64,000 bases of DNA from Candidatus Sumerlaeota bacterium (GCA_026398535.1 JAPLSQ010000058.1:34339-98338), one strand, 5' to 3'; numbered from the stretch's first letter, positions 1 through 64,000 are shown. Notes: a model not told the origin generated them from the letters alone. Numbers and translations: made by a program.

Positions 1-1
1 G

Positions 2-574
2 CCCAATGACCGCGTGGGCGTCATCAACCGCGAGTTCACGCCGGCAATGACATTCCCCGAGGCGGTGCGCGTGGACGAAGGACGCCAATACAAGATACGC
101 TGGCACATGGTCTCAACTCAGCAGACGAACCAGCAGTCGCAGATCCGCCTGCGAGCACGATCGGTCAAGTTCGCATGGTCGCAGAAATATGAAATCGGCG
201 GCGCATGGGCCACCGGCGGCAGCACACTTAATCCCAACAACGCCATCGCCCAGCAGGCGCTGCCAGGCGTGGGATGCCAGAATCCCGACCAGACCATCTT
301 CGGCGAACCCGGAGGCTGGTACAGCCTGATCATCCACACGCCGATGTGCGTTGACATACGCCCGGATTTTCCGCCCGGCACGCCACTGCTCACGCGCATG
401 CCATATATATGCGTGCAACCCGGACCGGGAGTCAACGCGGCATCGAAGCGCGACCTGCGCGTGGGATGCGACATCATCGACACGCTCAGCGGCGGCACGA
501 TGCGCGATCTCGAAAAGGGCAACTATACGCTCGACCGCATCGAGGTGCGCGTCTACAATACCGCGCCGGATTGA
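2..574 (+). CDS. hypothetical protein, 3' part (frame open to window edge)
   Basis: frame of track ORF 14..574 stays open back to nt 2; TGA at 572-574; no family motif recognised. Confidence 0.5.
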   Translation, partial: PNDRVGVINREFTPAMTFPEAVRVDEGRQYKIRWHMVSTQQTNQQSQIRLRARSVKFAWSQKYEIGGAWATGGSTLNPNNAIAQQALPGVGCQNPDQTIFGEPGGWYSLIIHTPMCVDIRPDFPPGTPLLTRMPYICVQPGPGVNAASKRDLRVGCDIIDTLSGGTMRDLEKGNYTLDRIEVRVYNTAPD

Positions 575-597
575 TCCGCTATCAGGGCCGCAATATA

Positions 598-669
598 CCG
601 GTCAGCGAGTACGCCATCAGGCCGGTCAGCGAGTACGCCATCAGGCCGGTCAGCGAGTACGCCATCAGG
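598..669 (+). repeat. 24-mer repeat A, three perfect tandem copies
   Basis: CCGGTCAGCGAGTACGCCATCAGG at 598-621, 622-645, 646-669; same 24-mer recurs at 7 other loci in the window. Confidence 0.97.
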
Positions 670-784
670 CGGGCATGATATTATATGCTTCCCTTTCAGG
701 GTGGCGCGATGGTTGATATGCATCCCGAAATGTTGAGATTCAAAAGCGCGATACGTTGCGGCGCAACGCGGCGCATCGAAAGGG

Positions 785-3268
785 ATGGCGCGCCGCATGA
801 TGGCGATGAGCATGCCTGAAACGTCGTGCGAAACGCCGTTCGAACGGCGTTATCTGGCCGGGATTGCGCTGTTTTCATGCTGCAACATCCTGGTGCAGCT
901 TCTGCTGACGCGGCTGTTCAGCGTGACGCTTGCCTATCATTTCGCGTTCATGGTGATCAGCATCGTCATGCTGACGCTTGCGGCGCCGGGCGCGCTGATC
1001 TTCGCGTTTCCGCGTGTTTTCAGTGCGCGGCGGTTCACCCCGCAGGCGGCGGGCGCGGCGCTGGCTTACGGCTGCCTGCTTTTCGCGGTGCTGGCCGTTT
1101 ACCTTGCGCTGAATTTGCGCGTGGCTTCGCCCCACGCGACGGAGTGGATGCGCCCCGAGGGCCGGCGAAACATCGCGATCATCTTCGCGATGTGGATCGT
1201 TCCGCCGCTGGCGGGCGGTTTTGTGCCTGCGCTCATGCTCACGCATTTTCCCCGGCGCGCGCCTTCCATTTACGGCTGTGATCTTGCCGGCGCGGCTGCG
1301 GGCGGGCTGCTTTTCATGGGAATCATGAAACTGTTTTCCGGGATCACGGCGATCATTCTGGCTGCGGCGCTGTTGTGTGCCGCCGGGGCGGTCCTGGCGG
1401 GGCGCGTCCGTCCCCGCATCGCGCTGGCCGGTGTTGCCGCCGCGGCGCTGCTGTGCGTCTTTGCCGCCGCAAACGCCGCCATGCGGCCCCATGCGCCCGT
1501 GCGCATACGATACGCCAAGTATTATAAAGAACCCGAACCGCTCATCGAGCAATGGTCGCCCATCTCGCGCGTCACGGTATTCGGCGCAGCCGCCATGCTT
1601 CCCCTCAAACCCGACATCGGTTTCGGCTGGGCCATGAGCAAAAACTACAAGGGGCCGCCAGCGCGCGAGTTGTGGATGGAGCAGGACGCCGCGGCGGGCA
1701 CTCCTATCACCGCGTGGGACGGCGTCACGACCTCCGGCGTGGAGCATGTGCTGTGGGACATCACTTCCATCGCACATCACGTGACCCGGCCGCAAAGCAT
1801 GTTTGTCATCGGCGCCGGCGGAGGACGCGACATCCTCGCGGGCATCCTCGCGGGCGCGCGCGAAATCCGCGGGGCAGAGATGAACCCAGCCAGCTTCAGC
1901 ATCGTGCGCGACGACCTTTCAAGCTTCACCGGCAGGCTCTATTCAAATCCGCGCGTCAGGATCATCCACGACGAGGGCCGCGCCACGCTGCGCGCGGGCG
2001 GGCAGAATTACGACATGATACAAATCTCGCTCGTCGACTCGCAGACAGCTTCAGCCGCCGGAGCGCTGGTTTTCGTGGAAAACCTGCTCTACACGCGCGA
2101 GGCGTTCGAAACATACCTCGGCCATCTGACAGCCGGCGGGGCGGTCTCCATCTCATGGTATTTCATCGGGACGCCGCCCGGAATGCTTTACCGCATGCTC
2201 ATGGCGCCCGCCGACGCCCTGAGGCGCAAGGGAATCGCGAACCCCATGGCGCACATCCTGCTGTTCCGAAACGGAATCGGCGCAACTTATCTTGTCAAGC
2301 GCGCGCCGTGGCGGCCCGACGAGGTTGACCGCGCGCGCGCGGAATCCAAAAGGCTGGGATTTGACCTGATCATGGACGCACAGTCGCTTCCGGCTGATCG
2401 CGACCTTGCCGACATCGTGACAAATCCCAAGGCGCTCATGGCGCGCTACCCGCTCAATCTGAGCGCGCCCACAGATGATTCGCCGTTTGTGTTTCAGCTT
2501 GAGAAATGGGACACCGATCCGGCGAAGGTGTCGCCCGATCTGCGGGCGAACCTTGTGGGCACGCGCGTGCTGCGCCCGCTTCTGTGGCTCATGGCGGCGG
2601 CCAGCGCCGTTTTGATCCTGCTGCCGCTGGCGTGGCGGACGCTTCTGGCGCGCCGCGGCGGACACGGCGGCCCGCCTCCGATCGCGGCGCCCGCCTCGCT
2701 GGCATGGCCCGCCATCGCCGTCGCGGGCGGTTGCGGCATGGGCTACCTCGTGGCCGAACTCGCGCTGATGCATCTCGGTTCGCTCATCGTCGGATATCCG
2801 GTTTACGCGCTTGTGCTGACGCTGGTCGCGCTGCTGCTGGGCAGCGGGGCGGGATCGGCGTTCAGCGGCAGATATGATCCGGCGCGGCTGGCGCGCTCGC
2901 TCGGCTGGATCATGATTGTCCTGGCCGGTGTCATTGCCGCGATGCCGCCCTTGCGCCCTGCCATACAGGACGCCGCGGCTGCGATGCCGTGGGCCGGACG
3001 CGCGTGCATGATTTTTGGCGTTTGTTTCGTGACGGGTTTCTTCATGGGAATGCCGTTTCCGACGCTGATGCGTCTTGTGGATCGTTCAGGCGCCGGAGGG
3101 CTCCTGCCCTGGTTGTGGGGGCTTAACGGCATGGCCGGCGTGATGTCGTCGATCGTCGTGATGTGCATCGCCGTTTTTTCCGGCTACTCGACGGCCATGT
3201 ATTTCGCCGCGGGATGTTACGTGCTCGTTGCGGCGGGATTCGCTGTCATGGCCGCGCGGCGCGCGTAA
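785..3268 (+). CDS. polytopic membrane protein with central spermidine-synthase-like (class I SAM-fold) domain
   Basis: 827-aa ORF; hydrophobic helices at both ends; central VIGAGGGRDI (GxGxG) and MIQISLVDS resemble fused membrane/spermidine-synthase-like proteins; several alternative ATGs 785-812. Confidence 0.55.
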   Translation: MARRMMAMSMPETSCETPFERRYLAGIALFSCCNILVQLLLTRLFSVTLAYHFAFMVISIVMLTLAAPGALIFAFPRVFSARRFTPQAAGAALAYGCLLFAVLAVYLALNLRVASPHATEWMRPEGRRNIAIIFAMWIVPPLAGGFVPALMLTHFPRRAPSIYGCDLAGAAAGGLLFMGIMKLFSGITAIILAAALLCAAGAVLAGRVRPRIALAGVAAAALLCVFAAANAAMRPHAPVRIRYAKYYKEPEPLIEQWSPISRVTVFGAAAMLPLKPDIGFGWAMSKNYKGPPARELWMEQDAAAGTPITAWDGVTTSGVEHVLWDITSIAHHVTRPQSMFVIGAGGGRDILAGILAGAREIRGAEMNPASFSIVRDDLSSFTGRLYSNPRVRIIHDEGRATLRAGGQNYDMIQISLVDSQTASAAGALVFVENLLYTREAFETYLGHLTAGGAVSISWYFIGTPPGMLYRMLMAPADALRRKGIANPMAHILLFRNGIGATYLVKRAPWRPDEVDRARAESKRLGFDLIMDAQSLPADRDLADIVTNPKALMARYPLNLSAPTDDSPFVFQLEKWDTDPAKVSPDLRANLVGTRVLRPLLWLMAAASAVLILLPLAWRTLLARRGGHGGPPPIAAPASLAWPAIAVAGGCGMGYLVAELALMHLGSLIVGYPVYALVLTLVALLLGSGAGSAFSGRYDPARLARSLGWIMIVLAGVIAAMPPLRPAIQDAAAAMPWAGRACMIFGVCFVTGFFMGMPFPTLMRLVDRSGAGGLLPWLWGLNGMAGVMSSIVVMCIAVFSGYSTAMYFAAGCYVLVAAGFAVMAARRA

Positions 3269-4186
3269 TCACCGGTCAGCGAGTACGCCATCAGGCCTGA
3301 GCAGATCCGCGATCTGTTTTTCCGCGGCGGTCATGAGGGTGTTGTGGTCGGCGCCCGCGACGGGCCGCAGCGTGATCATTGTTGGATGACGCCCGGAAAG
3401 CTCCTTTGACATCCGGAAGGGCACGATGTCGTCTGCCGTGCCATGCAGGATGAGCACCGCCGGCGGATCCGCGCGCGAGGCCAGCCCGGCCAACCGCGCG
3501 CGGTTGTCATAGCGGTCGCGCAACAGATTGCACAGCGGCCATCCCACCGACAGCCGAGCCATGTCCAGCAGGCTCGTGAACGGCGCGAGCAGGACGACCT
3601 GCTTCACGGGATGCCCCGCCGCAAAATCCAGTCCCGTGGCCGAGCCAATGGAGAATCCGAGAATGTTGAGGCCGGTTTCGAGCGCGGTGAGCGGACAATG
3701 GAGATGATCCGCGAGCGCGCGGAACGCCGCTTCGGACGACTCGCGGATTGTCCCGCGCCGCGCCGCGCCTTCACATTTTCCGTAACCCGGATAATCCATG
3801 AGCAGATAGCCCGCGCGCGCGCCGCGCGCAGCCTCAACCGTGTCCAGCCAGTCGAGCGCCACCGACGCGTTGCCCGAAAATACCGCCCACAAGCGACCGG
3901 GCGGCTTGTCAGACCCGTCCATTGGAGGTATGTAGAATGCCGTCTGCGCGCCCTGCGATGTCCTGTAATTCAGCTCAACCGTGCCGCGCGGCAGACCGCG
4001 GGCATACGATGGATCGTAGCGCCTGGGAAAATAAATCATTTTCTGCTGAAAGGCGAACGCCATGCACGACATCAGCAAGAAAAATCCGATGATAATTGTC
4101 ACGATCATGCGCAAAAGTCTTTTCAACAAAGGAACAATCGCAAGCCCGAATGCGGGATTTGGCGTCGGGGAAAGATGATTGGTCAT
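3269..4186 (-). CDS. alpha/beta-fold hydrolase with N-terminal membrane anchor
   Basis: GFSIGS nucleophile elbow, LILHGTADDIVP, N-terminal TM helix; last 8 codons (PDGVLADR) are the reverse complement of repeat A at 3272-3295. Confidence 0.7.
   Translation of the reverse strand: MTNHLSPTPNPAFGLAIVPLLKRLLRMIVTIIIGFFLLMSCMAFAFQQKMIYFPRRYDPSYARGLPRGTVELNYRTSQGAQTAFYIPPMDGSDKPPGRLWAVFSGNASVALDWLDTVEAARGARAGYLLMDYPGYGKCEGAARRGTIRESSEAAFRALADHLHCPLTALETGLNILGFSIGSATGLDFAAGHPVKQVVLLAPFTSLLDMARLSVGWPLCNLLRDRYDNRARLAGLASRADPPAVLILHGTADDIVPFRMSKELSGRHPTMITLRPVAGADHNTLMTAAEKQIADLLRPDGVLADR
3272..3295 (+). repeat. 24-mer repeat A, single copy
   Basis: exact CCGGTCAGCGAGTACGCCATCAGG between convergent stops (TAA 3266-3268 on +, TGA 3269-3271 on -). 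Confidence 0.95.
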
Positions 4187-4226
4187 TTTTTCCCGGTCAG
4201 GGAGACCTCACCCTCTGATGACAAAC

Positions 4227-5441
4227 TCAAGGCCCGATGCCCAACCGCTCCCGCAGGTTGACGCCGCACAGCGCGGCGACGCGTTCGATAGCCTGGCCGA
4301 CGGCCCGGTTGGGCGTTGACGCCCCGCCGCTGACGCCCACGCGAAGAGGCGGCGCCGGAAGCCACGCCCGAACGATCCCGGGCTGGCGTCGACGCCAGTG
4401 TTTTTGGCGGATCTCGCCGCGCGAGATGATGTCCGACGGGTCACCGATATGATAAGATGGCGCGAATTGTGAGGCGATTTCCACAAGGTGGGTTGTGTTC
4501 GAGCTGTTGAATCCGCCGACGATGATGATCAGGTCCATGCCCAGCCCGCCAAGCGCGCGCACAGCGTCCTGACGATCCTGTGTGGCCGCGCAGATGGTCT
4601 CGAAACTTCTGAAGCGTTCGGCCATGGCGGCCTCGCCGTGGCGGAAAACCATTGCGCGCCGCAACATACCGGCAATCTCCACCGATTCATTGCTCAGCAT
4701 GGTCGTCTGGTTTGCCAGACCGATGCGCTCGAGATCGCGGCCGGCATCGAATCCCGCCGAGACGGCCCGTTTGAAACGATCGCGGATCGTCCCCGCGCCG
4801 GCCCGCCCCGCGATATAATCGCAGACAAGGCGCGCCTCGGCCTTATCACGGACGACGATATACTTTCCGCCCGCGATGGCGGCAACACACGAGGTTGTGG
4901 CGACGGTTTCCTCATGCGAATACACGCCGTGAATCACGGCAGTGAAACCCTCGCGCGCATAACGCTCCACCCGCTTCCACACGCGCATCACGGAACCGCA
5001 TGTCGTGTCAACGATCGCGCAACCCGTCGCGCGCAGATTCTGCACGTCGCTGGCGGCCGCCCCGAAAGCCGGAAGGATCACCACATCGTCGGGCCCTATG
5101 GCAGACTGGCCGCCGCTGTTGCCGGACGCCAGCGTCATGATGCCGATGCCCATGTCGTGAAGTTTGCGGTTGACCGAGGGGTTGTGGATGATTTCGGCGG
5201 TGAGAAAAATCCGTTTGCCGGGATGAACCCGCCGCGCCCGGTAGGCGCGGTGGATGGCCCTGTCGACACCGTAACAAAAACCGAATTCGCGCGCGAGATG
5301 GATTTCCAAACCATCCGCCGCGACATGGAAACCGCGCAACCGAATGGCTTCGATAACCGGACACCGGAAATCCTCCGCAATAGAATCGCTGATGGGCGAA
5401 AGCGCCATGCACTGATAATGACGCCCTGCAAGCAGGTTCAT
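4227..5441 (-). CDS. ispH: 4-hydroxy-3-methylbut-2-enyl diphosphate reductase
   Basis: GFCYGVDRAI, IIHNPSVN, DTTCGSV, HGVYSHEET, NQTTMLSNE, ICAATQDRQDAV, GGFNSSNTTHL (LytB family signatures). Confidence 0.93.
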   Translation of the reverse strand: MNLLAGRHYQCMALSPISDSIAEDFRCPVIEAIRLRGFHVAADGLEIHLAREFGFCYGVDRAIHRAYRARRVHPGKRIFLTAEIIHNPSVNRKLHDMGIGIMTLASGNSGGQSAIGPDDVVILPAFGAAASDVQNLRATGCAIVDTTCGSVMRVWKRVERYAREGFTAVIHGVYSHEETVATTSCVAAIAGGKYIVVRDKAEARLVCDYIAGRAGAGTIRDRFKRAVSAGFDAGRDLERIGLANQTTMLSNESVEIAGMLRRAMVFRHGEAAMAERFRSFETICAATQDRQDAVRALGGLGMDLIIIVGGFNSSNTTHLVEIASQFAPSYHIGDPSDIISRGEIRQKHWRRRQPGIVRAWLPAPPLRVGVSGGASTPNRAVGQAIERVAALCGVNLRERLGIGP

Positions 5442-5465
5442 TCAGCGCGAAAGCAGAAAAAAACA

Positions 5466-5566
5466 CCCGCCGCCGCCGCATCTTCCGCACTCCAATGTGG
5501 CATGGCCATCCTGGCCATGAATCATGGGTATGATGCCCATGCCACACAAAAATCCGCGGCGGCGGG
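5466..5566 (-). other. nested inverted repeats in carD-ispH spacer (candidate structured RNA or attenuator)
   Basis: outer arms CCCGCCGCCGC (5466-5476) / GCGGCGGCGGG (5556-5566); inner arms GTGGCATGG (5497-5505) / CCATGCCAC (5537-5545); central palindrome CCATGAATCATGG. Confidence 0.4.
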
Positions 5567-5616
5567 ATGATGCTTTTTGCTTGAATATCCCTTCGCTCTG
5601 CGCGGCGCGGGCTTGT

Positions 5617-6162
5617 TCAGGCCGCAGAAGAAGCGTTCCTCTTTTTTTTCTCTTCGCGTTCTTTCTGCACTTTTTTCTTATACATTTGTTTGAGCGCCTC
5701 GTTGATCTCATCGAGCACCTTGGTTTTCGAGTCGTTGCGGATGAAGGTGATTTCGTCGACGAGGAATTTTCGCGCCTGCTCCATGATTTCGCGTTCCTTG
5801 CCCTTGAGTTCGTTGGCGAGATCGAGCGTGTAGAGATCGCGCAGGAGCTTGGAAATTCGCGCCGGGTCGCCGCTGTTGATGACCTCCCGGTAGGCGGTGT
5901 ATTGCAGGCGGGCGTCGTTGCGGTTGGGCGAGGTTGGCTGTTTGAGCAGCACCATGACCTTTTTGGCGTCATCCTTGCTCATGGGTCTTCGCACGCCGCG
6001 TTTTTCCATCTGGGTTTTAGGCACCATCACCTTGGTATTGTTCTGCGCGTGAAACACATAATAGACCATCTCCTGCCCGTCGACGGTCATTTTGCGGATG
6101 CCTTCCACCTCGCAGATTCCGATGCTGGGCTCCACGACAGTGTCGCCGGTTTTGAATTCCAT
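5617..6162 (-). CDS. carD: CarD/CdnL-family transcriptional regulator
   Basis: MEFKTGDTVVEPSIGICEVEGI... (CarD_CdnL_TRCF N-domain); ATG at 6160-6162 lies 1 nt after rsfS stop, preceded by GAGAGG; longer track start 6189 overlaps rsfS. Confidence 0.85.
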   Translation of the reverse strand: MEFKTGDTVVEPSIGICEVEGIRKMTVDGQEMVYYVFHAQNNTKVMVPKTQMEKRGVRRPMSKDDAKKVMVLLKQPTSPNRNDARLQYTAYREVINSGDPARISKLLRDLYTLDLANELKGKEREIMEQARKFLVDEITFIRNDSKTKVLDEINEALKQMYKKKVQKEREEKKKRNASSAA

Positions 6163-6163
6163 G

Positions 6164-6574
6164 TTATTTCCTCTCAGTCGCCAGTTCATGAATTGTGGAT
6201 ATTAACTCTTTGTGCTCCCATCGGGGCGCGTCGCCCCACAGGCGTTCGATATCGTAATAATGGCGCGTTTGGGCCAGCATGGCGTGGATGATGACATCGC
6301 CATAATCAAAAACAAGCCATCCGGCGGCTTTCTTTCCGTCAACGTGGTCGGGTTTGATCCCGCGGCCGGCCAGGATGTCCTCTATGCGTTTTCCAAGGGC
6401 GCGCAGATGGTTCAGGCCCGATCCCGTGAAAATGACATAATAATCGGTGACATCGGAAATACCGCGAACATCGTAGACGGCTATCTTTTGCGCCTTGCCC
6501 TCTGCGGCCGTTTCCACGGCGTGTCTTGTTTTCTCGGATGATTCTATGTCATGTTCTCCTTTCGTCTGTCCCAA
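6164..6574 (-). CDS. rsfS: ribosome silencing factor RsfS (iojap)
   Basis: KIAVYDVRGISDVTDYYVIFTGSG, GWLVFDYGDVIIHAM, YYDIERLWGDAP. Confidence 0.9.
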   Translation of the reverse strand: MGQTKGEHDIESSEKTRHAVETAAEGKAQKIAVYDVRGISDVTDYYVIFTGSGLNHLRALGKRIEDILAGRGIKPDHVDGKKAAGWLVFDYGDVIIHAMLAQTRHYYDIERLWGDAPRWEHKELISTIHELATERK

Positions 6575-7118
6575 CGCGCTCGGGCGTCCGCTCCAGTTCC
6601 GCGATCATCGAGCAGACCCGCGGATGCGCGGGTTTTCCGAGACCGGTCAAGTGTTGTATCTTGCTTTTCAAAACCATCAACAGTCCTTTTCGCAAATCTT
6701 TGAGCACGAGCCGTCTGATATCGTCCGAGCCTGGAAAATCGCGTGTTGGCTCGCAGTAGTCGGCCGCCATGACGATCCACAACAGTCGTGGCGCGCCGGC
6801 GCGGCCCGTGGGATGGCAGGCGATCGCCTCGAGGATTTCATCGTCGCCGATCCCGTGCCTCGAGCGGGCAAGCATCGCTCCAACGGGCGCGTGAAGAATG
6901 CCCGGAAACTCAAAATCCCCGGCATCGACGGGGTATTGCCCGCTTTGAGCCAATGCCATTATTTCGTCCGCGCTGAGCGCCTTTGCGCAATCGTGCAACA
7001 ACGCGGCGGTATAAGCTCTGTCCGCATCCGTTCCATTGGCGCTCGCGAGCACAACGGCCAATTCCCCCGCCCCCAGCGAATGATGAAAACGTCTTGCGCC
7101 CAGATCCTTTTCAAGCAA
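6549..7118 (-). CDS. yqeK: HD-domain bis(5'-nucleosyl)-tetraphosphatase YqeK
   Basis: RFHHSLG...AALLHDCAK HD motif, size about 190 aa, directly upstream of rsfS as in the yqeK-rsfS operon; TTG start. Confidence 0.8.
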   Translation of the reverse strand: MLEKDLGARRFHHSLGAGELAVVLASANGTDADRAYTAALLHDCAKALSADEIMALAQSGQYPVDAGDFEFPGILHAPVGAMLARSRHGIGDDEILEAIACHPTGRAGAPRLLWIVMAADYCEPTRDFPGSDDIRRLVLKDLRKGLLMVLKSKIQHLTGLGKPAHPRVCSMIAELERTPERVGTDERRT

Positions 7119-7267
7119 TCGGGTGATTCTGTCGAAATCCGATGCTGTTAAATTGCTGTCTATGCTCTTTACACGGCTTTAATAATGTCACATTTTTTAC
7201 AATTTAAATTGCGTAATATTTTAATGGGCACGATAAGAACCGTCCCTGATTTTTCATTGATTGACAC

Positions 7268-8230
7268 ATGATGCAAACAGTCAGTTTTTCCGCTGCAAGC
7301 TCGGCGATAGCCGCCATCTTCCTGCTGGGGCTTATTGGATTTCTCAGCGTCAAGCGCAGGATTCTCAGCGAGACCGGCGTGAGCGAGCTGGCGCGCGTCC
7401 TTGTTGATCTTGTGGTGCCGGGCGCCCTTTTTCATGCCATGTACACCCAGTACGCGTCGGACAAGCTGGAGTTTCTGTGGAAAGCCGGCGTTGCCCAGGT
7501 GATGCTTTTCGGCACGGCCGCCGTGCTGTCGACCCTGCTGCACCGTGTCCTTCATGTGCGCAGCCACCGCGGCACCATCATCACGCTTTCGTCGCTACAG
7601 AACAATGTCTACGTTCCCCTGCCGGTCTGTTTTGCCGTTCTTCCGCCGGAGCAAAGCGCTCGCGCCGCGTTTTTCGTGGGATGCTTCGTGATTTTTTTCA
7701 ATCCGTTGCTGTGGACCGTGGGAGTCATCCTGCTGTCGGGCAAAACACGGCCCATGGGCGGGTTCCTGCCCATGTTGTCCAAGGCGCTGAACCCTCCCGT
7801 CGTGGGATGTCTCGCGGGGCTGATTCTGAAGAATCTGTTCATGAACATCGGCGTCCAGATGCCCGATCTTGTGCTGGAGGTGGCGCGGTTGTGCAAGGAA
7901 GCCATGGCGCCGCTTGCCATGATTGTGCTTGGCGGACTGCTTGCGGGCGCCCACTGGTCGCGTGATTTTGAAGTGAAAGCCATTTCCATTGTCACGGTCG
8001 TCAAACTGTTTATCCTTCCCCTGTGCGCCCTGGCCGTGCTGGGCAAACTTCCGGGGATTGATCCGGTGTTTGCGTTTGTTGTCATGACGGAAGCGGCCTG
8101 CCCGCCCGCCACGAACATTTCGATCGCGGCAAGCCGTTACGGGGGAAACACGAGCCTGATCGCGATCGCGATGCTTGTGACGTATCTTGTCAGCATTGTC
8201 ACGATTCCGGCGTGGCTCGCGATGCGATAG
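7268..8230 (+). CDS. AEC (auxin efflux carrier) family membrane transporter
   Basis: 320 aa, about 10 hydrophobic helices in 5+5 arrangement, typical size and N-terminus of the membrane transport protein family. Confidence 0.55.
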   Translation: MMQTVSFSAASSAIAAIFLLGLIGFLSVKRRILSETGVSELARVLVDLVVPGALFHAMYTQYASDKLEFLWKAGVAQVMLFGTAAVLSTLLHRVLHVRSHRGTIITLSSLQNNVYVPLPVCFAVLPPEQSARAAFFVGCFVIFFNPLLWTVGVILLSGKTRPMGGFLPMLSKALNPPVVGCLAGLILKNLFMNIGVQMPDLVLEVARLCKEAMAPLAMIVLGGLLAGAHWSRDFEVKAISIVTVVKLFILPLCALAVLGKLPGIDPVFAFVVMTEAACPPATNISIAASRYGGNTSLIAIAMLVTYLVSIVTIPAWLAMR

Positions 8231-8233
8231 CTT

Positions 8234-8266
8234 CATGGAGAACACGGACAAACACCCGGTCACCGG
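8234..8266 (+). repeat. decamer repeat block plus A-like 5' fragment
   Basis: CATGGAGAACACGGACAAACAC followed by CCGGTCACCGG; lies between convergent stops 8228-8230 (+) and 8260-8262 (-). Confidence 0.85.
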
Positions 8267-8976
8267 CCCTTGTAGAGCACGAACCGTTCCGGCTCTTCCC
8301 AAAGGCGGAACCCGCCCTTGAACGCGTTGGCGTTGTTTCCGGCGCGAGCGCCGGCGGGCAGTTCCTTCAAAAACTTGACATGCCCGCCGCCCAGCACCAC
8401 GTATTCGGCCGTCAGCGCCGCCATGAGGCGCGCGACAACATCCGCGACAAGCTCACGCCAGCGTTTCTTGCCGAAATGTTTGAGTCCCCGGATGCCGATA
8501 TGGTCTTCGAAGGTTGATCGGCGGTAGGGCAAATGCCCGGCTTCCATCGGAATGACAACGTTGTCGAAAATGGCCGCCGTGCCCAGGCCCGTGCCCAGCC
8601 CCAGGAACAGCATCCTGCCGCCCTGGTAGCTGCCGATGGCCTGCATGGCGGCGTCGTTGACAAGCTTGACGGGGCGGCCAAACGCATTGTTAAAATCGTA
8701 ATCGAGCCACCCGCCGCCAAGGTTCACCGGCTCCAGCACAAGTTTGTTGTGAACCACGGGAGCGGGGCACCCGATGGTGACAACGTCATATTTCAGGCCG
8801 GCGGTCATATTGCGCACGCCTTTGATCAACTGGGGCGGCGTGAGTTCCGGCCCCGAAGAAAACCGCCTGACCTCATTGAATCCGGAAGCGAGAATCTTGA
8901 CATTGGTCCCCCCCACATCAATCACAAGAACGCGCAACCGTATTTTTTCTCCTGTGCGGGCATTGCGGATCGTCAT
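8260..8976 (-). CDS. ROK-family sugar kinase (polyphosphate/ATP-glucokinase-like)
   Basis: VLVIDVGGTNVKI, LVNDAAMQAIGSY, GLGTGLGTA; ATG 8974-8976 preceded by AAGGAG; longer track start 9069 lacks support. Confidence 0.8.
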   Translation of the reverse strand: MTIRNARTGEKIRLRVLVIDVGGTNVKILASGFNEVRRFSSGPELTPPQLIKGVRNMTAGLKYDVVTIGCPAPVVHNKLVLEPVNLGGGWLDYDFNNAFGRPVKLVNDAAMQAIGSYQGGRMLFLGLGTGLGTAAIFDNVVIPMEAGHLPYRRSTFEDHIGIRGLKHFGKKRWRELVADVVARLMAALTAEYVVLGGGHVKFLKELPAGARAGNNANAFKGGFRLWEEPERFVLYKGR

Positions 8977-9102
8977 CGGGGTGCAACTCCTTGCGCAAAA
9001 AATGTCGGCCGTACATGCGGCATGCATATCAATCCGCACAACACGCCACAAGCAAAAACCATGACCCAATCAAGATGCGCTCATCAATAACGGGCGCGCA
9101 TC

Positions 9103-10692
9103 GTGTTTTTCTGCTTGATCATGCCCGCAACAACGGGCACAACACGTTCTGTGATCGACAAAAACAAACGCGACAGTCCGGCGGACTCTTCCATGCCGGC
9201 AAATGGTTCGCCATACATCGTAAACTTGACGCATGCCGCCGCCGGGACCGGGCGGCAAGACTCGGCGGAGCCGGAAAACACCCTCCCGGAAACCTCTTTG
9301 GAGGAGTTGCCGGAGATGATGCAACGGGCGGCACAGCGCGCCGGATGGACAACCCTGATGCCCGTCCAGGCGCGGGCGATCCCCTACATCCTGGCCGGGC
9401 GCGACTTGATGGTGCAGGCCCGCACGGGCAGCGGCAAGACGGGCGCATTCGTGCTGCCGATCCTGCGGCGCATGGACCGGCAGCGGGCCGCGTGCCAGGC
9501 GCTGGTGCTGACGCCGACGCGCGAGCTTGCCCTGCAGGTGGCGCGCGAGGCGGCGATGCTGGCCGAGGGTTCGGGCGTGAACGTTGCCGCTGTGTACGGC
9601 GGCGTGGCCTACGGCCCGCAGATCGAAGCCTTCCACCAGGGAGCACACCTCACGGTCGGCACCCCGGGCCGCGTGCTCGACCACCTGCTCAAGCGAACGC
9701 TCACACTGGACCATCTGAGCATCCTTGTGTTCGACGAGGCCGACCGGATGCTTTCCATGGGCTTCTACCCCGACATGCTTGAGATCCGGCGTCATCTGCC
9801 TGCCGGCCGCCGCAACGGCTACATGTTCTCGGCCACATACCCGGCATTCGTGCGCGGCCTCGCGGCGGAGTTCCTTCACAAGCCCGAGTTCCTTAACCTC
9901 AGCGGCGGGACGTTGCACGTCACGGACGTCGAGCATGTGTACTACGAGACGCCGTCGATGGACAAAGACCGCTGTCTGATGCGTATCATCGAGATCGAAA
10001 ACCCGGCCTCCGCGCTCATCTTCTGCAACACGAAAGACAAAGTGAACTACGTGGCCACGGTGTTGCAGCGCTTCGGCTACGACGCGGACCAGATGACGGC
10101 GGACCTATCACAGGTCTCGCGCGAGAAGGTGCTGGACCGTCTGCGCAACGGCAAGGTGCGGTTCCTCGTGGCGACGGATCTTGCCGGGCGCGGCATCGAC
10201 ATCCCCACGCTGACACATGTTTTCCTCTACGATTTCCCGGAAGACCCGGAATCCTATATCCACCGGGCGGGACGCACGGGACGCGCCGGCGGGGGCGGCA
10301 CGGCGGTCTCGCTTGTTTCGCTGGCGGAGATGGCCGAGATGACGCGCGCCATGAACAATTTGCGCATCGATATCGTGTGCCGGCCCACACCAACCGGCGA
10401 AGACGTGCAGCGGGTGGTGTCGGAGCGCGCGACCGCCTTGCTGGAGGCAAAGTTGCGCGCGCGCGACCGCCTGCAGGTCGAGCGGATGCGGCGGCTCATG
10501 CCGCTTGCACGCAGTCTCGGCGAAAGCGACGACGAGCTTGCGCTCATCGCCATGCTGCTGGATGATTTCTATCAGCAGGAGATGCACGCGCCGCCGCCGA
10601 TGCCCGGGGCGGACAAGGGCGAGTCCGCCAGGCCTTCCGGCCGATCCCGCGGCGGCGCCCGCCGCTCAACACGGCACAGGCGCGGCGCATGA
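9103..10692 (+). CDS. DEAD-box ATP-dependent RNA helicase
   Basis: Q-motif PVQ, AQARTGSGKT, DEAD, SAT, HRAGRTGRAG; basic RG-rich C-terminus; true start may be an internal ATG (9121, 9193). Confidence 0.88.
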   Translation: MFFCLIMPATTGTTRSVIDKNKRDSPADSSMPANGSPYIVNLTHAAAGTGRQDSAEPENTLPETSLEELPEMMQRAAQRAGWTTLMPVQARAIPYILAGRDLMVQARTGSGKTGAFVLPILRRMDRQRAACQALVLTPTRELALQVAREAAMLAEGSGVNVAAVYGGVAYGPQIEAFHQGAHLTVGTPGRVLDHLLKRTLTLDHLSILVFDEADRMLSMGFYPDMLEIRRHLPAGRRNGYMFSATYPAFVRGLAAEFLHKPEFLNLSGGTLHVTDVEHVYYETPSMDKDRCLMRIIEIENPASALIFCNTKDKVNYVATVLQRFGYDADQMTADLSQVSREKVLDRLRNGKVRFLVATDLAGRGIDIPTLTHVFLYDFPEDPESYIHRAGRTGRAGGGGTAVSLVSLAEMAEMTRAMNNLRIDIVCRPTPTGEDVQRVVSERATALLEAKLRARDRLQVERMRRLMPLARSLGESDDELALIAMLLDDFYQQEMHAPPPMPGADKGESARPSGRSRGGARRSTRHRRGA

Positions 10693-10766
10693 GCGCGGAC
10701 ATAACCCCCATGCCGCGACATGTCCCGCTTCAAACCATATGACTCGTCCGGAAGGCGCATCGAGCA

Positions 10767-12266
10767 GTGAAATACATTCTGGCTCTTGACCAGGGCACGA
10801 CGAGTTCGCGCGCCGTCCTGTTTGACGCGCGGGCGGCAGTTGCCGCCATGGCGCAGCGGGAGTTTTCACAGATTTATCCCCGTCCCGGCTGGGTTGAACA
10901 CGATCCCATGGAGATCTGGTCAACGCAGCTTGCGGCGGCCCGCGAGGCGCTTGAGCGGGCGGACGCCGCGCCGCGCGACGTGGCGGCCATCGGCATCACC
11001 AACCAGCGCGAAACCGCCGTCATGTGGGACAGGGACACGGGCGCGCCCGTCTGCAACGCGATTGTCTGGCAGGACCGGCGCACCGCGCCCGCGTGCGACC
11101 GGCTGCGCGCGGACGGCTGCCAGGAGATGATTCAGAGCAGAACCGGCCTCGTAATCGACGCCTATTTCTCCGCGACAAAAATCCGGTGGATACTGGACAA
11201 CGTCGCGGGGGCGCGCGCAAAGGCCGCGGCGGGGCGTCTGGCATTCGGAACGGTGGACTCATGGCTGTTGTGGAATCTCACGGGCGGGCGGGCGCACGCC
11301 ACGGATGCGTCGAACGCCTCGCGCACGCTCATTTACAACATCAACTCGGGCGAATGGGACGCCGATTTGCTCGATTTGTTCGGTATTCCGGCGGACATTT
11401 TGCCGCGGGTGGGCGAATCAAGCGGAGTGTTCGGCGAGACCGCCCCCGGGATCTTCGGCGCCGCGATACCGGTCTGCGGCATCGCGGGCGACCAGCAGGC
11501 CGCGCTCTTCGGTCAGGCATGCCTGTCGCCCGGCATGGTGAAAAACACCTATGGCACGGGGTGTTTCATGCTAATGAACACCGGCGCGGCGGCGCATTTC
11601 TCTCTTGCGAACCTGCTGACAACCGTGGCGTGGAAAATCGGCGGGCGCACGGAATACGCGCTTGAGGGCAGCGTGTTCATCGCGGGCGCGGTCGTGCAAT
11701 GGCTGCGTGACGGGCTGGGGCTCATCAAGTCGGCCCGCGAGATCGAGGGGCTTGCGCGAAGCGTGAAGGACAACGGCGGCGTCTATTTTGTGCCGGCGTT
11801 TGCGGGCCTTGGCGCGCCGCATTGGGACGCTTACGCGCGAGGCGTCATCGCGGGCATCACCCGCGGAACGAACGCCGGGCACATCGCCCGCGCCGCGCTG
11901 GAAGCCATCGCCTACCAGACGGCCGACGTGCTCGACGCGATGCGCGCGGAGCCGGGCATGCCCATCACCGAATTGCGCGCGGACGGCGGCGCCGCAGTCA
12001 ACGAACTGCTCATGCAGTTCCAGTCGGACATCCTTGGCGTGCCGATTCTGCGCCCGCGCATTGTTGAAACCACCGCCCTTGGCGCGGCTTTCCTGGCCGG
12101 ATTGGCGGCGGGCGTCTGGAAGTCCCGCGACGAGATCGCGGGGTTGTGGGCTTTGGAGCGCGCATTCCGACCGGCCATGCCGCCGGAAACCGCCGCCCGC
12201 CTTCGCGCGCGCTGGCGCCGCGCCGTCGAACGCGCCAAAGCGTGGGAAACGCCCGAGGCATCCTGA
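10767..12266 (+). CDS. glpK: glycerol kinase
   Basis: [51 protein letters not shown]; GTG start. Confidence 0.95.
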
Positions 12267-12371
12267 CCGATGGCGCGCGCATCTCCGGCGTCGTATTAAA
12301 ATCGCCCCATGCAGGGTCTTTTATTGACATCATCGCCATGACATTGATGTGTTCTACGGAAATCATGGATC

Positions 12372-13412
12372 ATGAATAAATACGCCAAATCATCAGCTAA
12401 CGCGACCGCCATTTGCCTGACCGCGGGAGTGATCTTTATTGCGGCGCTGGCGCAGGGAACAACCGGCACACTCCATTCCGCGTATAAGGGACAAGGCGAA
12501 GAGCCGACCACAGTCGCCCTGGGGATTTTCGTCCTCGACATTATGCAGATCGACTGCGCCGAGCAAATGTTCACCGCCGACATTTATGTCGAAGCGCACT
12601 GGTATGATCCGCAACTGGCGCATGAGGGCAAGCCGTTGTTCAAACCAATGGACAGCATATGGCACCCGCAACTTCAGGTACTGAACCAGCTCTCGGTGGT
12701 CCGCACGCTGCCCGAGCATCTTCAGATCATGAGCGACGGCCTTGTGATTTTGCGCCAGCGGGTGTTTGGCAATTTCTCCCAGCCGCTGGAATTGCGGTCG
12801 TTTCCGTTCGACCAGCAGGTTCTATCCATCACTTTTATCGCTTCAGGGCTTCTTACTCGTAATGTGCAGATTTTACCTCTCACGGTGGATGGAGTCTCAC
12901 GGACGGCGATCAGCCGCGCATTTTCGCTCCCCGACTGGGATATCACGAATTTTCATTACACGGTGGGCTCGCGCAAGTTCTTTGACGGCAGCGCCAGCAT
13001 GCCCATCATGATAGTCAATATAAACGTTGACCGACGCCAGGGTTACTACATTCTCAAGGTGCTGATCCCCCTTCTGCTGATCGTGTTCATATCATGGATC
13101 ACCTTCTGGCTTGCGCCCGACAATGTCGGCGTGAACATCTCCGTGCCGATGACTTCCATGCTCACGCTTGTGGCTTACCGGTTCACCATCGGGGGGTTGC
13201 TGCCAAGGGTGTCGTATTTCACACGCATGGACGCGTTCATCCTGTCATCAATGTTTCTCGTGTTCGCGGTGCTGGTGTATGTGGTGACCGTGGCGTCGAT
13301 GGTGAAGCATGGCCATGAGGCAAAGGCGTTAAAAATGCGCTGGTGGGGGCGCATGATTTTTCCGCTCTGCATCGTGGTGGTGGTGGTGTGGACGCTGTAT
13401 TTCACCTTCTGA
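12372..13412 (+). CDS. prokaryotic pentameric ligand-gated ion channel (GLIC/ELIC-like)
   Basis: signal/anchor, beta-rich ectodomain with HWYDPQLA and RSFPFDQQ (Cys-loop-equivalent FPFD motif, no Cys pair), then YYILKVLIPLLLIVFISWITFWL (M1) and three more TM helices. Confidence 0.75.
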   Translation: MNKYAKSSANATAICLTAGVIFIAALAQGTTGTLHSAYKGQGEEPTTVALGIFVLDIMQIDCAEQMFTADIYVEAHWYDPQLAHEGKPLFKPMDSIWHPQLQVLNQLSVVRTLPEHLQIMSDGLVILRQRVFGNFSQPLELRSFPFDQQVLSITFIASGLLTRNVQILPLTVDGVSRTAISRAFSLPDWDITNFHYTVGSRKFFDGSASMPIMIVNINVDRRQGYYILKVLIPLLLIVFISWITFWLAPDNVGVNISVPMTSMLTLVAYRFTIGGLLPRVSYFTRMDAFILSSMFLVFAVLVYVVTVASMVKHGHEAKALKMRWWGRMIFPLCIVVVVVWTLYFTF

Positions 13413-13545
13413 ATCAGCCTGGCGGCCCATGCCCGGGACGGCCACGCCCCGTTGCTGTGCGGCGTCACGATACAGCCAGCCTTGATCGCCGTTCATTAAT
13501 AAATCTTTACATCCCCCGCCGCCGCGTCAGACTTCAACTTGTCAT

Positions 13546-14673
13546 ATGGAAACAATGGTTTATCCACAAGAAGCCACGCGCAAGCGACGCCGCTGGGGTT
13601 GCGCATGCGGGTGTCTGTTTATTTTCGCGGGGCTCATCTTCGCATCCGCCGCGCTGTTCTATTTTCTGCTGAGGCCGTTCCCGCCCGAATCACGCGGCCG
13701 CTGGATGGATGTCTCCGCCGACGGTTTTGGCGTCGTCCGGCTTAACACGGACAACGAGGGCGCGGCGGCTCTCCTGAACATGGCCATCCGCCGTCTCGAG
13801 GAGCAGCAGAAGCAGACCCTGCCCACAAGCGGCAGCGCCGCCATGGCGGCCGGCACTGGACTTCTGCGGCATTTCGCGGGGAATTTCATCCATCCCGAAA
13901 TTCTTCTGTTTTTCCAGCACGACGCCGCATCGGGCGAGGAGAAGTTTTTTACCGTCGTGCAGATGCGCAACTATATTGCCTCTGTCATTTCCGAAATGCT
14001 GTTGCGCGCGAGCGGGCAATCCCCCGCCGAGAAGACCGGTCCGTTTCTTGTCTTTGCCAGCCCCGGCTTGAGGGACGACAAAGGCGGCGGCATCGCGGTG
14101 TCACGCCAGAGCCTTATTGCATCGGCCGACATGTCCGTCCTGCGTCAGGCCATCAACCGCGATTTGAAACAACAGCGCGGTGACACCCCCGATGCGCTCG
14201 ATCTGTACCTTGGCGATCTCGACGCCGGCATGGCGCAGCGCACCGAAGACCTCACGATCATTCTGCTCAACAGTGAAAACCGTCTCGAGGCGCTGCTGCG
14301 CCGGTTTGAGCGCGCCACCGGTCAGAACGGCCTGACTGATCAAGTCATCGCGCTTCTGGCCGCGCAAAAACTCAACTTGTCAACCGTCGCCGCGATGCGC
14401 GTCAGCGCGGCGCTGACCTCCGCTGACAAGGCAAAACTCGACATCATCTTCTATTGCCGCCAGCCGGCTGCCGCCCGCGCCGTCGCCGACATCCTCAAGA
14501 CTGTCGGGGCGCAATTCGCGCGCGCTCTCGAACCTCAGAAAATCACCGCCCGGACTGATGCCAGAACGCGCGGCTCCGACGCGACGCTGTCCGCCGAATT
14601 CACGGGATTGAAGCCCTGGTTTCAGTCGCTGATTGGCGCGACCCCCGCGCCGCCGCCGGCCGAACGAAACTGA
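13546..14673 (+). CDS. hypothetical membrane-anchored protein
   Basis: 375-aa ORF, basic N-terminus and one TM helix (CACGCLFIFAGLIFASAALFYFLL), no recognisable motif. Confidence 0.6.
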   Translation: METMVYPQEATRKRRRWGCACGCLFIFAGLIFASAALFYFLLRPFPPESRGRWMDVSADGFGVVRLNTDNEGAAALLNMAIRRLEEQQKQTLPTSGSAAMAAGTGLLRHFAGNFIHPEILLFFQHDAASGEEKFFTVVQMRNYIASVISEMLLRASGQSPAEKTGPFLVFASPGLRDDKGGGIAVSRQSLIASADMSVLRQAINRDLKQQRGDTPDALDLYLGDLDAGMAQRTEDLTIILLNSENRLEALLRRFERATGQNGLTDQVIALLAAQKLNLSTVAAMRVSAALTSADKAKLDIIFYCRQPAAARAVADILKTVGAQFARALEPQKITARTDARTRGSDATLSAEFTGLKPWFQSLIGATPAPPPAERN

Positions 14674-14692
14674 CTCCTGGCAAAGCATTGAT

Positions 14693-15886
14693 ATGACCAT
14701 GAGCCGTCACCGTATCCTGCGGCTGATCACGTGGCTGCCCGCCGGCGGCATCGAACGCAAGATTCTCGCCGTCCTGCCGCGTCTCAACAGCGACCTTTTT
14801 GAGTTGCACGTCTGTTGCCTGCGCGAGCGCGGACCGCTGGCCGAACAGCTTGAAACCGCGGGCATCCCGGTTCACGTTGTGCGTTTCGGCAGGCGCTGGG
14901 ACCCGCTGGCGCTCATGCGCCTGCGCAACCTCGCGCGCGGCCTCAACATCAGCCTCATCCATGCCCACATGTACCGCGCAAACACACCGGCCACGGTCAT
15001 GAAAATGTTCGACAAACGCATCGTGGTCGCCGCGCAATATCACAACATGGACACATGGGACACGCCCTGGCAGTTGCGCATGGACCGTCTGCTTGCCCCA
15101 CGCCGAGACCTCAATGTGGCTGTCTCCGAAGCCGTGCGCCGCGAGCTGATCGAACGCCTGGCCCTGCCAGCCGAAAAAACACGCACCATTTACAATGGCG
15201 TGGACATCCGTGAATTCCACCCCGTGGCGGCTGCCGAGCGCCACGCCCTGCGCGAGCGCATGGGCTTGCCCGTGGCGGCGCGTCTTGTCATCATGCCGGC
15301 GCGCCTCACGCGCCAGAAAAACCAGGCGCTCGTCATCGGATGCGCGCGAGACATTCTCCAGGCCGCGCCCCGAACGCATTTCCTTTTCGCCGGCTCCGGC
15401 GGCGATGAGCAGATGCTGCGCAATCTGGCGGAGCAATGCGGCGTCAGCCGCAATGTATCGTTTCTCGGCAACCGCGCCGACATGCCCGAACTTCTTTCCG
15501 CGTGCGACGTCGCCGTGCTGCCCTCCACCAAGGAGGGATTTTCAAACGCGGTCATCGAGTCGATGGCGTGCGGACTGCCCGTCGTCGCCAGCAATGTGGG
15601 CGGCAACAGCGAGGTGATCGACCGGGGAATCAACGGTTATCTGCTCGACCCCCCCCCCACTCAGCCGACCGGTTCCCCGGGCGGAGATTCATTCGCTGGT
15701 CCGGCGTTCCAAGGCGTCAACGCCTCGCAGTTCACGCGCTTCGTCAAACGCCTTGTCACTGAGGACGACCATCGCGCCGCGCGCGGCGCCGCCGCGCGCA
15801 TCCGCGCCCTCGATTTCAGCCTTGATATCATGGTGCGCCGCGTCGAACAAATGTATATGGATTTGCTTGGCGAGAACGGACTGTGA
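14693..15886 (+). CDS. glycosyltransferase family 4
   Basis: RILRLITWLPAGGIERK N-terminus; EGFSNAVIESMACGLPVVASNVGGNSEVI (E-x7-E); contains C10 run (LDPPPT). Confidence 0.85.
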   Translation: MTMSRHRILRLITWLPAGGIERKILAVLPRLNSDLFELHVCCLRERGPLAEQLETAGIPVHVVRFGRRWDPLALMRLRNLARGLNISLIHAHMYRANTPATVMKMFDKRIVVAAQYHNMDTWDTPWQLRMDRLLAPRRDLNVAVSEAVRRELIERLALPAEKTRTIYNGVDIREFHPVAAAERHALRERMGLPVAARLVIMPARLTRQKNQALVIGCARDILQAAPRTHFLFAGSGGDEQMLRNLAEQCGVSRNVSFLGNRADMPELLSACDVAVLPSTKEGFSNAVIESMACGLPVVASNVGGNSEVIDRGINGYLLDPPPTQPTGSPGGDSFAGPAFQGVNASQFTRFVKRLVTEDDHRAARGAAARIRALDFSLDIMVRRVEQMYMDLLGENGL

Positions 15887-17184
15887 CCATCGGCACGGAA
15901 TCACGATATGATGTGACCGCCATTGTTCTTGGCGGCGGACGGGGAACACGGCTTTACCCCCTTACGCACTGCCGCTCAAAACCCGCCGTCCCGATTGCGG
16001 GCAAGTATCGCCTTGTCGATGTCGCCATATCGAACTGCATCAATTCGGGCATCCGCCGCATTTTCGTCCTGACGCAGTTCCTCTCCGCGTCGCTCAACCG
16101 CCACATCGCCCAGACCTACCAGTTCGACAAGTTCACCGAAGGATTCGTCGAGGTTCTCGCCGCCGAGCAAACGCACGAAAACGACACATGGTTCCAGGGA
16201 ACCGCCGACGCCGTCAGGCGCAATCTGACTCATGTTCTCGACACCCGCGGCGAGCTTATTTTGGTGATCTCGGGCGACGCGCTCTATCGCATGAACTATC
16301 ACGATGTCATCGCCCAGCATACGGCTGACCGCGCCGACATCACCGTCTGTTGCAAGTTCATCAGCGAGGAAATTGCCCCGTCGTTCGGCATCGTGGGCAT
16401 CGACTCCTCCCGCCGCATCGTCAATTTCCACGAAAAACCGCCGCCGGAAAACCTGCCGCCGCTGCGCCTCGCCCCCGACATGCTCGCCCGTCACGGAAAC
16501 GCCCCCCCCCCCGGAGGAAGCGGCATCAATTCCTTCCTCGCCTCAATGGGCATGTACCTGTTCAACCGCGACGCGCTGCTCGACACTCTGGCCGACAACA
16601 CCAGCGACGATTTCGGAAAAGAGCTTATCCCGCGCTCTATCGCCAGCCGCCGCGTGTTCGCCCACCTTTATGGCGGTTACTGGGAGGACATCGGAACCAT
16701 ACGCAGCTTTTTCTGGGCAAATCTGAACCTGCTCAACGCCAAGCCGGAATTCGATTTCTACGATCCCCAATTTCCCATCTTTACGCGGCCGCGCCTGCTG
16801 CCCTGCGCGCAGATTGACGAATCGGACGTGTTTTGCGCAATGATTGCCGACGGTTGCATGATCCGCCGCGCCAGCCTGAACAATTGCGTCATCGGAATAC
16901 GTTCCATCATCCGCGACGGCGCGCGGATGGAAAACGCCATCGTCATGGGCGCCGATTACTACGAGCGCGAGCGCCCCGCCGAACCCGGCCAGCCGCCCAT
17001 GGGCATCGGGCACGGCGTGGTCATCCGAAACGCCATCATCGACAAAAACGCCCGCATCGGCGATGGCGCGCAGATCGTCAACCACAGCGGAATCGAACAC
17101 GCCGACACCCGCTTGTATTCCGTGCGCGACGGCATTGTCATCATCCCCAAAGGCGCCGTCATTCCTGCCGGAACCGTCATCTGA
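15883..17184 (+). CDS. glgC: glucose-1-phosphate adenylyltransferase
   Basis: AIVLGGGRGTRLYPLTHCRSKPAVPIAGKYRLVDVAISNCINSGI, WFQGTADAV, left-handed beta-helix C-terminus; GTGA overlap with GT4 stop; C11 run (NAPPPGG). Confidence 0.93.
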   Translation: MTIGTESRYDVTAIVLGGGRGTRLYPLTHCRSKPAVPIAGKYRLVDVAISNCINSGIRRIFVLTQFLSASLNRHIAQTYQFDKFTEGFVEVLAAEQTHENDTWFQGTADAVRRNLTHVLDTRGELILVISGDALYRMNYHDVIAQHTADRADITVCCKFISEEIAPSFGIVGIDSSRRIVNFHEKPPPENLPPLRLAPDMLARHGNAPPPGGSGINSFLASMGMYLFNRDALLDTLADNTSDDFGKELIPRSIASRRVFAHLYGGYWEDIGTIRSFFWANLNLLNAKPEFDFYDPQFPIFTRPRLLPCAQIDESDVFCAMIADGCMIRRASLNNCVIGIRSIIRDGARMENAIVMGADYYERERPAEPGQPPMGIGHGVVIRNAIIDKNARIGDGAQIVNHSGIEHADTRLYSVRDGIVIIPKGAVIPAGTVI

Positions 17185-17245
17185 CATGGAGAACACGCCC
17201 CCCCCTGACAAACACGCCCCCCCCTGACAAACACGGAGAAACACG
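17185..17245 (+). repeat. composite repeat filling the whole glgC-lysA spacer
   Basis: CATGGAGAACACG-C8-TGACAAACACG-C8-TGACAAACACGGAGAAACACG, then lysA ATG 17246. Confidence 0.9.
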
Positions 17246-18601
17246 ATGGAACATAATAGAAGAGATTGGGATTGGCATACCTCCCCCTTGGATTTTAACG
17301 GCCTTGACAGCATTGCCGCGAAAGTTGGCACCCCATTCTGGCTATATGACGCAGGGACGCTGAAGCGGCGCATCGGCGCGGTCAAGCGCGTGGCCGCCGA
17401 GGGCGGCGTGATGGCGCGTTACGCGATGAAAGCCTGTTCCGCCACGCGCGTCGTGCGCGAGATGCTCGCCAACGGCATCTGGATCGACGCCGTGTCGGGC
17501 AACGAGGTCGTCCGTGCCATCCGCGCGGGCGCCGCGCCGGGACAATCGCCACCGGTTGTCGTCCTCACGGCTGATGTTTTTCGCGACAACGCCCTCGACG
17601 CGATCATGCAATACGGCATCCTGCCGAACATCGGTTCGCCCGGAATGCTGGACGAACTGGCGCGCGCTGGCTACAAGGGCAACATCGCAATACGCATCAA
17701 TCCCGGTTTCGGCCACGGTCATGTGAACGCCTGCGACACGGGCGGTCCGAGTTCCAAGCACGGCATCTGGTTCAGTCAGGCGGAAGAAATCGCGCGCCAG
17801 GCGGCGCTCCACGCGATGAAGGTCGTCATGTTGCACGCCCACATCGGCAGCGGCCCGCAAATGGAGGAGCTTCTGGCAAATCTGCGGCGCCTGGCAAACG
17901 AGTTTGCGCGAACCGCACCCATCTTTCCCGAACTCGAAGCCTTCAGTTTCGGCGGAGGCATTCCCCATTCCTACCATGAGGAAAACCCCGAAAAAGCCCT
18001 CAACGACGAAATCGCCCCGCTCGGTCCGCTGTTCCACGAGGTTGTGAAGCGTCTTCGCGAGACAACGCGGCGCGAGGTGCGCGTCGAAATCGAACCGGGA
18101 CGTTACTTCGTCGCTCCCTGCGCGAAACTTGTCGCCCGCGTGACCGACATAAAGAAAACCGAACCCCGGTCAGCGAGTACGCCATCAGGCGAGAAAGGCG
18201 GGGGGCAGACATTTATCATGGTGGATGCGGGGTTTGTCGATCTCCTGCGCCCGGCGATGTACGGCTCCTACCACAGGATTTCCACGTACGGCCCCAGCAA
18301 ATCCGGCCCCCCCCCTGGCGCGCGCCCCGTGGTTGTGGCCGGACCGCTGTGCGAATCCGGCGATGTGTTCACACGCGACGCTTCCGATTTTATCGCGCCC
18401 CGCGATCTGCCGCTTCCCGCCAAGGGCGATCTGCTCGTCATCCACGACGCCGGCGCCTATGGTTACGCCATGAGCTCAAATTACAACTCCGTCGGCCGCG
18501 CCCCGCAGGTTTGGATCGGCGAGGATGGCGCGGCCGCGCTCATCTCCCGCCGCGAAACCGTGGACGACATCCTGCGGCTGGAGACCGAAACAACGCTGTA
18601 A
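17246..18601 (+). CDS. lysA: diaminopimelate decarboxylase
   Basis: YAMKACS (PLP-Lys), GFGHGH, FGGGIP, EPGRY, MVDAGFVDLLRPAMYGSYH, CESGD; carries in-frame copy of repeat A. Confidence 0.93.
   Translation: MEHNRRDWDWHTSPLDFNGLDSIAAKVGTPFWLYDAGTLKRRIGAVKRVAAEGGVMARYAMKACSATRVVREMLANGIWIDAVSGNEVVRAIRAGAAPGQSPPVVVLTADVFRDNALDAIMQYGILPNIGSPGMLDELARAGYKGNIAIRINPGFGHGHVNACDTGGPSSKHGIWFSQAEEIARQAALHAMKVVMLHAHIGSGPQMEELLANLRRLANEFARTAPIFPELEAFSFGGGIPHSYHEENPEKALNDEIAPLGPLFHEVVKRLRETTRREVRVEIEPGRYFVAPCAKLVARVTDIKKTEPRSASTPSGEKGGGQTFIMVDAGFVDLLRPAMYGSYHRISTYGPSKSGPPPGARPVVVAGPLCESGDVFTRDASDFIAPRDLPLPAKGDLLVIHDAGAYGYAMSSNYNSVGRAPQVWIGEDGAAALISRRETVDDILRLETETTL
18166..18189 (+). repeat. 24-mer repeat A inside lysA (frame 2: RSASTPSG)
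   Basis: exact 24-mer; position verified by codon counting from 17246 (R308 codon at 18167). Confidence 0.95.
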
Positions 18602-18612
18602 TTCCCTGCCAG

Positions 18613-18677
18613 CCCCCCCCCGAAAGAACCATACGGAGAACACGGAGAACACGGAGAACACGGAGAACACGGAGAAC
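18613..18677 (+). repeat. C9 run plus 5 x 9-mer ACGGAGAAC
   Basis: C9 at 18613-18621; ACGGAGAAC x5 at 18633-18677, directly abutting recX ATG 18678. Confidence 0.95.
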
Positions 18678-19313
18678 ATGCTGATTCTGTCGCTCACATA
18701 CAGAAAGCGAAAGCCGGCATCTGTCGTTGAAGTTGTTTTCAATGACGGACAGGTATTGGATTTGGATCCGGAACTGGCCGTCAAATTTCAACTTGCGGCG
18801 GGCGAAGACATTTCGCAGCAGGCAATGGACGAGTTGCGGAACGCGCAGGAGAGTCTCACGGCGCGCCGTCGGCTCGTGCGTTATATGTCATTGCGCCGCA
18901 AGAGCGGGCGCGAGGCTTCGGATTATCTTCTGCGGGCGGGCTTCAGTCCGGACGCTGTCGAGTCGGCCATGGCGGGCGCGCGCGAACTGGGGCTGATCGA
19001 CGATGCGCGTTTTGCTGCGGCGTACACGCGCACGCAGCAGCGCGCAACGCACAAGGGTCCGCGCGCCATCCGGCACGAATTGATGATGCGCGGCGTCAAC
19101 CCCGGCATCGCGGCGCAAACAGTCGCGCCATCGGCGACGCCAGAGACGCAGAAGGAGCACGCGCGCGCAGCCGCGGTAAAAAAGGCCGCCAGCCTGCAAA
19201 AAGAGCCGCCCAACAAGGCGCGCGCAAAGCTTTATGCCCATCTTCTCAGAAAAGGCTACGACCCGGACGTGGCATCACAGGTGACGCATGAACTATTCAA
19301 TGAAAAAGAATGA
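18678..19313 (+). CDS. recX: recombination regulator RecX
   Basis: RRRLVRYMSLRRKSGREASDYLLRAGF, helical repeat architecture, about 210 aa; ORF upstream of 18678 is repeat read-through. Confidence 0.7.
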   Translation: MLILSLTYRKRKPASVVEVVFNDGQVLDLDPELAVKFQLAAGEDISQQAMDELRNAQESLTARRRLVRYMSLRRKSGREASDYLLRAGFSPDAVESAMAGARELGLIDDARFAAAYTRTQQRATHKGPRAIRHELMMRGVNPGIAAQTVAPSATPETQKEHARAAAVKKAASLQKEPPNKARAKLYAHLLRKGYDPDVASQVTHELFNEKE

Positions 19314-19345
19314 AAGTTGTGGCGCAGGCGGCCCGGACCCGCATG

Positions 19346-19436
19346 CCGGAGAACACGGACAAACATGGACAAATACGGACAAACACGGAAACCGGTCAGC
19401 GAGTACGCCATCAGGCGGAGAATGGCAGGCATCATG
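19346..19436 (+). repeat. decamers + repeat A + ATGGCAGGCATCATG module
   Basis: CCGGAGAACACGGACAAACATGGACAAATACGGACAAACACGGAAA, A at 19392-19415, then CGGAGA-ATGGCAGGCATCATG (19422-19436; same 15-mer at 35520-35534). Confidence 0.92.
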
Positions 19437-20303
19437 ATAATTGCGCAAATCGCGGCTGGTTGCGCGGCTTCGTCCCCCCCCGCATCCGCGACGCCGCCAT
19501 TGATCGTCGCCCACAGAGGTTCCTCCCACAGCGCGCCCGAGAACACTCTGCCGGCTTACGCGCTCGCGTGGAAACAGAACGCCGACGCGGGGGAGTGCGA
19601 CATTTATATGAGCCGCGACGGGCGGATCATGGTGATTCACGATGGCGACACTTCCAGGACGGCGGGCGCCGCGCTGAAGGTCAAGGATACCGAGTCGGCG
19701 CGGCTTCGCCAGCTTGATGCCGGGAGATGGAAGGACGCGAAGTACGCCGGAACGCAAATCCCGTTCCTTGAGGAGATCATCGCCGGTCTTCCCGTCGGGA
19801 AGAGGCTCTTCGTGGAGATCAAATGCGGCCGCGAGGCGTTGCCGGCGTTGCGCGATGTGATTGCCGCGAGCGGCAAGACGCCGCACCCCCCCCTGATCAC
19901 GCTGATCGGGTTTGAACTCGGCACGATTGTGGAAGCCAAGGCCATGATGCCCGCCCTCCCCGCATACTGGCTGCGCGGCACGGTGATGCGCTCCGGGAAC
20001 GGCAAAAAAATTCCCCAGCCGCACGACCCCGCATGGGCGGTCACAGCGAAATCAAGGGGACTGGACGGACTGGATGTGCATTACGAGGGACTGACGCCGG
20101 AATTCGCTGCGGCGGTGAAGGCCGCCGGATTGGGGCTTCACGCCTGGACGGTTGATGACGCCGCCGAGGCGCAACGGCTCATGCGGCTTGGCGTGGACAG
20201 CATCACGACAAACCGCCCGGATTTCATCCGCGAGGCGCTGGGCGGGCGGGACGCCCGCGCTCCCAGGACAACCACGGACAACCAACCGGGGCATAACCAA
20301 TAA
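19422..20303 (+). CDS. glycerophosphodiester phosphodiesterase (secreted)
   Basis: signal-like MAGIMIIAQIAAGCAAS; IVAHRGSSHSAPENT, ECDIYMSRDGRIMVIHD, HAWTVDD; last about 20 codons are repeat-derived. Confidence 0.85.
   Translation: MAGIMIIAQIAAGCAASSPPASATPPLIVAHRGSSHSAPENTLPAYALAWKQNADAGECDIYMSRDGRIMVIHDGDTSRTAGAALKVKDTESARLRQLDAGRWKDAKYAGTQIPFLEEIIAGLPVGKRLFVEIKCGREALPALRDVIAASGKTPHPPLITLIGFELGTIVEAKAMMPALPAYWLRGTVMRSGNGKKIPQPHDPAWAVTAKSRGLDGLDVHYEGLTPEFAAAVKAAGLGLHAWTVDDAAEAQRLMRLGVDSITTNRPDFIREALGGRDARAPRTTTDNQPGHNQ
20231..20285 (+). repeat. 40-nt hairpin module plus degenerate decamers
   Basis: CGAGGCGCTGGGCGGGCGGGACGCCCGCGCTCCCAGGACAA (38/40 identical to 24031-24070; GCGGGCG-GGA-CGCCCGC stem-loop), then CCACGGACAACCAAC. 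Confidence 0.9.
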
Positions 20304-20387
20304 AAAGGCGCGTATGGTGTAATCTGCCAAGGCAATAATTCCTCCTTCACGACTTCGGACCGCGCGTATTATTTTAGGAGACACACA

Positions 20388-21815
20388 ATGCAGGACTCGA
20401 TCCAGTTTGAACCCGATTTCACACCGGGCGCCAAGATAAAGGTTGTGGGTGTCGGCGGCGGCGGCACGAACGCCGTTGACAGCATGGTGGAATCGGGGCT
20501 GAAGGGTGTGGATTTTTTTGTGATCAACACGGACGCGCTGGCGCTGTCGCGCAGCAAGGCTCAGACGAAGATTCAGATCGGCCAGAACATCACGCACGGG
20601 CGCGGTTCGGGCGCCGATCCGGCCATTGGCGAACAGGCCGCGGTCGAAGCCAAGGATGTCATCCAGGAGAATCTTAAAGGCGCGGACATGATTTTCATCA
20701 CGGCGGGTCTGGGCGGAGGCACAGGCACGGGCGCGGCGCCCGTCATCGCCGAAATTGCCAGGGACATGGGCATTCTGACCGTGGCCGTCGTCACGCGCCC
20801 CTTCCGGTTCGAGGGCCCCCAACGCATGAACAAGGCCAACCAGGGGCTCGACCGTCTGCGCCAGTTTGTCGACACCTGCATCATCGTTTCCAATGACCGT
20901 CTCATCGAGGTCGTCGGCCCAAAGACCCCGCTCAAGGAAGCTTTCAGTGTGGCCAACAACGTGCTGACGATGGGTGTGCAGAGCATCAACGACCTGATCA
21001 GTGTTCCCGGTCTGATCAACGTGGATTTTGCCGACGTCCGCACGATCATGAACGAAACCGGCGGCGCCGTGATGGGCGTGGGCGTGGGCAAGGGCGAGAA
21101 CCGCGCCACCGAGGCCGTGAAAAAGGCATGCGCCAGCCCGTTGCTGGACAAAATTGTCATCGACGGAGCGCGCGGCGTGCTGATCTGCGTGACAGGGGGC
21201 GAGGACATGACCCTCAACGAGATCAACGAGGCGACGACCATGGTATACGAGGCCGCCTCGCCCGACGCGAATATCATTTTTGGCGCGGTGGTTGACGAAA
21301 AGCTCAAGGACGAAATCCGCGTCACAATCATCGCCACAGGCTTGGAGGACAAGCATCTGCGCACCGGCGCGCCCATCCCCGACGACTCGCGCATGGGTAT
21401 CGGCCCGGGGCCGAGCAAGGAAAGAATCGAGTCGATGTTCACGCCGGCCACGGAGCGCCGTTCATCGGCCGCCGCGAAAACGGCGGAGGCGGTTGCGGCA
21501 AAGAAGGAAAGCGCCGTTGCCGCCGCATCGGATGCCGCGCACAATGTCGCGGCCGCCGCGCCAAAATCCGACGAGCACGTCAATTCGTTCGATTTCAAAC
21601 GACCCGACAACCCGTTGCGCTCGAGTTCAGCGTTCGCCGCGGCCACGGAAACCGGTCAGCGAGTACGCCATCAGGCGGACGAACACGGACAAACACGGAC
21701 AAACACGGAGAACACGGCTGACAAACTCGAGGAGAAATCCGCCGCGGGCGAACTGCGCGAGGACGATCCCGACATCCCCGCATTCCTAAAACGGCGCAAG
21801 AACCTGTTCGAGTAG
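20388..21815 (+). CDS. ftsZ: cell division GTPase FtsZ
   Basis: IKVVGVGGGGTNAV, GGGTGTGAAPVIA, NDRL, VDFADV; C-terminal peptide DIPAFLKRR; AGGAG RBS upstream; linker carries repeat A plus decamers. Confidence 0.97.
   Translation: MQDSIQFEPDFTPGAKIKVVGVGGGGTNAVDSMVESGLKGVDFFVINTDALALSRSKAQTKIQIGQNITHGRGSGADPAIGEQAAVEAKDVIQENLKGADMIFITAGLGGGTGTGAAPVIAEIARDMGILTVAVVTRPFRFEGPQRMNKANQGLDRLRQFVDTCIIVSNDRLIEVVGPKTPLKEAFSVANNVLTMGVQSINDLISVPGLINVDFADVRTIMNETGGAVMGVGVGKGENRATEAVKKACASPLLDKIVIDGARGVLICVTGGEDMTLNEINEATTMVYEAASPDANIIFGAVVDEKLKDEIRVTIIATGLEDKHLRTGAPIPDDSRMGIGPGPSKERIESMFTPATERRSSAAAKTAEAVAAKKESAVAAASDAAHNVAAAAPKSDEHVNSFDFKRPDNPLRSSSAFAAATETGQRVRHQADEHGQTRTNTENTADKLEEKSAAGELREDDPDIPAFLKRRKNLFE
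21644..21716 (+). repeat. CACGGAAA + repeat A + 4 decamers inside ftsZ linker
   Basis: A at 21652-21675 (frame 3: GQRVRHQA, verified by codon count G423 at 21654), then CGGACGAACACGGACAAACACGGACAAACACGGAGAACACGG. Confidence 0.95.
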
Positions 21816-21830
21816 CGCGCGCCATCATCC

Positions 21831-21856
21831 GCGGACAACCGTGGACAACCAATAAA
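21831..21856 (+). repeat. degenerate decamers
   Basis: GCGGACAACCGTGGACAACCAATAAA, compare 20272-20303. Confidence 0.6.
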
Positions 21857-21870
21857 CAGGAACAAGACTC

Positions 21871-22599
21871 TTGCGATTGCTTGACCTGACACTTCCGGCT
21901 CCAGCGGAGAATCTCGCGCTGGAGGAGGCGTTGCTGGAGGAGACGGAAGCGGGGCAGGGCGGTGAAACGTTGCGGTTCTGGGAGAGCGGCGTCTTCTTCG
22001 TTGTGATGGGCGCGGGTTGCCATGCCAGCGCCGACGCAAACCTTGAGCGCTGTGCCGCGGACGGCATTGCCGTGCTGCGCCGGTGCAGCGGGGGCGGAAC
22101 CGTCCTGCAGGGGCCGGGATGCCTGAACTGCGCGCTCATTCTTGACGCGCGCGCGCGCCGCGAGCTGTCGTCAATCGCTGAAACGAACACGCATGTTCTC
22201 GGGCGTCTTGCGCGCGCGCTGGAATCCGTATGCCCCGGCTTGCGCCGTGAGGGCATCAGCGACCTGGCGGTGGATGGAATGAAAATATCGGGCAGCGCCC
22301 AGAAGCGCAAACGCCGCTTTATCCTGTTTCACGCCACGCTCCCGCATGATTTCGATCCTGCGCTTGTGGCGCTCTATCTGCGCGAGCCGGCGCGCCAGCC
22401 GGAGTATCGCGCGGCGCGCCCCCACGCCCGATTCATGCGCAACATCAGCGCGCCGCCCGTCCGCCTGAAAGAACTTATCACCGCCGAGTGGGACGCCTCG
22501 GCCCCCCCCCCCAAGACGCCGTGCGCGCCGCCGCTCGAGCGCATGCGCGGACTCGTTGATTCCAAATACGCGCGCGACGCGTGGAACCTCATGTTCTGA
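21871..22599 (+). CDS. lipoate-protein ligase / octanoyltransferase family protein
   Basis: LRFWESGVFFVVMG, LRRCSGGGTVLQGPGCLNCALIL, KISGSAQKRKRR (catalytic-Lys context) typical of BPL_LplA_LipB domain; TTG start. Confidence 0.65.
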   Translation: MRLLDLTLPAPAENLALEEALLEETEAGQGGETLRFWESGVFFVVMGAGCHASADANLERCAADGIAVLRRCSGGGTVLQGPGCLNCALILDARARRELSSIAETNTHVLGRLARALESVCPGLRREGISDLAVDGMKISGSAQKRKRRFILFHATLPHDFDPALVALYLREPARQPEYRAARPHARFMRNISAPPVRLKELITAEWDASAPPPKTPCAPPLERMRGLVDSKYARDAWNLMF

Positions 22600-22627
22600 C
22601 CCCCCCCTGCAATTCGGGGAAGGGTAT

Positions 22628-22649
22628 GCGCCGCGTGTCCATGCGGCGC
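22628..22649. terminator. GC hairpin between convergent genes (possible bidirectional terminator)
   Basis: GCGCCGC (22628-22634) - 8 nt loop - GCGGCGC (22643-22649); no U-tract. Confidence 0.3.
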
Positions 22650-22651
22650 GG

Positions 22652-23323
22652 TCACCCTGCGCAAAAATCGAGGACGGCCTTGACAAGTTTTTCCACGCCA
22701 ACGAACACTTCCGCCGGTCCCTGGCCCAGCATGTAGGCCGGCGTGGTCACGATCCTGTGTCTGTGGTCAATGATGATGTCGCGCACGGCGCAGTCGTGGT
22801 GCACGGCGCCGAAACCGGCGATGCCGGCCGCGGTGGCCTTGTCGTTGCCGATCGTGAGCTGGGGTTTGACAACGCTGTCATCCTTGAAAACAGCCGCCAC
22901 AGTCACGGGCGCAAGGCACATGGCGCCCACGGGCTTGCCCGCGGCGGCAAACTCGCGCACCACGCGCGCCACATCAGGGTGAACCCTTGCCTGCAGACCA
23001 TCGACGGCGTGGGTGCAAAGATTTTTTGTTGATCCGAGACCGCCGGGAATGATCAGAGCGTCGAAATCAGCCGCGCGCGCCTGGGCAACATCCGCGATGT
23101 TGCCGCGCGCGATTCGCGCCGCCTCGGCGATCATGGCGCGCCGCTCGCCGGTTGCCTTGCCGGCGGCGTGGTCAAACACCTCGGCCTGGTCGCCGCTTGG
23201 CGCGAAGCACACCGCCTGCGCGCCCGCGTTGTCCAGCGCCAGCAGCGTGAAGACCGACTCCTGAATCTCCGAACCGTCCATCACGCCGCATCCTGACAGC
23301 AGAACAGCCACACGCTTGCCCAT
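22652..23323 (-). CDS. elbB: DJ-1/PfpI-family glyoxalase ElbB
   Basis: near-collinear with E. coli ElbB as I recall it: KRVAVLLSGCGVMDGSEIQESVFTLLAL, GAQAVCFAP, LIIPGGLG, IVTTPAYML. Confidence 0.9.
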   Translation of the reverse strand: MGKRVAVLLSGCGVMDGSEIQESVFTLLALDNAGAQAVCFAPSGDQAEVFDHAAGKATGERRAMIAEAARIARGNIADVAQARAADFDALIIPGGLGSTKNLCTHAVDGLQARVHPDVARVVREFAAAGKPVGAMCLAPVTVAAVFKDDSVVKPQLTIGNDKATAAGIAGFGAVHHDCAVRDIIIDHRHRIVTTPAYMLGQGPAEVFVGVEKLVKAVLDFCAG

Positions 23324-23335
23324 CGTTGTTCTCCT

Positions 23336-24016
23336 TCACTTTCGAAACTTGTATTTGATGAGTACCCACAGGGAAACAATACCGTCGAACCAGTACAACT
23401 TTTTTCCTTCGCCGCGCCCGCGCGGGGCGTAGTCGATTGGGGCCTCGATGATACGGCGGCCGGCGCGGGCCAGCTTAAGCGCCAGCTCGATGGTGAATGA
23501 CATGTCGTTGCGGTCGAAGGCGATTCCATCAATGGCGCGGCGGCGGAACATCTGGTAGCAGGTTTCCACATCGGTGAGGCGCGTGCCCCACAACAGGTTC
23601 ATCGTCATGTTAACCGCCCGGTTGCCCCAGTATTGCGGAAAAGTCATGCGCGGGCGTCCGCGCAGAAATCGCGAACCAAAAACGACCTCCGTCTCACCGC
23701 GCGCGATGGGTTCAAGCAGTTGCGGCAGGCATGCGGGGTCGAGTTCCAAATCTGCGTCCTGAAACACCACCACATCGCCGCGCGCCACGGCCAGCCCTGC
23801 GCGCAGCGCCCCGCCGCGGCCGTTGCGGGCCGTCTGGTAAATGACACGCAGGCCCCCGCGCTCCTCCTCGCGCAGCAGAATGTCGCGCGTGCCGTCCGTC
23901 GAATAGCCGTCCACTACGATGATTTCCTTTTCGACGGGTACGCGGCGCACCGCGCCGAGCACGGTGCCCAGCGTCGAAACCTCGTTATAAACCGGAATGA
24001 TGACCGAGAGCATCAT
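23336..24016 (-). CDS. glycosyltransferase family 2
   Basis: MMLSVIIPVYNE, IIVVDGYSTDGT, VVVFQDADLE (DxD); the 41 codons upstream in the track ORF are repeat read-through. Confidence 0.85.
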   Translation of the reverse strand: MMLSVIIPVYNEVSTLGTVLGAVRRVPVEKEIIVVDGYSTDGTRDILLREEERGGLRVIYQTARNGRGGALRAGLAVARGDVVVFQDADLELDPACLPQLLEPIARGETEVVFGSRFLRGRPRMTFPQYWGNRAVNMTMNLLWGTRLTDVETCYQMFRRRAIDGIAFDRNDMSFTIELALKLARAGRRIIEAPIDYAPRGRGEGKKLYWFDGIVSLWVLIKYKFRK

Positions 24017-24030
24017 GTCAAAATTCCCCA

Positions 24031-24131
24031 CGGGGCGTTGGGCGGGCGGGACGCCCGCGCTCCCAGGACAAACACGGACAAACACGGACAACCACGGACA
24101 ACCAAGGACACGGATGAAATACCCGCACCAA
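24031..24131 (+). repeat. hairpin module + decamers + 33-nt ATG module
   Basis: CGGGGCGTTGGGCGGGCGGGACGCCCGCGCTCCCAGGACAA, ACACGGACAA x2, CCACGGACAA, then CAACCAAGGACACGGATGAAATACCCGCACCAA (24099-24131), identical to 45042-45074. Confidence 0.93.
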
Positions 24132-24163
24132 CACATCACAGGTCCCGCTTATGCCGGTCCTGT

Positions 24164-25432
24164 TCAATTTTCGGCAACGCGCCGCACGATGGAACATATC
24201 TCCTCGACATCGGCCTGCCGGAGCGCCGGATAGAGCGGCAGGGTGATCTCTCGCGCGGCATAATGCAGCGAAACCGGCCAGCGCAGGCTTGGCGCCCGCA
24301 GGCTTTCCGGCGGCGGAAAATCGTCGCCGAGCGCGCTGCCTTCCGGAATGGTCAGATCGCCCAGCATCTCGCCAAGGAATCGGCGATACCACGAGAACGT
24401 GTGAACAGGCGGATAGTGATGGGAAGTTTGAATATTGGCGACGCCAAGCGCTTTGCGCACCGCATCGCGCATCGTCCCGCCGCGGCAGACAATCGGCAGA
24501 ATGTGGCATGCGCCCATGTCGATCGTCTCGTCGCTGCGGCTGAACGGCAGGATGACGCCCGGCGCGCCCTCGAGGTAGTGTCTGTAAATTTTGTAAAGCC
24601 GCCGGCGCGCGGCGTTGGCACGGTCGAGTTTGCGGAGTTGTTCGATGCCCAGCGCCGCGGTGATCTCCGAACAACGGTAATTGTGCCCTGGCGCGGTGAT
24701 ATCGTAACCGGTCGAACGGCGGCGATAGCGGTCATATGTAAGCGATGTCATGCCGTGCGAGCGGATGAGCCGCGCTTCCGTGGCGATGTCGTCGTCGCTC
24801 GTGACGAGCATTCCCCCTTCGCCCGTGGCAAGATTTTTGTTTGAGAAGAAGGAAAAACATCCGATCTGGCCCGTGGCGCCGAGCCGTCTTCCCGATCGCG
24901 CCCATGCGCCCATGCCGTGCGCCGCGTCTTCGATGAGCATGACGTCATGCTCGGCGGCAAGGCGGGCGAATTCGTCGGAATGGCAGTCGAACCCCGCGTA
25001 ATGCACGATGACCACGGCGAGTTTGTCGCCTCGCTCGCGCGCCAGTATTTCGGCCGCGCGGCCGGGACTGATCAGAGGCGAGTCGAGCTCATCGATGTCT
25101 GTGAGCGCCGGGCGGGCGCCCACCGCGAGAGCGGCGTTCACCGTGGCGGCAAACGTGAGGTCGGGAACGGCGATGAGCGGCGCGCCGCGGCGCACCGGCG
25201 ACGCGCCCGCGCTCCACCCCCGCCGCCGCTTGGCGATCGCGTAAGCCGTCTCCAGCGCGCACGTGCAATTGCACATCGCCACGGCGTGTTTCACGCCCAG
25301 ATACTCCGACGCGCGCGCCTCGAACTCCTCGGTCCTCGGGCCCATCGTCAGCCACTTCGACCGCAGAACCTCAATGACGGCGCGCTCCTCGTTCTCGTCG
25401 TAATTCAGATCGCAGAGCGGAATACGCCACAT
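24164..25432 (-). CDS. DegT/DnrJ/EryC1/StrS-family sugar aminotransferase
   Basis: MWRIPLCDLNYDENEERAVIEVLRSKWLTMGPRTEEFE, FSFFSNKNLATGEGGMLV (PLP-Lys region); 56 upstream codons of track ORF are repeat read-through. Confidence 0.85.
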   Translation of the reverse strand: MWRIPLCDLNYDENEERAVIEVLRSKWLTMGPRTEEFEARASEYLGVKHAVAMCNCTCALETAYAIAKRRRGWSAGASPVRRGAPLIAVPDLTFAATVNAALAVGARPALTDIDELDSPLISPGRAAEILARERGDKLAVVIVHYAGFDCHSDEFARLAAEHDVMLIEDAAHGMGAWARSGRRLGATGQIGCFSFFSNKNLATGEGGMLVTSDDDIATEARLIRSHGMTSLTYDRYRRRSTGYDITAPGHNYRCSEITAALGIEQLRKLDRANAARRRLYKIYRHYLEGAPGVILPFSRSDETIDMGACHILPIVCRGGTMRDAVRKALGVANIQTSHHYPPVHTFSWYRRFLGEMLGDLTIPEGSALGDDFPPPESLRAPSLRWPVSLHYAAREITLPLYPALRQADVEEICSIVRRVAEN

Positions 25433-25484
25433 GACACTATCTTCAATCCGTCCATTACCCCCATGACGCAATAAAAATTGTGAA

Positions 25485-25622
25485 GAACACGGACGACCAC
25501 GAACAACCACGGACAACCATAGACAACCACAGACAACCACAGACAACCACAGACAACCACAGACAACCACAGACAACCACGGGCAACCACGGGCAACCAC
25601 GGACGAAGAAAGAGGCGGCGGA
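25485..25622 (+). repeat. phased 10-mer array (about 13 units) in divergent intergenic region
   Basis: GGACGACCAC GAACAACCAC GGACAACCAT (AGACAACCAC)x6 (GGGCAACCAC)x2 GGACGAAGAA, then AGAGGCGGCGG tail similar to 28811-28824. Confidence 0.95.
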
Positions 25623-25679
25623 GGGCCATGCTGTTACAGGTTGCATTTACGCGGTTGATTCGCGCAATTAGGACTCCGA

Positions 25680-28600
25680 ATGTTTCAGGATATGCGATTT
25701 CCGTGCTGGGTGTTTTTGACCATGGCCTGCGGCGCATTGCCGGCGTCCGCCGCAGACACACAGAAAACACCCGTTGCCGTTGACACGCCGGCTTCCGCGC
25801 CGCGCGCGTTCAGCCGCGGCGGGATTAATCTTGCGCGCGCGTCATGGTTCGTGTCGGCCGCGCTCGATCCCTCCGCCGACGCCGCGCGCATCCAGCGCGA
25901 GTCCACTCCGACAACTCCCACGGTGACCATCCAGACCGAGCCAAAGGCCGCGGCCACGCTCTTCGCCCTTATCGACCTGCCCGATCCGGCCGGCCGCGGC
26001 GGCATGGTCACCATTGGCGACATCAACGGCAACGACGAGACTTTCTTCAACGGCGCGAAAATCGGCGAAACACGCGGAACGGGCATCACAGACAACGGCA
26101 TCCCGCGCGTCTATTACATCGAACCGAAACTGCTCAAGTCCGGCCGCAATGTGTTGGCGCTGCGCCTGAGCGCCGTGTCGGGTGCGGGCGGATTTGGCAT
26201 TCGTCGTGAGCCGCTGACATTCGGCTTCGCCAGCGTCCCGCCGCGTTCGCCCGCTTACGCCGCGCCCAAGCCCGTCCGGGGCGTCACGGCCATCCCTGAA
26301 GCCGAAGCGCGCGCCGCCATTGCCGCGCTTGACGGCGCCCGCCTCGCGGAATCATCAGAACCGCTCATGCGAAAACGCCCCTCCTTCGGCCGTTTCGGCA
26401 TGTTTTTCCACGACGGTTTGCCAATGGTGACGGAAGTCAGTCCCGCGCGCATTGTTCAGCGCGCCGCGCCGCAGATCGATGTTTTGATCGACTCCGCGGC
26501 AAATCTCTCCATCGCGGCGGACGGGAGCGAACCGGGCATTGACGGCTGGCACAAACTCGCCCGCATGGAAGCGTTGTGCAGCGGGCAGCCCGTCATTTAT
26601 ACCATGTTGTCCCACCTGTTTTATCCGGGGGCCATCATCACCATCGAAGCTGGCAAGGCGCTGGCGTTGCGGGTCAAATTTCCGGGTGCGGCGGTCCGCG
26701 GCGGCGCCTTCCACCAGATGTCCGCCGAGGAAATCTCGCGTGCTCTCGGCTCGGCGCCCTTGGCGCCTTTCACCGCCTACGCGTTCTATGAAGCCCAAGC
26801 GCAGTCGGCGCCCGTCATCATTGCCGCCACAGGATGCGCCGCCAATGCCATTCAAGCCGAAAATTCGATCGACATCACTTTCTCGCGCAATCCCGAGGCC
26901 AAACCGCGCTCGAAAATCCACATTTTCTTCCCCGGGGGGCTGAACCGGTATGACTTTTCCGCCAAGCCAGCCTCTGTTTTCGGTCTGGCTGCCGTCATGG
27001 CGCCCGGCGCGGACCCGGCCGGCACGGTGCGCGCATGGTTGCGCATGGGGCTGAACGAGCCGTCCGCCACAGACGAGTATTTCCAAGTTAATCCAGGCGC
27101 GAACATCGTCCGCATCTTCCAGGTCATGCGTTACGCTCCGCCGCCGGGGATCCCGGTGGGCCCGCCGATGGTCATTCTGCCGCCGCAAATCGGTTTCGCG
27201 GCGTCCGCCTTCAGGTATCCCGCCGTCATGCCCGAAACAACAGTCACGGGCATGCTGTCGTTCTCCGGCCCGGTGCTGAGCGTGGCGCGGACCGCGGCGG
27301 CGGGCGCCACCACGGGCGGACTCATACTCGCCAGCTATGATCTGCCCCTCCCGCCGCAGGAGGAGCGCGGCCTGATCGCTGTCACGGCCAGCGAACCGTT
27401 GCGCGCCATGCTCAACAGCCACTTCGGCGAACTCGCCACGACAACGACCCTCAACGGCGTGAATGTCTTTTACAAGGGGCGCGCCCAGGGCTTCCAGGCA
27501 TTCAGCTATCTCAGCGAGGCCAACCGCAAACGCCTGCTCGACAATACGGCGGTCATCGTGCCCGGCGGACTGCGCGATTCACAATGGTATGAGGCCGCCG
27601 AGCCGTTCTCCGGTCTCAGTTTCTGGTGGACATATTTCATTGAAGGCCCGTATTTCGGGCGCTTTGACCAGGACTGGGGCAACGGGCTGAGCCTCTATGG
27701 TCTGCACACAAGCGTAAAGTACAGAGGCGACTGGGAACTTATCGCAAAGAACTGGGACGCCGTCGAGCGCATGTTTTCGTGGTTTGCCGTTACTGACGAC
27801 TGGGAATGGATGCGCGCGGCCAACGGCATCCATGGCCACGGCACTGGCGCCGGCGACTGCGCGTCGGCCGCATACGCGGGGGTCCTCAGCTACGCCAAAC
27901 TCGCCCGCGGCGCAGGGCGCACCGAGGATTATCACCACGGACTCTATGCCGCCGCGCGCGCCGCATTGTTTCTGCTCAACCGTTTCGCCTATAACGATTT
28001 TGCCCAACAAAACAGTTTCAAGGAGCCAAACTCGCTCGTCCTCGGATTCCACGAGGGATCCGGGTTCCTTGTCGGCGAACTCAACGCCTACCCGTGGAAC
28101 GTGACATCAAACATATCCGGCAACGGCCTCCAGCCGGAGAATTTCGATCTTTATCTTAAATATGCGCCCGACCTCCTGCGGGAATACGAAAAAACGTTCG
28201 AGCAGGCATACCCGGACTGGATGGACGGCTCGCACAAATACAACCGCCGCACGCTCTACCGCGGCAACTCCGGTTACATCACCCTGCCTCACATCTATCT
28301 GCGCGCGCGCATGGAAATGAACAGTTTTGAGGAGCTGGCCGGGCTGCTCAACCGCGCCCGGACAAATGATTATCTTTGGTGGCTGGCGCCGCCGGTCATC
28401 GCCGAGGCGCTCAACTCGCGCAACGATGTTTATGTGCGTGACTGGGGGCGCTGCGCTTTCAACGGCGGCGAAATTTCGCGCGACCGCAAACGCAACAGAA
28501 AAGTTGAACTGCAATTCGACAACAAATACCCGCCCGACGCTGTCGAGATCGCCGTGCCCAATCAGCCCGCGCTCATCCAGATCAATGGCGGCCCGGTTCC

Positions 28601-28685
28601 CCTCACCGATTCGCGCTACGACAACGGCGTGCAGTGGCTCAAGCTGCGCCGGCCTGGGGCAAACACAATCACCTTCCTGTATTGA
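25680..28685 (+). CDS. large secreted protein of unknown function (possible glycan-active enzyme)
   Basis: signal peptide MFQDMRFPCWVFLTMACGALPASAAD; jelly-roll-like segment GDINGNDETFFNGAKIGE...SGRNVLALRLS; no catalytic motif recognised. Confidence 0.65.
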   Translation: MFQDMRFPCWVFLTMACGALPASAADTQKTPVAVDTPASAPRAFSRGGINLARASWFVSAALDPSADAARIQRESTPTTPTVTIQTEPKAAATLFALIDLPDPAGRGGMVTIGDINGNDETFFNGAKIGETRGTGITDNGIPRVYYIEPKLLKSGRNVLALRLSAVSGAGGFGIRREPLTFGFASVPPRSPAYAAPKPVRGVTAIPEAEARAAIAALDGARLAESSEPLMRKRPSFGRFGMFFHDGLPMVTEVSPARIVQRAAPQIDVLIDSAANLSIAADGSEPGIDGWHKLARMEALCSGQPVIYTMLSHLFYPGAIITIEAGKALALRVKFPGAAVRGGAFHQMSAEEISRALGSAPLAPFTAYAFYEAQAQSAPVIIAATGCAANAIQAENSIDITFSRNPEAKPRSKIHIFFPGGLNRYDFSAKPASVFGLAAVMAPGADPAGTVRAWLRMGLNEPSATDEYFQVNPGANIVRIFQVMRYAPPPGIPVGPPMVILPPQIGFAASAFRYPAVMPETTVTGMLSFSGPVLSVARTAAAGATTGGLILASYDLPLPPQEERGLIAVTASEPLRAMLNSHFGELATTTTLNGVNVFYKGRAQGFQAFSYLSEANRKRLLDNTAVIVPGGLRDSQWYEAAEPFSGLSFWWTYFIEGPYFGRFDQDWGNGLSLYGLHTSVKYRGDWELIAKNWDAVERMFSWFAVTDDWEWMRAANGIHGHGTGAGDCASAAYAGVLSYAKLARGAGRTEDYHHGLYAAARAALFLLNRFAYNDFAQQNSFKEPNSLVLGFHEGSGFLVGELNAYPWNVTSNISGNGLQPENFDLYLKYAPDLLREYEKTFEQAYPDWMDGSHKYNRRTLYRGNSGYITLPHIYLRARMEMNSFEELAGLLNRARTNDYLWWLAPPVIAEALNSRNDVYVRDWGRCAFNGGEISRDRKRNRKVELQFDNKYPPDAVEIAVPNQPALIQINGGPVPLTDSRYDNGVQWLKLRRPGANTITFLY

Positions 28686-28740
28686 CTGCCAACAACTGAT
28701 ACCAAGTAATGCCAAACAACGATTCGGCCTGAACATCACC

Positions 28741-28824
28741 GAGAACACGGACAACCACGGACAACCAAGGACGAAGAACAATGATATTCACCACAGAGAA
28801 CACGGACGAAGAACGAGGCGGCGG
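28741..28824 (+). repeat. decamers + ATGATATTCACCACAGAGA module + GAGGCGGCGG tail
   Basis: GAGAACACGGACAACCACGGACAACCAAGGACGAAGAACA; ATGATATTCACCACAGAGA (28781-28799), identical to 43388-43406; ACACGGACGAAGAACGAGGCGGCGG. Confidence 0.9.
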
Positions 28825-28896
28825 CGTGGTCAAACACATCTTCTCCGGCAACGGCACGGGAATCGCGTTCCGGGTGATGCCGGCATTAGGTGAACA

Positions 28897-31338
28897 ATGA
28901 ACCGATACATCTGCATCCACGGACATTTCTACCAGCCGCCGCGTGAAAATCCGTGGCTCGAATCACTGGAAATGCAGGACTCCGCCTATCCCTACCACGA
29001 CTGGAACGAGCGGATCACGGCGGAGTGCTACGCGCCCAACGCCGCGTCGCGCGTCATCGGCGGTCAGGGATTCATCGAGCGCATCGTCAACAATTACTCG
29101 AAGATCAGCTTCAACTTTGGCCCCACGCTGCTGTCATGGATGGAGCACGCGCGCCCCGACATTCACGCGGCGATCGCGGAAGCCGACCGGGCCGGACACG
29201 CCAACTTTTCAGGGCACGGCCCCGCCATGGCGCAATGCTACAACCACATGATCATGCCGCTGGCCAATCATCGCGACCGTGAAACCCAGGTGATCTGGGG
29301 ACTGCGGGACTTCGAGCACCGTTTCGGGCGCAAACCCGGGGGAATGTGGCTGCCGGAAACAGCCGTGAATCCTGACTGCCTTGACGTGCTGGCCGCCCAT
29401 GGCATCCGCTTCACCATCCTGTCGCCGCTCCAAGCCGCGCGCGTGCGCCCCATCCGCTGCTCCCAGTGGACTGACGTGTCCGGCGGGCGCGTCGACCCAT
29501 CGATGGCCTATGAATGCCGCCTGCCGTCGGGGCGCTCCATCGCGCTGTTTTTCTACGATGGTCCCATTTCGCACGCCGTGGCGTTCGATGGGCTTCTTGA
29601 CGACGGCGCGCGTTTCGCCGCGCGCCTGGTGTCGGGATTTTCCGACAAGCGCACATGGCCGCAGCTCGTCCACATCGCCACCGACGGCGAGTCCTACGGC
29701 CACCACCACCAGTTCGGCGAAATGGCGCTCACCTTCGCGCTCGAACACATCGGCCTGGACGACGCGGCACGCCTGACCATCTACGGCGAGTTCCTGGAAA
29801 AACATCCCCCGACCCACATTGCCGAGATCCTGGAGAACACCGCCTGGAGCTGCGCCCACGGCCTCGAACGATGGCGCAGCGATTGCGGATGCAACTCCGG
29901 CGGACATCCCGGCTGGAACCAGCGATGGCGCGCGCCGCTGCGCGCCGCGTTCGACTGGATGCGCGACACGCTTTCCGTGCTCTATGAATACCGCGGACGC
30001 GAGCTGCTGACCGATCCGTGGGCCGCGCGCAACGACTACATCAGCGTCATCCTCAACCGCTCGAACGACAACACGGAGCGTTTCCTTGCCGCCCACGCCA
30101 GACGCGAACTTAAAGAAACCGAAAAAATCACCGCGCTCAAACTCCTCGAGATGCAGCGCAACGCCATGCTCATGTACACAAGCTGCGGGTGGTTTTTCGA
30201 CGAACTCTCCGGGCTCGAGACCGTGCAGATCATGCGCTACGCCGCGCGCGCCCTCCAGCTCGGCGAGGAGCTGTTTCAAATGCCGCTTGAAAACCAGTTT
30301 CTTGCCATGGCGCAGGCGGCGCGCAGCAACATCCCCGAATACTCCGATGGCGCCGCCATCTACACGAAAATGGTCAAGCCATCCGTTGTCACCCTCGCCG
30401 ACGCCACGGCGCATTACGCTCTCAGTTCGCTGTTTGAGAAATATCCCGAAACGGCGCGTCTGTACGCCTTCACGATCCGCCATGAAGAGGGGCACACGCA
30501 AACAAACGGCGCTGCGCGCCTGATGCTCGGCAGGGCGCGCGTCGCCTCGAGCGTCACCCGCGAATCATCCGACGCCTGCTACAGCGCGTTCTATCTTGAC
30601 GAACACGATCTCAAGGCGCGTGTGAAGCTTGCCATGAGCGCGGAGGACTACAAGGCTCTCGCGGCAAATGCGCGGGAGGCTTTCGCGAAATCGGATTTCG
30701 ACGCCACGACCGCCATTTTGCACGGCGCGCTGGGAGGAAAAGACTACACGCCAAAATCCATCCTCGGCGACGAGCAACAGAAAATCATCAATATCATTCT
30801 TAAAACCACCATTGAAGAAGCCGAGGCGGGCTTCCGCCGCGTCTACCGGTTTTATGAGCCCCTCATGGCATTCCTTAACGAAATGCGCATGCCCATGCCA
30901 AGCGTTTTCAACACAACCGCCGAATTCGTGATGAACACCACCCTGTTCAAGGCATTTTCCACGCCGGACATGGACATCGCCCATGCGCTTCACACCATGA
31001 GCAACGCGAGAAAATGGGGCATCAAGCTCGACGCCGCGGGCCTCAGCTACACGCTGACCGGCGCCATCGGAACCGCCGCGGAGCGCGCCTGCGCCTCACC
31101 GCGCGATGAGCGGCTCATGCGACAGTTTGACGCGCTGGCGGGACTGGCGCTCGAACCGCCGCTCAATGTCAATTTCTGGAAGGCGCAGAACGCATTCTAC
31201 GGCGTCCTGATGACTGAATATCCCTCCATCGGAAAGGACGCCGCCAGCGGGGACCAGGAAGCCGCGGCGCTCGCGGAGCTTTTGAAATCCCTCGGAAACA
31301 AACTCAAAGTGCGGGTGGAACCAGCCCCGGCGCGTTGA
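28897..31338 (+). CDS. glycoside hydrolase family 57 protein (with DUF3536-like C-terminal region)
   Basis: N-terminal ICIHGHFYQPPRENPW signature, WLPETA, ATDGESYGHH. Confidence 0.85.
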   Translation: MNRYICIHGHFYQPPRENPWLESLEMQDSAYPYHDWNERITAECYAPNAASRVIGGQGFIERIVNNYSKISFNFGPTLLSWMEHARPDIHAAIAEADRAGHANFSGHGPAMAQCYNHMIMPLANHRDRETQVIWGLRDFEHRFGRKPGGMWLPETAVNPDCLDVLAAHGIRFTILSPLQAARVRPIRCSQWTDVSGGRVDPSMAYECRLPSGRSIALFFYDGPISHAVAFDGLLDDGARFAARLVSGFSDKRTWPQLVHIATDGESYGHHHQFGEMALTFALEHIGLDDAARLTIYGEFLEKHPPTHIAEILENTAWSCAHGLERWRSDCGCNSGGHPGWNQRWRAPLRAAFDWMRDTLSVLYEYRGRELLTDPWAARNDYISVILNRSNDNTERFLAAHARRELKETEKITALKLLEMQRNAMLMYTSCGWFFDELSGLETVQIMRYAARALQLGEELFQMPLENQFLAMAQAARSNIPEYSDGAAIYTKMVKPSVVTLADATAHYALSSLFEKYPETARLYAFTIRHEEGHTQTNGAARLMLGRARVASSVTRESSDACYSAFYLDEHDLKARVKLAMSAEDYKALAANAREAFAKSDFDATTAILHGALGGKDYTPKSILGDEQQKIINIILKTTIEEAEAGFRRVYRFYEPLMAFLNEMRMPMPSVFNTTAEFVMNTTLFKAFSTPDMDIAHALHTMSNARKWGIKLDAAGLSYTLTGAIGTAAERACASPRDERLMRQFDALAGLALEPPLNVNFWKAQNAFYGVLMTEYPSIGKDAASGDQEAAALAELLKSLGNKLKVRVEPAPAR

Positions 31339-31436
31339 ACTCCGCCGAAACGGGCCGCGCCCGCCCCAAGGATCGCGTATCGATAACCCGTTTGCACAAT
31401 GTCCCATAATTAACCATACATGACGCCGCCAACCGC

Positions 31437-32672
31437 ATGAGCATCCTTCAGTCATATATGTTGACCGCCTGCATGCGGCCGTTTTTTCCCGCGCTTGCCG
31501 TTTCGACCTTTGTGTGCGTGGCGCGGCTGATGGTGCGGCTGTTCGACATCGTTTTGCGCAACGGGTTCTTTCTCGCCGGCCCCGCGCTCGAGATGTTTGC
31601 CGCGGCTCTGCCCGGCACGCTGTTCCTGACAATCCCGATGTCCCTGCTGGCGGCCATATTGCTGGGCGCGGGCAAACTGGCGGCCAACGGCGAAATTCTT
31701 GCCATCCGCGCCTGTGGCGTCAGCCTGTGGCGCGTCATCCGCCCGCTCATGCTCCTGTCCGCCGCCTTTTTTCTCCTGCTGGTCTGGGCGGCTCAAAGGC
31801 TGATCCCGGCGCTCAACCTGCGCAGCAGCGATCTTGCCACGCAAATCCAGTTTCGCGTGCTGTCAGCCCTCGCCCCCGAAACCGCCTACGAGCTCGTGGG
31901 AAACGGCAAAGACAACGACAGTTGGATCATTTTTGCGCATCGCGACGCCGAAACGGGCGACATGCGCGAAGTCGTGATCGCTTCGAACAGTGACGCAAAC
32001 ACCACGGCGGGCGTCGAAGATGACGCCCACAGGATGCCCGGAGACCCTGGCAGCAATGCCGGGACGCGCTCGATCATCTTTTCCTCCCGCGGACGCATCG
32101 AAGCCGAACTCTCCGAGCGCATGGTGTCGATTTTTTTAACATCAGGGACGATGCAGGTGGCCGGAAACTCGCAACAGCGGACTTTTGTCCGTTTCGATCA
32201 TTTGCGAAAAGGCGTCCAGCCGCTGTTCTCGCGCACCGCGGCGGGCGGATTCACGAGGGCGGCGCGAGAGATGACGATGCAGGAGCTTCGCGACCGCATC
32301 CTCAATCCGCCGCCCGGACGCGTGCCCATGAAGTGGATGACAGTGCGGCAGGCGCGCGAGGAATTCAACGAGACGCGCGGCCCCGACTACAGTTTTGCCA
32401 TCGAATATTATATGCGTTTCGCCCTGCCCATGGCATGCGTGGCGTTTGCGGTTCTTGCCGTCGGACTCGCCGACCGCATCCGGCCAAGGCGCACTTCGCT
32501 GGCATGGGGCATTTCCTTCATTGTGATTCTTTTATATTATGGCATGATGAACGCCGGCATGGCGTTTGGCAAGACAGGCAACCCTCTCACCCCTTACGCC
32601 ATTTTTCTGCCCAACATTGTCTTCCTCGGATTGGGCGCGGTATTGTTGCGCCGCGCGCTCCGCGGACGCTGA
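31437..32672 (+). CDS. LptF/LptG-family (YjgP/YjgQ) permease
   Basis: 3 N-terminal TM helices, about 190-aa soluble insert, 3 C-terminal TM helices; N-terminus MSILQSYML...RPFF typical of family. Confidence 0.6.
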   Translation: MSILQSYMLTACMRPFFPALAVSTFVCVARLMVRLFDIVLRNGFFLAGPALEMFAAALPGTLFLTIPMSLLAAILLGAGKLAANGEILAIRACGVSLWRVIRPLMLLSAAFFLLLVWAAQRLIPALNLRSSDLATQIQFRVLSALAPETAYELVGNGKDNDSWIIFAHRDAETGDMREVVIASNSDANTTAGVEDDAHRMPGDPGSNAGTRSIIFSSRGRIEAELSERMVSIFLTSGTMQVAGNSQQRTFVRFDHLRKGVQPLFSRTAAGGFTRAAREMTMQELRDRILNPPPGRVPMKWMTVRQAREEFNETRGPDYSFAIEYYMRFALPMACVAFAVLAVGLADRIRPRRTSLAWGISFIVILLYYGMMNAGMAFGKTGNPLTPYAIFLPNIVFLGLGAVLLRRALRGR

Positions 32673-32695
32673 CATCGATTCCGTGCCGCGCGGCC

Positions 32696-33208
32696 TCAGA
32701 ACTCGATCAGCGCATGAAAAGACCGTCCGGACAGTTTCTTGCGGCCCGGGAACACGGTCAGCTCGATGACCACGGCAACCTCGACAACCTCGCCGCCCAG
32801 TTTTTCCACAAGCTCGCACGCCGCCGCGAGAGTGCCGCCCGTTGCGATCACATCGTCGAGCACGAGTATCTGCTCGCCCGGATGAATGGAATCCTCATGG
32901 ATTTCGATGGTGGCCGTGCCATACTCAAGCTCGTAGGACATGCTGCGCGTCTTGTGCGGCAGCTTTCCTTTCTTGCGCACAGGGATCACGCCGCACCCCA
33001 GCACATACGCCAAAGCGCCGGCAAATATGAATCCGCGCGCCTCAACGCCCACGATCTTCGTGATGTGCATGCCCCGATAGCGCTCAGCCAGCTTGTCGAC
33101 TGTGTGGCGGAAAGCCGCGGGATTGTTCAGCAGTGTCGTGATGTCCTTGAAAAGCACGCCCTTTATCGGAAAATCCGGCACATCGCGGATGTGTTGTTTC
33201 AAATCCAT
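32696..33208 (-). CDS. apt: adenine phosphoribosyltransferase
   Basis: LKQHIRDVPDFPIKGVLFKDITTLL, ILVLDDVIATGGT (PRPP motif). Confidence 0.95.
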   Translation of the reverse strand: MDLKQHIRDVPDFPIKGVLFKDITTLLNNPAAFRHTVDKLAERYRGMHITKIVGVEARGFIFAGALAYVLGCGVIPVRKKGKLPHKTRSMSYELEYGTATIEIHEDSIHPGEQILVLDDVIATGGTLAAACELVEKLGGEVVEVAVVIELTVFPGRKKLSGRSFHALIEF

Positions 33209-33288
33209 GAAATATGCTCCGTTTTACTATCGATGTGTTTTAAATAACGGGCATTGCACAAGAAAAAGCCAGTTAAAACAGATTCATT

Positions 33289-33337
33289 GACATGGAGAAC
33301 ACGGACAAGCACGGACAAACACGGACAAACACGATGG
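33289..33337 (+). repeat. decamer block between two - strand genes
   Basis: GACATGGAGAACACGGACAAGCACGGACAAACACGGACAAACACGATGG; + orientation although both neighbours are on the - strand. Confidence 0.93.
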
Positions 33338-33339
33338 GG

Positions 33340-34308
33340 TTAATTACCCGCGGCGATGAGTTCCGAGACAGTGACGAAACGATATCCCTGGCCTCCGAGA
33401 ACGTCGATGATCCGGCCGGTGGCTTCGAGCGATGTCTGGAAGCGGTCGTGCATCAGGATGATTGAGCCGTCGCGCGCTTCCTTAAGAACGGTGTTGACGA
33501 TCTGATCCGTTGTGCGTCTGCGCCAATCGTTGGTGTCGACATCCCACAGGATGATCTTGAGGCCCATGGTCTCGCAGATGTCGCGCACGCGCGTGTTCCA
33601 TGATCCATAAGGCGGCCGGATGACCCTCGTCCGCTCGCTTGATATGGATGTGATCAGATCGTTGCAGCCGTCCATCTCGCGGCGGATGCCGTCTTCACCC
33701 AGCTTTGTAAACTGTTTGTGTGTGACGCCGTGATTGCCGAGTTCGAATCCGCTGCCGGCGCGTGCAAGCTCCCCGGCCGCGGAGGGATATGCGCGGATCG
33801 ATTCGCCCAGCAGGAAAAACGTGGCGTGCGCGTTTTTCTGGCGGAGCAGACGGACAAGTTTTGGTGTGATGGCGGAATTGGGGCCGTCGTCATAGGTCAG
33901 CGCGAGCAGTTTTTTCCCGGTGGGCCAGTTTGAGATCGGTCGCGGGCCGGTCGTCACGCCAGCGCCGGCTTTCATCCTGGATGATTTGACGGCGGTCTGG
34001 CTTTTGGCTGTCGTTTTGTTTTGGGTGGCGGATTTGCTGGCAACTGTTTTGGCGGGTCGGACGCCTGCAACTGCGGATGTGCTTTTGGCGGATTGATTCT
34101 CGTTTGATGACCGGGCCGCGGCGGGTTTCGCGCCCCCCCCCGCAGGCGCGCGCCTGAACCATTGGAAACGCGGCTTTGGCGTGGGCGTGGCGGCGGCGGG
34201 ATATTGCTGTGGCCACAAGCCCCCCCCCGGCGCGGCAACCGCGCAAAAGAGACAAATTAATATTTTATAATGGCGCATGAACTGCTTTATATGAGTACAA
34301 CGGCGCAT
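33340..34308 (-). CDS. polysaccharide deacetylase (NodB homology domain), secreted
   Basis: LALTYDDGPNS, LGNHGVTH, SIILMHD; signal-like MRHYKILICLFCAVAA (alternative start 34278); two C9 runs on + strand encode GGG. Confidence 0.85.
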   Translation of the reverse strand: MRRCTHIKQFMRHYKILICLFCAVAAPGGGLWPQQYPAAATPTPKPRFQWFRRAPAGGGAKPAAARSSNENQSAKSTSAVAGVRPAKTVASKSATQNKTTAKSQTAVKSSRMKAGAGVTTGPRPISNWPTGKKLLALTYDDGPNSAITPKLVRLLRQKNAHATFFLLGESIRAYPSAAGELARAGSGFELGNHGVTHKQFTKLGEDGIRREMDGCNDLITSISSERTRVIRPPYGSWNTRVRDICETMGLKIILWDVDTNDWRRRTTDQIVNTVLKEARDGSIILMHDRFQTSLEATGRIIDVLGGQGYRFVTVSELIAAGN

Positions 34309-34457
34309 ATTCTGCTAAAAGGGCATCCGCGGCCGCCCCCCCCGTCGACAGGCTGGAAGCCCGCGCCACAATCCGACGCTTGATGCATAATGTCATAGAC
34401 ACCCTGCTTGGAAGGTATTATATCGTGACAACCAACTTATCAATACAGGAGATCGCA

Positions 34458-34949
34458 ATGAACGCCAAACACTTTATTGTTTTATCAATCGCCGGCGCCG
34501 CGGTGTGGGCGTTGGCGTCGTCATGCGGCAGTGCGACGGGCGACGACACCAAATCCGAGACGAAGACGGTTGCCATGGTCAAAAAATCCGCCGTGCAGGA
34601 ACTCAACGAAGCCAGCAAAGGCCAGACCATCGTGACGCCCATGGGCAAGACGATCAAGGTTCGGCTGAAATCCAACCGCACGACAGGTTATGGCTGGAAG
34701 GTCAGCGCGTGCGATGACAAGGTGCTCAAAGCCGCGGGCGAACCGGCCTATGAGACGCCCGACACACAGATGATGGGCGCGGGCGGCCACGATGTGTTCA
34801 CCTTCGAGCCAGTCAAGCCCGGTCAAACCGTGCTGAAGCTTGATTATGTGCGTTCGTGGGAGAAGAACACTCCGCCTGAACAAACATGGAGCGTAACGAT
34901 CACGGTATTGCCAAAACCGCCTGCGAATCGTCATGGCCGAAGATCATGA
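34458..34949 (+). CDS. chagasin-family (I42) peptidase inhibitor lipoprotein
   Basis: AGGAG RBS 7 nt upstream; lipobox LASSCG; NRTTGYGW motif; GQTVLKLDYVRSWE. Confidence 0.8.
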   Translation: MNAKHFIVLSIAGAAVWALASSCGSATGDDTKSETKTVAMVKKSAVQELNEASKGQTIVTPMGKTIKVRLKSNRTTGYGWKVSACDDKVLKAAGEPAYETPDTQMMGAGGHDVFTFEPVKPGQTVLKLDYVRSWEKNTPPEQTWSVTITVLPKPPANRHGRRS

Positions 34950-37248
34950 GATGAATCCCAAACCCGCGCGCGCCGCGACAATAACGGCGCTTGTCATTTA
35001 TGCGGTTGCGGTGCTGTTCGTGCTTGCATGGGCGCAGACACCCATTCTCGCGCCGTCAAACATCAACCGCACACAAGCTGCGCTCGAACCCCTGCGCTCG
35101 GTCAGCGATTCGGTTTTTATGTTCAGTCAGGGGGGGCTCATGTCCAACAACAACATGCCCTGGCGCGCTCTCGGCATTTTTGCGCTGTGGTTGTGCGCGC
35201 TCAGTTCGCTGGGCATTGGTGTGTCGCGCGGCATTTTCCCGGCAGGGCTTCTGTGGGAGGAACGCCTGCTCTTCGGTTTCGGCGCCGGATACATCATCAC
35301 CGGGCTTGCCGTGCTGTTTGCCGGTCTGGCTGGTTATGCCACACCCGACTCCGCCGCGCTCATCATTCTGCTTGCGCTGCTTGCGGGGCTTTGGCTCTGC
35401 AGACGCCAGATCGCCGGCATCCTGCGGCGGCGTCCGCCACCCCACACGGACAACCACGGAGAACACGGAGAACACGGACAAGCACGGACAAACACAGACA
35501 AACACGGAGAACACGGAGCATGGCAGGCATCATGGCGCGCTCCGCCCCCCCCCCGGCCGGACAACTGGCGGGTTGCCACGCGGATACTCCTTTTTTTCCT
35601 GTGCGCATTTATGGCCGCCGGATTTCTTTACGCCATGACCCCGCCCATTCAGTCCGACGCGATGCGTTATCATCTTGCGGCGCCCCAGGAGTGGCTCAAA
35701 ACGGGGCGCATCACTTTGTTGCCGCTTAACGCCTTCAGCAATTTCCCTTTTTTGCCCAACATGCATTATATGATTGCTCTGGCATGGGATGGGCCAGAAG
35801 CGTCGCAGATGATGCACTTCGCCATGCTGGCGCTTGTTACCGCGGGACTGTGCGGCTTCGTGCGCCGTTTCGTCGAGCCGCTTTATGGTTCGCCGCCTCC
35901 GCGCTCCGCCCCTTTCATCCGGCTTGTTGTCGCAACCATGTATGCCGGGGTTCCCGCGGTGTTCATTGTGGCGTCATGGCCGTTTGTGGACCAGATGTTC
36001 GTGTTTTTCGTCTTTGCGTCGCTTTACTCCATGCTTCTGGCATTGCGGAGCGGGTCACTGGCGGCTTATGTGTTCACCGGTGTGATGATGGGCGGGGCGC
36101 TTGGCTCGAAATACACGGCGCTTATTTTTTTCGGTGTTCTCATGGCGCTTGCCCTGATTGAGCTTTTCGTTGTCCGCCCCCCCCCCGACGCCTGGCGCGC
36201 TGGCGGCGCGCCGCCGCTAATGGCTCGCGCGCGCCGCTTCGCCGTGTTCGTTTTTGTTGCCGTCCTTGTCGGGTCTCCATGGTTCATAAAGAATGTCGTT
36301 TTGACCGGCAATCCCGTTTATCCTTTTGCCAACCAGCTTTTCGGCGGCGGCGACTGGTCAGGGGCCAATGCCAGGCTCTATGAAAGCAAGATGCGCGAAA
36401 AAGGTGAGACGCCCGCGCTGACGGCGTTTTTCAGATCGCCGGTCAAGGCAACCTTTGAGTGGACGCGTTATGAAGGGCAATATCCAGGCGGGGCGCTGGC
36501 GGGCGCGCTCATTGCCGCCGCCGCCGCCGTTGTCATGCTCATTCTGCGGTACCCCCCCCGTGAAAAACGCGCCGGGGCGCTCTATTACACTGCCGCCGCC
36601 GCCGCGCTCTACTATGCCTCATGGTTTGTGAGTTATCAGAGCAACCGCATGCTGGCGCCGTTTTTTGTGATGGCGCTGCCGCTGGCCGCCGTGTTTTTTC
36701 ATGAGTGCCGCATCCTGTCGCGCGGCGCTCTGGCTCTGGCGCTGGCCGTGGCATTGCTGTGCGCCGCCCACGGCATGTTATGGGCGCTCCAGTGGGAATA
36801 CCTGCGCGCCGTGCCGCCCTCCATGTCCTACTTCAACGGTTCGATGTCGCGCGACGAGTATCTTGTGCGCGGACTGAACTTCCGCCAAGCCTATCTTTAT
36901 CTCAACGAGCGTGTCAAACCGGATGAAAGGGTGCTGCTGATTGGCGAGCATCGCATCTACGGGGCGCAGTTCAACGCGATCTGGAGCGACTGGTTCGACA
37001 CGCCCGCCGTGCTCCACATCATGCGCGCCAACAGCATCTCCAGCCCGGCGGCGCTTGAGGGCGCCCTCAGGCTCGCGGGCGTGCGATGGATCCTCGTCAA
37101 TGAAACGGAGATCGCGCCTCAGAACGAATTGTACTGGAGACCGCGATTCACGGCCGAAGAATGGAAACTGCTGCAGACATTCCTGGAAATCCAGTCGCGC
37201 AACCGCATCAACATCCCTCCGGGCGTGTCGGTGATCAGGCTCCCCTGA
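34933..37248 (+). CDS. polytopic GT-C-like (family 39/83-like) glycosyltransferase; possibly two genes fused through a repeat
   Basis: 771-aa ORF, more than 12 hydrophobic helices; residues 171-207 are repeat-encoded; segment after the repeat (TM helix then IQSDAMRYHL loop) looks like a canonical GT-C N-terminus. Confidence 0.45.
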   Translation: MAEDHEMNPKPARAATITALVIYAVAVLFVLAWAQTPILAPSNINRTQAALEPLRSVSDSVFMFSQGGLMSNNNMPWRALGIFALWLCALSSLGIGVSRGIFPAGLLWEERLLFGFGAGYIITGLAVLFAGLAGYATPDSAALIILLALLAGLWLCRRQIAGILRRRPPPHTDNHGEHGEHGQARTNTDKHGEHGAWQASWRAPPPPRPDNWRVATRILLFFLCAFMAAGFLYAMTPPIQSDAMRYHLAAPQEWLKTGRITLLPLNAFSNFPFLPNMHYMIALAWDGPEASQMMHFAMLALVTAGLCGFVRRFVEPLYGSPPPRSAPFIRLVVATMYAGVPAVFIVASWPFVDQMFVFFVFASLYSMLLALRSGSLAAYVFTGVMMGGALGSKYTALIFFGVLMALALIELFVVRPPPDAWRAGGAPPLMARARRFAVFVFVAVLVGSPWFIKNVVLTGNPVYPFANQLFGGGDWSGANARLYESKMREKGETPALTAFFRSPVKATFEWTRYEGQYPGGALAGALIAAAAAVVMLILRYPPREKRAGALYYTAAAAALYYASWFVSYQSNRMLAPFFVMALPLAAVFFHECRILSRGALALALAVALLCAAHGMLWALQWEYLRAVPPSMSYFNGSMSRDEYLVRGLNFRQAYLYLNERVKPDERVLLIGEHRIYGAQFNAIWSDWFDTPAVLHIMRANSISSPAALEGALRLAGVRWILVNETEIAPQNELYWRPRFTAEEWKLLQTFLEIQSRNRINIPPGVSVIRLP
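35443..35554 (+). repeat. decamers + ATGGCAGGCATCATG + C10 run inside GT-C-like ORF
   Basis: CACACGGACAACCACGGAGAACACGGAGAACACGGACAAGCACGGACAAACACAGACAAACACGGAGAACACGGAGC; ATGGCAGGCATCATG 35520-35534; C10 35545-35554 (codon-verified). Confidence 0.93.
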
Positions 37249-37281
37249 ACACGGAGAACACGGAGAACACGGACAAACACG
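37248..37281 (+). repeat. decamers forming the entire intercistronic spacer
   Basis: TGA(37246-37248)-ACACGGAGAACACGGAGAACACGGACAAACACG-ATG(37282). Confidence 0.95.
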
Positions 37282-38820
37282 ATGGAACCATCAACAGCGC
37301 AGGAAACCATTTCGGCCTCGGCAACGGTCTTGCGTTTAACGGCCATTGTTCTGCTTGTGGCGCTCAACGGTTTCTTTGTGGCAGCCGAGTTTGCCATCGT
37401 TCGCGTGCGTGCGACGAGAGTCAAAGCGCTTGCCCGGCGCGGATCGCACATCGCAATAATCGCCGAGCACATGCTTGGGCACCTCAACGCCTACCTGAGC
37501 GCCACGCAACTCGGCATAACGATCGCATCGATCCTGCTCGGCTGGGTGGGTGAATCAACCCTGCGCGTGAGCATCATCGGTCCTGCTTTCAAAGCGCTCA
37601 ACATCACCAACCCAACCTTGCTGCACGTTGTGTCGTTCCTTTTCGGCACGGGGCTTATCGTTTTCCTGCATGTTGTCCTTGGCGAACAGGCGCCCAAGGC
37701 GCTGGCCATCCAATTTCCTGAAATCACGACAATGTGGATCGCCTATCCCCTGAAGTGGTTTTATTACCTCCTGTATCCGATCATCACCGTGCTCAACAAT
37801 GCCTCGCTGCTGATGCTGCGGCTTGTTGGCATTCAACCGGCAACAGAGCATGACATGGGCCATACGGAGGAGGAACTGCGCATGCTCTTCTCGGCCTCCA
37901 CCCGCTCAGGCGTCCTGACCACGGAAAAGCGCGTCCTGCTGGAAAACGTGTTCGATCTTTCCCAGCGCATCGTCCGCCAGATCATGGTGCCGCGCACCCA
38001 GGTGGCCGCCTTCAACCTCCAGAAAACTCTCGCCGACAATATGCGCATCGCGGCGCTGACCGCCCACAGCCGCTACCCGCTCATCGACGGCGATCTCGAC
38101 CATGCCGTGGGACTCATCCACATGAAGGACCTTTTCTGGCAGCTCAAGGAGATGGAAGCCCCGCACCCCCCCCTGAGCGCCGAAGGCGGCGAAGACACTG
38201 GCGGCGCCGCGCCCGACGACCTCAACCCCATGATCTCTGGCGGCGACGTGGCGCTCAACCAGCCTGCGACCGGCGCCGAATTCCTGCGAAAGATCGCCCG
38301 CGAAGTCCCCTACGTGCCCGAAACGATGCGCATCGACAACCTTCTGCGCGAACTCCAGCAGAAGCACGTGCACCTGGCCATGGTCGTGGATGAATACGGA
38401 GGAACATCCGGGCTTGTCACCTTTGAAAATGTCATCGAGGAAATCGTGGGGGAGGTGCAGGACGAGTTCGACCAGGAGACACCGCTTATCCGCCGGATCA
38501 ACGACACGGAATTCGCCATCGACGGCTTCGCGCCGCTCACCGAAGTCAACGACGCTCTGGGATGCGACCTGCGCGCTGAAGATGCCGACACCATCGGCGG
38601 CTACATCCTCGCGGAACTTGGCCGCATGCCCGTGACCGGCGACCGGCTGAGCGCCGAGGGCATCGAACTCACCGTCAGCGAAATGCAACGCCACGGCATC
38701 CAGCGCATCCACGCGCGGCTGCTCGGCCAGGCCGCGCCCGGCGACGAACACGGAGAACACGGAGAACACGGAGAACACGGACAAACACGGACAAACACGG
38801 ACAAACACAGAGAACCATGA
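37282..38820 (+). CDS. CNNM/CorC-HlyC-family transporter (DUF21-CBS pair-CorC_HlyC)
   Basis: LNGFFVAAEFAIVRVR (DUF21), CBS pair, GGTSGLVTFENVIEEIVGEVQDEFD; last about 25 codons (DEHGEHGEHGEHGQTRTNTDKHREP) are repeat-encoded. Confidence 0.88.
   Translation: MEPSTAQETISASATVLRLTAIVLLVALNGFFVAAEFAIVRVRATRVKALARRGSHIAIIAEHMLGHLNAYLSATQLGITIASILLGWVGESTLRVSIIGPAFKALNITNPTLLHVVSFLFGTGLIVFLHVVLGEQAPKALAIQFPEITTMWIAYPLKWFYYLLYPIITVLNNASLLMLRLVGIQPATEHDMGHTEEELRMLFSASTRSGVLTTEKRVLLENVFDLSQRIVRQIMVPRTQVAAFNLQKTLADNMRIAALTAHSRYPLIDGDLDHAVGLIHMKDLFWQLKEMEAPHPPLSAEGGEDTGGAAPDDLNPMISGGDVALNQPATGAEFLRKIAREVPYVPETMRIDNLLRELQQKHVHLAMVVDEYGGTSGLVTFENVIEEIVGEVQDEFDQETPLIRRINDTEFAIDGFAPLTEVNDALGCDLRAEDADTIGGYILAELGRMPVTGDRLSAEGIELTVSEMQRHGIQRIHARLLGQAAPGDEHGEHGEHGEHGQTRTNTDKHREP
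38746..38816 (+). repeat. decamer block forming 3' end of CNNM gene and 5' junction of next gene
   Basis: GAACACGGAGAACACGGAGAACACGGAGAACACGGACAAACACGGACAAACACGGACAAACACAGAGAACC, then ATGA (38817-38820). Confidence 0.95.
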
Positions 38821-40208
38821 GCCAGCCAATGACACCCGCACAACTTCCGCCGCTGAAGAAGCGCGTCGAGTCCGTCGACGCTTTTCGCGGCTTCACGATC
38901 TTTGCCATGATTTTCGTGATCATGGTTGCCGGATACCGCAACCTGCCGCTGACCTTTCCGCATTTTGGCAGCGCGCCGGTGTCGACCTTCAAACACGCCA
39001 GCGAGGACGCCGCCCCCCCCCTACCGCGTGAATGGGCCTTCTGGCAGGGGCTCAAAACATCGGACCCCCCCCTTATTTATTATGCCGGCAAGCTTCTGGC
39101 CTGCGACACAAACTCAAGCTGCACGGTGGCGGTGCTTGGCGACAAGGACACGACGCTGGCCGTGGTGAGCGGGGCGCGCATCCGCGCCGCCAAGCCGCTC
39201 CGGCCCGGCGAGGAGGTGATCGCTCGGTCGCTCGCTCCGGCCCCGCCGCGATCCGGCGTCATGGGCGAACCGGTCAGCGAGTACGCCATCAGGCCGGACA
39301 GCTTCACCATGCAGGGAACCGGCAACGGATGCACATTCTGCGATCTTGTGGCGCCGTTTTTCGTGTTCATTGTCGGCGTGTGCATCCCGCTCAGCAAGCG
39401 CAAGCGCGGCGCCGAATGGTGGCGTCATGTGGGTTTCCGCACTCTCAGCCTCATCCTCGCCGGCGTCCTTTACATTTCGCTCATCCTCAAGCTTTCGTGG
39501 TGGTGGGGCATTTTGCAGGCCATCGGCGCGGCTTATTTCATGGGCGCGGTGGCGATGTTCCTGCCCGTCTGGGGGCGCTGGACAGCGATTGCTGTCATTG
39601 CGGCATTTCACGCATGGATGTCGTGGCATGTTCCTTGGTGGCTGGAGCTGGGCGACAAGACGCGCCCGTTCTTCACGATCGCCAACCTTCACGGCGACCC
39701 GCTTCGCCCCCTCACCGTGCATTGCACGCCCTGGGCGTCGATCTCATGGGGAATCATCGCCATCGCGGGCACGCTCATCGGCGACGCCGTCGCCGGCCGT
39801 GAACCGCGCGCCATCATCCGCCAGTGCCTTGTTGTCGGCGTCATCCTCACCGCCGCTGGCTGGCTGCTTCATATCTATCAGGCGCCGATGAACAAGGACT
39901 ATGTCTCGCCCGCCTATTCCGTGTTCACATCGGGGTTGGGCGCGCTGTGCTACCTCGTGTTTTACCTGCTCATTGACGCGGCGGGCCTGAAACTGTGGGC
40001 GTGGCCGTTCACCGTGTTCGGCGCGAACGCGCTGCTGGCGTATTTCATGCAGCCCGTTGTGCGCATCTTCTTCCAGGCGCTGGGACTGTACCCCTTCTTC
40101 ACCTCGCACGCCGGCTGGAACGGCGTGCTGTGGGGGCTGATCTGGACAACCTGCCTGTGGGTCGTTGTGCTTTGGTGCAACAAAAAAAACATCTATTGGA
40201 AATTATGA
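38817..40208 (+). CDS. DUF5009/DUF1624 acyltransferase-family membrane protein (heparan-alpha-glucosaminide N-acetyltransferase-like)
   Basis: RVESVDAFRGFTIFAMIFV N-terminal motif, about 10 TM helices; long first loop carries two C8-9 runs and repeat A. Confidence 0.6.
   Translation: MSQPMTPAQLPPLKKRVESVDAFRGFTIFAMIFVIMVAGYRNLPLTFPHFGSAPVSTFKHASEDAAPPLPREWAFWQGLKTSDPPLIYYAGKLLACDTNSSCTVAVLGDKDTTLAVVSGARIRAAKPLRPGEEVIARSLAPAPPRSGVMGEPVSEYAIRPDSFTMQGTGNGCTFCDLVAPFFVFIVGVCIPLSKRKRGAEWWRHVGFRTLSLILAGVLYISLILKLSWWWGILQAIGAAYFMGAVAMFLPVWGRWTAIAVIAAFHAWMSWHVPWWLELGDKTRPFFTIANLHGDPLRPLTVHCTPWASISWGIIAIAGTLIGDAVAGREPRAIIRQCLVVGVILTAAGWLLHIYQAPMNKDYVSPAYSVFTSGLGALCYLVFYLLIDAAGLKLWAWPFTVFGANALLAYFMQPVVRIFFQALGLYPFFTSHAGWNGVLWGLIWTTCLWVVVLWCNKKNIYWKL
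39270..39293 (+). repeat. 24-mer repeat A inside CDS (frame 1: PVSEYAIR)
   Basis: exact 24-mer; P152 codon at 39270 by codon count. Confidence 0.95.
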
Positions 40209-40376
40209 CAATATCGTCATTCCGCGCGATCAACAAGCCCCCCCCTGATTATTTAGATGCGGGAGAGATGCCCGCGATCCGATGCTCCGCCCCCCCCCCC
40301 CCGAAAATAAGCGCGCCTCCCGCCAATTTACACGGGCTTGCGCTGTATCAGGTTCATCAACGGCGCCGCGTCGCCC

Positions 40377-40416
40377 GACAACGAACACGGACAAACACGG
40401 ACAAACACGGAGAACC
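40377..40416 (+). repeat. decamer block abutting pckG start
   Basis: GACAACGAACACGGACAAACACGGACAAACACGGAGAACC-ATGA; C12 run at 40290-40301 and C7 at 40238-40244 further upstream. Confidence 0.93.
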
Positions 40417-42294
40417 ATGAGCATGACAATCTGCGGCGACACCCTGACCAGCAACAGGATCGTGAAAAACTGGATCGACGAGATGGCGGCCATGTGCCAG
40501 CCGGACAGAATCGAGTGGATCGAAGGATGCGACGATCAGCGCGACATGTTGCGCGATGAGGCCGCGCGAACGGGCGAGATCATTCCGCTTGATCCCGTCA
40601 AGTACCCAAATTGCTACTACCACCGCACCCATCCCCTCGATGTGGCGCGCACAGAGGACAAAACATTCATCTGCTGCCGCAACGAGAAAAACGCCGGCGC
40701 CACCAACAACTGGAAAGATCCCGAAGAGGCCTATCTTGAGGCTGCAAGCTTTTTACACGGCTCCATGCGCGGCCGCACGATGTATGTCATCCCCTTTTCC
40801 ATGGGCCCCATCGGCTCGCCCTTCAGCAAAATCGGGATTGAACTCACCGACAGCATCTACGTGGCGCTTAACATGATGATCATGACTCGCGTTGGCCGCG
40901 AGGTGCTCGACGCGCTTGGCTCAAGCGCCGATTTCACCCGGTGCCTGCACAGCAAGGCGGGCCTCGACCCCGACAAGCGCCGCATCCTCCATTTCCCCGA
41001 AGACAACACCATCTGGTCCGTGAACTCGGGTTATGGCGGCAACGTGCTGCTCGGCAAGAAGTGCCTCGCGCTGCGCCTGGCAAGCTGGATGGCATGGCAG
41101 GAGGGGTGGCTCGCCGAGCACATGCTCATTCTCGGCATCGAGGAGCCAACCGGCTATGTGGATTACATTGCCGCCGCCTTCCCCAGCGCCTGCGGCAAAA
41201 CAAACCTGGCCATGCTCGTCCCCCCGGAAGGGCTGAAAAGCAAAGGCTACCGCATCTGGACCGTTGGCGACGACATCGCATGGATCCGCCCCGACACCGA
41301 CGGGCGCTTGTGGGCCATCAATCCCGAGGCGGGATTCTTCGGCGTATGCCCCGGCACCAATTCGCGCACCAATCCCAACGCCATGGCAACCCTGCAAAAA
41401 AACACCATCTTCACCAATGTCGTGCTTGGCAATGACGGCACGATCTGGTGGGAGGAAGGCGACGGCGATCCGCCCGCCGGCGCCCTCGACTGGCTGGGCA
41501 ATCCATGGCATACCGGCAAAAAAGACGCCAAAGGCGGCGTGATTGCCGGGGCGCACGCCAACAGCCGTTTCACCGCGCCGTTGCGCCAATGCCCCTCGGC
41601 TTCGCACCGCGTGGAGCACCACCACGGCGTGCCCATTTCGGCGATCATCTTCGGCGGCCGCCGCGAGCGCCTGGCCCCGCTGGTGTACGAGGCGCTGTCA
41701 TGGAACCACGGCGTGTTCATCGGCGCCAGCATGGCAAGCGAACGAACCGCCGCGCAGTACGGCACGCAGGGCGAGGTGCGCCGCGACCCCTTCGCCATGC
41801 TCCCATTCTGCGGCTATAACATCGCGGAATATTTCAAGCACTGGATAAAAATGGGGCGCACCGTCAAACATCCCCCGAAGATATTCCATGTGAACTGGTT
41901 CCGCAAAGACGCCGACGGCAAATTTCTGTGGCCCGGCTACGGCGAGAACCTGCGCGTCCTCGAATGGGTGCTCCAACGCACACGCGGCGAAGGCGACGCC
42001 GTGCTCTCGCCCATCGGCTATCTTCCCACACCCGACGCTTTCGACATGACCGGCCTCATACTTTCGAAGGCCGCCATGGCAAAACTGCTCGAGGTCACTG
42101 GGGAAGACTGGAAGCAGGAAGCCAACAGTGTTGGCGAGTTTTTCGACACGCTCGGTCCTTGCATGCCTTGGGAAGTGCGCAACGAGCTGGAAGCCCTGCG
42201 GCGAAGGTTGGAGCCAGGGGAGAACACGGACAACCACGAACAAGCACGGACAAGCACGGACAAAGAACGAATAACACCCACAATCCTGCCGTGA
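40417..42294 (+). CDS. pckG: phosphoenolpyruvate carboxykinase (GTP)
   Basis: FPSACGKTNLAM (P-loop), WAINPEAGFFGV, NWFRKDADGKFLWPGYGENLRVLEW; last about 25 codons repeat-encoded. Confidence 0.95.
   Translation: MSMTICGDTLTSNRIVKNWIDEMAAMCQPDRIEWIEGCDDQRDMLRDEAARTGEIIPLDPVKYPNCYYHRTHPLDVARTEDKTFICCRNEKNAGATNNWKDPEEAYLEAASFLHGSMRGRTMYVIPFSMGPIGSPFSKIGIELTDSIYVALNMMIMTRVGREVLDALGSSADFTRCLHSKAGLDPDKRRILHFPEDNTIWSVNSGYGGNVLLGKKCLALRLASWMAWQEGWLAEHMLILGIEEPTGYVDYIAAAFPSACGKTNLAMLVPPEGLKSKGYRIWTVGDDIAWIRPDTDGRLWAINPEAGFFGVCPGTNSRTNPNAMATLQKNTIFTNVVLGNDGTIWWEEGDGDPPAGALDWLGNPWHTGKKDAKGGVIAGAHANSRFTAPLRQCPSASHRVEHHHGVPISAIIFGGRRERLAPLVYEALSWNHGVFIGASMASERTAAQYGTQGEVRRDPFAMLPFCGYNIAEYFKHWIKMGRTVKHPPKIFHVNWFRKDADGKFLWPGYGENLRVLEWVLQRTRGEGDAVLSPIGYLPTPDAFDMTGLILSKAAMAKLLEVTGEDWKQEANSVGEFFDTLGPCMPWEVRNELEALRRRLEPGENTDNHEQARTSTDKERITPTILP
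42219..42270 (+). repeat. decamer block at 3' end of pckG
   Basis: GGAGAACACGGACAACCACGAACAAGCACGGACAAGCACGGACAAAGAACGA. Confidence 0.9.
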
Positions 42295-42316
42295 GAAGCA
42301 AAGGCGCCGACTAAGA

Positions 42317-42430
42317 CCGCGAAATTCAGGCCGCGAAATTCAGGCTGCCGGATATCGCTCCGGCTGAATTTCGCGCAATCCTCTCCCTATTCGTCTTCCG
42401 AGAGGATCGTCACACGAATATACAATTCGT
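42317..42430 (+). promoter_or_regulatory. structured leader: tandem 14-mers and three hairpins upstream of metal ABC operon
   Basis: CCGCGAAATTCAGG x2 (42317-42344); either copy can pair with CTGAATTTCGCG (42364-42375); ATCCTCTC/GAGAGGAT (42378-42385/42400-42407); ACGAAT/ATTCGT (42414-42419/42425-42430). Confidence 0.45.
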
Positions 42431-42479
42431 CATACGGGAGTTTGCCGCCGGAAAATCAAGGCTGCAAGCGCTTGCGCTC

Positions 42480-43391
42480 ATGGCGGTTGTCGTGGTCTGT
42501 CTCGGAACGGAGAACCACGGACCCCCCCCTGAACCACGGACAACCACGGACATATCGGGTGTCAGGTTTGCGGTGACCAACTCGTGGCTGGAATGCTGTC
42601 TGCGCGATATCGCCGGCCCCCCCCCGCCTGACGCGGATGTGGCGCGTCTTTGTCCGCCGGGCTCGTGTCCGGGCCATTTTGACATAAAACCGGGCGACGC
42701 GGCTGTGCTTATGAAATGCCAGGCGCTGTTCCGGTTCGATTTTCAGAAATCTCTCGACGCCAGGATACAAGGTCTGCGCACCGAGGGTCCCGCAATCATA
42801 TCCATTCCTGCCCCCGATGGGCTGTGCATCCCGGATCGCTACCTTGAATCTTGCGAGTCAATTCATGATGAACTGGCAAGACTGGAACCCGGCAGGCGTG
42901 CGGTTTTCGATGCCGCGCTGACAGCCACACGCGCGCGGCTCTCGAGCCTGTCCGCGCAGGCGCATGCCACGATTGCGGATGCGCGGTTACCGGGCGTGCG
43001 CGTTGTTGTGTCGGGGCGCCAAGCCGCTTTCTGCCGATGGCTCGGATTGGACACGGTGAGCGCCTATTCCGGCGGGGAGGCCGCGTCGCCCGCGCAACTG
43101 CGGGCGCTTGTAGAGAAAGGGCGTGATGCCAGGGTGCGTTTCGTCATCACGAACCTGCAGGAGGGCCGGCAGATGGGCGAGGCGCTTGCCTATCATCTCG
43201 GCGCCCAAGTGGTCGTGTTCAGCAACTTCCCGGACATGACGAGTTCCCAGAACAGCTTCGACGCCCTGGTAAACATGAACATTCAGGCGCTGATCTCGGC
43301 CGCGGGCGCCATCAGGCACGGAAACCGGTCAGCGAGTACGCCATCAGGCGGACAAACACGGACAAACACGGACAGGCACGGAGAACCATGA
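42480..43391 (+). CDS. TroA/ZnuA-like metal ABC transporter substrate-binding protein (atypical, Cys-rich)
   Basis: VRFAVTNSWLECCLRDIAG...LCPPGSCPGHFDIKPGD...FRFDFQ follows the ZnuA pattern (v.tt..l.d....G...l...g.dpH.ye.p.d); start uncertain (see findings); 3' end repeat-encoded. Confidence 0.55.
   Translation: MAVVVVCLGTENHGPPPEPRTTTDISGVRFAVTNSWLECCLRDIAGPPPPDADVARLCPPGSCPGHFDIKPGDAAVLMKCQALFRFDFQKSLDARIQGLRTEGPAIISIPAPDGLCIPDRYLESCESIHDELARLEPGRRAVFDAALTATRARLSSLSAQAHATIADARLPGVRVVVSGRQAAFCRWLGLDTVSAYSGGEAASPAQLRALVEKGRDARVRFVITNLQEGRQMGEALAYHLGAQVVVFSNFPDMTSSQNSFDALVNMNIQALISAAGAIRHGNRSASTPSGGQTRTNTDRHGEP
42506..42551 (+). repeat. decamers with embedded C8-TGA module
   Basis: AACGGAGAACCACGGA-C8-TGAACCACGGACAACCACGGACA. 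Confidence 0.88.
43308..43387 (+). repeat. A 3' fragment + CACGGAAA + repeat A + decamers
   Basis: GCCATCAGG CACGGAAA, A at 43325-43348 (frame 2: RSASTPSG), CGGACAAACACGGACAAACACGGACAGGCACGGAGAACC, then ATGA. Confidence 0.95.
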
Positions 43392-44200
43392 TATTCACCA
43401 CAGAGACAACCGCCGTGCTCGATGTCGTCAGCCTGCGCGCGGGCCCAACGACCATTCTTTGTGATGTGTCGCTCACGCTTCAGCGTGGCGAATTTGTATG
43501 CGTGCTTGGACCCAATGGCGCCGGCAAGAGCACAATGCTTTCCATGATGAACGGCACGGCGCGGCCAACCGCCGGAACAGTCAGGCTGCTCGGAACGTCC
43601 GTCTGGGAAACCGGGGAGCGAGTCCGCGCCCGCCTGCGTGCGCGCATTGGGACCGTGCTTCAGCGCAGTGAGTACAATCCGCAGATTCCCCTCACCACGC
43701 GCGAGGTGGTCGCGATCGGCCGCGCCGGACCCTGCGGCATCCTGCGGGCGCTTGACACCCAGGACTGGCGCCGCGTTGACGAAGCCATTGACTGTCTTGA
43801 CCTTGCCCCCCTTGCCGGGCGGGTATATCACACTCTTTCAGGCGGCGAACAGCAGAAGACGCAGATCGCGCGCGCGCTGGCACAACACCCCCGGATGCTG
43901 CTGCTCGACGAACCGGCCACCGGCTTGGACATCGACTGGCAGGAACGGATGATCAGTTTGGTCGATTCTCTGTTTGGGAGCGCCGATATCCCTGTCGTCA
44001 TGACGACCCACCACACGGGACATATTCCCCCCTGTTGCAACCGCGTGGTGCTTTTGTCGCGCGGCCGGGTCGTATTTGACGACGCCCCGGACGCCGCACT
44101 CACTGCGCCGGTCCTGTCGGCTCTGTATGGCTGCCGCATTGAAGTCATCGAGCGCAACGGCCGTCGTCACTGTCACAGCGCCGGAGGGTTCGCGCCATGA
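43388..44200 (+). CDS. metal ABC transporter ATP-binding protein (ZnuC-like)
   Basis: GPNGAGKST, LSGGEQQK, LLLDEP; first 19 nt (ATGATATTCACCACAGAGA) also occur at 28781-28799. Confidence 0.9.
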   Translation: MIFTTETTAVLDVVSLRAGPTTILCDVSLTLQRGEFVCVLGPNGAGKSTMLSMMNGTARPTAGTVRLLGTSVWETGERVRARLRARIGTVLQRSEYNPQIPLTTREVVAIGRAGPCGILRALDTQDWRRVDEAIDCLDLAPLAGRVYHTLSGGEQQKTQIARALAQHPRMLLLDEPATGLDIDWQERMISLVDSLFGSADIPVVMTTHHTGHIPPCCNRVVLLSRGRVVFDDAPDAALTAPVLSALYGCRIEVIERNGRRHCHSAGGFAP

Positions 44201-45060
44201 TGTTTCTCTGGCAGGCGGCGGCCGTCCTTGCCGGTTCTTCCACCGGGTTGCTCGGTGTCTATGTCGTCGGATTCCGGATGCCCTTCCTTGGCATCGCGAT
44301 GGCGCATGCCGCGATGGCCGGGGCCGTTCTGGCATGTCTGCTGGGGTTGCCTGTCGGCCCGCTGGCGCTCCTGTTCGCGTTGCTGGCCGCGGCGGTCATG
44401 GCATGGCTTGTCACGACGCATTTACGCGCCGATCTCAACACGGTGACAAGCATCCTGCTTTCGCTCACGATGGGGCTCGCGTTTCTTGGCATCGGTCTGA
44501 ACAAGGGCGATATGACGCCGCTGCTTGGCCTGATGTGGGGCAGCCTGCTTTTTGTGCGGCCGGCGGATGTCTGGATCATGCTGGCGATGATGGCTGCGCT
44601 CGTTCTGTTCGTGACGATGCTGGGCAAGGAGATGGACGCCATGCTGTTCAGCCGCAACATCGCACGCGCCTGCGGCGTCAACGACCGGCTCGTGCTTGTC
44701 CTGTTCCTGGTGCTTGCCGCGGTGATCATCACGGTGAACCTTCAGATTGTGGGCGGACTGCTCATGTACAGCCTGCTCACGAATCCTGCCGCGGCCGCGT
44801 TCGAAATTGGGCGCGGCATGCGCGCGGTGCGGTTTCTGGCCGCCTCGGCCGGCGCGCTCGGCGCTGTTGGCGGTTTCTGGCTGTCCTATCCCCTGAACCT
44901 GCCCACCGGCGCCTGCATCGTTATTGTGAGCGCATTGCTCTACGCCGTCGCATTGGCGGCCGGACAACCACGGAGAACACGGACAAGCACGGACAAGCAC
45001 GGACGAACGAAGACCGGTCAGCGAGTACGCCATCAGGCGGACAACCAAGGACACGGATGA
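44197..45060 (+). CDS. metal ABC transporter permease (ABC-3 / ZnuB-like)
   Basis: 8-9 TM helices, GLLGVYVV...FLGIAMAHAAMAGA typical of ABC-3; ATGA overlap with ATPase; last about 33 codons repeat-encoded. Confidence 0.85.
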   Translation: MMFLWQAAAVLAGSSTGLLGVYVVGFRMPFLGIAMAHAAMAGAVLACLLGLPVGPLALLFALLAAAVMAWLVTTHLRADLNTVTSILLSLTMGLAFLGIGLNKGDMTPLLGLMWGSLLFVRPADVWIMLAMMAALVLFVTMLGKEMDAMLFSRNIARACGVNDRLVLVLFLVLAAVIITVNLQIVGGLLMYSLLTNPAAAAFEIGRGMRAVRFLAASAGALGAVGGFWLSYPLNLPTGACIVIVSALLYAVALAAGQPRRTRTSTDKHGRTKTGQRVRHQADNQGHG

Positions 45061-45074
45061 AATACCCGCACCAA
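44961..45074 (+). repeat. decamers + repeat A + 33-nt ATG module
   Basis: CGGACAACCACGGAGAACACGGACAAGCACGGACAAGCACGGACGAACGAAGA, A at 45014-45037 (frame 3), CGGA, CAACCAAGGACACGGATGAAATACCCGCACCAA (45042-45074). Confidence 0.95.
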
Positions 45075-45932
45075 TCCGATGAGGCCCTCGGCGCGTTCTT
45101 TGACAAGTGCGCCTTGAATGGTGACATGGCGGATTTTACGCCTGAGGAGCAGAGGAAGCTGGCAAGTTTCCTGAGATTGTGGGACATCAGGGCTGGCCAG
45201 CATGTGTTGGAGCCGGGGTGTGGCAGCGGACGCCTGACAGCCCGGCTGGCTTCCATCGCGGGGTCTGAGGGCAGGGTCCATGCGTGCGACCTCTCACCCG
45301 AGATGATCCGCCGCGCGAAACAGCACGGGTTGCCGCCCCAAGCGGAATTTGTTGTCGAATCCATCAACACGCTGCACGAGCCAGACAAATCGTTCGACCA
45401 CGTCGTCTGCCTGAACGTCTTCCCGCATTTCAGCCACCATCCCCGGGCGCTGGCACAGATTGCCCGCGTGCTCAAGCCGGGCGGGCATCTGTGGATCAGC
45501 CATTTTGAAGGAAGCGACCGCATCAATCAGTTCCACCGCGATGCGGCGCCCGAGGTGGCCCAACACATGCTGCCGGGCGCGCAGGCAATGCGGCAACTTA
45601 TAGCCGGAGCCGGCCTCACATGGATAGGGCTGACCGACATACCGGAGATGTACTCGCTGCACGCCATCAAAAGCACGGAGAACACGGACAACCACGGACA
45701 AGCACGAAGAAGCACGGAGAACCCGGAGAGCACGGACAAGCACTACGGCGACATCATGCCGTTGCTCAGGCGCGTCACCACCCCGGCGCTCATGGTTCCA
45801 TTGGTCGGATCATACCATGTGCGCGGCGGTACGGGAAGATGCGAAGCGTCAGAGTCCCAGAAGCTCATGGGGCCGATCGGCCCGACGCTCCACAGAGCCC
45901 ATTTCGCCGGGGCTGACTGCTCATCGAAGTAG
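45057..45932 (+). CDS. class I SAM-dependent methyltransferase with repeat-mediated 3' read-through
   Basis: VLEPGCGSGRL (motif I), VLKPGGHLWI; fold ends near ...EMYSLHAIK (about 45669) but first in-frame stop is at 45930-45932. Confidence 0.7.
   Translation: MKYPHQSDEALGAFFDKCALNGDMADFTPEEQRKLASFLRLWDIRAGQHVLEPGCGSGRLTARLASIAGSEGRVHACDLSPEMIRRAKQHGLPPQAEFVVESINTLHEPDKSFDHVVCLNVFPHFSHHPRALAQIARVLKPGGHLWISHFEGSDRINQFHRDAAPEVAQHMLPGAQAMRQLIAGAGLTWIGLTDIPEMYSLHAIKSTENTDNHGQARRSTENPESTDKHYGDIMPLLRRVTTPALMVPLVGSYHVRGGTGRCEASESQKLMGPIGPTLHRAHFAGADCSSK
45672..45744 (+). repeat. decamer block after methyltransferase fold
   Basis: GCACGGAGAACACGGACAACCACGGACAAGCACGAAGAAGCACGGAGAACCCGGAGAGCACGGACAAGCAC; preceded by ACGCCATCA (A 3'-like fragment). 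Confidence 0.9.
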
Positions 45933-46390
45933 GGAATGTCCGTTGACGGGCCGCCGTCGAGCGGGAAATCCCTCGGAATCCACAAAGCCAGAATCGTCTG
46001 GACCTCGTTGGACCAGCCAAAACCGGGGGCGATGTATTTGTAACGCCGCCCTTCCCGCCCCCCCCCGTTAAACACGTCGCAATACCGGTTGCTCAGGTAG
46101 GGAACCGGCGAGGTCAGTTCCGGCGGCAGAATGTTGTGCTCATCCTGGTTCGCCTGCATGCCCGCGCAGTAGGTGCGCGCGGGCGGATAACGGTTCTGGT
46201 CCGACCGGTACATCTCGACACCGCTGGCAATCGCGCGCAAGTCGGCTTTGGCGCGGGCGACTTTGGATCTGGTCTGCGCCAGCAGAAAGTTGGGCGTCGC
46301 GATGGCCGCAAGGATCGCGATGATCGCCGCGACGATCAGCAGTTCCACGAGTGTGAAACCGGACGCCCGCTTTCCGTCCGCCTTGAGCAT
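45743..46390 (-). CDS. prepilin-type N-terminal cleavage/methylation domain protein (DUF1559 / H-X9-DG family)
   Basis: GFTLVELLIVAAIIAILAAIATPNF; ATG 46388-46390 overlaps upstream stop (TAATG). Confidence 0.85.
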   Translation of the reverse strand: MLKADGKRASGFTLVELLIVAAIIAILAAIATPNFLLAQTRSKVARAKADLRAIASGVEMYRSDQNRYPPARTYCAGMQANQDEHNILPPELTSPVPYLSNRYCDVFNGGGREGRRYKYIAPGFGWSNEVQTILALWIPRDFPLDGGPSTDIPYFDEQSAPAKWALWSVGPIGPMSFWDSDASHLPVPPRTWYDPTNGTMSAGVVTRLSNGMMSP

Positions 46391-47268
46391 TATTCGTAAC
46401 ACTCCCAATCTCTGGCGGAGGCGGGGGCAAGGTTTATGTCCGAGTACTTCCTGACCCAAAGACGGTATGCGCTCGTGCAGGGAAACTCCGTGTCCTCCTG
46501 ATCGAAGATGCCTGTCACGCTGAAGGTTTCCGCGGGCGCTGAATGCGAGTTGAAATCACCCTGGCTGGACAACAGCAGCGTCATGGTGGCAACATTGTCA
46601 TCGGTGATCACGATCGAATTACCCGCGCCCCATTCGCCCGAGACGATGCGGGCATTTGAGAGTTTGCACCACCGGGCCTGGTATTTCTCGCCCCCTGTGG
46701 CGCGCGTCTGGTCGAAGAAGTTGCAGGCGGCGACACAGGGGATCGTTTCCGGGGCCGGCATTCCCGCGCCTGAGGCCAGCTTCGTGACGGTGAACTGCAT
46801 GCCTGGCGCCGCCGAGTGACGCTCGGTGATGTTCACCTTGCCGTTGTGGTCTTCGATGAAGCCATCGATCTGGATGCGGTCGCCCGGCAGGATGTCCGAT
46901 GGAAACCGGGGCCACGCGGGGTTATAGAAGATGCCCGCCCACGCTGCGATGCCGCCGTTGCCGGGCGATTCTCCCTGAACATACGCCTGCCACTGCATGG
47001 ACGTGTCGACAAGTTCAGCCGGGCTGTTCAGCGCGATACCCGAAATCACGACCCTGTTGGGCGAGTTTGCCGGATCGGCGCCTGGCGGCGCGCCGACTTT
47101 CGGGTGCGTTCCCGCGCCGTTTGAATCAACGGCTTCGAGATCCCAGATATGCTCAGCATGTGACAGCGGCGCGACGGCTGCAAGCGCGAGCGCCAGCAGG
47201 AGAACACGGACAAGCACGGACAACCCGGAGAACACGGACAAGCACAGACAACCACGGACAAAGAACAC
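46390..47268 (-). CDS. secreted hypothetical protein
   Basis: 292-aa ORF; ...VLVRVLLLALALAAVAPLSHA|EH signal-like; N-terminal about 22 codons are the antisense reading of a decamer block; start (GTG 47268 or internal GTG) uncertain. Confidence 0.6.
   Translation of the reverse strand: MFFVRGCLCLSVFSGLSVLVRVLLLALALAAVAPLSHAEHIWDLEAVDSNGAGTHPKVGAPPGADPANSPNRVVISGIALNSPAELVDTSMQWQAYVQGESPGNGGIAAWAGIFYNPAWPRFPSDILPGDRIQIDGFIEDHNGKVNITERHSAAPGMQFTVTKLASGAGMPAPETIPCVAACNFFDQTRATGGEKYQARWCKLSNARIVSGEWGAGNSIVITDDNVATMTLLLSSQGDFNSHSAPAETFSVTGIFDQEDTEFPCTSAYRLWVRKYSDINLAPASARDWECYE
47199..47266 (+). repeat. decamer block overlapping 5' end of a - strand CDS
   Basis: GGAGAACACGGACAAGCACGGACAACCCGGAGAACACGGACAAGCACAGACAACCACGGACAAAGAAC. 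Confidence 0.92.
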
Positions 47269-47288
47269 TTCTCAGAAACCCTCCTGTG

Positions 47289-47365
47289 TTCACACGAATT
47301 ATAATTTAGTGTGAATTATGCCGCCATCAAATTCTATTCACACGCTCCAGCCCGTTTGTGTGAAT
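47289..47365. promoter_or_regulatory. two inverted repeats TTCACAC-N13/14-GTGTGAA (candidate NikR operators)
   Basis: TTCACAC 47289-47295 / GTGTGAA 47309-47315; ATTCACAC 47336-47343 / GTGTGAAT 47358-47365; located between nikR and the divergent 47268 operon. Confidence 0.45.
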
Positions 47366-47406
47366 TAGAGGCATCGGCTGTCCTATACAGATTTAGGAGG
47401 CATCAG

Positions 47407-47829
47407 ATGGGTGAAGCAGCCCGATATACTGTTTCAATGGACGGCCGCCTGCTGGAGCAATTCGACGAGCTGATCGACAAGCGCGGATACGCGAACCGCT
47501 CGGAGGCCATCCGCGGCCTTATCCGGGGCGCGCTGGTGGAGGAGCAATGGTCGGCAAGGCCGGCGGCAAAGGTTGCCGCCACAATAACGCTTGTCTATTC
47601 CCATCACGCGGGCGGCATCGCCAACCAGGTCGCGCACACTCAGCATCACCACTGCAATCTCGTCGTTTCCTCCACGCACGTGCATCTTGACAACGACAAC
47701 TGCCTTGAGGTGGTCATCGTCCGAGGCCCGAGCGCCCGGGTGCGGAAACTTGCCGAGGAACTCATCTCGCTCAAGGGAATCAAGCACGGAAAAGCGGTTT
47801 TCACAACCGAGGGGAAAGACATAGTCTAA
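47407..47829 (+). CDS. nikR: nickel-responsive transcriptional regulator NikR
   Basis: RHH N-domain RYTVSMDGRLLEQFDELIDKRGYANRSEAIR; C-domain HTQHHHCNLVVSSTHVHLD; AGGAGG RBS at 47395-47400. Confidence 0.9.
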   Translation: MGEAARYTVSMDGRLLEQFDELIDKRGYANRSEAIRGLIRGALVEEQWSARPAAKVAATITLVYSHHAGGIANQVAHTQHHHCNLVVSSTHVHLDNDNCLEVVIVRGPSARVRKLAEELISLKGIKHGKAVFTTEGKDIV

Positions 47830-47830
47830 A

Positions 47831-47852
47831 ACGCGGACAACACGGACAACAA
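47831..47852 (+). repeat. short degenerate decamer block
   Basis: ACGCGGACAACACGGACAACAA directly after nikR stop. Confidence 0.6.
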
Positions 47853-47868
47853 AAGACTTAAAGGAAAT

Positions 47869-49401
47869 TTGATCATGACACGCATGTTACGCATCATATC
47901 GCTTGTCTGCATCAGCTTGGCAAGCGCCACGGCCATGGCGGCCATTCAGGGCTCGGTTTTTGACGATGCCAATGGCAACGGTCAGCGCGATGCCGGCGAA
48001 AAAGGCATCGCCGGCGCGGCGGTTTCAGACCAGGAGCATGTTGTTCTCACGGACGCTGAGGGGCGCTACGAGCTTCCTGATGCCGCGCACGTGACGGTTT
48101 TTGTGACCATGCCATCGGATTATGAGGCTCCGCGGCATCCCGAATATGGCGTGCCCCAGTTCTTCCGCAACATCCACGCGGCCGACCGCGGCCTGTTCAA
48201 AGCCACCGTGCCGCCGCCTGCGACGCTCGATTTTCCGTTGCAGAAACGTCCGGGCGCCGGCGACAAGGCGCGCATGATTGTTTTCTCCGATCCGCAGGTC
48301 TATTCGGCCGACGTCCTGTCCTATTACCGCGCCGACGCAATCAACGAACTGATGGGGCAGAAAGCCGATTTTGTCATTACGCTGGGCGACATCACGGGCG
48401 ACGCCCCCGGTCTGCTGGACGACATGGCCGCCGCCACCGCCGCGCTCGGGATTCCCGTTTTCGGAGTCATCGGCAACCACGACCGCAATTACGAGGCCGA
48501 AAACCCCGATGAGAGCCCGGCCGACTTCAAACGCGTCTACGGTCCCGACTGGTACTCGTTCGACCGCGGCAAGACGCATTTCGTGGCGCTCAACACCGTC
48601 TACTTCCTGGGCAAGGGTTCCGGCTATGACAGCGGACTCAACGACAAGCAGTTGCGCTGGCTGAAAGCCGACCTTGAAAAGACGCCCGCCGACCGCATGG
48701 TGTGCCTGATGATGCACATCCCCATGGGCAAGGAGGCCGATGACGAAAAGCAGCACGGATTTGACGAATTGAAGTCATTGCTCAAGGACCGCCAGGCGCC
48801 CATCCTGGCCATCGCAGGACACTGGCACACGAACAGCGCATGGCAGATGACCGAAAAGGAGGGCTGGACGGGCAAGGCCGTGTTCCACCACTATGTTGTG
48901 CCAACGGTCTGCGGCGGCTGGTGGGGCGGCCCCGACGATTACCGCGGCGTGCCTTACGCCGACCAGAGCGACGGCACGCCCAACGGCTACACGATATGGG
49001 ATTTTGACGGCGTCTCCTACAAGGCGCGCTTCAAACCGTCCAATTTCAGCGATCATTTCCAGGCGCGGATCTACACGCCCGACATGAACGACTCGGCATT
49101 GACCTCGCAATCGATCCTGGCCAACATTTTCTTTGCGCCCGCGGCGGCGGCGGTGGAAATGAGCGTCGACAACGGGGCGTGGAAGCTCATGGAACGCGTC
49201 CGTATGAAAGACCCCTGGGTTCGCTCCATTTACGACACCCCCTATGCGCGGCGAGCCTCGTGGATGGACGTGAGGCGCAGCCAGCACATCTGGCGCGGCG
49301 ACACCGGCGAATTGAAATCCGGACCGCATGCCGCGCGGATTCGCACCCCCATGCTTGACGGTTCGGTTCTTGAGCAGGGAAGCACGTTCGTGAAACGCTG
49401 A
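47869..49401 (+). CDS. secreted calcineurin-like metallophosphoesterase
   Basis: signal peptide; DANGNGQRDAGEKG (SdrD-B-like); FSDPQ, GDITGD, GNHD, MHIP, GHWH. Confidence 0.75.
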   Translation: MIMTRMLRIISLVCISLASATAMAAIQGSVFDDANGNGQRDAGEKGIAGAAVSDQEHVVLTDAEGRYELPDAAHVTVFVTMPSDYEAPRHPEYGVPQFFRNIHAADRGLFKATVPPPATLDFPLQKRPGAGDKARMIVFSDPQVYSADVLSYYRADAINELMGQKADFVITLGDITGDAPGLLDDMAAATAALGIPVFGVIGNHDRNYEAENPDESPADFKRVYGPDWYSFDRGKTHFVALNTVYFLGKGSGYDSGLNDKQLRWLKADLEKTPADRMVCLMMHIPMGKEADDEKQHGFDELKSLLKDRQAPILAIAGHWHTNSAWQMTEKEGWTGKAVFHHYVVPTVCGGWWGGPDDYRGVPYADQSDGTPNGYTIWDFDGVSYKARFKPSNFSDHFQARIYTPDMNDSALTSQSILANIFFAPAAAAVEMSVDNGAWKLMERVRMKDPWVRSIYDTPYARRASWMDVRRSQHIWRGDTGELKSGPHAARIRTPMLDGSVLEQGSTFVKR

Positions 49402-49453
49402 CCGCTGGTAATGGATGTGCGCGATCCCGGATTTCGCGTGTTCGTTTTATAAA

Positions 49454-49490
49454 AATTATCACGCAAAGACGCAAAGAACGCCAAGGAAGA
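49454..49490 (+). repeat. 37-bp direct repeat, left copy, flanking GxxExxY gene
   Basis: AATTATCACGCAAAGACGCAAAGAACGCCAAGGAAGA; 36/37 identical to 50002-50038. Confidence 0.93.
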
Positions 49491-49561
49491 CAAAAAAGCA
49501 AGGCGAGAGAAAAACAATATGTTTTCCATGGCACGTTACACGGACACAAAGGACGCCAAGC

Positions 49562-49951
49562 ATGACAGAGAACGAAATTGGCAGAATCGTGGTGGACGCC
49601 GCACTCGCTGTTCATCGTGAGCTTGGACCGGGTCTTCTGGAGACTGTATACGAAGTCGTGCTGGCACAAGAATTGTCAGACCGCGGACTGAAGGCCGAAC
49701 GCCAATTACCTGTTTCCATCACTTGCCGGGGAATCACGTTTGATGTGGGATTCCGGGCCGACATCATCGTCGAGGACAAGGTGATCCTGGAATTGAAGTC
49801 TGTCGAAAAAATCACCCCAGCACACAAGAAGCAACTGCTCACATACCTGAAGCTTACAGACACGAAGCTGGGATTCCTGTTAAACTTCGGCGAAGCCTTG
49901 ATAAAAGATGGCATCAGCCGGATGGTCAACGGCCTCGACGAGAGCAGATGA
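49562..49951 (+). CDS. GxxExxY protein (PD-(D/E)XK nuclease superfamily)
   Basis: GPGLLETVY (G-x-x-E-x-x-Y), ADIIVEDKVILELK (D...E.K), about 129 aa. Confidence 0.88.
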   Translation: MTENEIGRIVVDAALAVHRELGPGLLETVYEVVLAQELSDRGLKAERQLPVSITCRGITFDVGFRADIIVEDKVILELKSVEKITPAHKKQLLTYLKLTDTKLGFLLNFGEALIKDGISRMVNGLDESR

Positions 49952-50001
49952 TTCTTGGCGGGCTTGGCGGCTTGGCGAGAGAATGTTTTGGTTGGATTAT
50001 G

Positions 50002-50038
50002 AATTATCGCGCAAAGACGCAAAGAACGCCAAGGAAGA
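50002..50038 (+). repeat. 37-bp direct repeat, right copy
   Basis: AATTATCGCGCAAAGACGCAAAGAACGCCAAGGAAGA. Confidence 0.93.
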
Positions 50039-50097
50039 AAACAAATTTTGCAATCTGCTTGACCTCCGGCGTTAACAAGATTCGTGTGATAGGCACT

Positions 50098-51807
50098 ATG
50101 ATGAACTTCCTGTCGAAGTATCTGCCTTGTCTGACCGACATTCGCTCCTACCGTCGCGAATGGCTTATGCGCGACATCGCGGCTGGCGTGTCCGTGGCGG
50201 CGATCGCCATCCCGGTGTCCATCGCCTACGCGCAGCTTGCGGGTTTCAAGCCCGTGGTCGGGCTTTACGCCAGCATTCTGCCGCTGGTGGCGTATGCCAT
50301 TTTCGGTTCATCGCGCCAGCTCATGGTCAATCCCGATTCGGCAACCTGCGCCATGATTGCGGCTGTCCTGCATCCGCTCGCCGCGCAAACCGATCAGCAA
50401 TACATCGGATTTTCCATCGTGCTCACCATCATCGCCGGCGTTCTGTGTCTTGTTGGCGGCATCGCGCGGCTGGGATTCGTGGCCGATTTTCTCTCCTATC
50501 CGGTTCTAGTTGGTTATCTGAACGGCATCGCGCTGTCGATCATCGGCAGTCAGCTTGGCAGGCTGCTTGGCGTGAGCATCGAGGGGCATGAGTTCTTTGA
50601 GCAGGTTCGTGACGCGCTGGACAAGCTGAAGAATGTCCAGCCGCTCACGATTGGCTTGGGCGTGGCGATCATCGTGCTGATGTTTGCGATGAAGCGTTAC
50701 GCTCGGCGCATCCCGGCGCCGCTGGTTGGGGTGGTGGCGGCTGGCGTCCTCGCCTGGGCCTGCGGTCTGGGCCAGCACGGCGTGTCACTGCTCGGCCCTG
50801 TTCCGCCCGGTCTGCCGTCATTGCATATTCCCAAACTCACGCATCCGCAGTTCACCCATCTTGCCATGGGCGCCCTTGGCGTTGTCATCGTCAGCTTTTG
50901 CAGCGGAATGCTCACTGCGCGGGGTTTCGCGGCAAAGAATCATTACGACCTCGACGCCAACCAGGAGTTTATCGCGTTTGGTTTCGCCAACATCACCTCG
51001 GGTCTGTCCAGCGGATTCATGGTCACCGGCGCCGACTCTCGCACCGCGATCAACGACATGATGGGCGGCAAGACGCAGCTTGTTGGCGTGGTCGCGGCGG
51101 CGTCCATGGCTGTCGTGCTTTTCTTTCTCACCGGTCCGATGGCGTATGTTCCCGAAACGGCGCTGGCGGGCGTTCTTGTGGTCGGCGCGGTCGGGCTTGT
51201 TGATCTTGGCACCCTGCGCCGCATCAGCCGCATCAGTCCCGTCGAGTTTTGGCTGTCGATCATCACCTCCCTGTCGGTCATCACGGTTGGCGTCTTCCCA
51301 GCGATCGTCATCGCCATTTCGTTTTCGATGCTCAACATTCTGCGCAACATGAGCCGCCCCCACGAAAACATCCTTGCGCGCATGCCCAATGTCAGCGGCC
51401 TGATCGAGGTCAAGGGCTTTCCGGTTTCCTGCGCGTCCGGGCAGGGCATCGTTGTGTACCGGTTCGACGCCCCTCTCCTGTTCTTCAACTGTGATCACTT
51501 CAAGGGCCGCGTACGCGACATCCTCGGCGGCATATCGCCCGCCCCCAGGCATCTGATATTCGATGCCGAGGCGTCGCCGCTCCTTGACACGACGGCCGCC
51601 AAGATGCTCTACGAACTCAATAAAGAATTGGCTCAACAAGGCATTTCGCTCAGCATTGCCCGGTGCCAGGGGCGGTTCCTCGGCATGCTTGAACGCAGCG
51701 GTCTGGCCGGGTTTCTCGGCGCCGCCTCCCTCTTCCCTTCCATCCACCTTGCCATCGAAGCCGCGGAAAAGCAAATGCGGGAGGCGCCCCATGAAGGCCG
51801 AAAATGA
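50098..51807 (+). CDS. SulP-family anion transporter with C-terminal STAS domain
   Basis: REWLMRDIAAGVSVAAIAIPVSIAYAQLAG, multiple TM helices, STAS-like VVYRFDAPLLFFNCDHF. Confidence 0.88.
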   Translation: MMNFLSKYLPCLTDIRSYRREWLMRDIAAGVSVAAIAIPVSIAYAQLAGFKPVVGLYASILPLVAYAIFGSSRQLMVNPDSATCAMIAAVLHPLAAQTDQQYIGFSIVLTIIAGVLCLVGGIARLGFVADFLSYPVLVGYLNGIALSIIGSQLGRLLGVSIEGHEFFEQVRDALDKLKNVQPLTIGLGVAIIVLMFAMKRYARRIPAPLVGVVAAGVLAWACGLGQHGVSLLGPVPPGLPSLHIPKLTHPQFTHLAMGALGVVIVSFCSGMLTARGFAAKNHYDLDANQEFIAFGFANITSGLSSGFMVTGADSRTAINDMMGGKTQLVGVVAAASMAVVLFFLTGPMAYVPETALAGVLVVGAVGLVDLGTLRRISRISPVEFWLSIITSLSVITVGVFPAIVIAISFSMLNILRNMSRPHENILARMPNVSGLIEVKGFPVSCASGQGIVVYRFDAPLLFFNCDHFKGRVRDILGGISPAPRHLIFDAEASPLLDTTAAKMLYELNKELAQQGISLSIARCQGRFLGMLERSGLAGFLGAASLFPSIHLAIEAAEKQMREAPHEGRK

Positions 51808-54800
51808 CAAACATAAAAAAACTGTTGCCCGCGGCGTGAAATCCGCGCGGGGTGTCCGCCGGCACGCCGAGGAAATTCTCCGGACCGGGGAAGCCCGAGA
51901 CAGCAAGGGGCGCAATCGGGTGGAGGAGGAACTGCGGGAAACCAACGCCTATCTTGAAAATCTGATCAATTATGCCAATGCGCCTATCATCGTTTGGGAT
52001 CCGCAATTCCGCATCACGCGCTTTAACCACGCCTTTGAGTTCCTGAGCGGGCGCACTGAGGCGGAGGTGCTTGGGCAATCGCTGGAGTTCCTCTTTCCGC
52101 CCGCTCTCCGCGAGCACTCGATGGCGCTGATTCGCCAGACCTTGAGCGGCCAGCGGTGGGAAGTCGTCGAGATCAAAATCCAGCGTCAGGACGGGTCCGA
52201 GCGTATCGTGCTGTGGAATTCGGCCACGCTGTTAGCGCCGGACGGTCAGACCCCGCTGGCCACCATCGCCCAAGGCCAGGACATTACCGAACGCAAGCGG
52301 GCGGAGGAGGAGCTACGGGAAAGCGAGGCAAGCAGACGGGAGCAACAGGCGCTGCTGGCGAGCGAAACCAACTTCCGCGCATTTTTCGAGGCCATGACCG
52401 ACCTGATCGTTGTGGCCACGCCCGAGGGCCGGATTTTCCATACCAACAAGGCCGTCGAACGCAAGCTGGGCTACAGCGCCGAAGAACTCGCCACGATGCA
52501 CGTGCTGGACATGCATCCGGCGGACAAGCGCGGGGAAGCCGTGGAGATTTTCGCCGCGATGTTACGGGGCGAACGGGAGTACTGCCCGTTGCCGCTGGCC
52601 GCCAAGAGCGGCGCGCACCTCCCTGTCGAGTCGCGCATCTGGCTTAGCCGGTGGAGCGGCGCGGATTGCATCTTCTCCATTTCCAAGGACCTGAGCGTGG
52701 AGCGGGAGGCACAACAGCGCTTCGAGCGCCTGTTCCACAGCAATCCCGCCCTGATGACGCTCTCCACCCCTCCGGATCGGCGGTTCATCGATGTGAACGA
52801 CGCCTTTCTGAAGACGCTCGGGTATTCAAGGGGCGACGTCATCGGCAAAACCGCCGCGGAAATCGGCTTGTTCGCGAATACGGAGAAACAGGCCGCGGTG
52901 ACGGAGACGCTGCGCGAGAAGGAAAACATCACTAATTTGGAACTGCAGGTGCGGTGCGCGGACGGGGCGATCCTCGACGGCCTCTTCTCGAGCGAGGTGA
53001 TCAGCGGCCAGGGGCAGCAATACTTCCTGAGCGTGATGATCGACATTACCGAGCGCAAGCGGGTTGAAGAGCAATTGAAACAGGCCACTGACCGCCTGAT
53101 GCTGGCGGCGCGCGCGGGCAACGTGGGCATCTGGGATTATGACATTGTCAACAACAGGCTGGCCTGGGACGACCAGATGTTCCGTCTTTACGGAATCACG
53201 CAGGATCAGTTCGGCGGCGCCTACGAGGCATGGCAGGCGGGTGTCCACCCGGAAGACCGGCAGCGGGGCGACGAAGAAATCCGGTTTGCGTTGCTGGGCG
53301 AAAACGATTTCGACACCGAGTTCCGCGTGGTCTGGCTGGACGGAAGCATCCGCAACATCCGCGCCCTCGCCCTCGTGCAGCGCGACGCGTCCGGCCAACC
53401 CCTGCGCATGATTGGCACGAACTGGGACATCACTGCCGAAAAGCAGGCCGAGGCGGAACTCCGGGAGACCAACAGCCAGCTCGAATCTGCCATGATGGCC
53501 GCCGAATCCGCCAATCACGCAAAAAGTTTGTTTCTCGCCAGCATGTCCCACGAAATTCGCACGCCGATGAATGCCATCATCGGATTTGCCGAGATTCTCC
53601 GGGCAGACCCCTTGCTGACACCCCTGCAGCACAACTACATGGAAATCATCAACCGCAACGGTGAACACATGCTGAACATCATCAATGACGTGCTGGAGAT
53701 GTCCAAGATCGAAGCAGGACAGGTCGCCCTTTCATCCGCCGTCTTTAATCTGCGCGACCTTCTGGCTGACGCGGAAAGGGTCTTTCGCTCGCAGGCCGAA
53801 GCGAAAGGTCTCCGCTGGCTCATGGACTGGGCGGACAGCGTTCCGCGCTATGTGACCGGCGACGCGGTCAAGTTGCGGCAGGTCCTCATCAACCTGCTGG
53901 GCAACGCGGTCAAGTTCACAGAGCGTGGCGGAGTCACGATGCGGGTTTGGGCCGGCACGGTCGAAGGCCAGCCGGGGGCCGCGCGTCTTGTGGCGGAGAT
54001 AGAGGACAGCGGCCCGGGGATCGCCCCGGAGGAGCAGGGCCTTCTTTTCCGGAGTTTTTCGCAGGCAGGTCCGGGCGACAAGCGGAGCGGGGCTGGGCTG
54101 GGGTTGGCCATCAGCCGGAAATTCGCGCGTCTTATGGGCGGCGACATATCCATGACGAGCGAATTGGGCCGGGGCAGTTGTTTCCGATTCGACGCGGTGG
54201 TGCAGTCCGCTGAAGCGGTTGCGGCTGGGAATGAGGCCTCTCGCAGGCGCTCGGCGCGCCTTCAGGCGGGCGCGGGACCCGTGCGGGTGCTCGTCGTTGA
54301 CGACAACCCGGATGTTCGCATCATACTGGCCGCGCTGCTCAAACCGGCGGGCTTTGAGGTTCAGGAGGCCGTCAATGGCCGGGAGGCGCTGCAAGTCATC
54401 GAAAAATGGCTGCCGCACGTGGTGTTAATGGATATGCGGATGCCGGACATGGACGGTTGCGAGACGATGCGGCGGATGAAGGACACAGAGGCGGGCCGCG
54501 CCATACCCGTCATAACCATCTCGGCCTCCGTAATGAGCAGCGACGAGGAGAGGGCGAAGAAGGTCGGCTCGGACGCATTTATCCACAAACCGTTCCAGAA
54601 GGAGCGTTTGTTCGATGAGCTGAAGCGCTTGCTGAACCTGCGTTACGATTATGCGGAAGAGGCGGGCGAGACGCGCGCCGAAGAGGCGGCCTTCCTGACG
54701 CCGGAAGCCCTGGCCGCGTTACCGGCGGAACTGGTTGTCAAGATGCGCCAAGCCCTGAAAAGGGGCGATATGTGGGGTCTGTCGGAGCTGACCTTCCAGG

Positions 54801-54901
54801 CGGAGAATACCGATCCCGCGGCCACCCGGATACTGCGGGCAATGGCAGACCGTTACGATTATGACAATCTCGGAAAGGCGCTGGGAAATGACGATGAATG
54901 A
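51791..54901 (+). CDS. multi-PAS hybrid sensor histidine kinase / response regulator
   Basis: four PAS/PAC units, H-box [39 protein letters not shown], receiver VLVVDDNPD...LMDMRMPDMDG; overlaps SulP stop by 17 nt. Confidence 0.92.
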   Translation: MKAENDKHKKTVARGVKSARGVRRHAEEILRTGEARDSKGRNRVEEELRETNAYLENLINYANAPIIVWDPQFRITRFNHAFEFLSGRTEAEVLGQSLEFLFPPALREHSMALIRQTLSGQRWEVVEIKIQRQDGSERIVLWNSATLLAPDGQTPLATIAQGQDITERKRAEEELRESEASRREQQALLASETNFRAFFEAMTDLIVVATPEGRIFHTNKAVERKLGYSAEELATMHVLDMHPADKRGEAVEIFAAMLRGEREYCPLPLAAKSGAHLPVESRIWLSRWSGADCIFSISKDLSVEREAQQRFERLFHSNPALMTLSTPPDRRFIDVNDAFLKTLGYSRGDVIGKTAAEIGLFANTEKQAAVTETLREKENITNLELQVRCADGAILDGLFSSEVISGQGQQYFLSVMIDITERKRVEEQLKQATDRLMLAARAGNVGIWDYDIVNNRLAWDDQMFRLYGITQDQFGGAYEAWQAGVHPEDRQRGDEEIRFALLGENDFDTEFRVVWLDGSIRNIRALALVQRDASGQPLRMIGTNWDITAEKQAEAELRETNSQLESAMMAAESANHAKSLFLASMSHEIRTPMNAIIGFAEILRADPLLTPLQHNYMEIINRNGEHMLNIINDVLEMSKIEAGQVALSSAVFNLRDLLADAERVFRSQAEAKGLRWLMDWADSVPRYVTGDAVKLRQVLINLLGNAVKFTERGGVTMRVWAGTVEGQPGAARLVAEIEDSGPGIAPEEQGLLFRSFSQAGPGDKRSGAGLGLAISRKFARLMGGDISMTSELGRGSCFRFDAVVQSAEAVAAGNEASRRRSARLQAGAGPVRVLVVDDNPDVRIILAALLKPAGFEVQEAVNGREALQVIEKWLPHVVLMDMRMPDMDGCETMRRMKDTEAGRAIPVITISASVMSSDEERAKKVGSDAFIHKPFQKERLFDELKRLLNLRYDYAEEAGETRAEEAAFLTPEALAALPAELVVKMRQALKRGDMWGLSELTFQAENTDPAATRILRAMADRYDYDNLGKALGNDDE
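53042..53485 (+). repeat. 444-nt PAS-coding segment, near-identical to 58198-58641
   Basis: 148 codons with only 7 amino-acid differences (DITERKR...[10 protein letters not shown]); flanks unrelated. Confidence 0.9.
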
Positions 54902-56054
54902 AACGGATCAACGGCCGGCAAGAGCAACGATTATGGTTGTGGACGACACCCCGGCCAACCTGGCGTTGCTGGATACCATGTTGCGGAACCAGGGTTACCG
55001 CGTTGCGGCTTTCCCCCGCGGCGATCTGGCGCTGAACGCTGCCGCCGACAATCCTCCCGACCTCATCCTGCTCGACATCGTCATGCCGGGGCTGAACGGC
55101 TTTGAGGTGTGCGGGCGCCTCAAGGCCGACGAGACACTGAGGGACATCCCGGTGCTCTTCATTACCGCCCTGAACAACATCGAGAACAAGCTGAGGGCGT
55201 TTGCGGCGGGCGGCGCGGATTACATCACAAAACCTTTTCAGGCGGACGAAATGGCAGCGAGGGTGAAAACCCACCTGAAACTGCGGGCGCTCCAGCAGGA
55301 GCTTGAGGGGCAAAACCTGAACCTTGAGAGCCTGGTGGCCCAGCGCACCGGTGAACTGGAACAAGCCTTCGCGCAACTGAGCCGTCTCGACCGGGTCAAG
55401 AGCGATTTTCTGACCATGATTTCGCATGAGATGCGCACGCCGCTCAACGGCGTTCTCAGCATCAGCGAGTTTGTCTTCGACTTGGCGCCGGATACCGGGG
55501 AATGCCGCGAACTGCGGAGCTTCTATCAGCAAAGCCGACGCCGGATAGAGCGCCTGCTCGACGACGCCAACACCCTGAACAGTCTTGACACGCCTCACAA
55601 GCAGGAACAACCGTCCCCCATTCCGGTCCTCGAAGTTTTTGTGGAGGCCAAACAGGCGGCGGCCGGCATCACTGTCCTGACCGATTTTCCCCCGGGCTTT
55701 GAGGCGGTTTGCGCGCTGGGTGATCGCGTCCTGCTGATACGGGCTTTCGAGACGCTGATCCAAGTGGCGTCATGTTTTGCCTCGGCCACAAACCTGGCGG
55801 CGCTGTCGGCAACCGTAACGGAGAAACAGGTTGTCCTCAATTTTAGTTTGGACAACTTGCGTCTTGCGGATGATCAGGCGGCCCAATTTTTTGAAATTTC
55901 CTCCCCGGCGCGGTCAGCATCGTTTGCTGAATCCCTTGGTTTGGCTCCGGTGGTCGCGCACAGGATCATCGCGTTGTTCGGGGGCGATGTCCGCTTTGTC
56001 AAGAAAGGCGCCGCGACCGGGATGCTGCGCGTCGAGATGGCGCGGCCGGTATGA
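54894..56054 (+). CDS. response-regulator receiver fused to HisKA and a degenerate ATPase domain
   Basis: IMVVDDTPANL...LLDIVMPGLNG, ITKPF; H-box MISHEMRTPLNGV; C-terminal domain lacks N-box Asn and DxGxG. Confidence 0.85.
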   Translation: MNETDQRPARATIMVVDDTPANLALLDTMLRNQGYRVAAFPRGDLALNAAADNPPDLILLDIVMPGLNGFEVCGRLKADETLRDIPVLFITALNNIENKLRAFAAGGADYITKPFQADEMAARVKTHLKLRALQQELEGQNLNLESLVAQRTGELEQAFAQLSRLDRVKSDFLTMISHEMRTPLNGVLSISEFVFDLAPDTGECRELRSFYQQSRRRIERLLDDANTLNSLDTPHKQEQPSPIPVLEVFVEAKQAAAGITVLTDFPPGFEAVCALGDRVLLIRAFETLIQVASCFASATNLAALSATVTEKQVVLNFSLDNLRLADDQAAQFFEISSPARSASFAESLGLAPVVAHRIIALFGGDVRFVKKGAATGMLRVEMARPV

Positions 56055-56178
56055 AGGCGCGGTGGAAGGACACACACGGACGGACTGGACAGGGCAAGGA
56101 TGTCCGCGATTTTGGAGCAAAACAAGCCCCTCAACTTTTCAATCCAAACCGGTATCCGAAGGATATTGAAACAATGGT

Positions 56179-60648
<4,470 letters not shown>

Positions 60649-60777
60649 CAACCGCAAAAGGCGCAATTCCCGCGTGCCGGTCGTGTTTAAAGAGCGTTTT
60701 CAAGTCTGCCACCGGCGTTACGGTGAACGGCTCCGTCCTGACGCCGGCCCTCAAACGCAAGGGGATCGCCGGATGCC

Positions 60778-60794
60778 TGCAACAATTTGTTGCA
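60778..60794. promoter_or_regulatory. perfect 17-bp palindrome upstream of fucosidase genes (candidate operator)
   Basis: TGCAACAA-T-TTGTTGCA. Confidence 0.35.
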
Positions 60795-60824
60795 TAACAT
60801 CATGAACTTGCAGTGTTTAGTTTC

Positions 60825-60853
60825 TTGATATTATTAAACGGCCACAAATAATA
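60825..60853 (+). promoter_or_regulatory. sigma-70-like promoter candidate
   Basis: TTGATA (60825-60830) - 17 nt - ATAATA (60848-60853) in an AT-rich island about 45 nt upstream of ATG 60900. Confidence 0.3.
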
Positions 60854-60899
60854 CGGTCTTAACAATATGATCAGATGGAGAAAAAAAGAAGGGAGACCG

Positions 60900-62969
60900 A
60901 TGCTCAAGCGGCTGGCGGCAAGAGCGGGAGCGCGCGCGGGCTTGGCAATTTTGTTGATGCTTGTCACGAACCTGAAAGGAATGAGCGGCATGGAACACAC
61001 GCAAGGCCAGGAGAATCTGATTCGCGACGCTTCCTTTGAGGCATCGGATCTGGGTTCCTATCAGACCAAGGTCTGGTCGGGGGAGGCCACAATCTCGCTG
61101 ACATCGAAGCGCGCGCATACAGGCAGCCAATGTTTGCGGATAGATGGAAAAGATGCCAGCGCGGAGGTGTGGCAGACGGTCGCCGTGGAACCAGACACGG
61201 TGTATGAAATCAGTTTTTGGATTTTCACCGAGAATCTGACCGGGCGCGGCGTGACGGGTTTGCGGGCGCACTCGGATCAGTCCGGTCTTTTGCCCTACGT
61301 CAGCCCGACGCTTCGGCCCAACGACGGCCAATGGCACGAGTTCAAGGTTTTTACCCACAGTGGTCCGGCGCGCGAGCTGACCATCCGCCTGACGTTCGGC
61401 ATGTGGGAGGACAAAGCGACGGGCACGGCTTTTTATGATGACCTGATCGTGCGGGCGCGCGTCCGCGCGAAGGGCGCCTATGATCTGGTCCCCGGCCGCC
61501 CGTTGCCGCCGGGCGTCACGATGAGCCGGGAGGCCAAGCCGCCCTACAACGATCCGTACGACACGACGGCGGGTTATCCGGTCGACCGGTTCGAACCGAC
61601 GACCGAATCGTTGCGTCAGTATGCCTGTCCCGAATGGTTTCGCGACGCGAAATTCGGGATTTACCTGCACTGGGGCGTGTATTCTGTGGCGGAACGCGAG
61701 GCCTGGTTTCCGCGGCTCATGTACAACGAGGGTTATGAAGAACACGATTGGATGCGCAAGACGCACGGCCCTGCGTCGAAGTTCGGTTACAAGGACCTGA
61801 TTCCCTTGTGGAAAGGGGAGCGTTTCGACCCGGACCGCCTTGTGCGGTTGTTCAAGCGCGCGGGGGCTCGCTATGTCACGCCCGTGGCCGTGCATCACGA
61901 CAATTTCGACCTATGGGATTCGCAGTATCACCGCTGGAATTCGGTCAAGATGGGGCCGAAGAAGGACATCACCGGCATGTGGCGCGAAGCCGTGCTTCGT
62001 CATGGCTTGCGGTTTGGCGTGACAACCCATTTGGCGTGGAGCTACTCGTGGTGGGGCGTCAACAAGGGCGCGGACACCAAGGGGCCCGATGCCGGTGCGC
62101 CGTACGATGGCAATGACCCGGCGAACTGGGACTTGTACCATCAGCCCAACGGCGAACGCGGTTTTTATCCGATCAATCCGACGGCGCGGTGGCGTTTTGA
62201 ATGGGCGGTGCGCACGATGGACCTGATCGACAAGTATCGGCCCGACCTGCTCTATTTTGACGGTGCGATTCCGTTCAACGGTGTTGACCACGCAAGAACC
62301 GGCATGGAGGTCATCGCCTACTACTATAACCGCAGCATCCAGTGGCACGACGGCCGGCTGGAGGGCGTCATGACAATCAAACAGGGGAGCGATGGATTGT
62401 ATGACGAGCGCGCCGCGACGCTTGACCTGGAACGAACCACGTCGGGCGAGATCCGCGAGCAGCCATGGCAGACCGACGATTCAATCGGGCCGTGGGCCTA
62501 CAAGCGGGGCGCGAAATACAAGACGGCCGAGCAGATCGTCGACCAGCTCGCGGACATTGTGAGTAAAAACGGCAACCTGCTGTTGAACGTGCCGCCGCGC
62601 GCCGACGGGACGCTGGACGCAGAAACCGAGGCGATCCTGGAGAGCATCGGGCAATGGATGGACGTCAATGGCGAGGCAATCTACGCGACGCGGCCGTGGC
62701 GCATCGCCGAGGAAGGCGCGCTGCGCTTCACGCTGAAGGGCGGGCTGCTTTACGTGATCGCGCTGGAGAAGTCCAAGGATCGCCTGCTCGTCAAGGCGCT
62801 GGGAAGCAGGCAGGAGGCGCGGCCGGTCGCGTCGGTCGCCATGCTGGGTCATGCGGGCAAGCTTGAATGGAGTCAGGCGCCTGAACATCTTGGAATCCGA
62901 ATCCCCGGCACGTCCCTTGGGCAACATGCCCTGGTTTTCAAGGTTCGGTTGGCGGACCCGGCCAGGTGA
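60900..62969 (+). CDS. alpha-L-fucosidase (GH29) with N-terminal carbohydrate-binding-like domain
   Basis: GGGAG RBS; signal-like MLKRLAARAGARAGLAILLML; WFRDAKFGIYLHWGVYSV, YVTPVAVHHDNFDLWDS, NSVKMGPKKD. Confidence 0.9.
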   Translation: MLKRLAARAGARAGLAILLMLVTNLKGMSGMEHTQGQENLIRDASFEASDLGSYQTKVWSGEATISLTSKRAHTGSQCLRIDGKDASAEVWQTVAVEPDTVYEISFWIFTENLTGRGVTGLRAHSDQSGLLPYVSPTLRPNDGQWHEFKVFTHSGPARELTIRLTFGMWEDKATGTAFYDDLIVRARVRAKGAYDLVPGRPLPPGVTMSREAKPPYNDPYDTTAGYPVDRFEPTTESLRQYACPEWFRDAKFGIYLHWGVYSVAEREAWFPRLMYNEGYEEHDWMRKTHGPASKFGYKDLIPLWKGERFDPDRLVRLFKRAGARYVTPVAVHHDNFDLWDSQYHRWNSVKMGPKKDITGMWREAVLRHGLRFGVTTHLAWSYSWWGVNKGADTKGPDAGAPYDGNDPANWDLYHQPNGERGFYPINPTARWRFEWAVRTMDLIDKYRPDLLYFDGAIPFNGVDHARTGMEVIAYYYNRSIQWHDGRLEGVMTIKQGSDGLYDERAATLDLERTTSGEIREQPWQTDDSIGPWAYKRGAKYKTAEQIVDQLADIVSKNGNLLLNVPPRADGTLDAETEAILESIGQWMDVNGEAIYATRPWRIAEEGALRFTLKGGLLYVIALEKSKDRLLVKALGSRQEARPVASVAMLGHAGKLEWSQAPEHLGIRIPGTSLGQHALVFKVRLADPAR

Positions 62970-63033
62970 GGCGCTCCTCCGCGCCGCCAGTCACATCTCA
63001 AGGATCGTCACGGATATGAAAGGAGCACATTAA

Positions 63034-64000
63034 ATGGCCGCTTATCAGCCGCAGTGGACGTCGCTGGCTGAACATCCTGTTCCGTCCTGGTTTCGCGGGG
63101 CAAAGCTGGGGATTTATACCCACTGGGGCCCCTATTGCGTCCCCTCTTACGGGGGGAATGGCACGTGGTATCCGCACCAGATGTATATCGACGGGACGCC
63201 GGAGCATCGGCATCATGTGAAGACCTACGGCCACCCCTCGAAATTCGGCTACAAGGATTTCATTCCGATGTTCACCGGCGCGAAATTCGATCCGGAGGAA
63301 TGGGCGGATCTTTTCCGTCGCGCCGGGGCCCGGTTCGCGGGACCCGTGGCCGAGCATCATGACGGTTTTTCGATGTGGGACAGCCGCGTGAACCGCTGGA
63401 ATTCAGCGCGGATGGGGCCGAAACGCAATATCGTCGGGGAACTTGAAAAGACCATTCGCGCCGCAGGCATGAAATTTCTGACGACATTTCATCACGGCGC
63501 GAACTGGATCTTCTTTCCCACGTCAGACCCGCGATACGACTGCATGACGCCGGAGAGCGCGGACCTCTACACGCGCCCGCACGCGCCGGACGCCCCCCCC
63601 GACACCGCCTTCCATGAGCTATGGCTGGCCAAGCTGCGCGAGGTGTGGGACGACTGCCAGCCGGACATCATCTGGTTTGACTTTGACCTGGGGCTGATGC
63701 GCGACCGGTGGCGCCGCCGCGCCATCGCCGACTATTATAACCGCGCGGAGACCTGGGGGCGCGAGGTCGTGGCGACCGCCAAGGAGATGCCGAAGGGATG
63801 GTTCAACCTGCCGCCGCACGCGGGCGTGCTCGACCTTGAAGTGGGCAGGATGAACGAGATGACCCAGCACCTCTGGCTGACCGACACGTCGATCGACGCG
63901 GGGCCGGGGGGCGCATGGTCGCATGTGCGCAACATCGGTTACAAGTCGGTCGAACGGCTGGTGCATACCACCGCCGACATCGCGAGCAAGAACGGCTGCC
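63034..64000 (+). CDS. alpha-L-fucosidase (GH29), 5' part, runs off the window
   Basis: AAAGGAG RBS 63019-63025; my translation: MAAYQPQWTSLAEHPVPSWFRGAKLGIYTHWGPYCVP...FAGPVAEHHDGFSMWDS...NSARMGPKRN; no stop before 64000. Confidence 0.88.
   Translation, partial: MAAYQPQWTSLAEHPVPSWFRGAKLGIYTHWGPYCVPSYGGNGTWYPHQMYIDGTPEHRHHVKTYGHPSKFGYKDFIPMFTGAKFDPEEWADLFRRAGARFAGPVAEHHDGFSMWDSRVNRWNSARMGPKRNIVGELEKTIRAAGMKFLTTFHHGANWIFFPTSDPRYDCMTPESADLYTRPHAPDAPPDTAFHELWLAKLREVWDDCQPDIIWFDFDLGLMRDRWRRRAIADYYNRAETWGREVVATAKEMPKGWFNLPPHAGVLDLEVGRMNEMTQHLWLTDTSIDAGPGGAWSHVRNIGYKSVERLVHTTADIASKNGC

Follow-up and report, generated by a model that had tools for sequence, protein, structure and literature searches.

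Genes and repeats at the locus

The DNA analysed, referred to here as the window, is a stretch of 64,000 nucleotides from a Candidatus Sumerlaeota bacterium. Genes for a CNNM/CorC protein, PckG and a ZnuA-ZnuC-ZnuB-methyltransferase operon follow one another on the plus strand and are accompanied by short repeats at their starts and ends (Table 1). The six repeat-encoded C-terminal tails quoted in an earlier note on this DNA were all found where it had placed them, and so were its three ATGA junctions (after CNNM, ZnuA and ZnuB), at each of which the upstream ORF terminates with TGA and the following one begins at the overlapping ATG.

Table 1. Genes, repeat arrays and stop/start junctions in the window
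Feature	Position	Strand	Remark
24-mer	3272..3295	+	3 nt past the stop of plus-strand gene 785-3268
Array with two C8 tracts	17185..17245	+	fills the gap from TGA (17182-17184) to the LysA start (17246)
24-mer in diaminopimelate decarboxylase (LysA)	18166..18189	+	in frame, RSASTPSG
GC-rich hairpin module and array units	20228..20293	+	encode the tail of GDPD phosphodiesterase
Composite block (24-mer and 10-nt units), 72 nt	21644..21715	+	FtsZ C-terminal linker, in frame
Array	37249..37281	+	fills the entire 33-nt gap from upstream TGA to CNNM start
CNNM/CorC ORF	37282-38820	+	ends ...DEHGEHGEHGEHGQTRTNTDKHREP
Array of 9-nt (GAACACGGA) and 10-nt (ACACGGACAA) units	38743..38816	+	last ~25 CNNM residues
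ATGA	38817..38820	+	CNNM stop and start of membrane-protein gene 38817-40208
Array	40380..40416	+	stops 2 nt short of the start codon of PckG (40417); no upstream ORF
PckG ORF	40417-42294	+	ends ...GENTDNHEQARTSTDKERITPTILP
Array at PckG 3' end	42219..42263	+	read through to TGA 42292-42294, ~27-residue tail
ZnuA-like metal-binding protein ORF	42480-43391	+	ends ...AIRHGNRSASTPSGGQTRTNTDRHGEP
Array units and C8 tract in ZnuA N-terminal region (TENHGPPPEPRTTTD)	42504..42553	+	precedes homology to relatives
ZnuA-tail composite block	43317..43387	+	CACGGAAA, 24-mer (43325-43348), 10-nt units ending GGAGAACC
ATGA	43388..43391	+	ZnuA stop and ZnuC start; same 4-nt overlap in L132 without repeat
ATGA, repeat-free	44197..44200	+	ZnuC stop and ZnuB start; internal control
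ZnuB (ABC-3 permease) ORF	44197-45060	+	ends ...GQPRRTRTSTDKHGRTKTGQRVRHQADNQGHG
ZnuB-tail composite block	44961..45056	+	array 44969-45006, 24-mer 45014-45037, then CGGACAACCAAGGACACGG
ATGA	45057..45060	+	ZnuB stop and SAM-dependent methyltransferase start
Array at methyltransferase 3' end	45668..45743	+	homology ends at residue 205

The CNNM array encodes EHG four times, followed by QTRTNTDKHREP. The tail of the GDPD phosphodiesterase is GGRDARAPRTTTDNQPGHNQ, and a 57-nt copy of the module encoding it, 91 % identical, lies at 24028-24084. The 24-mer at 3272-3295, read antisense, forms the last 8 codons (PDGVLADR) of a minus-strand alpha/beta hydrolase gene. A fourth GGAGAACC-ATGA module (ATGAGC), missed by the earlier note, is present at the PckG start (40410-40420), where there is no upstream gene; one gene caller prefers the second ATG (40423) as the start. 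Also missed by that note, the ORF of the methyltransferase, which begins at 45057, runs through its array to 45932, crossing the end of a minus-strand gene.

Repeats also lie in frame inside coding regions. The conserved C-terminal peptide of FtsZ, DIPAFLKRRKNLFE, is kept downstream of the block in the linker, and the 24-mer of LysA is part of a 13-residue loop insertion relative to E. coli LysA (1knw). Both FtsZ and LysA are counted as essential genes.

Composition, polarity and placement of the repeats

The repeat family has three components: a tandem unit of 9 or 10 nt, CACGGA(C/G)AA, an exact 24-mer, CCGGTCAGCGAGTACGCCATCAGG, and poly-C tracts. In the 64-kb window 46 two-unit matches were found (0.29 expected) and 10 exact 24-mers (0 expected), and every one of them (46/46 and 10/10) is on the plus strand, as are all 21 multi-unit arrays, with none on the minus strand. 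C8+ tracts number 25 against no G8+ tract, where about 1.1 were expected. The single-strand polarity continues through 6.7 kb outside the window, and over the whole of the data examined for repeat distribution (about 71 kb of one contig) arrays, 24-mers and C8+ tracts share one DNA strand irrespective of gene direction. None of the 13 minus-strand genes in the window has a minus-orientation copy nearby; minus-strand genes or operons contain two arrays and four C tracts in antisense orientation, the antisense arrays in minus-strand operons being at 24073 and 33291. Selection on coding sense alone does not account for this polarity, which is independent of gene direction.

T is absent from the tandem units, all six frames of which are open, and the composite blocks are free of stops in the three plus-strand frames, so every ORF that enters a block reads through to the next in-frame stop. 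Windows of 40 nt within arrays fold at −1.9 kcal/mol as compared with −9.2 for the background, and for initiation regions preceded by an array the value is −3.5, versus −8.8 kcal/mol for other starts. A GGAG or GGA motif recurs every 9–10 nt, many units having GGAC rather than GGAG, and the GGAG-to-ATG spacing is irregular (3–9 nt), so that a Shine-Dalgarno role is not established. The window showed neither an inverted-repeat family nor a transposase gene, and no Rfam family matches the arrays. A CRISPR array was considered and rejected, since the units are directly adjacent and lack the unique spacers of similar length that separate CRISPR repeats.

Six arrays stop 1–5 nt short of starts supported by gene callers (17246, 18678, 37282, 38817, 40417 and 43388) and four begin 0–3 nt past a stop codon; by simple arithmetic, random placement would give approximately 0.07 and 0.05 such arrays, respectively. 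Only 3 of the 21 arrays are terminated by ATGA. The others follow genes without a co-directional neighbour (the arrays after PckG and the methyltransferase and the one at 8234 have no downstream partner gene), lie antisense in minus-strand operons or fall within coding regions. Junction modules bearing an ATG occur twice in the window: GAGAACCATGAGC at 38810 and 40410 (a 13-mer, to 40422), ATGATATTCACCACAGAGA at 28783 and 43388, the first 19 nt of ZnuC recurring at 28783, and CCAAGGACACGGATGAAATACCCGCACCAA at 24102 and 45043.

Comparison with repeat-free relatives and a sister strain

Sumerlaeota metagenome-assembled genomes (MAGs) with the same ZnuA-ZnuC-ZnuB-methyltransferase operon, together with PckG and CNNM orthologues, served as repeat-free relatives. 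No arrays were found in approximately 13 Sumerlaeota loci or in one syntenic locus, located with a pilin protein probe (80 % identical), and C/G runs of at least 8 occurred at most once per locus. The tail sequences are missing from the relatives of ZnuA, ZnuB, the methyltransferase, PckG and CNNM, so the tails are, as judged by sequence comparison, specific to this lineage. PckG orthologues end 2–4 residues past a conserved ...LRRRL, Pfam domain envelopes end 26–33 residues short of the stops, and ZnuA, ZnuB (up to residue 252–260 of 287) and the methyltransferase are homologous to repeat-free relatives only as far as the repeat onset. All of these limits precede the tails, which bears out the proposal that the tails are repeat-encoded. 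CNNM orthologues carry disordered tails of similar length but without homology, which argues for a replacement of the CNNM tail and not for a new addition.

The sister MAG is 99.56 % identical, and its NCBI gene calls include the same tails (509, 625, 303 and 287 aa). The FtsZ-linker block is identical in the two strains, and the PckG tail is identical in four assemblies. Three arrays are polymorphic, with indels of 9, 9 and 20 nt. In the sister MAG the CNNM array lacks one 9-nt unit but still runs up to ATGA; the other 9-nt indel is in an array within a coding sequence at 35455; and the 20-nt indel leads the methyltransferase into another frame and an unrelated tail (86 vs 139 residues). Phase variation, an assembly error and neutral change are all compatible with this last indel, and equally with a 1-nt poly-C difference that splits a 771-aa ORF in the sister MAG.

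The repeat element had been proposed to supply the ATGA junctions, and this fails at both junctions that can be compared: the ZnuA/ZnuC overlap is present in relative L132 and the ZnuB/methyltransferase overlap in L188, both repeat-free. The repeat-free ZnuA orthologue of L132 ends ...EQAAGSGK with ggaaaATGAtg, and the block of the studied genome corresponds to about 72 nt inserted in frame immediately 5' of ATGA; homology of ZnuC to relatives begins at residue 9. On the aligned sequences the ZnuA/ZnuC overlap is ancestral. The ZnuC/ZnuB overlap is also found in L132, L133 and L188, so that each overlap of the operon has a counterpart in the sequence of a repeat-free relative, while in L132 the ZnuB stop lies 3 nt before ATGAac. 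The gene order CNNM/membrane protein is not kept in relatives. Displacement of the original stop codons, which the earlier note had inferred, holds for PckG, for ZnuB (relative to L132) and for the methyltransferase but not for ZnuA, whose ancestral stop is kept with the repeat in frame upstream.

Origin of the tails and overlaps

These results are probably best explained, and we hold this with moderate confidence, by a recent colonisation of an uncultured Sumerlaeota (BRC1)-like genome by mosaic short repeats, the tails being by-products and the tested overlaps ancestral. Copies would persist only where read-through is tolerated, that is in stop-to-start gaps, last codons, disordered linkers and surface loops. 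Because an ORF must read through a stop-free block and copies would survive only at tolerant sites, the C-terminal tails may be regarded as a mechanical consequence of repeats inserted or expanded at a stop codon or immediately before it. The tested 4-nt overlaps would be older than the repeats, which may have entered directly 5' of the downstream start codon, and selection would then have retained those lengths that let the upstream ORF end at the TGA of ATGA. Since its RNA is nearly unstructured and contains GGAG motifs, the array probably substitutes for the native ribosome-binding region, and the downstream gene would not be silenced. The open reading frames and the FtsZ and LysA cases suggest that the tails are translated, and the three polymorphic arrays suggest that the frame is maintained by selection.

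It is possible, though unlikely, that the arrays are cis-acting RNA elements, unstructured A/C-rich leaders on which ribosomes would stand by or re-initiate, or whose GGA motifs would be bound by an RNA-binding protein of the CsrA type, with the tails as a side effect. CA-rich unstructured leaders enhance initiation and CsrA binds GGA motifs. The very low folding energy, the regular GGAG/GGA motifs and the adjacency to start codons agree with this, and related Hydrogenedentota PckG genes have a native leader, ACGGAGGACACGGAC-ATG, similar to 1.5 array units. The identical DNA, however, also turns up within coding sequences and antisense to operons of the minus strand, many units read GGAC, the distance from GGAG to ATG is inconsistent, Rfam has no matching family and no RNA-binding protein gene was linked to the arrays. 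CACGGAC arrays are found in many other phyla, where they are not clearly enriched before ORF starts (19 vs 17 of 142 within 60 nt; 12 vs 4 within 20 nt).

The view taken in the earlier note, of a functional, transplantable intercistronic cassette which carries a stop/start overlap with it (...GAACC-ATGA) and thereby creates translational coupling, is partly supported by the data as an interpretation but is, as a full explanation, rather improbable. All three tails with a co-directional next gene end exactly at ATGA, the chance of which is about (1/3)^3 by simple arithmetic; six start codons are abutted by arrays, with unstructured RNA before them; and a precedent for start-codon insertion of repeats, with a −4 overlap, is given by MIRUs (PMC12548453). 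The duplication of ATG-bearing modules gives some basis to the idea of a movable module. Against it stand the overlaps of repeat-free relatives and the fact that the 4-nt overlaps at 15883, 44197 and 49948, half of the six that the window contains, have no repeat. Sense-oriented copies are absent from minus-strand genes and a MIRU-style internal ORF was not found. The few ATGA ends among the 21 arrays, together with arrays that are antisense, follow partnerless genes or lie inside coding regions such as FtsZ and LysA, indicate that the family cannot be accounted for by a dedicated coupling cassette.

A further, quite doubtful possibility is that arrays and poly-C tracts come from DNA synthesis that is strand-specific and either templated or similar to that of a terminal transferase, and that would place stop-free filler between genes' ends and starts and at coding sites that tolerate it. 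Many bacterial phyla would have this process in common or would have acquired it horizontally. Reverse transcriptase, primase-polymerase or replication-fork-coupled copying are candidate processes. If true, this would be a new genome-writing mechanism and not ordinary slippage.

That the repeats are artefacts of assembly, polishing or sequencing is very improbable: every source is a MAG, errors are common in homopolymers and short tandem repeats, the one-strand bias is odd and several matches in other genomes sit at contig ends, but the same tails occur in two independent NCBI assemblies and in Logan and ENA contigs, frames are intact across dozens of insertions (FtsZ and LysA included), strain differences are whole units and a repeat 19-mer is shared with the cultured isolate Marinobacter daqiaonensis.

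Under colonisation by mosaic repeats the elements would be neutral or selfish, not adaptive, and our best guess is that they spread via replication slippage and ectopic copying acting on one DNA strand. The exact fit of arrays to stop-to-start gaps and the duplicated ATG modules make targeting or function possible, since passive tolerance predicts neither.

Comparison with known repeat systems

REPs are imperfect palindromes in alternating orientation, mobilised by RAYT transposases. The present repeats resemble the REP/BIME elements of enterobacteria as mosaics of a few short modules in varied order, found after stops and between operon genes, but have a single orientation, no palindrome and no transposase in the window.

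The units of MIRUs (mycobacterial interspersed repetitive units) are tens of bp long (roughly 40–100 bp), whereas those described here measure 9–10 or 24 nt. A MIRU carries its own short ORF, which overlaps the flanking genes at its start and stop (−4 spacing); here there is none, ORFs starting at CATGGAGAAC ending at unrelated places, and the upstream CDS itself reads through. The repeats also differ in that copies occur in coding regions, all on one DNA strand, and in a different host phylum. MIRUs are placed between the genes of operons, in the orientation of the flanking genes and at start codons; of the present arrays six abut plus-strand starts, while others fall within coding sequences or are antisense to operons of the minus strand. 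MIRUs insert at start codons and are tied to 4-nt stop/start overlaps with downstream expression preserved (PMC12548453). The likeness consists in dispersed tandem repeats between operon genes, some of them at start codons and 4-nt overlaps, with strain-variable copy number.

RPEs (Rickettsia palindromic elements) are about 100–150 bp long and palindromic, and are able to form a long hairpin. Like them, the repeats behave as in-frame, probably selfish elements at permissive protein sites, here the FtsZ linker, the LysA loop and the tails; they differ in being short, tandem, non-palindromic and unstructured (−1.9 kcal/mol per 40 nt in arrays). With STRR, VNTR and SSR elements they share very short head-to-tail units at many loci, mostly gene boundaries, and copy-number polymorphism by slippage. 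The units of cyanobacterial STRR (short tandemly repeated repetitive sequences) are heptamers of other sequences, and to our knowledge one-strand polarity, a stop-free design and routine protein read-through have not been described for STRR. The repeats of the window are classified as a dispersed repeat family that is MIRU-, RPE- or STRR-like.

Composition and abundance of the repeat modules

Three module types, 9/10-nt tandem units, an exact 24-mer and poly-C tracts, occur in the window and are frequently combined; a GC-rich hairpin module is a further piece in common (see table). Two-unit matches were found 46 times against 0.29 expected and exact copies of the 24-mer 10 times against 0 expected, all 21 multi-unit arrays lie on the plus strand, and C tracts of at least 8 nt number 25, with no G tract of that length (approximately 1.1 expected). 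The poly-C tracts are located in plus-strand genes, minus-strand genes and intergenic DNA, frequently in pairs 11-110 nt apart, and several are followed by TGA. Lacking T, the tandem units are free of stop codons in all six frames, and composite blocks with the 24-mer can be read through without a stop in each of the three plus frames. The absence of stop codons is sufficient alone for ORFs entering a block to read through it.

Two other repeats were observed. The PDDEXK_3 (GxxExxY-type) gene is bordered by 44-nt direct repeats, 93% identical and built from another T-poor tandem unit, CGCAAAGA..., and could constitute a small mobile cassette. A 300-nt direct repeat (97% identical), common to two long ORFs, suggests a recent duplication or gene conversion.

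Features of the window and related array-bearing loci
Feature	Position	Sequence	Remark
Tandem unit, 9-nt form		GAACACGGA
Tandem unit, 10-nt form		ACACGGACAA
24-mer		CCGGTCAGCGAGTACGCCATCAGG	10/10 copies identical
Poly-C tracts, 7-13 nt	8908-63600		26 listed, almost exclusively plus strand; also in L186, the sequence continuing beyond the window
GC-rich hairpin module	20228; 24028
771-aa ORF	34933-37248		array differs by 9 nt in sister MAG, frame retained
CNNM/CorC ORF	37282-38820		tail array differs by one 9-nt unit in sister MAG, still terminates at ATGA
PckG ORF	40417-42294	...RRRLEPGENTDNH	tail peptide
ZnuA-like ORF	42480-43391	...AIRHGNRSASTPSG	tail peptide
ABC-3 permease (ZnuB) ORF	44197-45060
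SAM-dependent methyltransferase ORF	45057-45932		no co-directional gene downstream; tail array differs by 20 nt in sister MAG; tail 86 residues in window, 139 unrelated in sister MAG
ATGA junctions	38817; 43388; 45057
4-nt overlaps without repeat	15883; 44197; 49948
Duplicated junction sequence	38810; 40410	GAGAACCATGAGC
Duplicated junction sequence	28783; 43388	ATGATATTCACCACAGAGA
30-nt piece, second copy	24102
Start codons 1-5 nt behind arrays	17246; 18678; 37282; 38817; 40417; 43388
Arrays 0-3 nt past a stop	8234; 17185; 37249; 47832
Arrays antisense in minus-strand genes/operons	24073; 33291
Region with the inverted ZnuA-to-methyltransferase block	42480-47829
Array at inversion breakpoint	45668-45743
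Tandem 14-mer, PckG-ZnuA gap	42317-42345	CCGCGAAATTCAGG	two copies
PDDEXK_3 gene	49415-50045		gene with its flanking 44-nt repeats, 49454-49497 / 50002-50045
300-nt direct repeat	53042-53341 / 58198-58497		ORFs 51563-54901 and 56179-60648
NRPS-internal arrays	L095 2483-5726	...FGHGRTRTNTDNNMTITYRQLN	example; also L024, L040, L126 and others

Repeat-encoded tails and ancestral protein ends

According to the earlier note, repeat blocks supply C-terminal tails and ATGA junctions, have apparently displaced the original stop codons and behave like a transplantable intercistronic cassette. The tails themselves were confirmed: four were found, by the ORF list and raw sequence, in the CNNM/CorC, PckG, ZnuA-like and ABC-3 permease ORFs, and two more, both correct, lie elsewhere in the GDPD phosphodiesterase and, in antisense reading, in the alpha/beta hydrolase. 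Orthologue comparisons place the tails past the ancestral protein ends. The closest relatives are Candidatus Sumerlaeota (BRC1) MAGs, and two of the relatives' loci, L132 and L133, keep the ZnuA-ZnuC-ZnuB-methyltransferase operon without any repeat; homology to them stops exactly at the repeat onset (ZnuA residue 277-289 of 303, ZnuB 252-260 of 287, methyltransferase 205). Eleven PckG orthologues end 2-4 residues past the conserved ...LRRRL, the window PckG being approximately 24 residues longer, and Pfam envelopes stop 26-33 residues short of the stop codons. The CNNM orthologues have acidic tails of 11-33 residues, all variable and non-homologous; in CNNM the repeat took the place of an already disordered tail and did not create a new one.

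No arrays were found in approximately 130 kb from 13 Sumerlaeota loci, with at most one C/G homopolymer of 8 nt or longer per locus, nor in a syntenic locus (pilin probe protein 80% identical to that of the window) with at most one C/G run of at least 8 nt; some of these repeat-free controls are orthologous loci of other species retrieved via paralogous pilins. Since arrays are absent from the 13 loci and the syntenic locus, the repeat invasion is recent.

In the relatives' loci L188, L190 and L191 the genes for NikR, a protein of unknown function, pilin, ZnuA, ZnuC and ZnuB (then methyltransferase) are grouped in one block, in which pilin and Znu share an orientation. The ZnuA-to-methyltransferase block of the window is inverted relative to pilin, with an array at the breakpoint.

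In-frame copies inside proteins

The C-terminal linker of FtsZ contains a 72-nt composite block in frame, with the conserved C-terminal peptide DIPAFLKRRKNLFE downstream, also in frame. An internal 24-mer in diaminopimelate decarboxylase falls within a stretch of 13 residues that E. coli LysA (1knw) lacks, and this loop is variable in a second structure too. Poly-C is read as PPP in plus-strand genes and as GGG in minus-strand genes. The window is a clear natural instance of non-coding repeats turned into predicted parts of translated proteins, FtsZ and LysA included.

Stop/start junctions

At all three ATGA junctions TGA ends the upstream ORF and ATG begins the next one in the raw sequence, as previously noted. 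The element did not supply the ATGA at the two junctions compared: the repeat-free loci have overlaps at ZnuA/ZnuC (L132, ggaaaATGAtg) and ZnuB/methyltransferase (L188, ATGA), and an ATGA overlap is present at ZnuC/ZnuB in both. Half of the window's 4-nt overlaps, three of six, carry no repeat. Displacement of the original stops holds for PckG and the methyltransferase, where the loss is clear, but not for ZnuA, whose ancestral stop is still used, with a 72-nt composite block in frame immediately upstream of it. The ZnuB junction of this lineage is either a retained ancestral overlap, as in L188, or the outcome of losing a stop 3 nt upstream, as in L132. Gene order around PckG and CNNM is not conserved in relatives.

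The proposed terminal module stands insofar as junction sequences are duplicated in the window with short flanks, but not as the origin of the ATGA, which is ancestral at the two junctions compared. GAGAACCATGAGC and ATGATATTCACCACAGAGA each recur, and a 30-nt piece including the methyltransferase start has a second copy in the leader of a minus-strand glycosyltransferase gene. Since junction sequences recur at second sites, the arrays were copied along with short flanks. A dedicated translational-coupling cassette is a possible minority explanation, with the stop/start overlaps at the tails on its side and the repeat-free overlaps of the relatives against it. As far as these sequences indicate, operon junctions would tolerate exchange of the region ahead of the start codon.

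The two 14-mer copies in the PckG-ZnuA gap and an inverted partner further on, gaatttcgcg, may form a terminator-like hairpin.

Position, RNA structure and one-strand polarity

Six arrays finish 1-5 nt upstream of start codons that are also used by independent gene callers, and four start 0-3 nt past a stop, against approximately 0.07 and 0.05 expected under random placement by our own arithmetic; in two cases the array fills the complete stop-to-start gap. Array RNA is predicted to be nearly unstructured (-1.9 vs -9.2 kcal/mol per 40 nt), and the predicted folding of initiation regions is -3.5 behind arrays and -8.8 elsewhere. Such positions and weak folding would suit a cis-acting leader element, also a possible minority explanation, but no clear enrichment of arrays as 5' leaders was seen in other phyla.

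All arrays, 24-mers and C8 or longer tracts lie on the plus strand, likewise in 6.7 kb outside the window, and no minus-orientation copy was found in the window; 13 of approximately 47 genes, genuine by Pfam, are on the minus strand. Two arrays and four C tracts are antisense within minus-strand genes or operons. The antisense array reading, LSVFVRVCPC, is hydrophobic and cysteine-rich, and selection against it could have purged coding regions of antisense copies but leaves the missing sense copies near minus-strand genes unexplained. GC skew gave no link between the polarity and replication: the third-position skew is fully accounted for by the coding strand and leaves no replication signal.

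Comparison of two strains

The sister MAG GCA_037138735.1, 99.56% identical to the window across 21.9 kb, includes the same tails in its NCBI gene calls. The PckG tail was found in four assemblies from three sources. It is unlikely that the repeats are an artefact. ZnuA, ZnuB and PckG do not differ between the window and the sister MAG. The array length differences, three cases only, would fit frame selection where an ORF must reach the TGA of ATGA and none elsewhere.

The 771-aa ORF contains one array and three poly-C tracts (one at 36177-36186), and a 1-nt poly-C difference splits it in the sister MAG into two called genes of 425 and 342 aa, which could reflect phase variation, assembly error or gene fusion. 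The methyltransferase ORF is missing from the sister MAG annotation, an antisense 122-aa ORF being called instead.

Automated pipelines present the tails, and sometimes fused or split genes, as genuine protein sequence; knowing their stop-free repeat origin aids the interpretation of proteins in MAGs of this lineage.

Occurrence beyond this genome

The 24-mer is absent from GTDB representative genomes and viral contigs. Elsewhere it was found only in three short JGI contigs (L001-L003, metagenome Ga0194044), in 1, 2 or 4 tandem copies, with flanks otherwise unrelated and of lower GC (57-59%), and because of these unrelated flanks it is not limited to one genome. The 19-mer CACGGACAAACACGGACAA has exact matches in at least 109 stretches among representative genomes; these span many phyla and include archaea as well as one cultured Marinobacter isolate. 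Only 2 viral contigs carry the 19-mer. Its matches have an invariant 7-nt core, CACGGAC, with variable spacers, and some genomes hold many copies.

In Aminicenantes, Acidobacteriota and Deferrimicrobium MAGs, CACGGAC arrays lie in frame at corresponding positions in the modules of very long NRPS ORFs. In four genomes (L077, L103, L122, L129) arrays, sometimes as an inverted pair, lie directly upstream of genes whose products we take, by eye, to be of the four-helix-bundle (23S rRNA intervening-sequence, Avd-like) family. Inverted pairs were also found in Marinobacter and termite spirochaetes, and some array-bearing genomes have one-sided C or G homopolymers as well. Neither the Rfam search nor the literature searches turned up a description of this cross-phylum occurrence.

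The native leaders of Hydrogenedentota PckG (L006, L007), ACGGAGGACACGGAC-ATG and ACGGAGGACAGAGAC-ATG, each resemble 1.5 array units, a hint that a ribosome-binding region may have given rise to the array unit.

Interpretation and similar repeat families

The observations are best accounted for by a stop-free mosaic repeat that expanded recently. Such a repeat would persist only where ORFs and start regions keep functioning; the tails would be its by-products and the comparable 4-nt overlaps ancestral.

No Rfam family matched at the gathering threshold, with a single chance-level match at E <= 1, and the literature held nothing relevant on the repeat sequence, Hydrogenedentes tandem repeats or GxxExxY. 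With STRR and VNTR arrays the window repeats share short tandem units, with REP/BIME a mosaic build, and with RPEs in-frame insertion into coding sequence. RPEs are long palindromes, unlike the repeats described here. Among known families, MIRU elements come closest to the window repeats; MIRU insertions are made at start codons and give a -4 overlap (PMC12548453). Neither the unit size nor the internal ORF of MIRU elements is matched by the window repeats, in which no MIRU-style internal ORFs were found.
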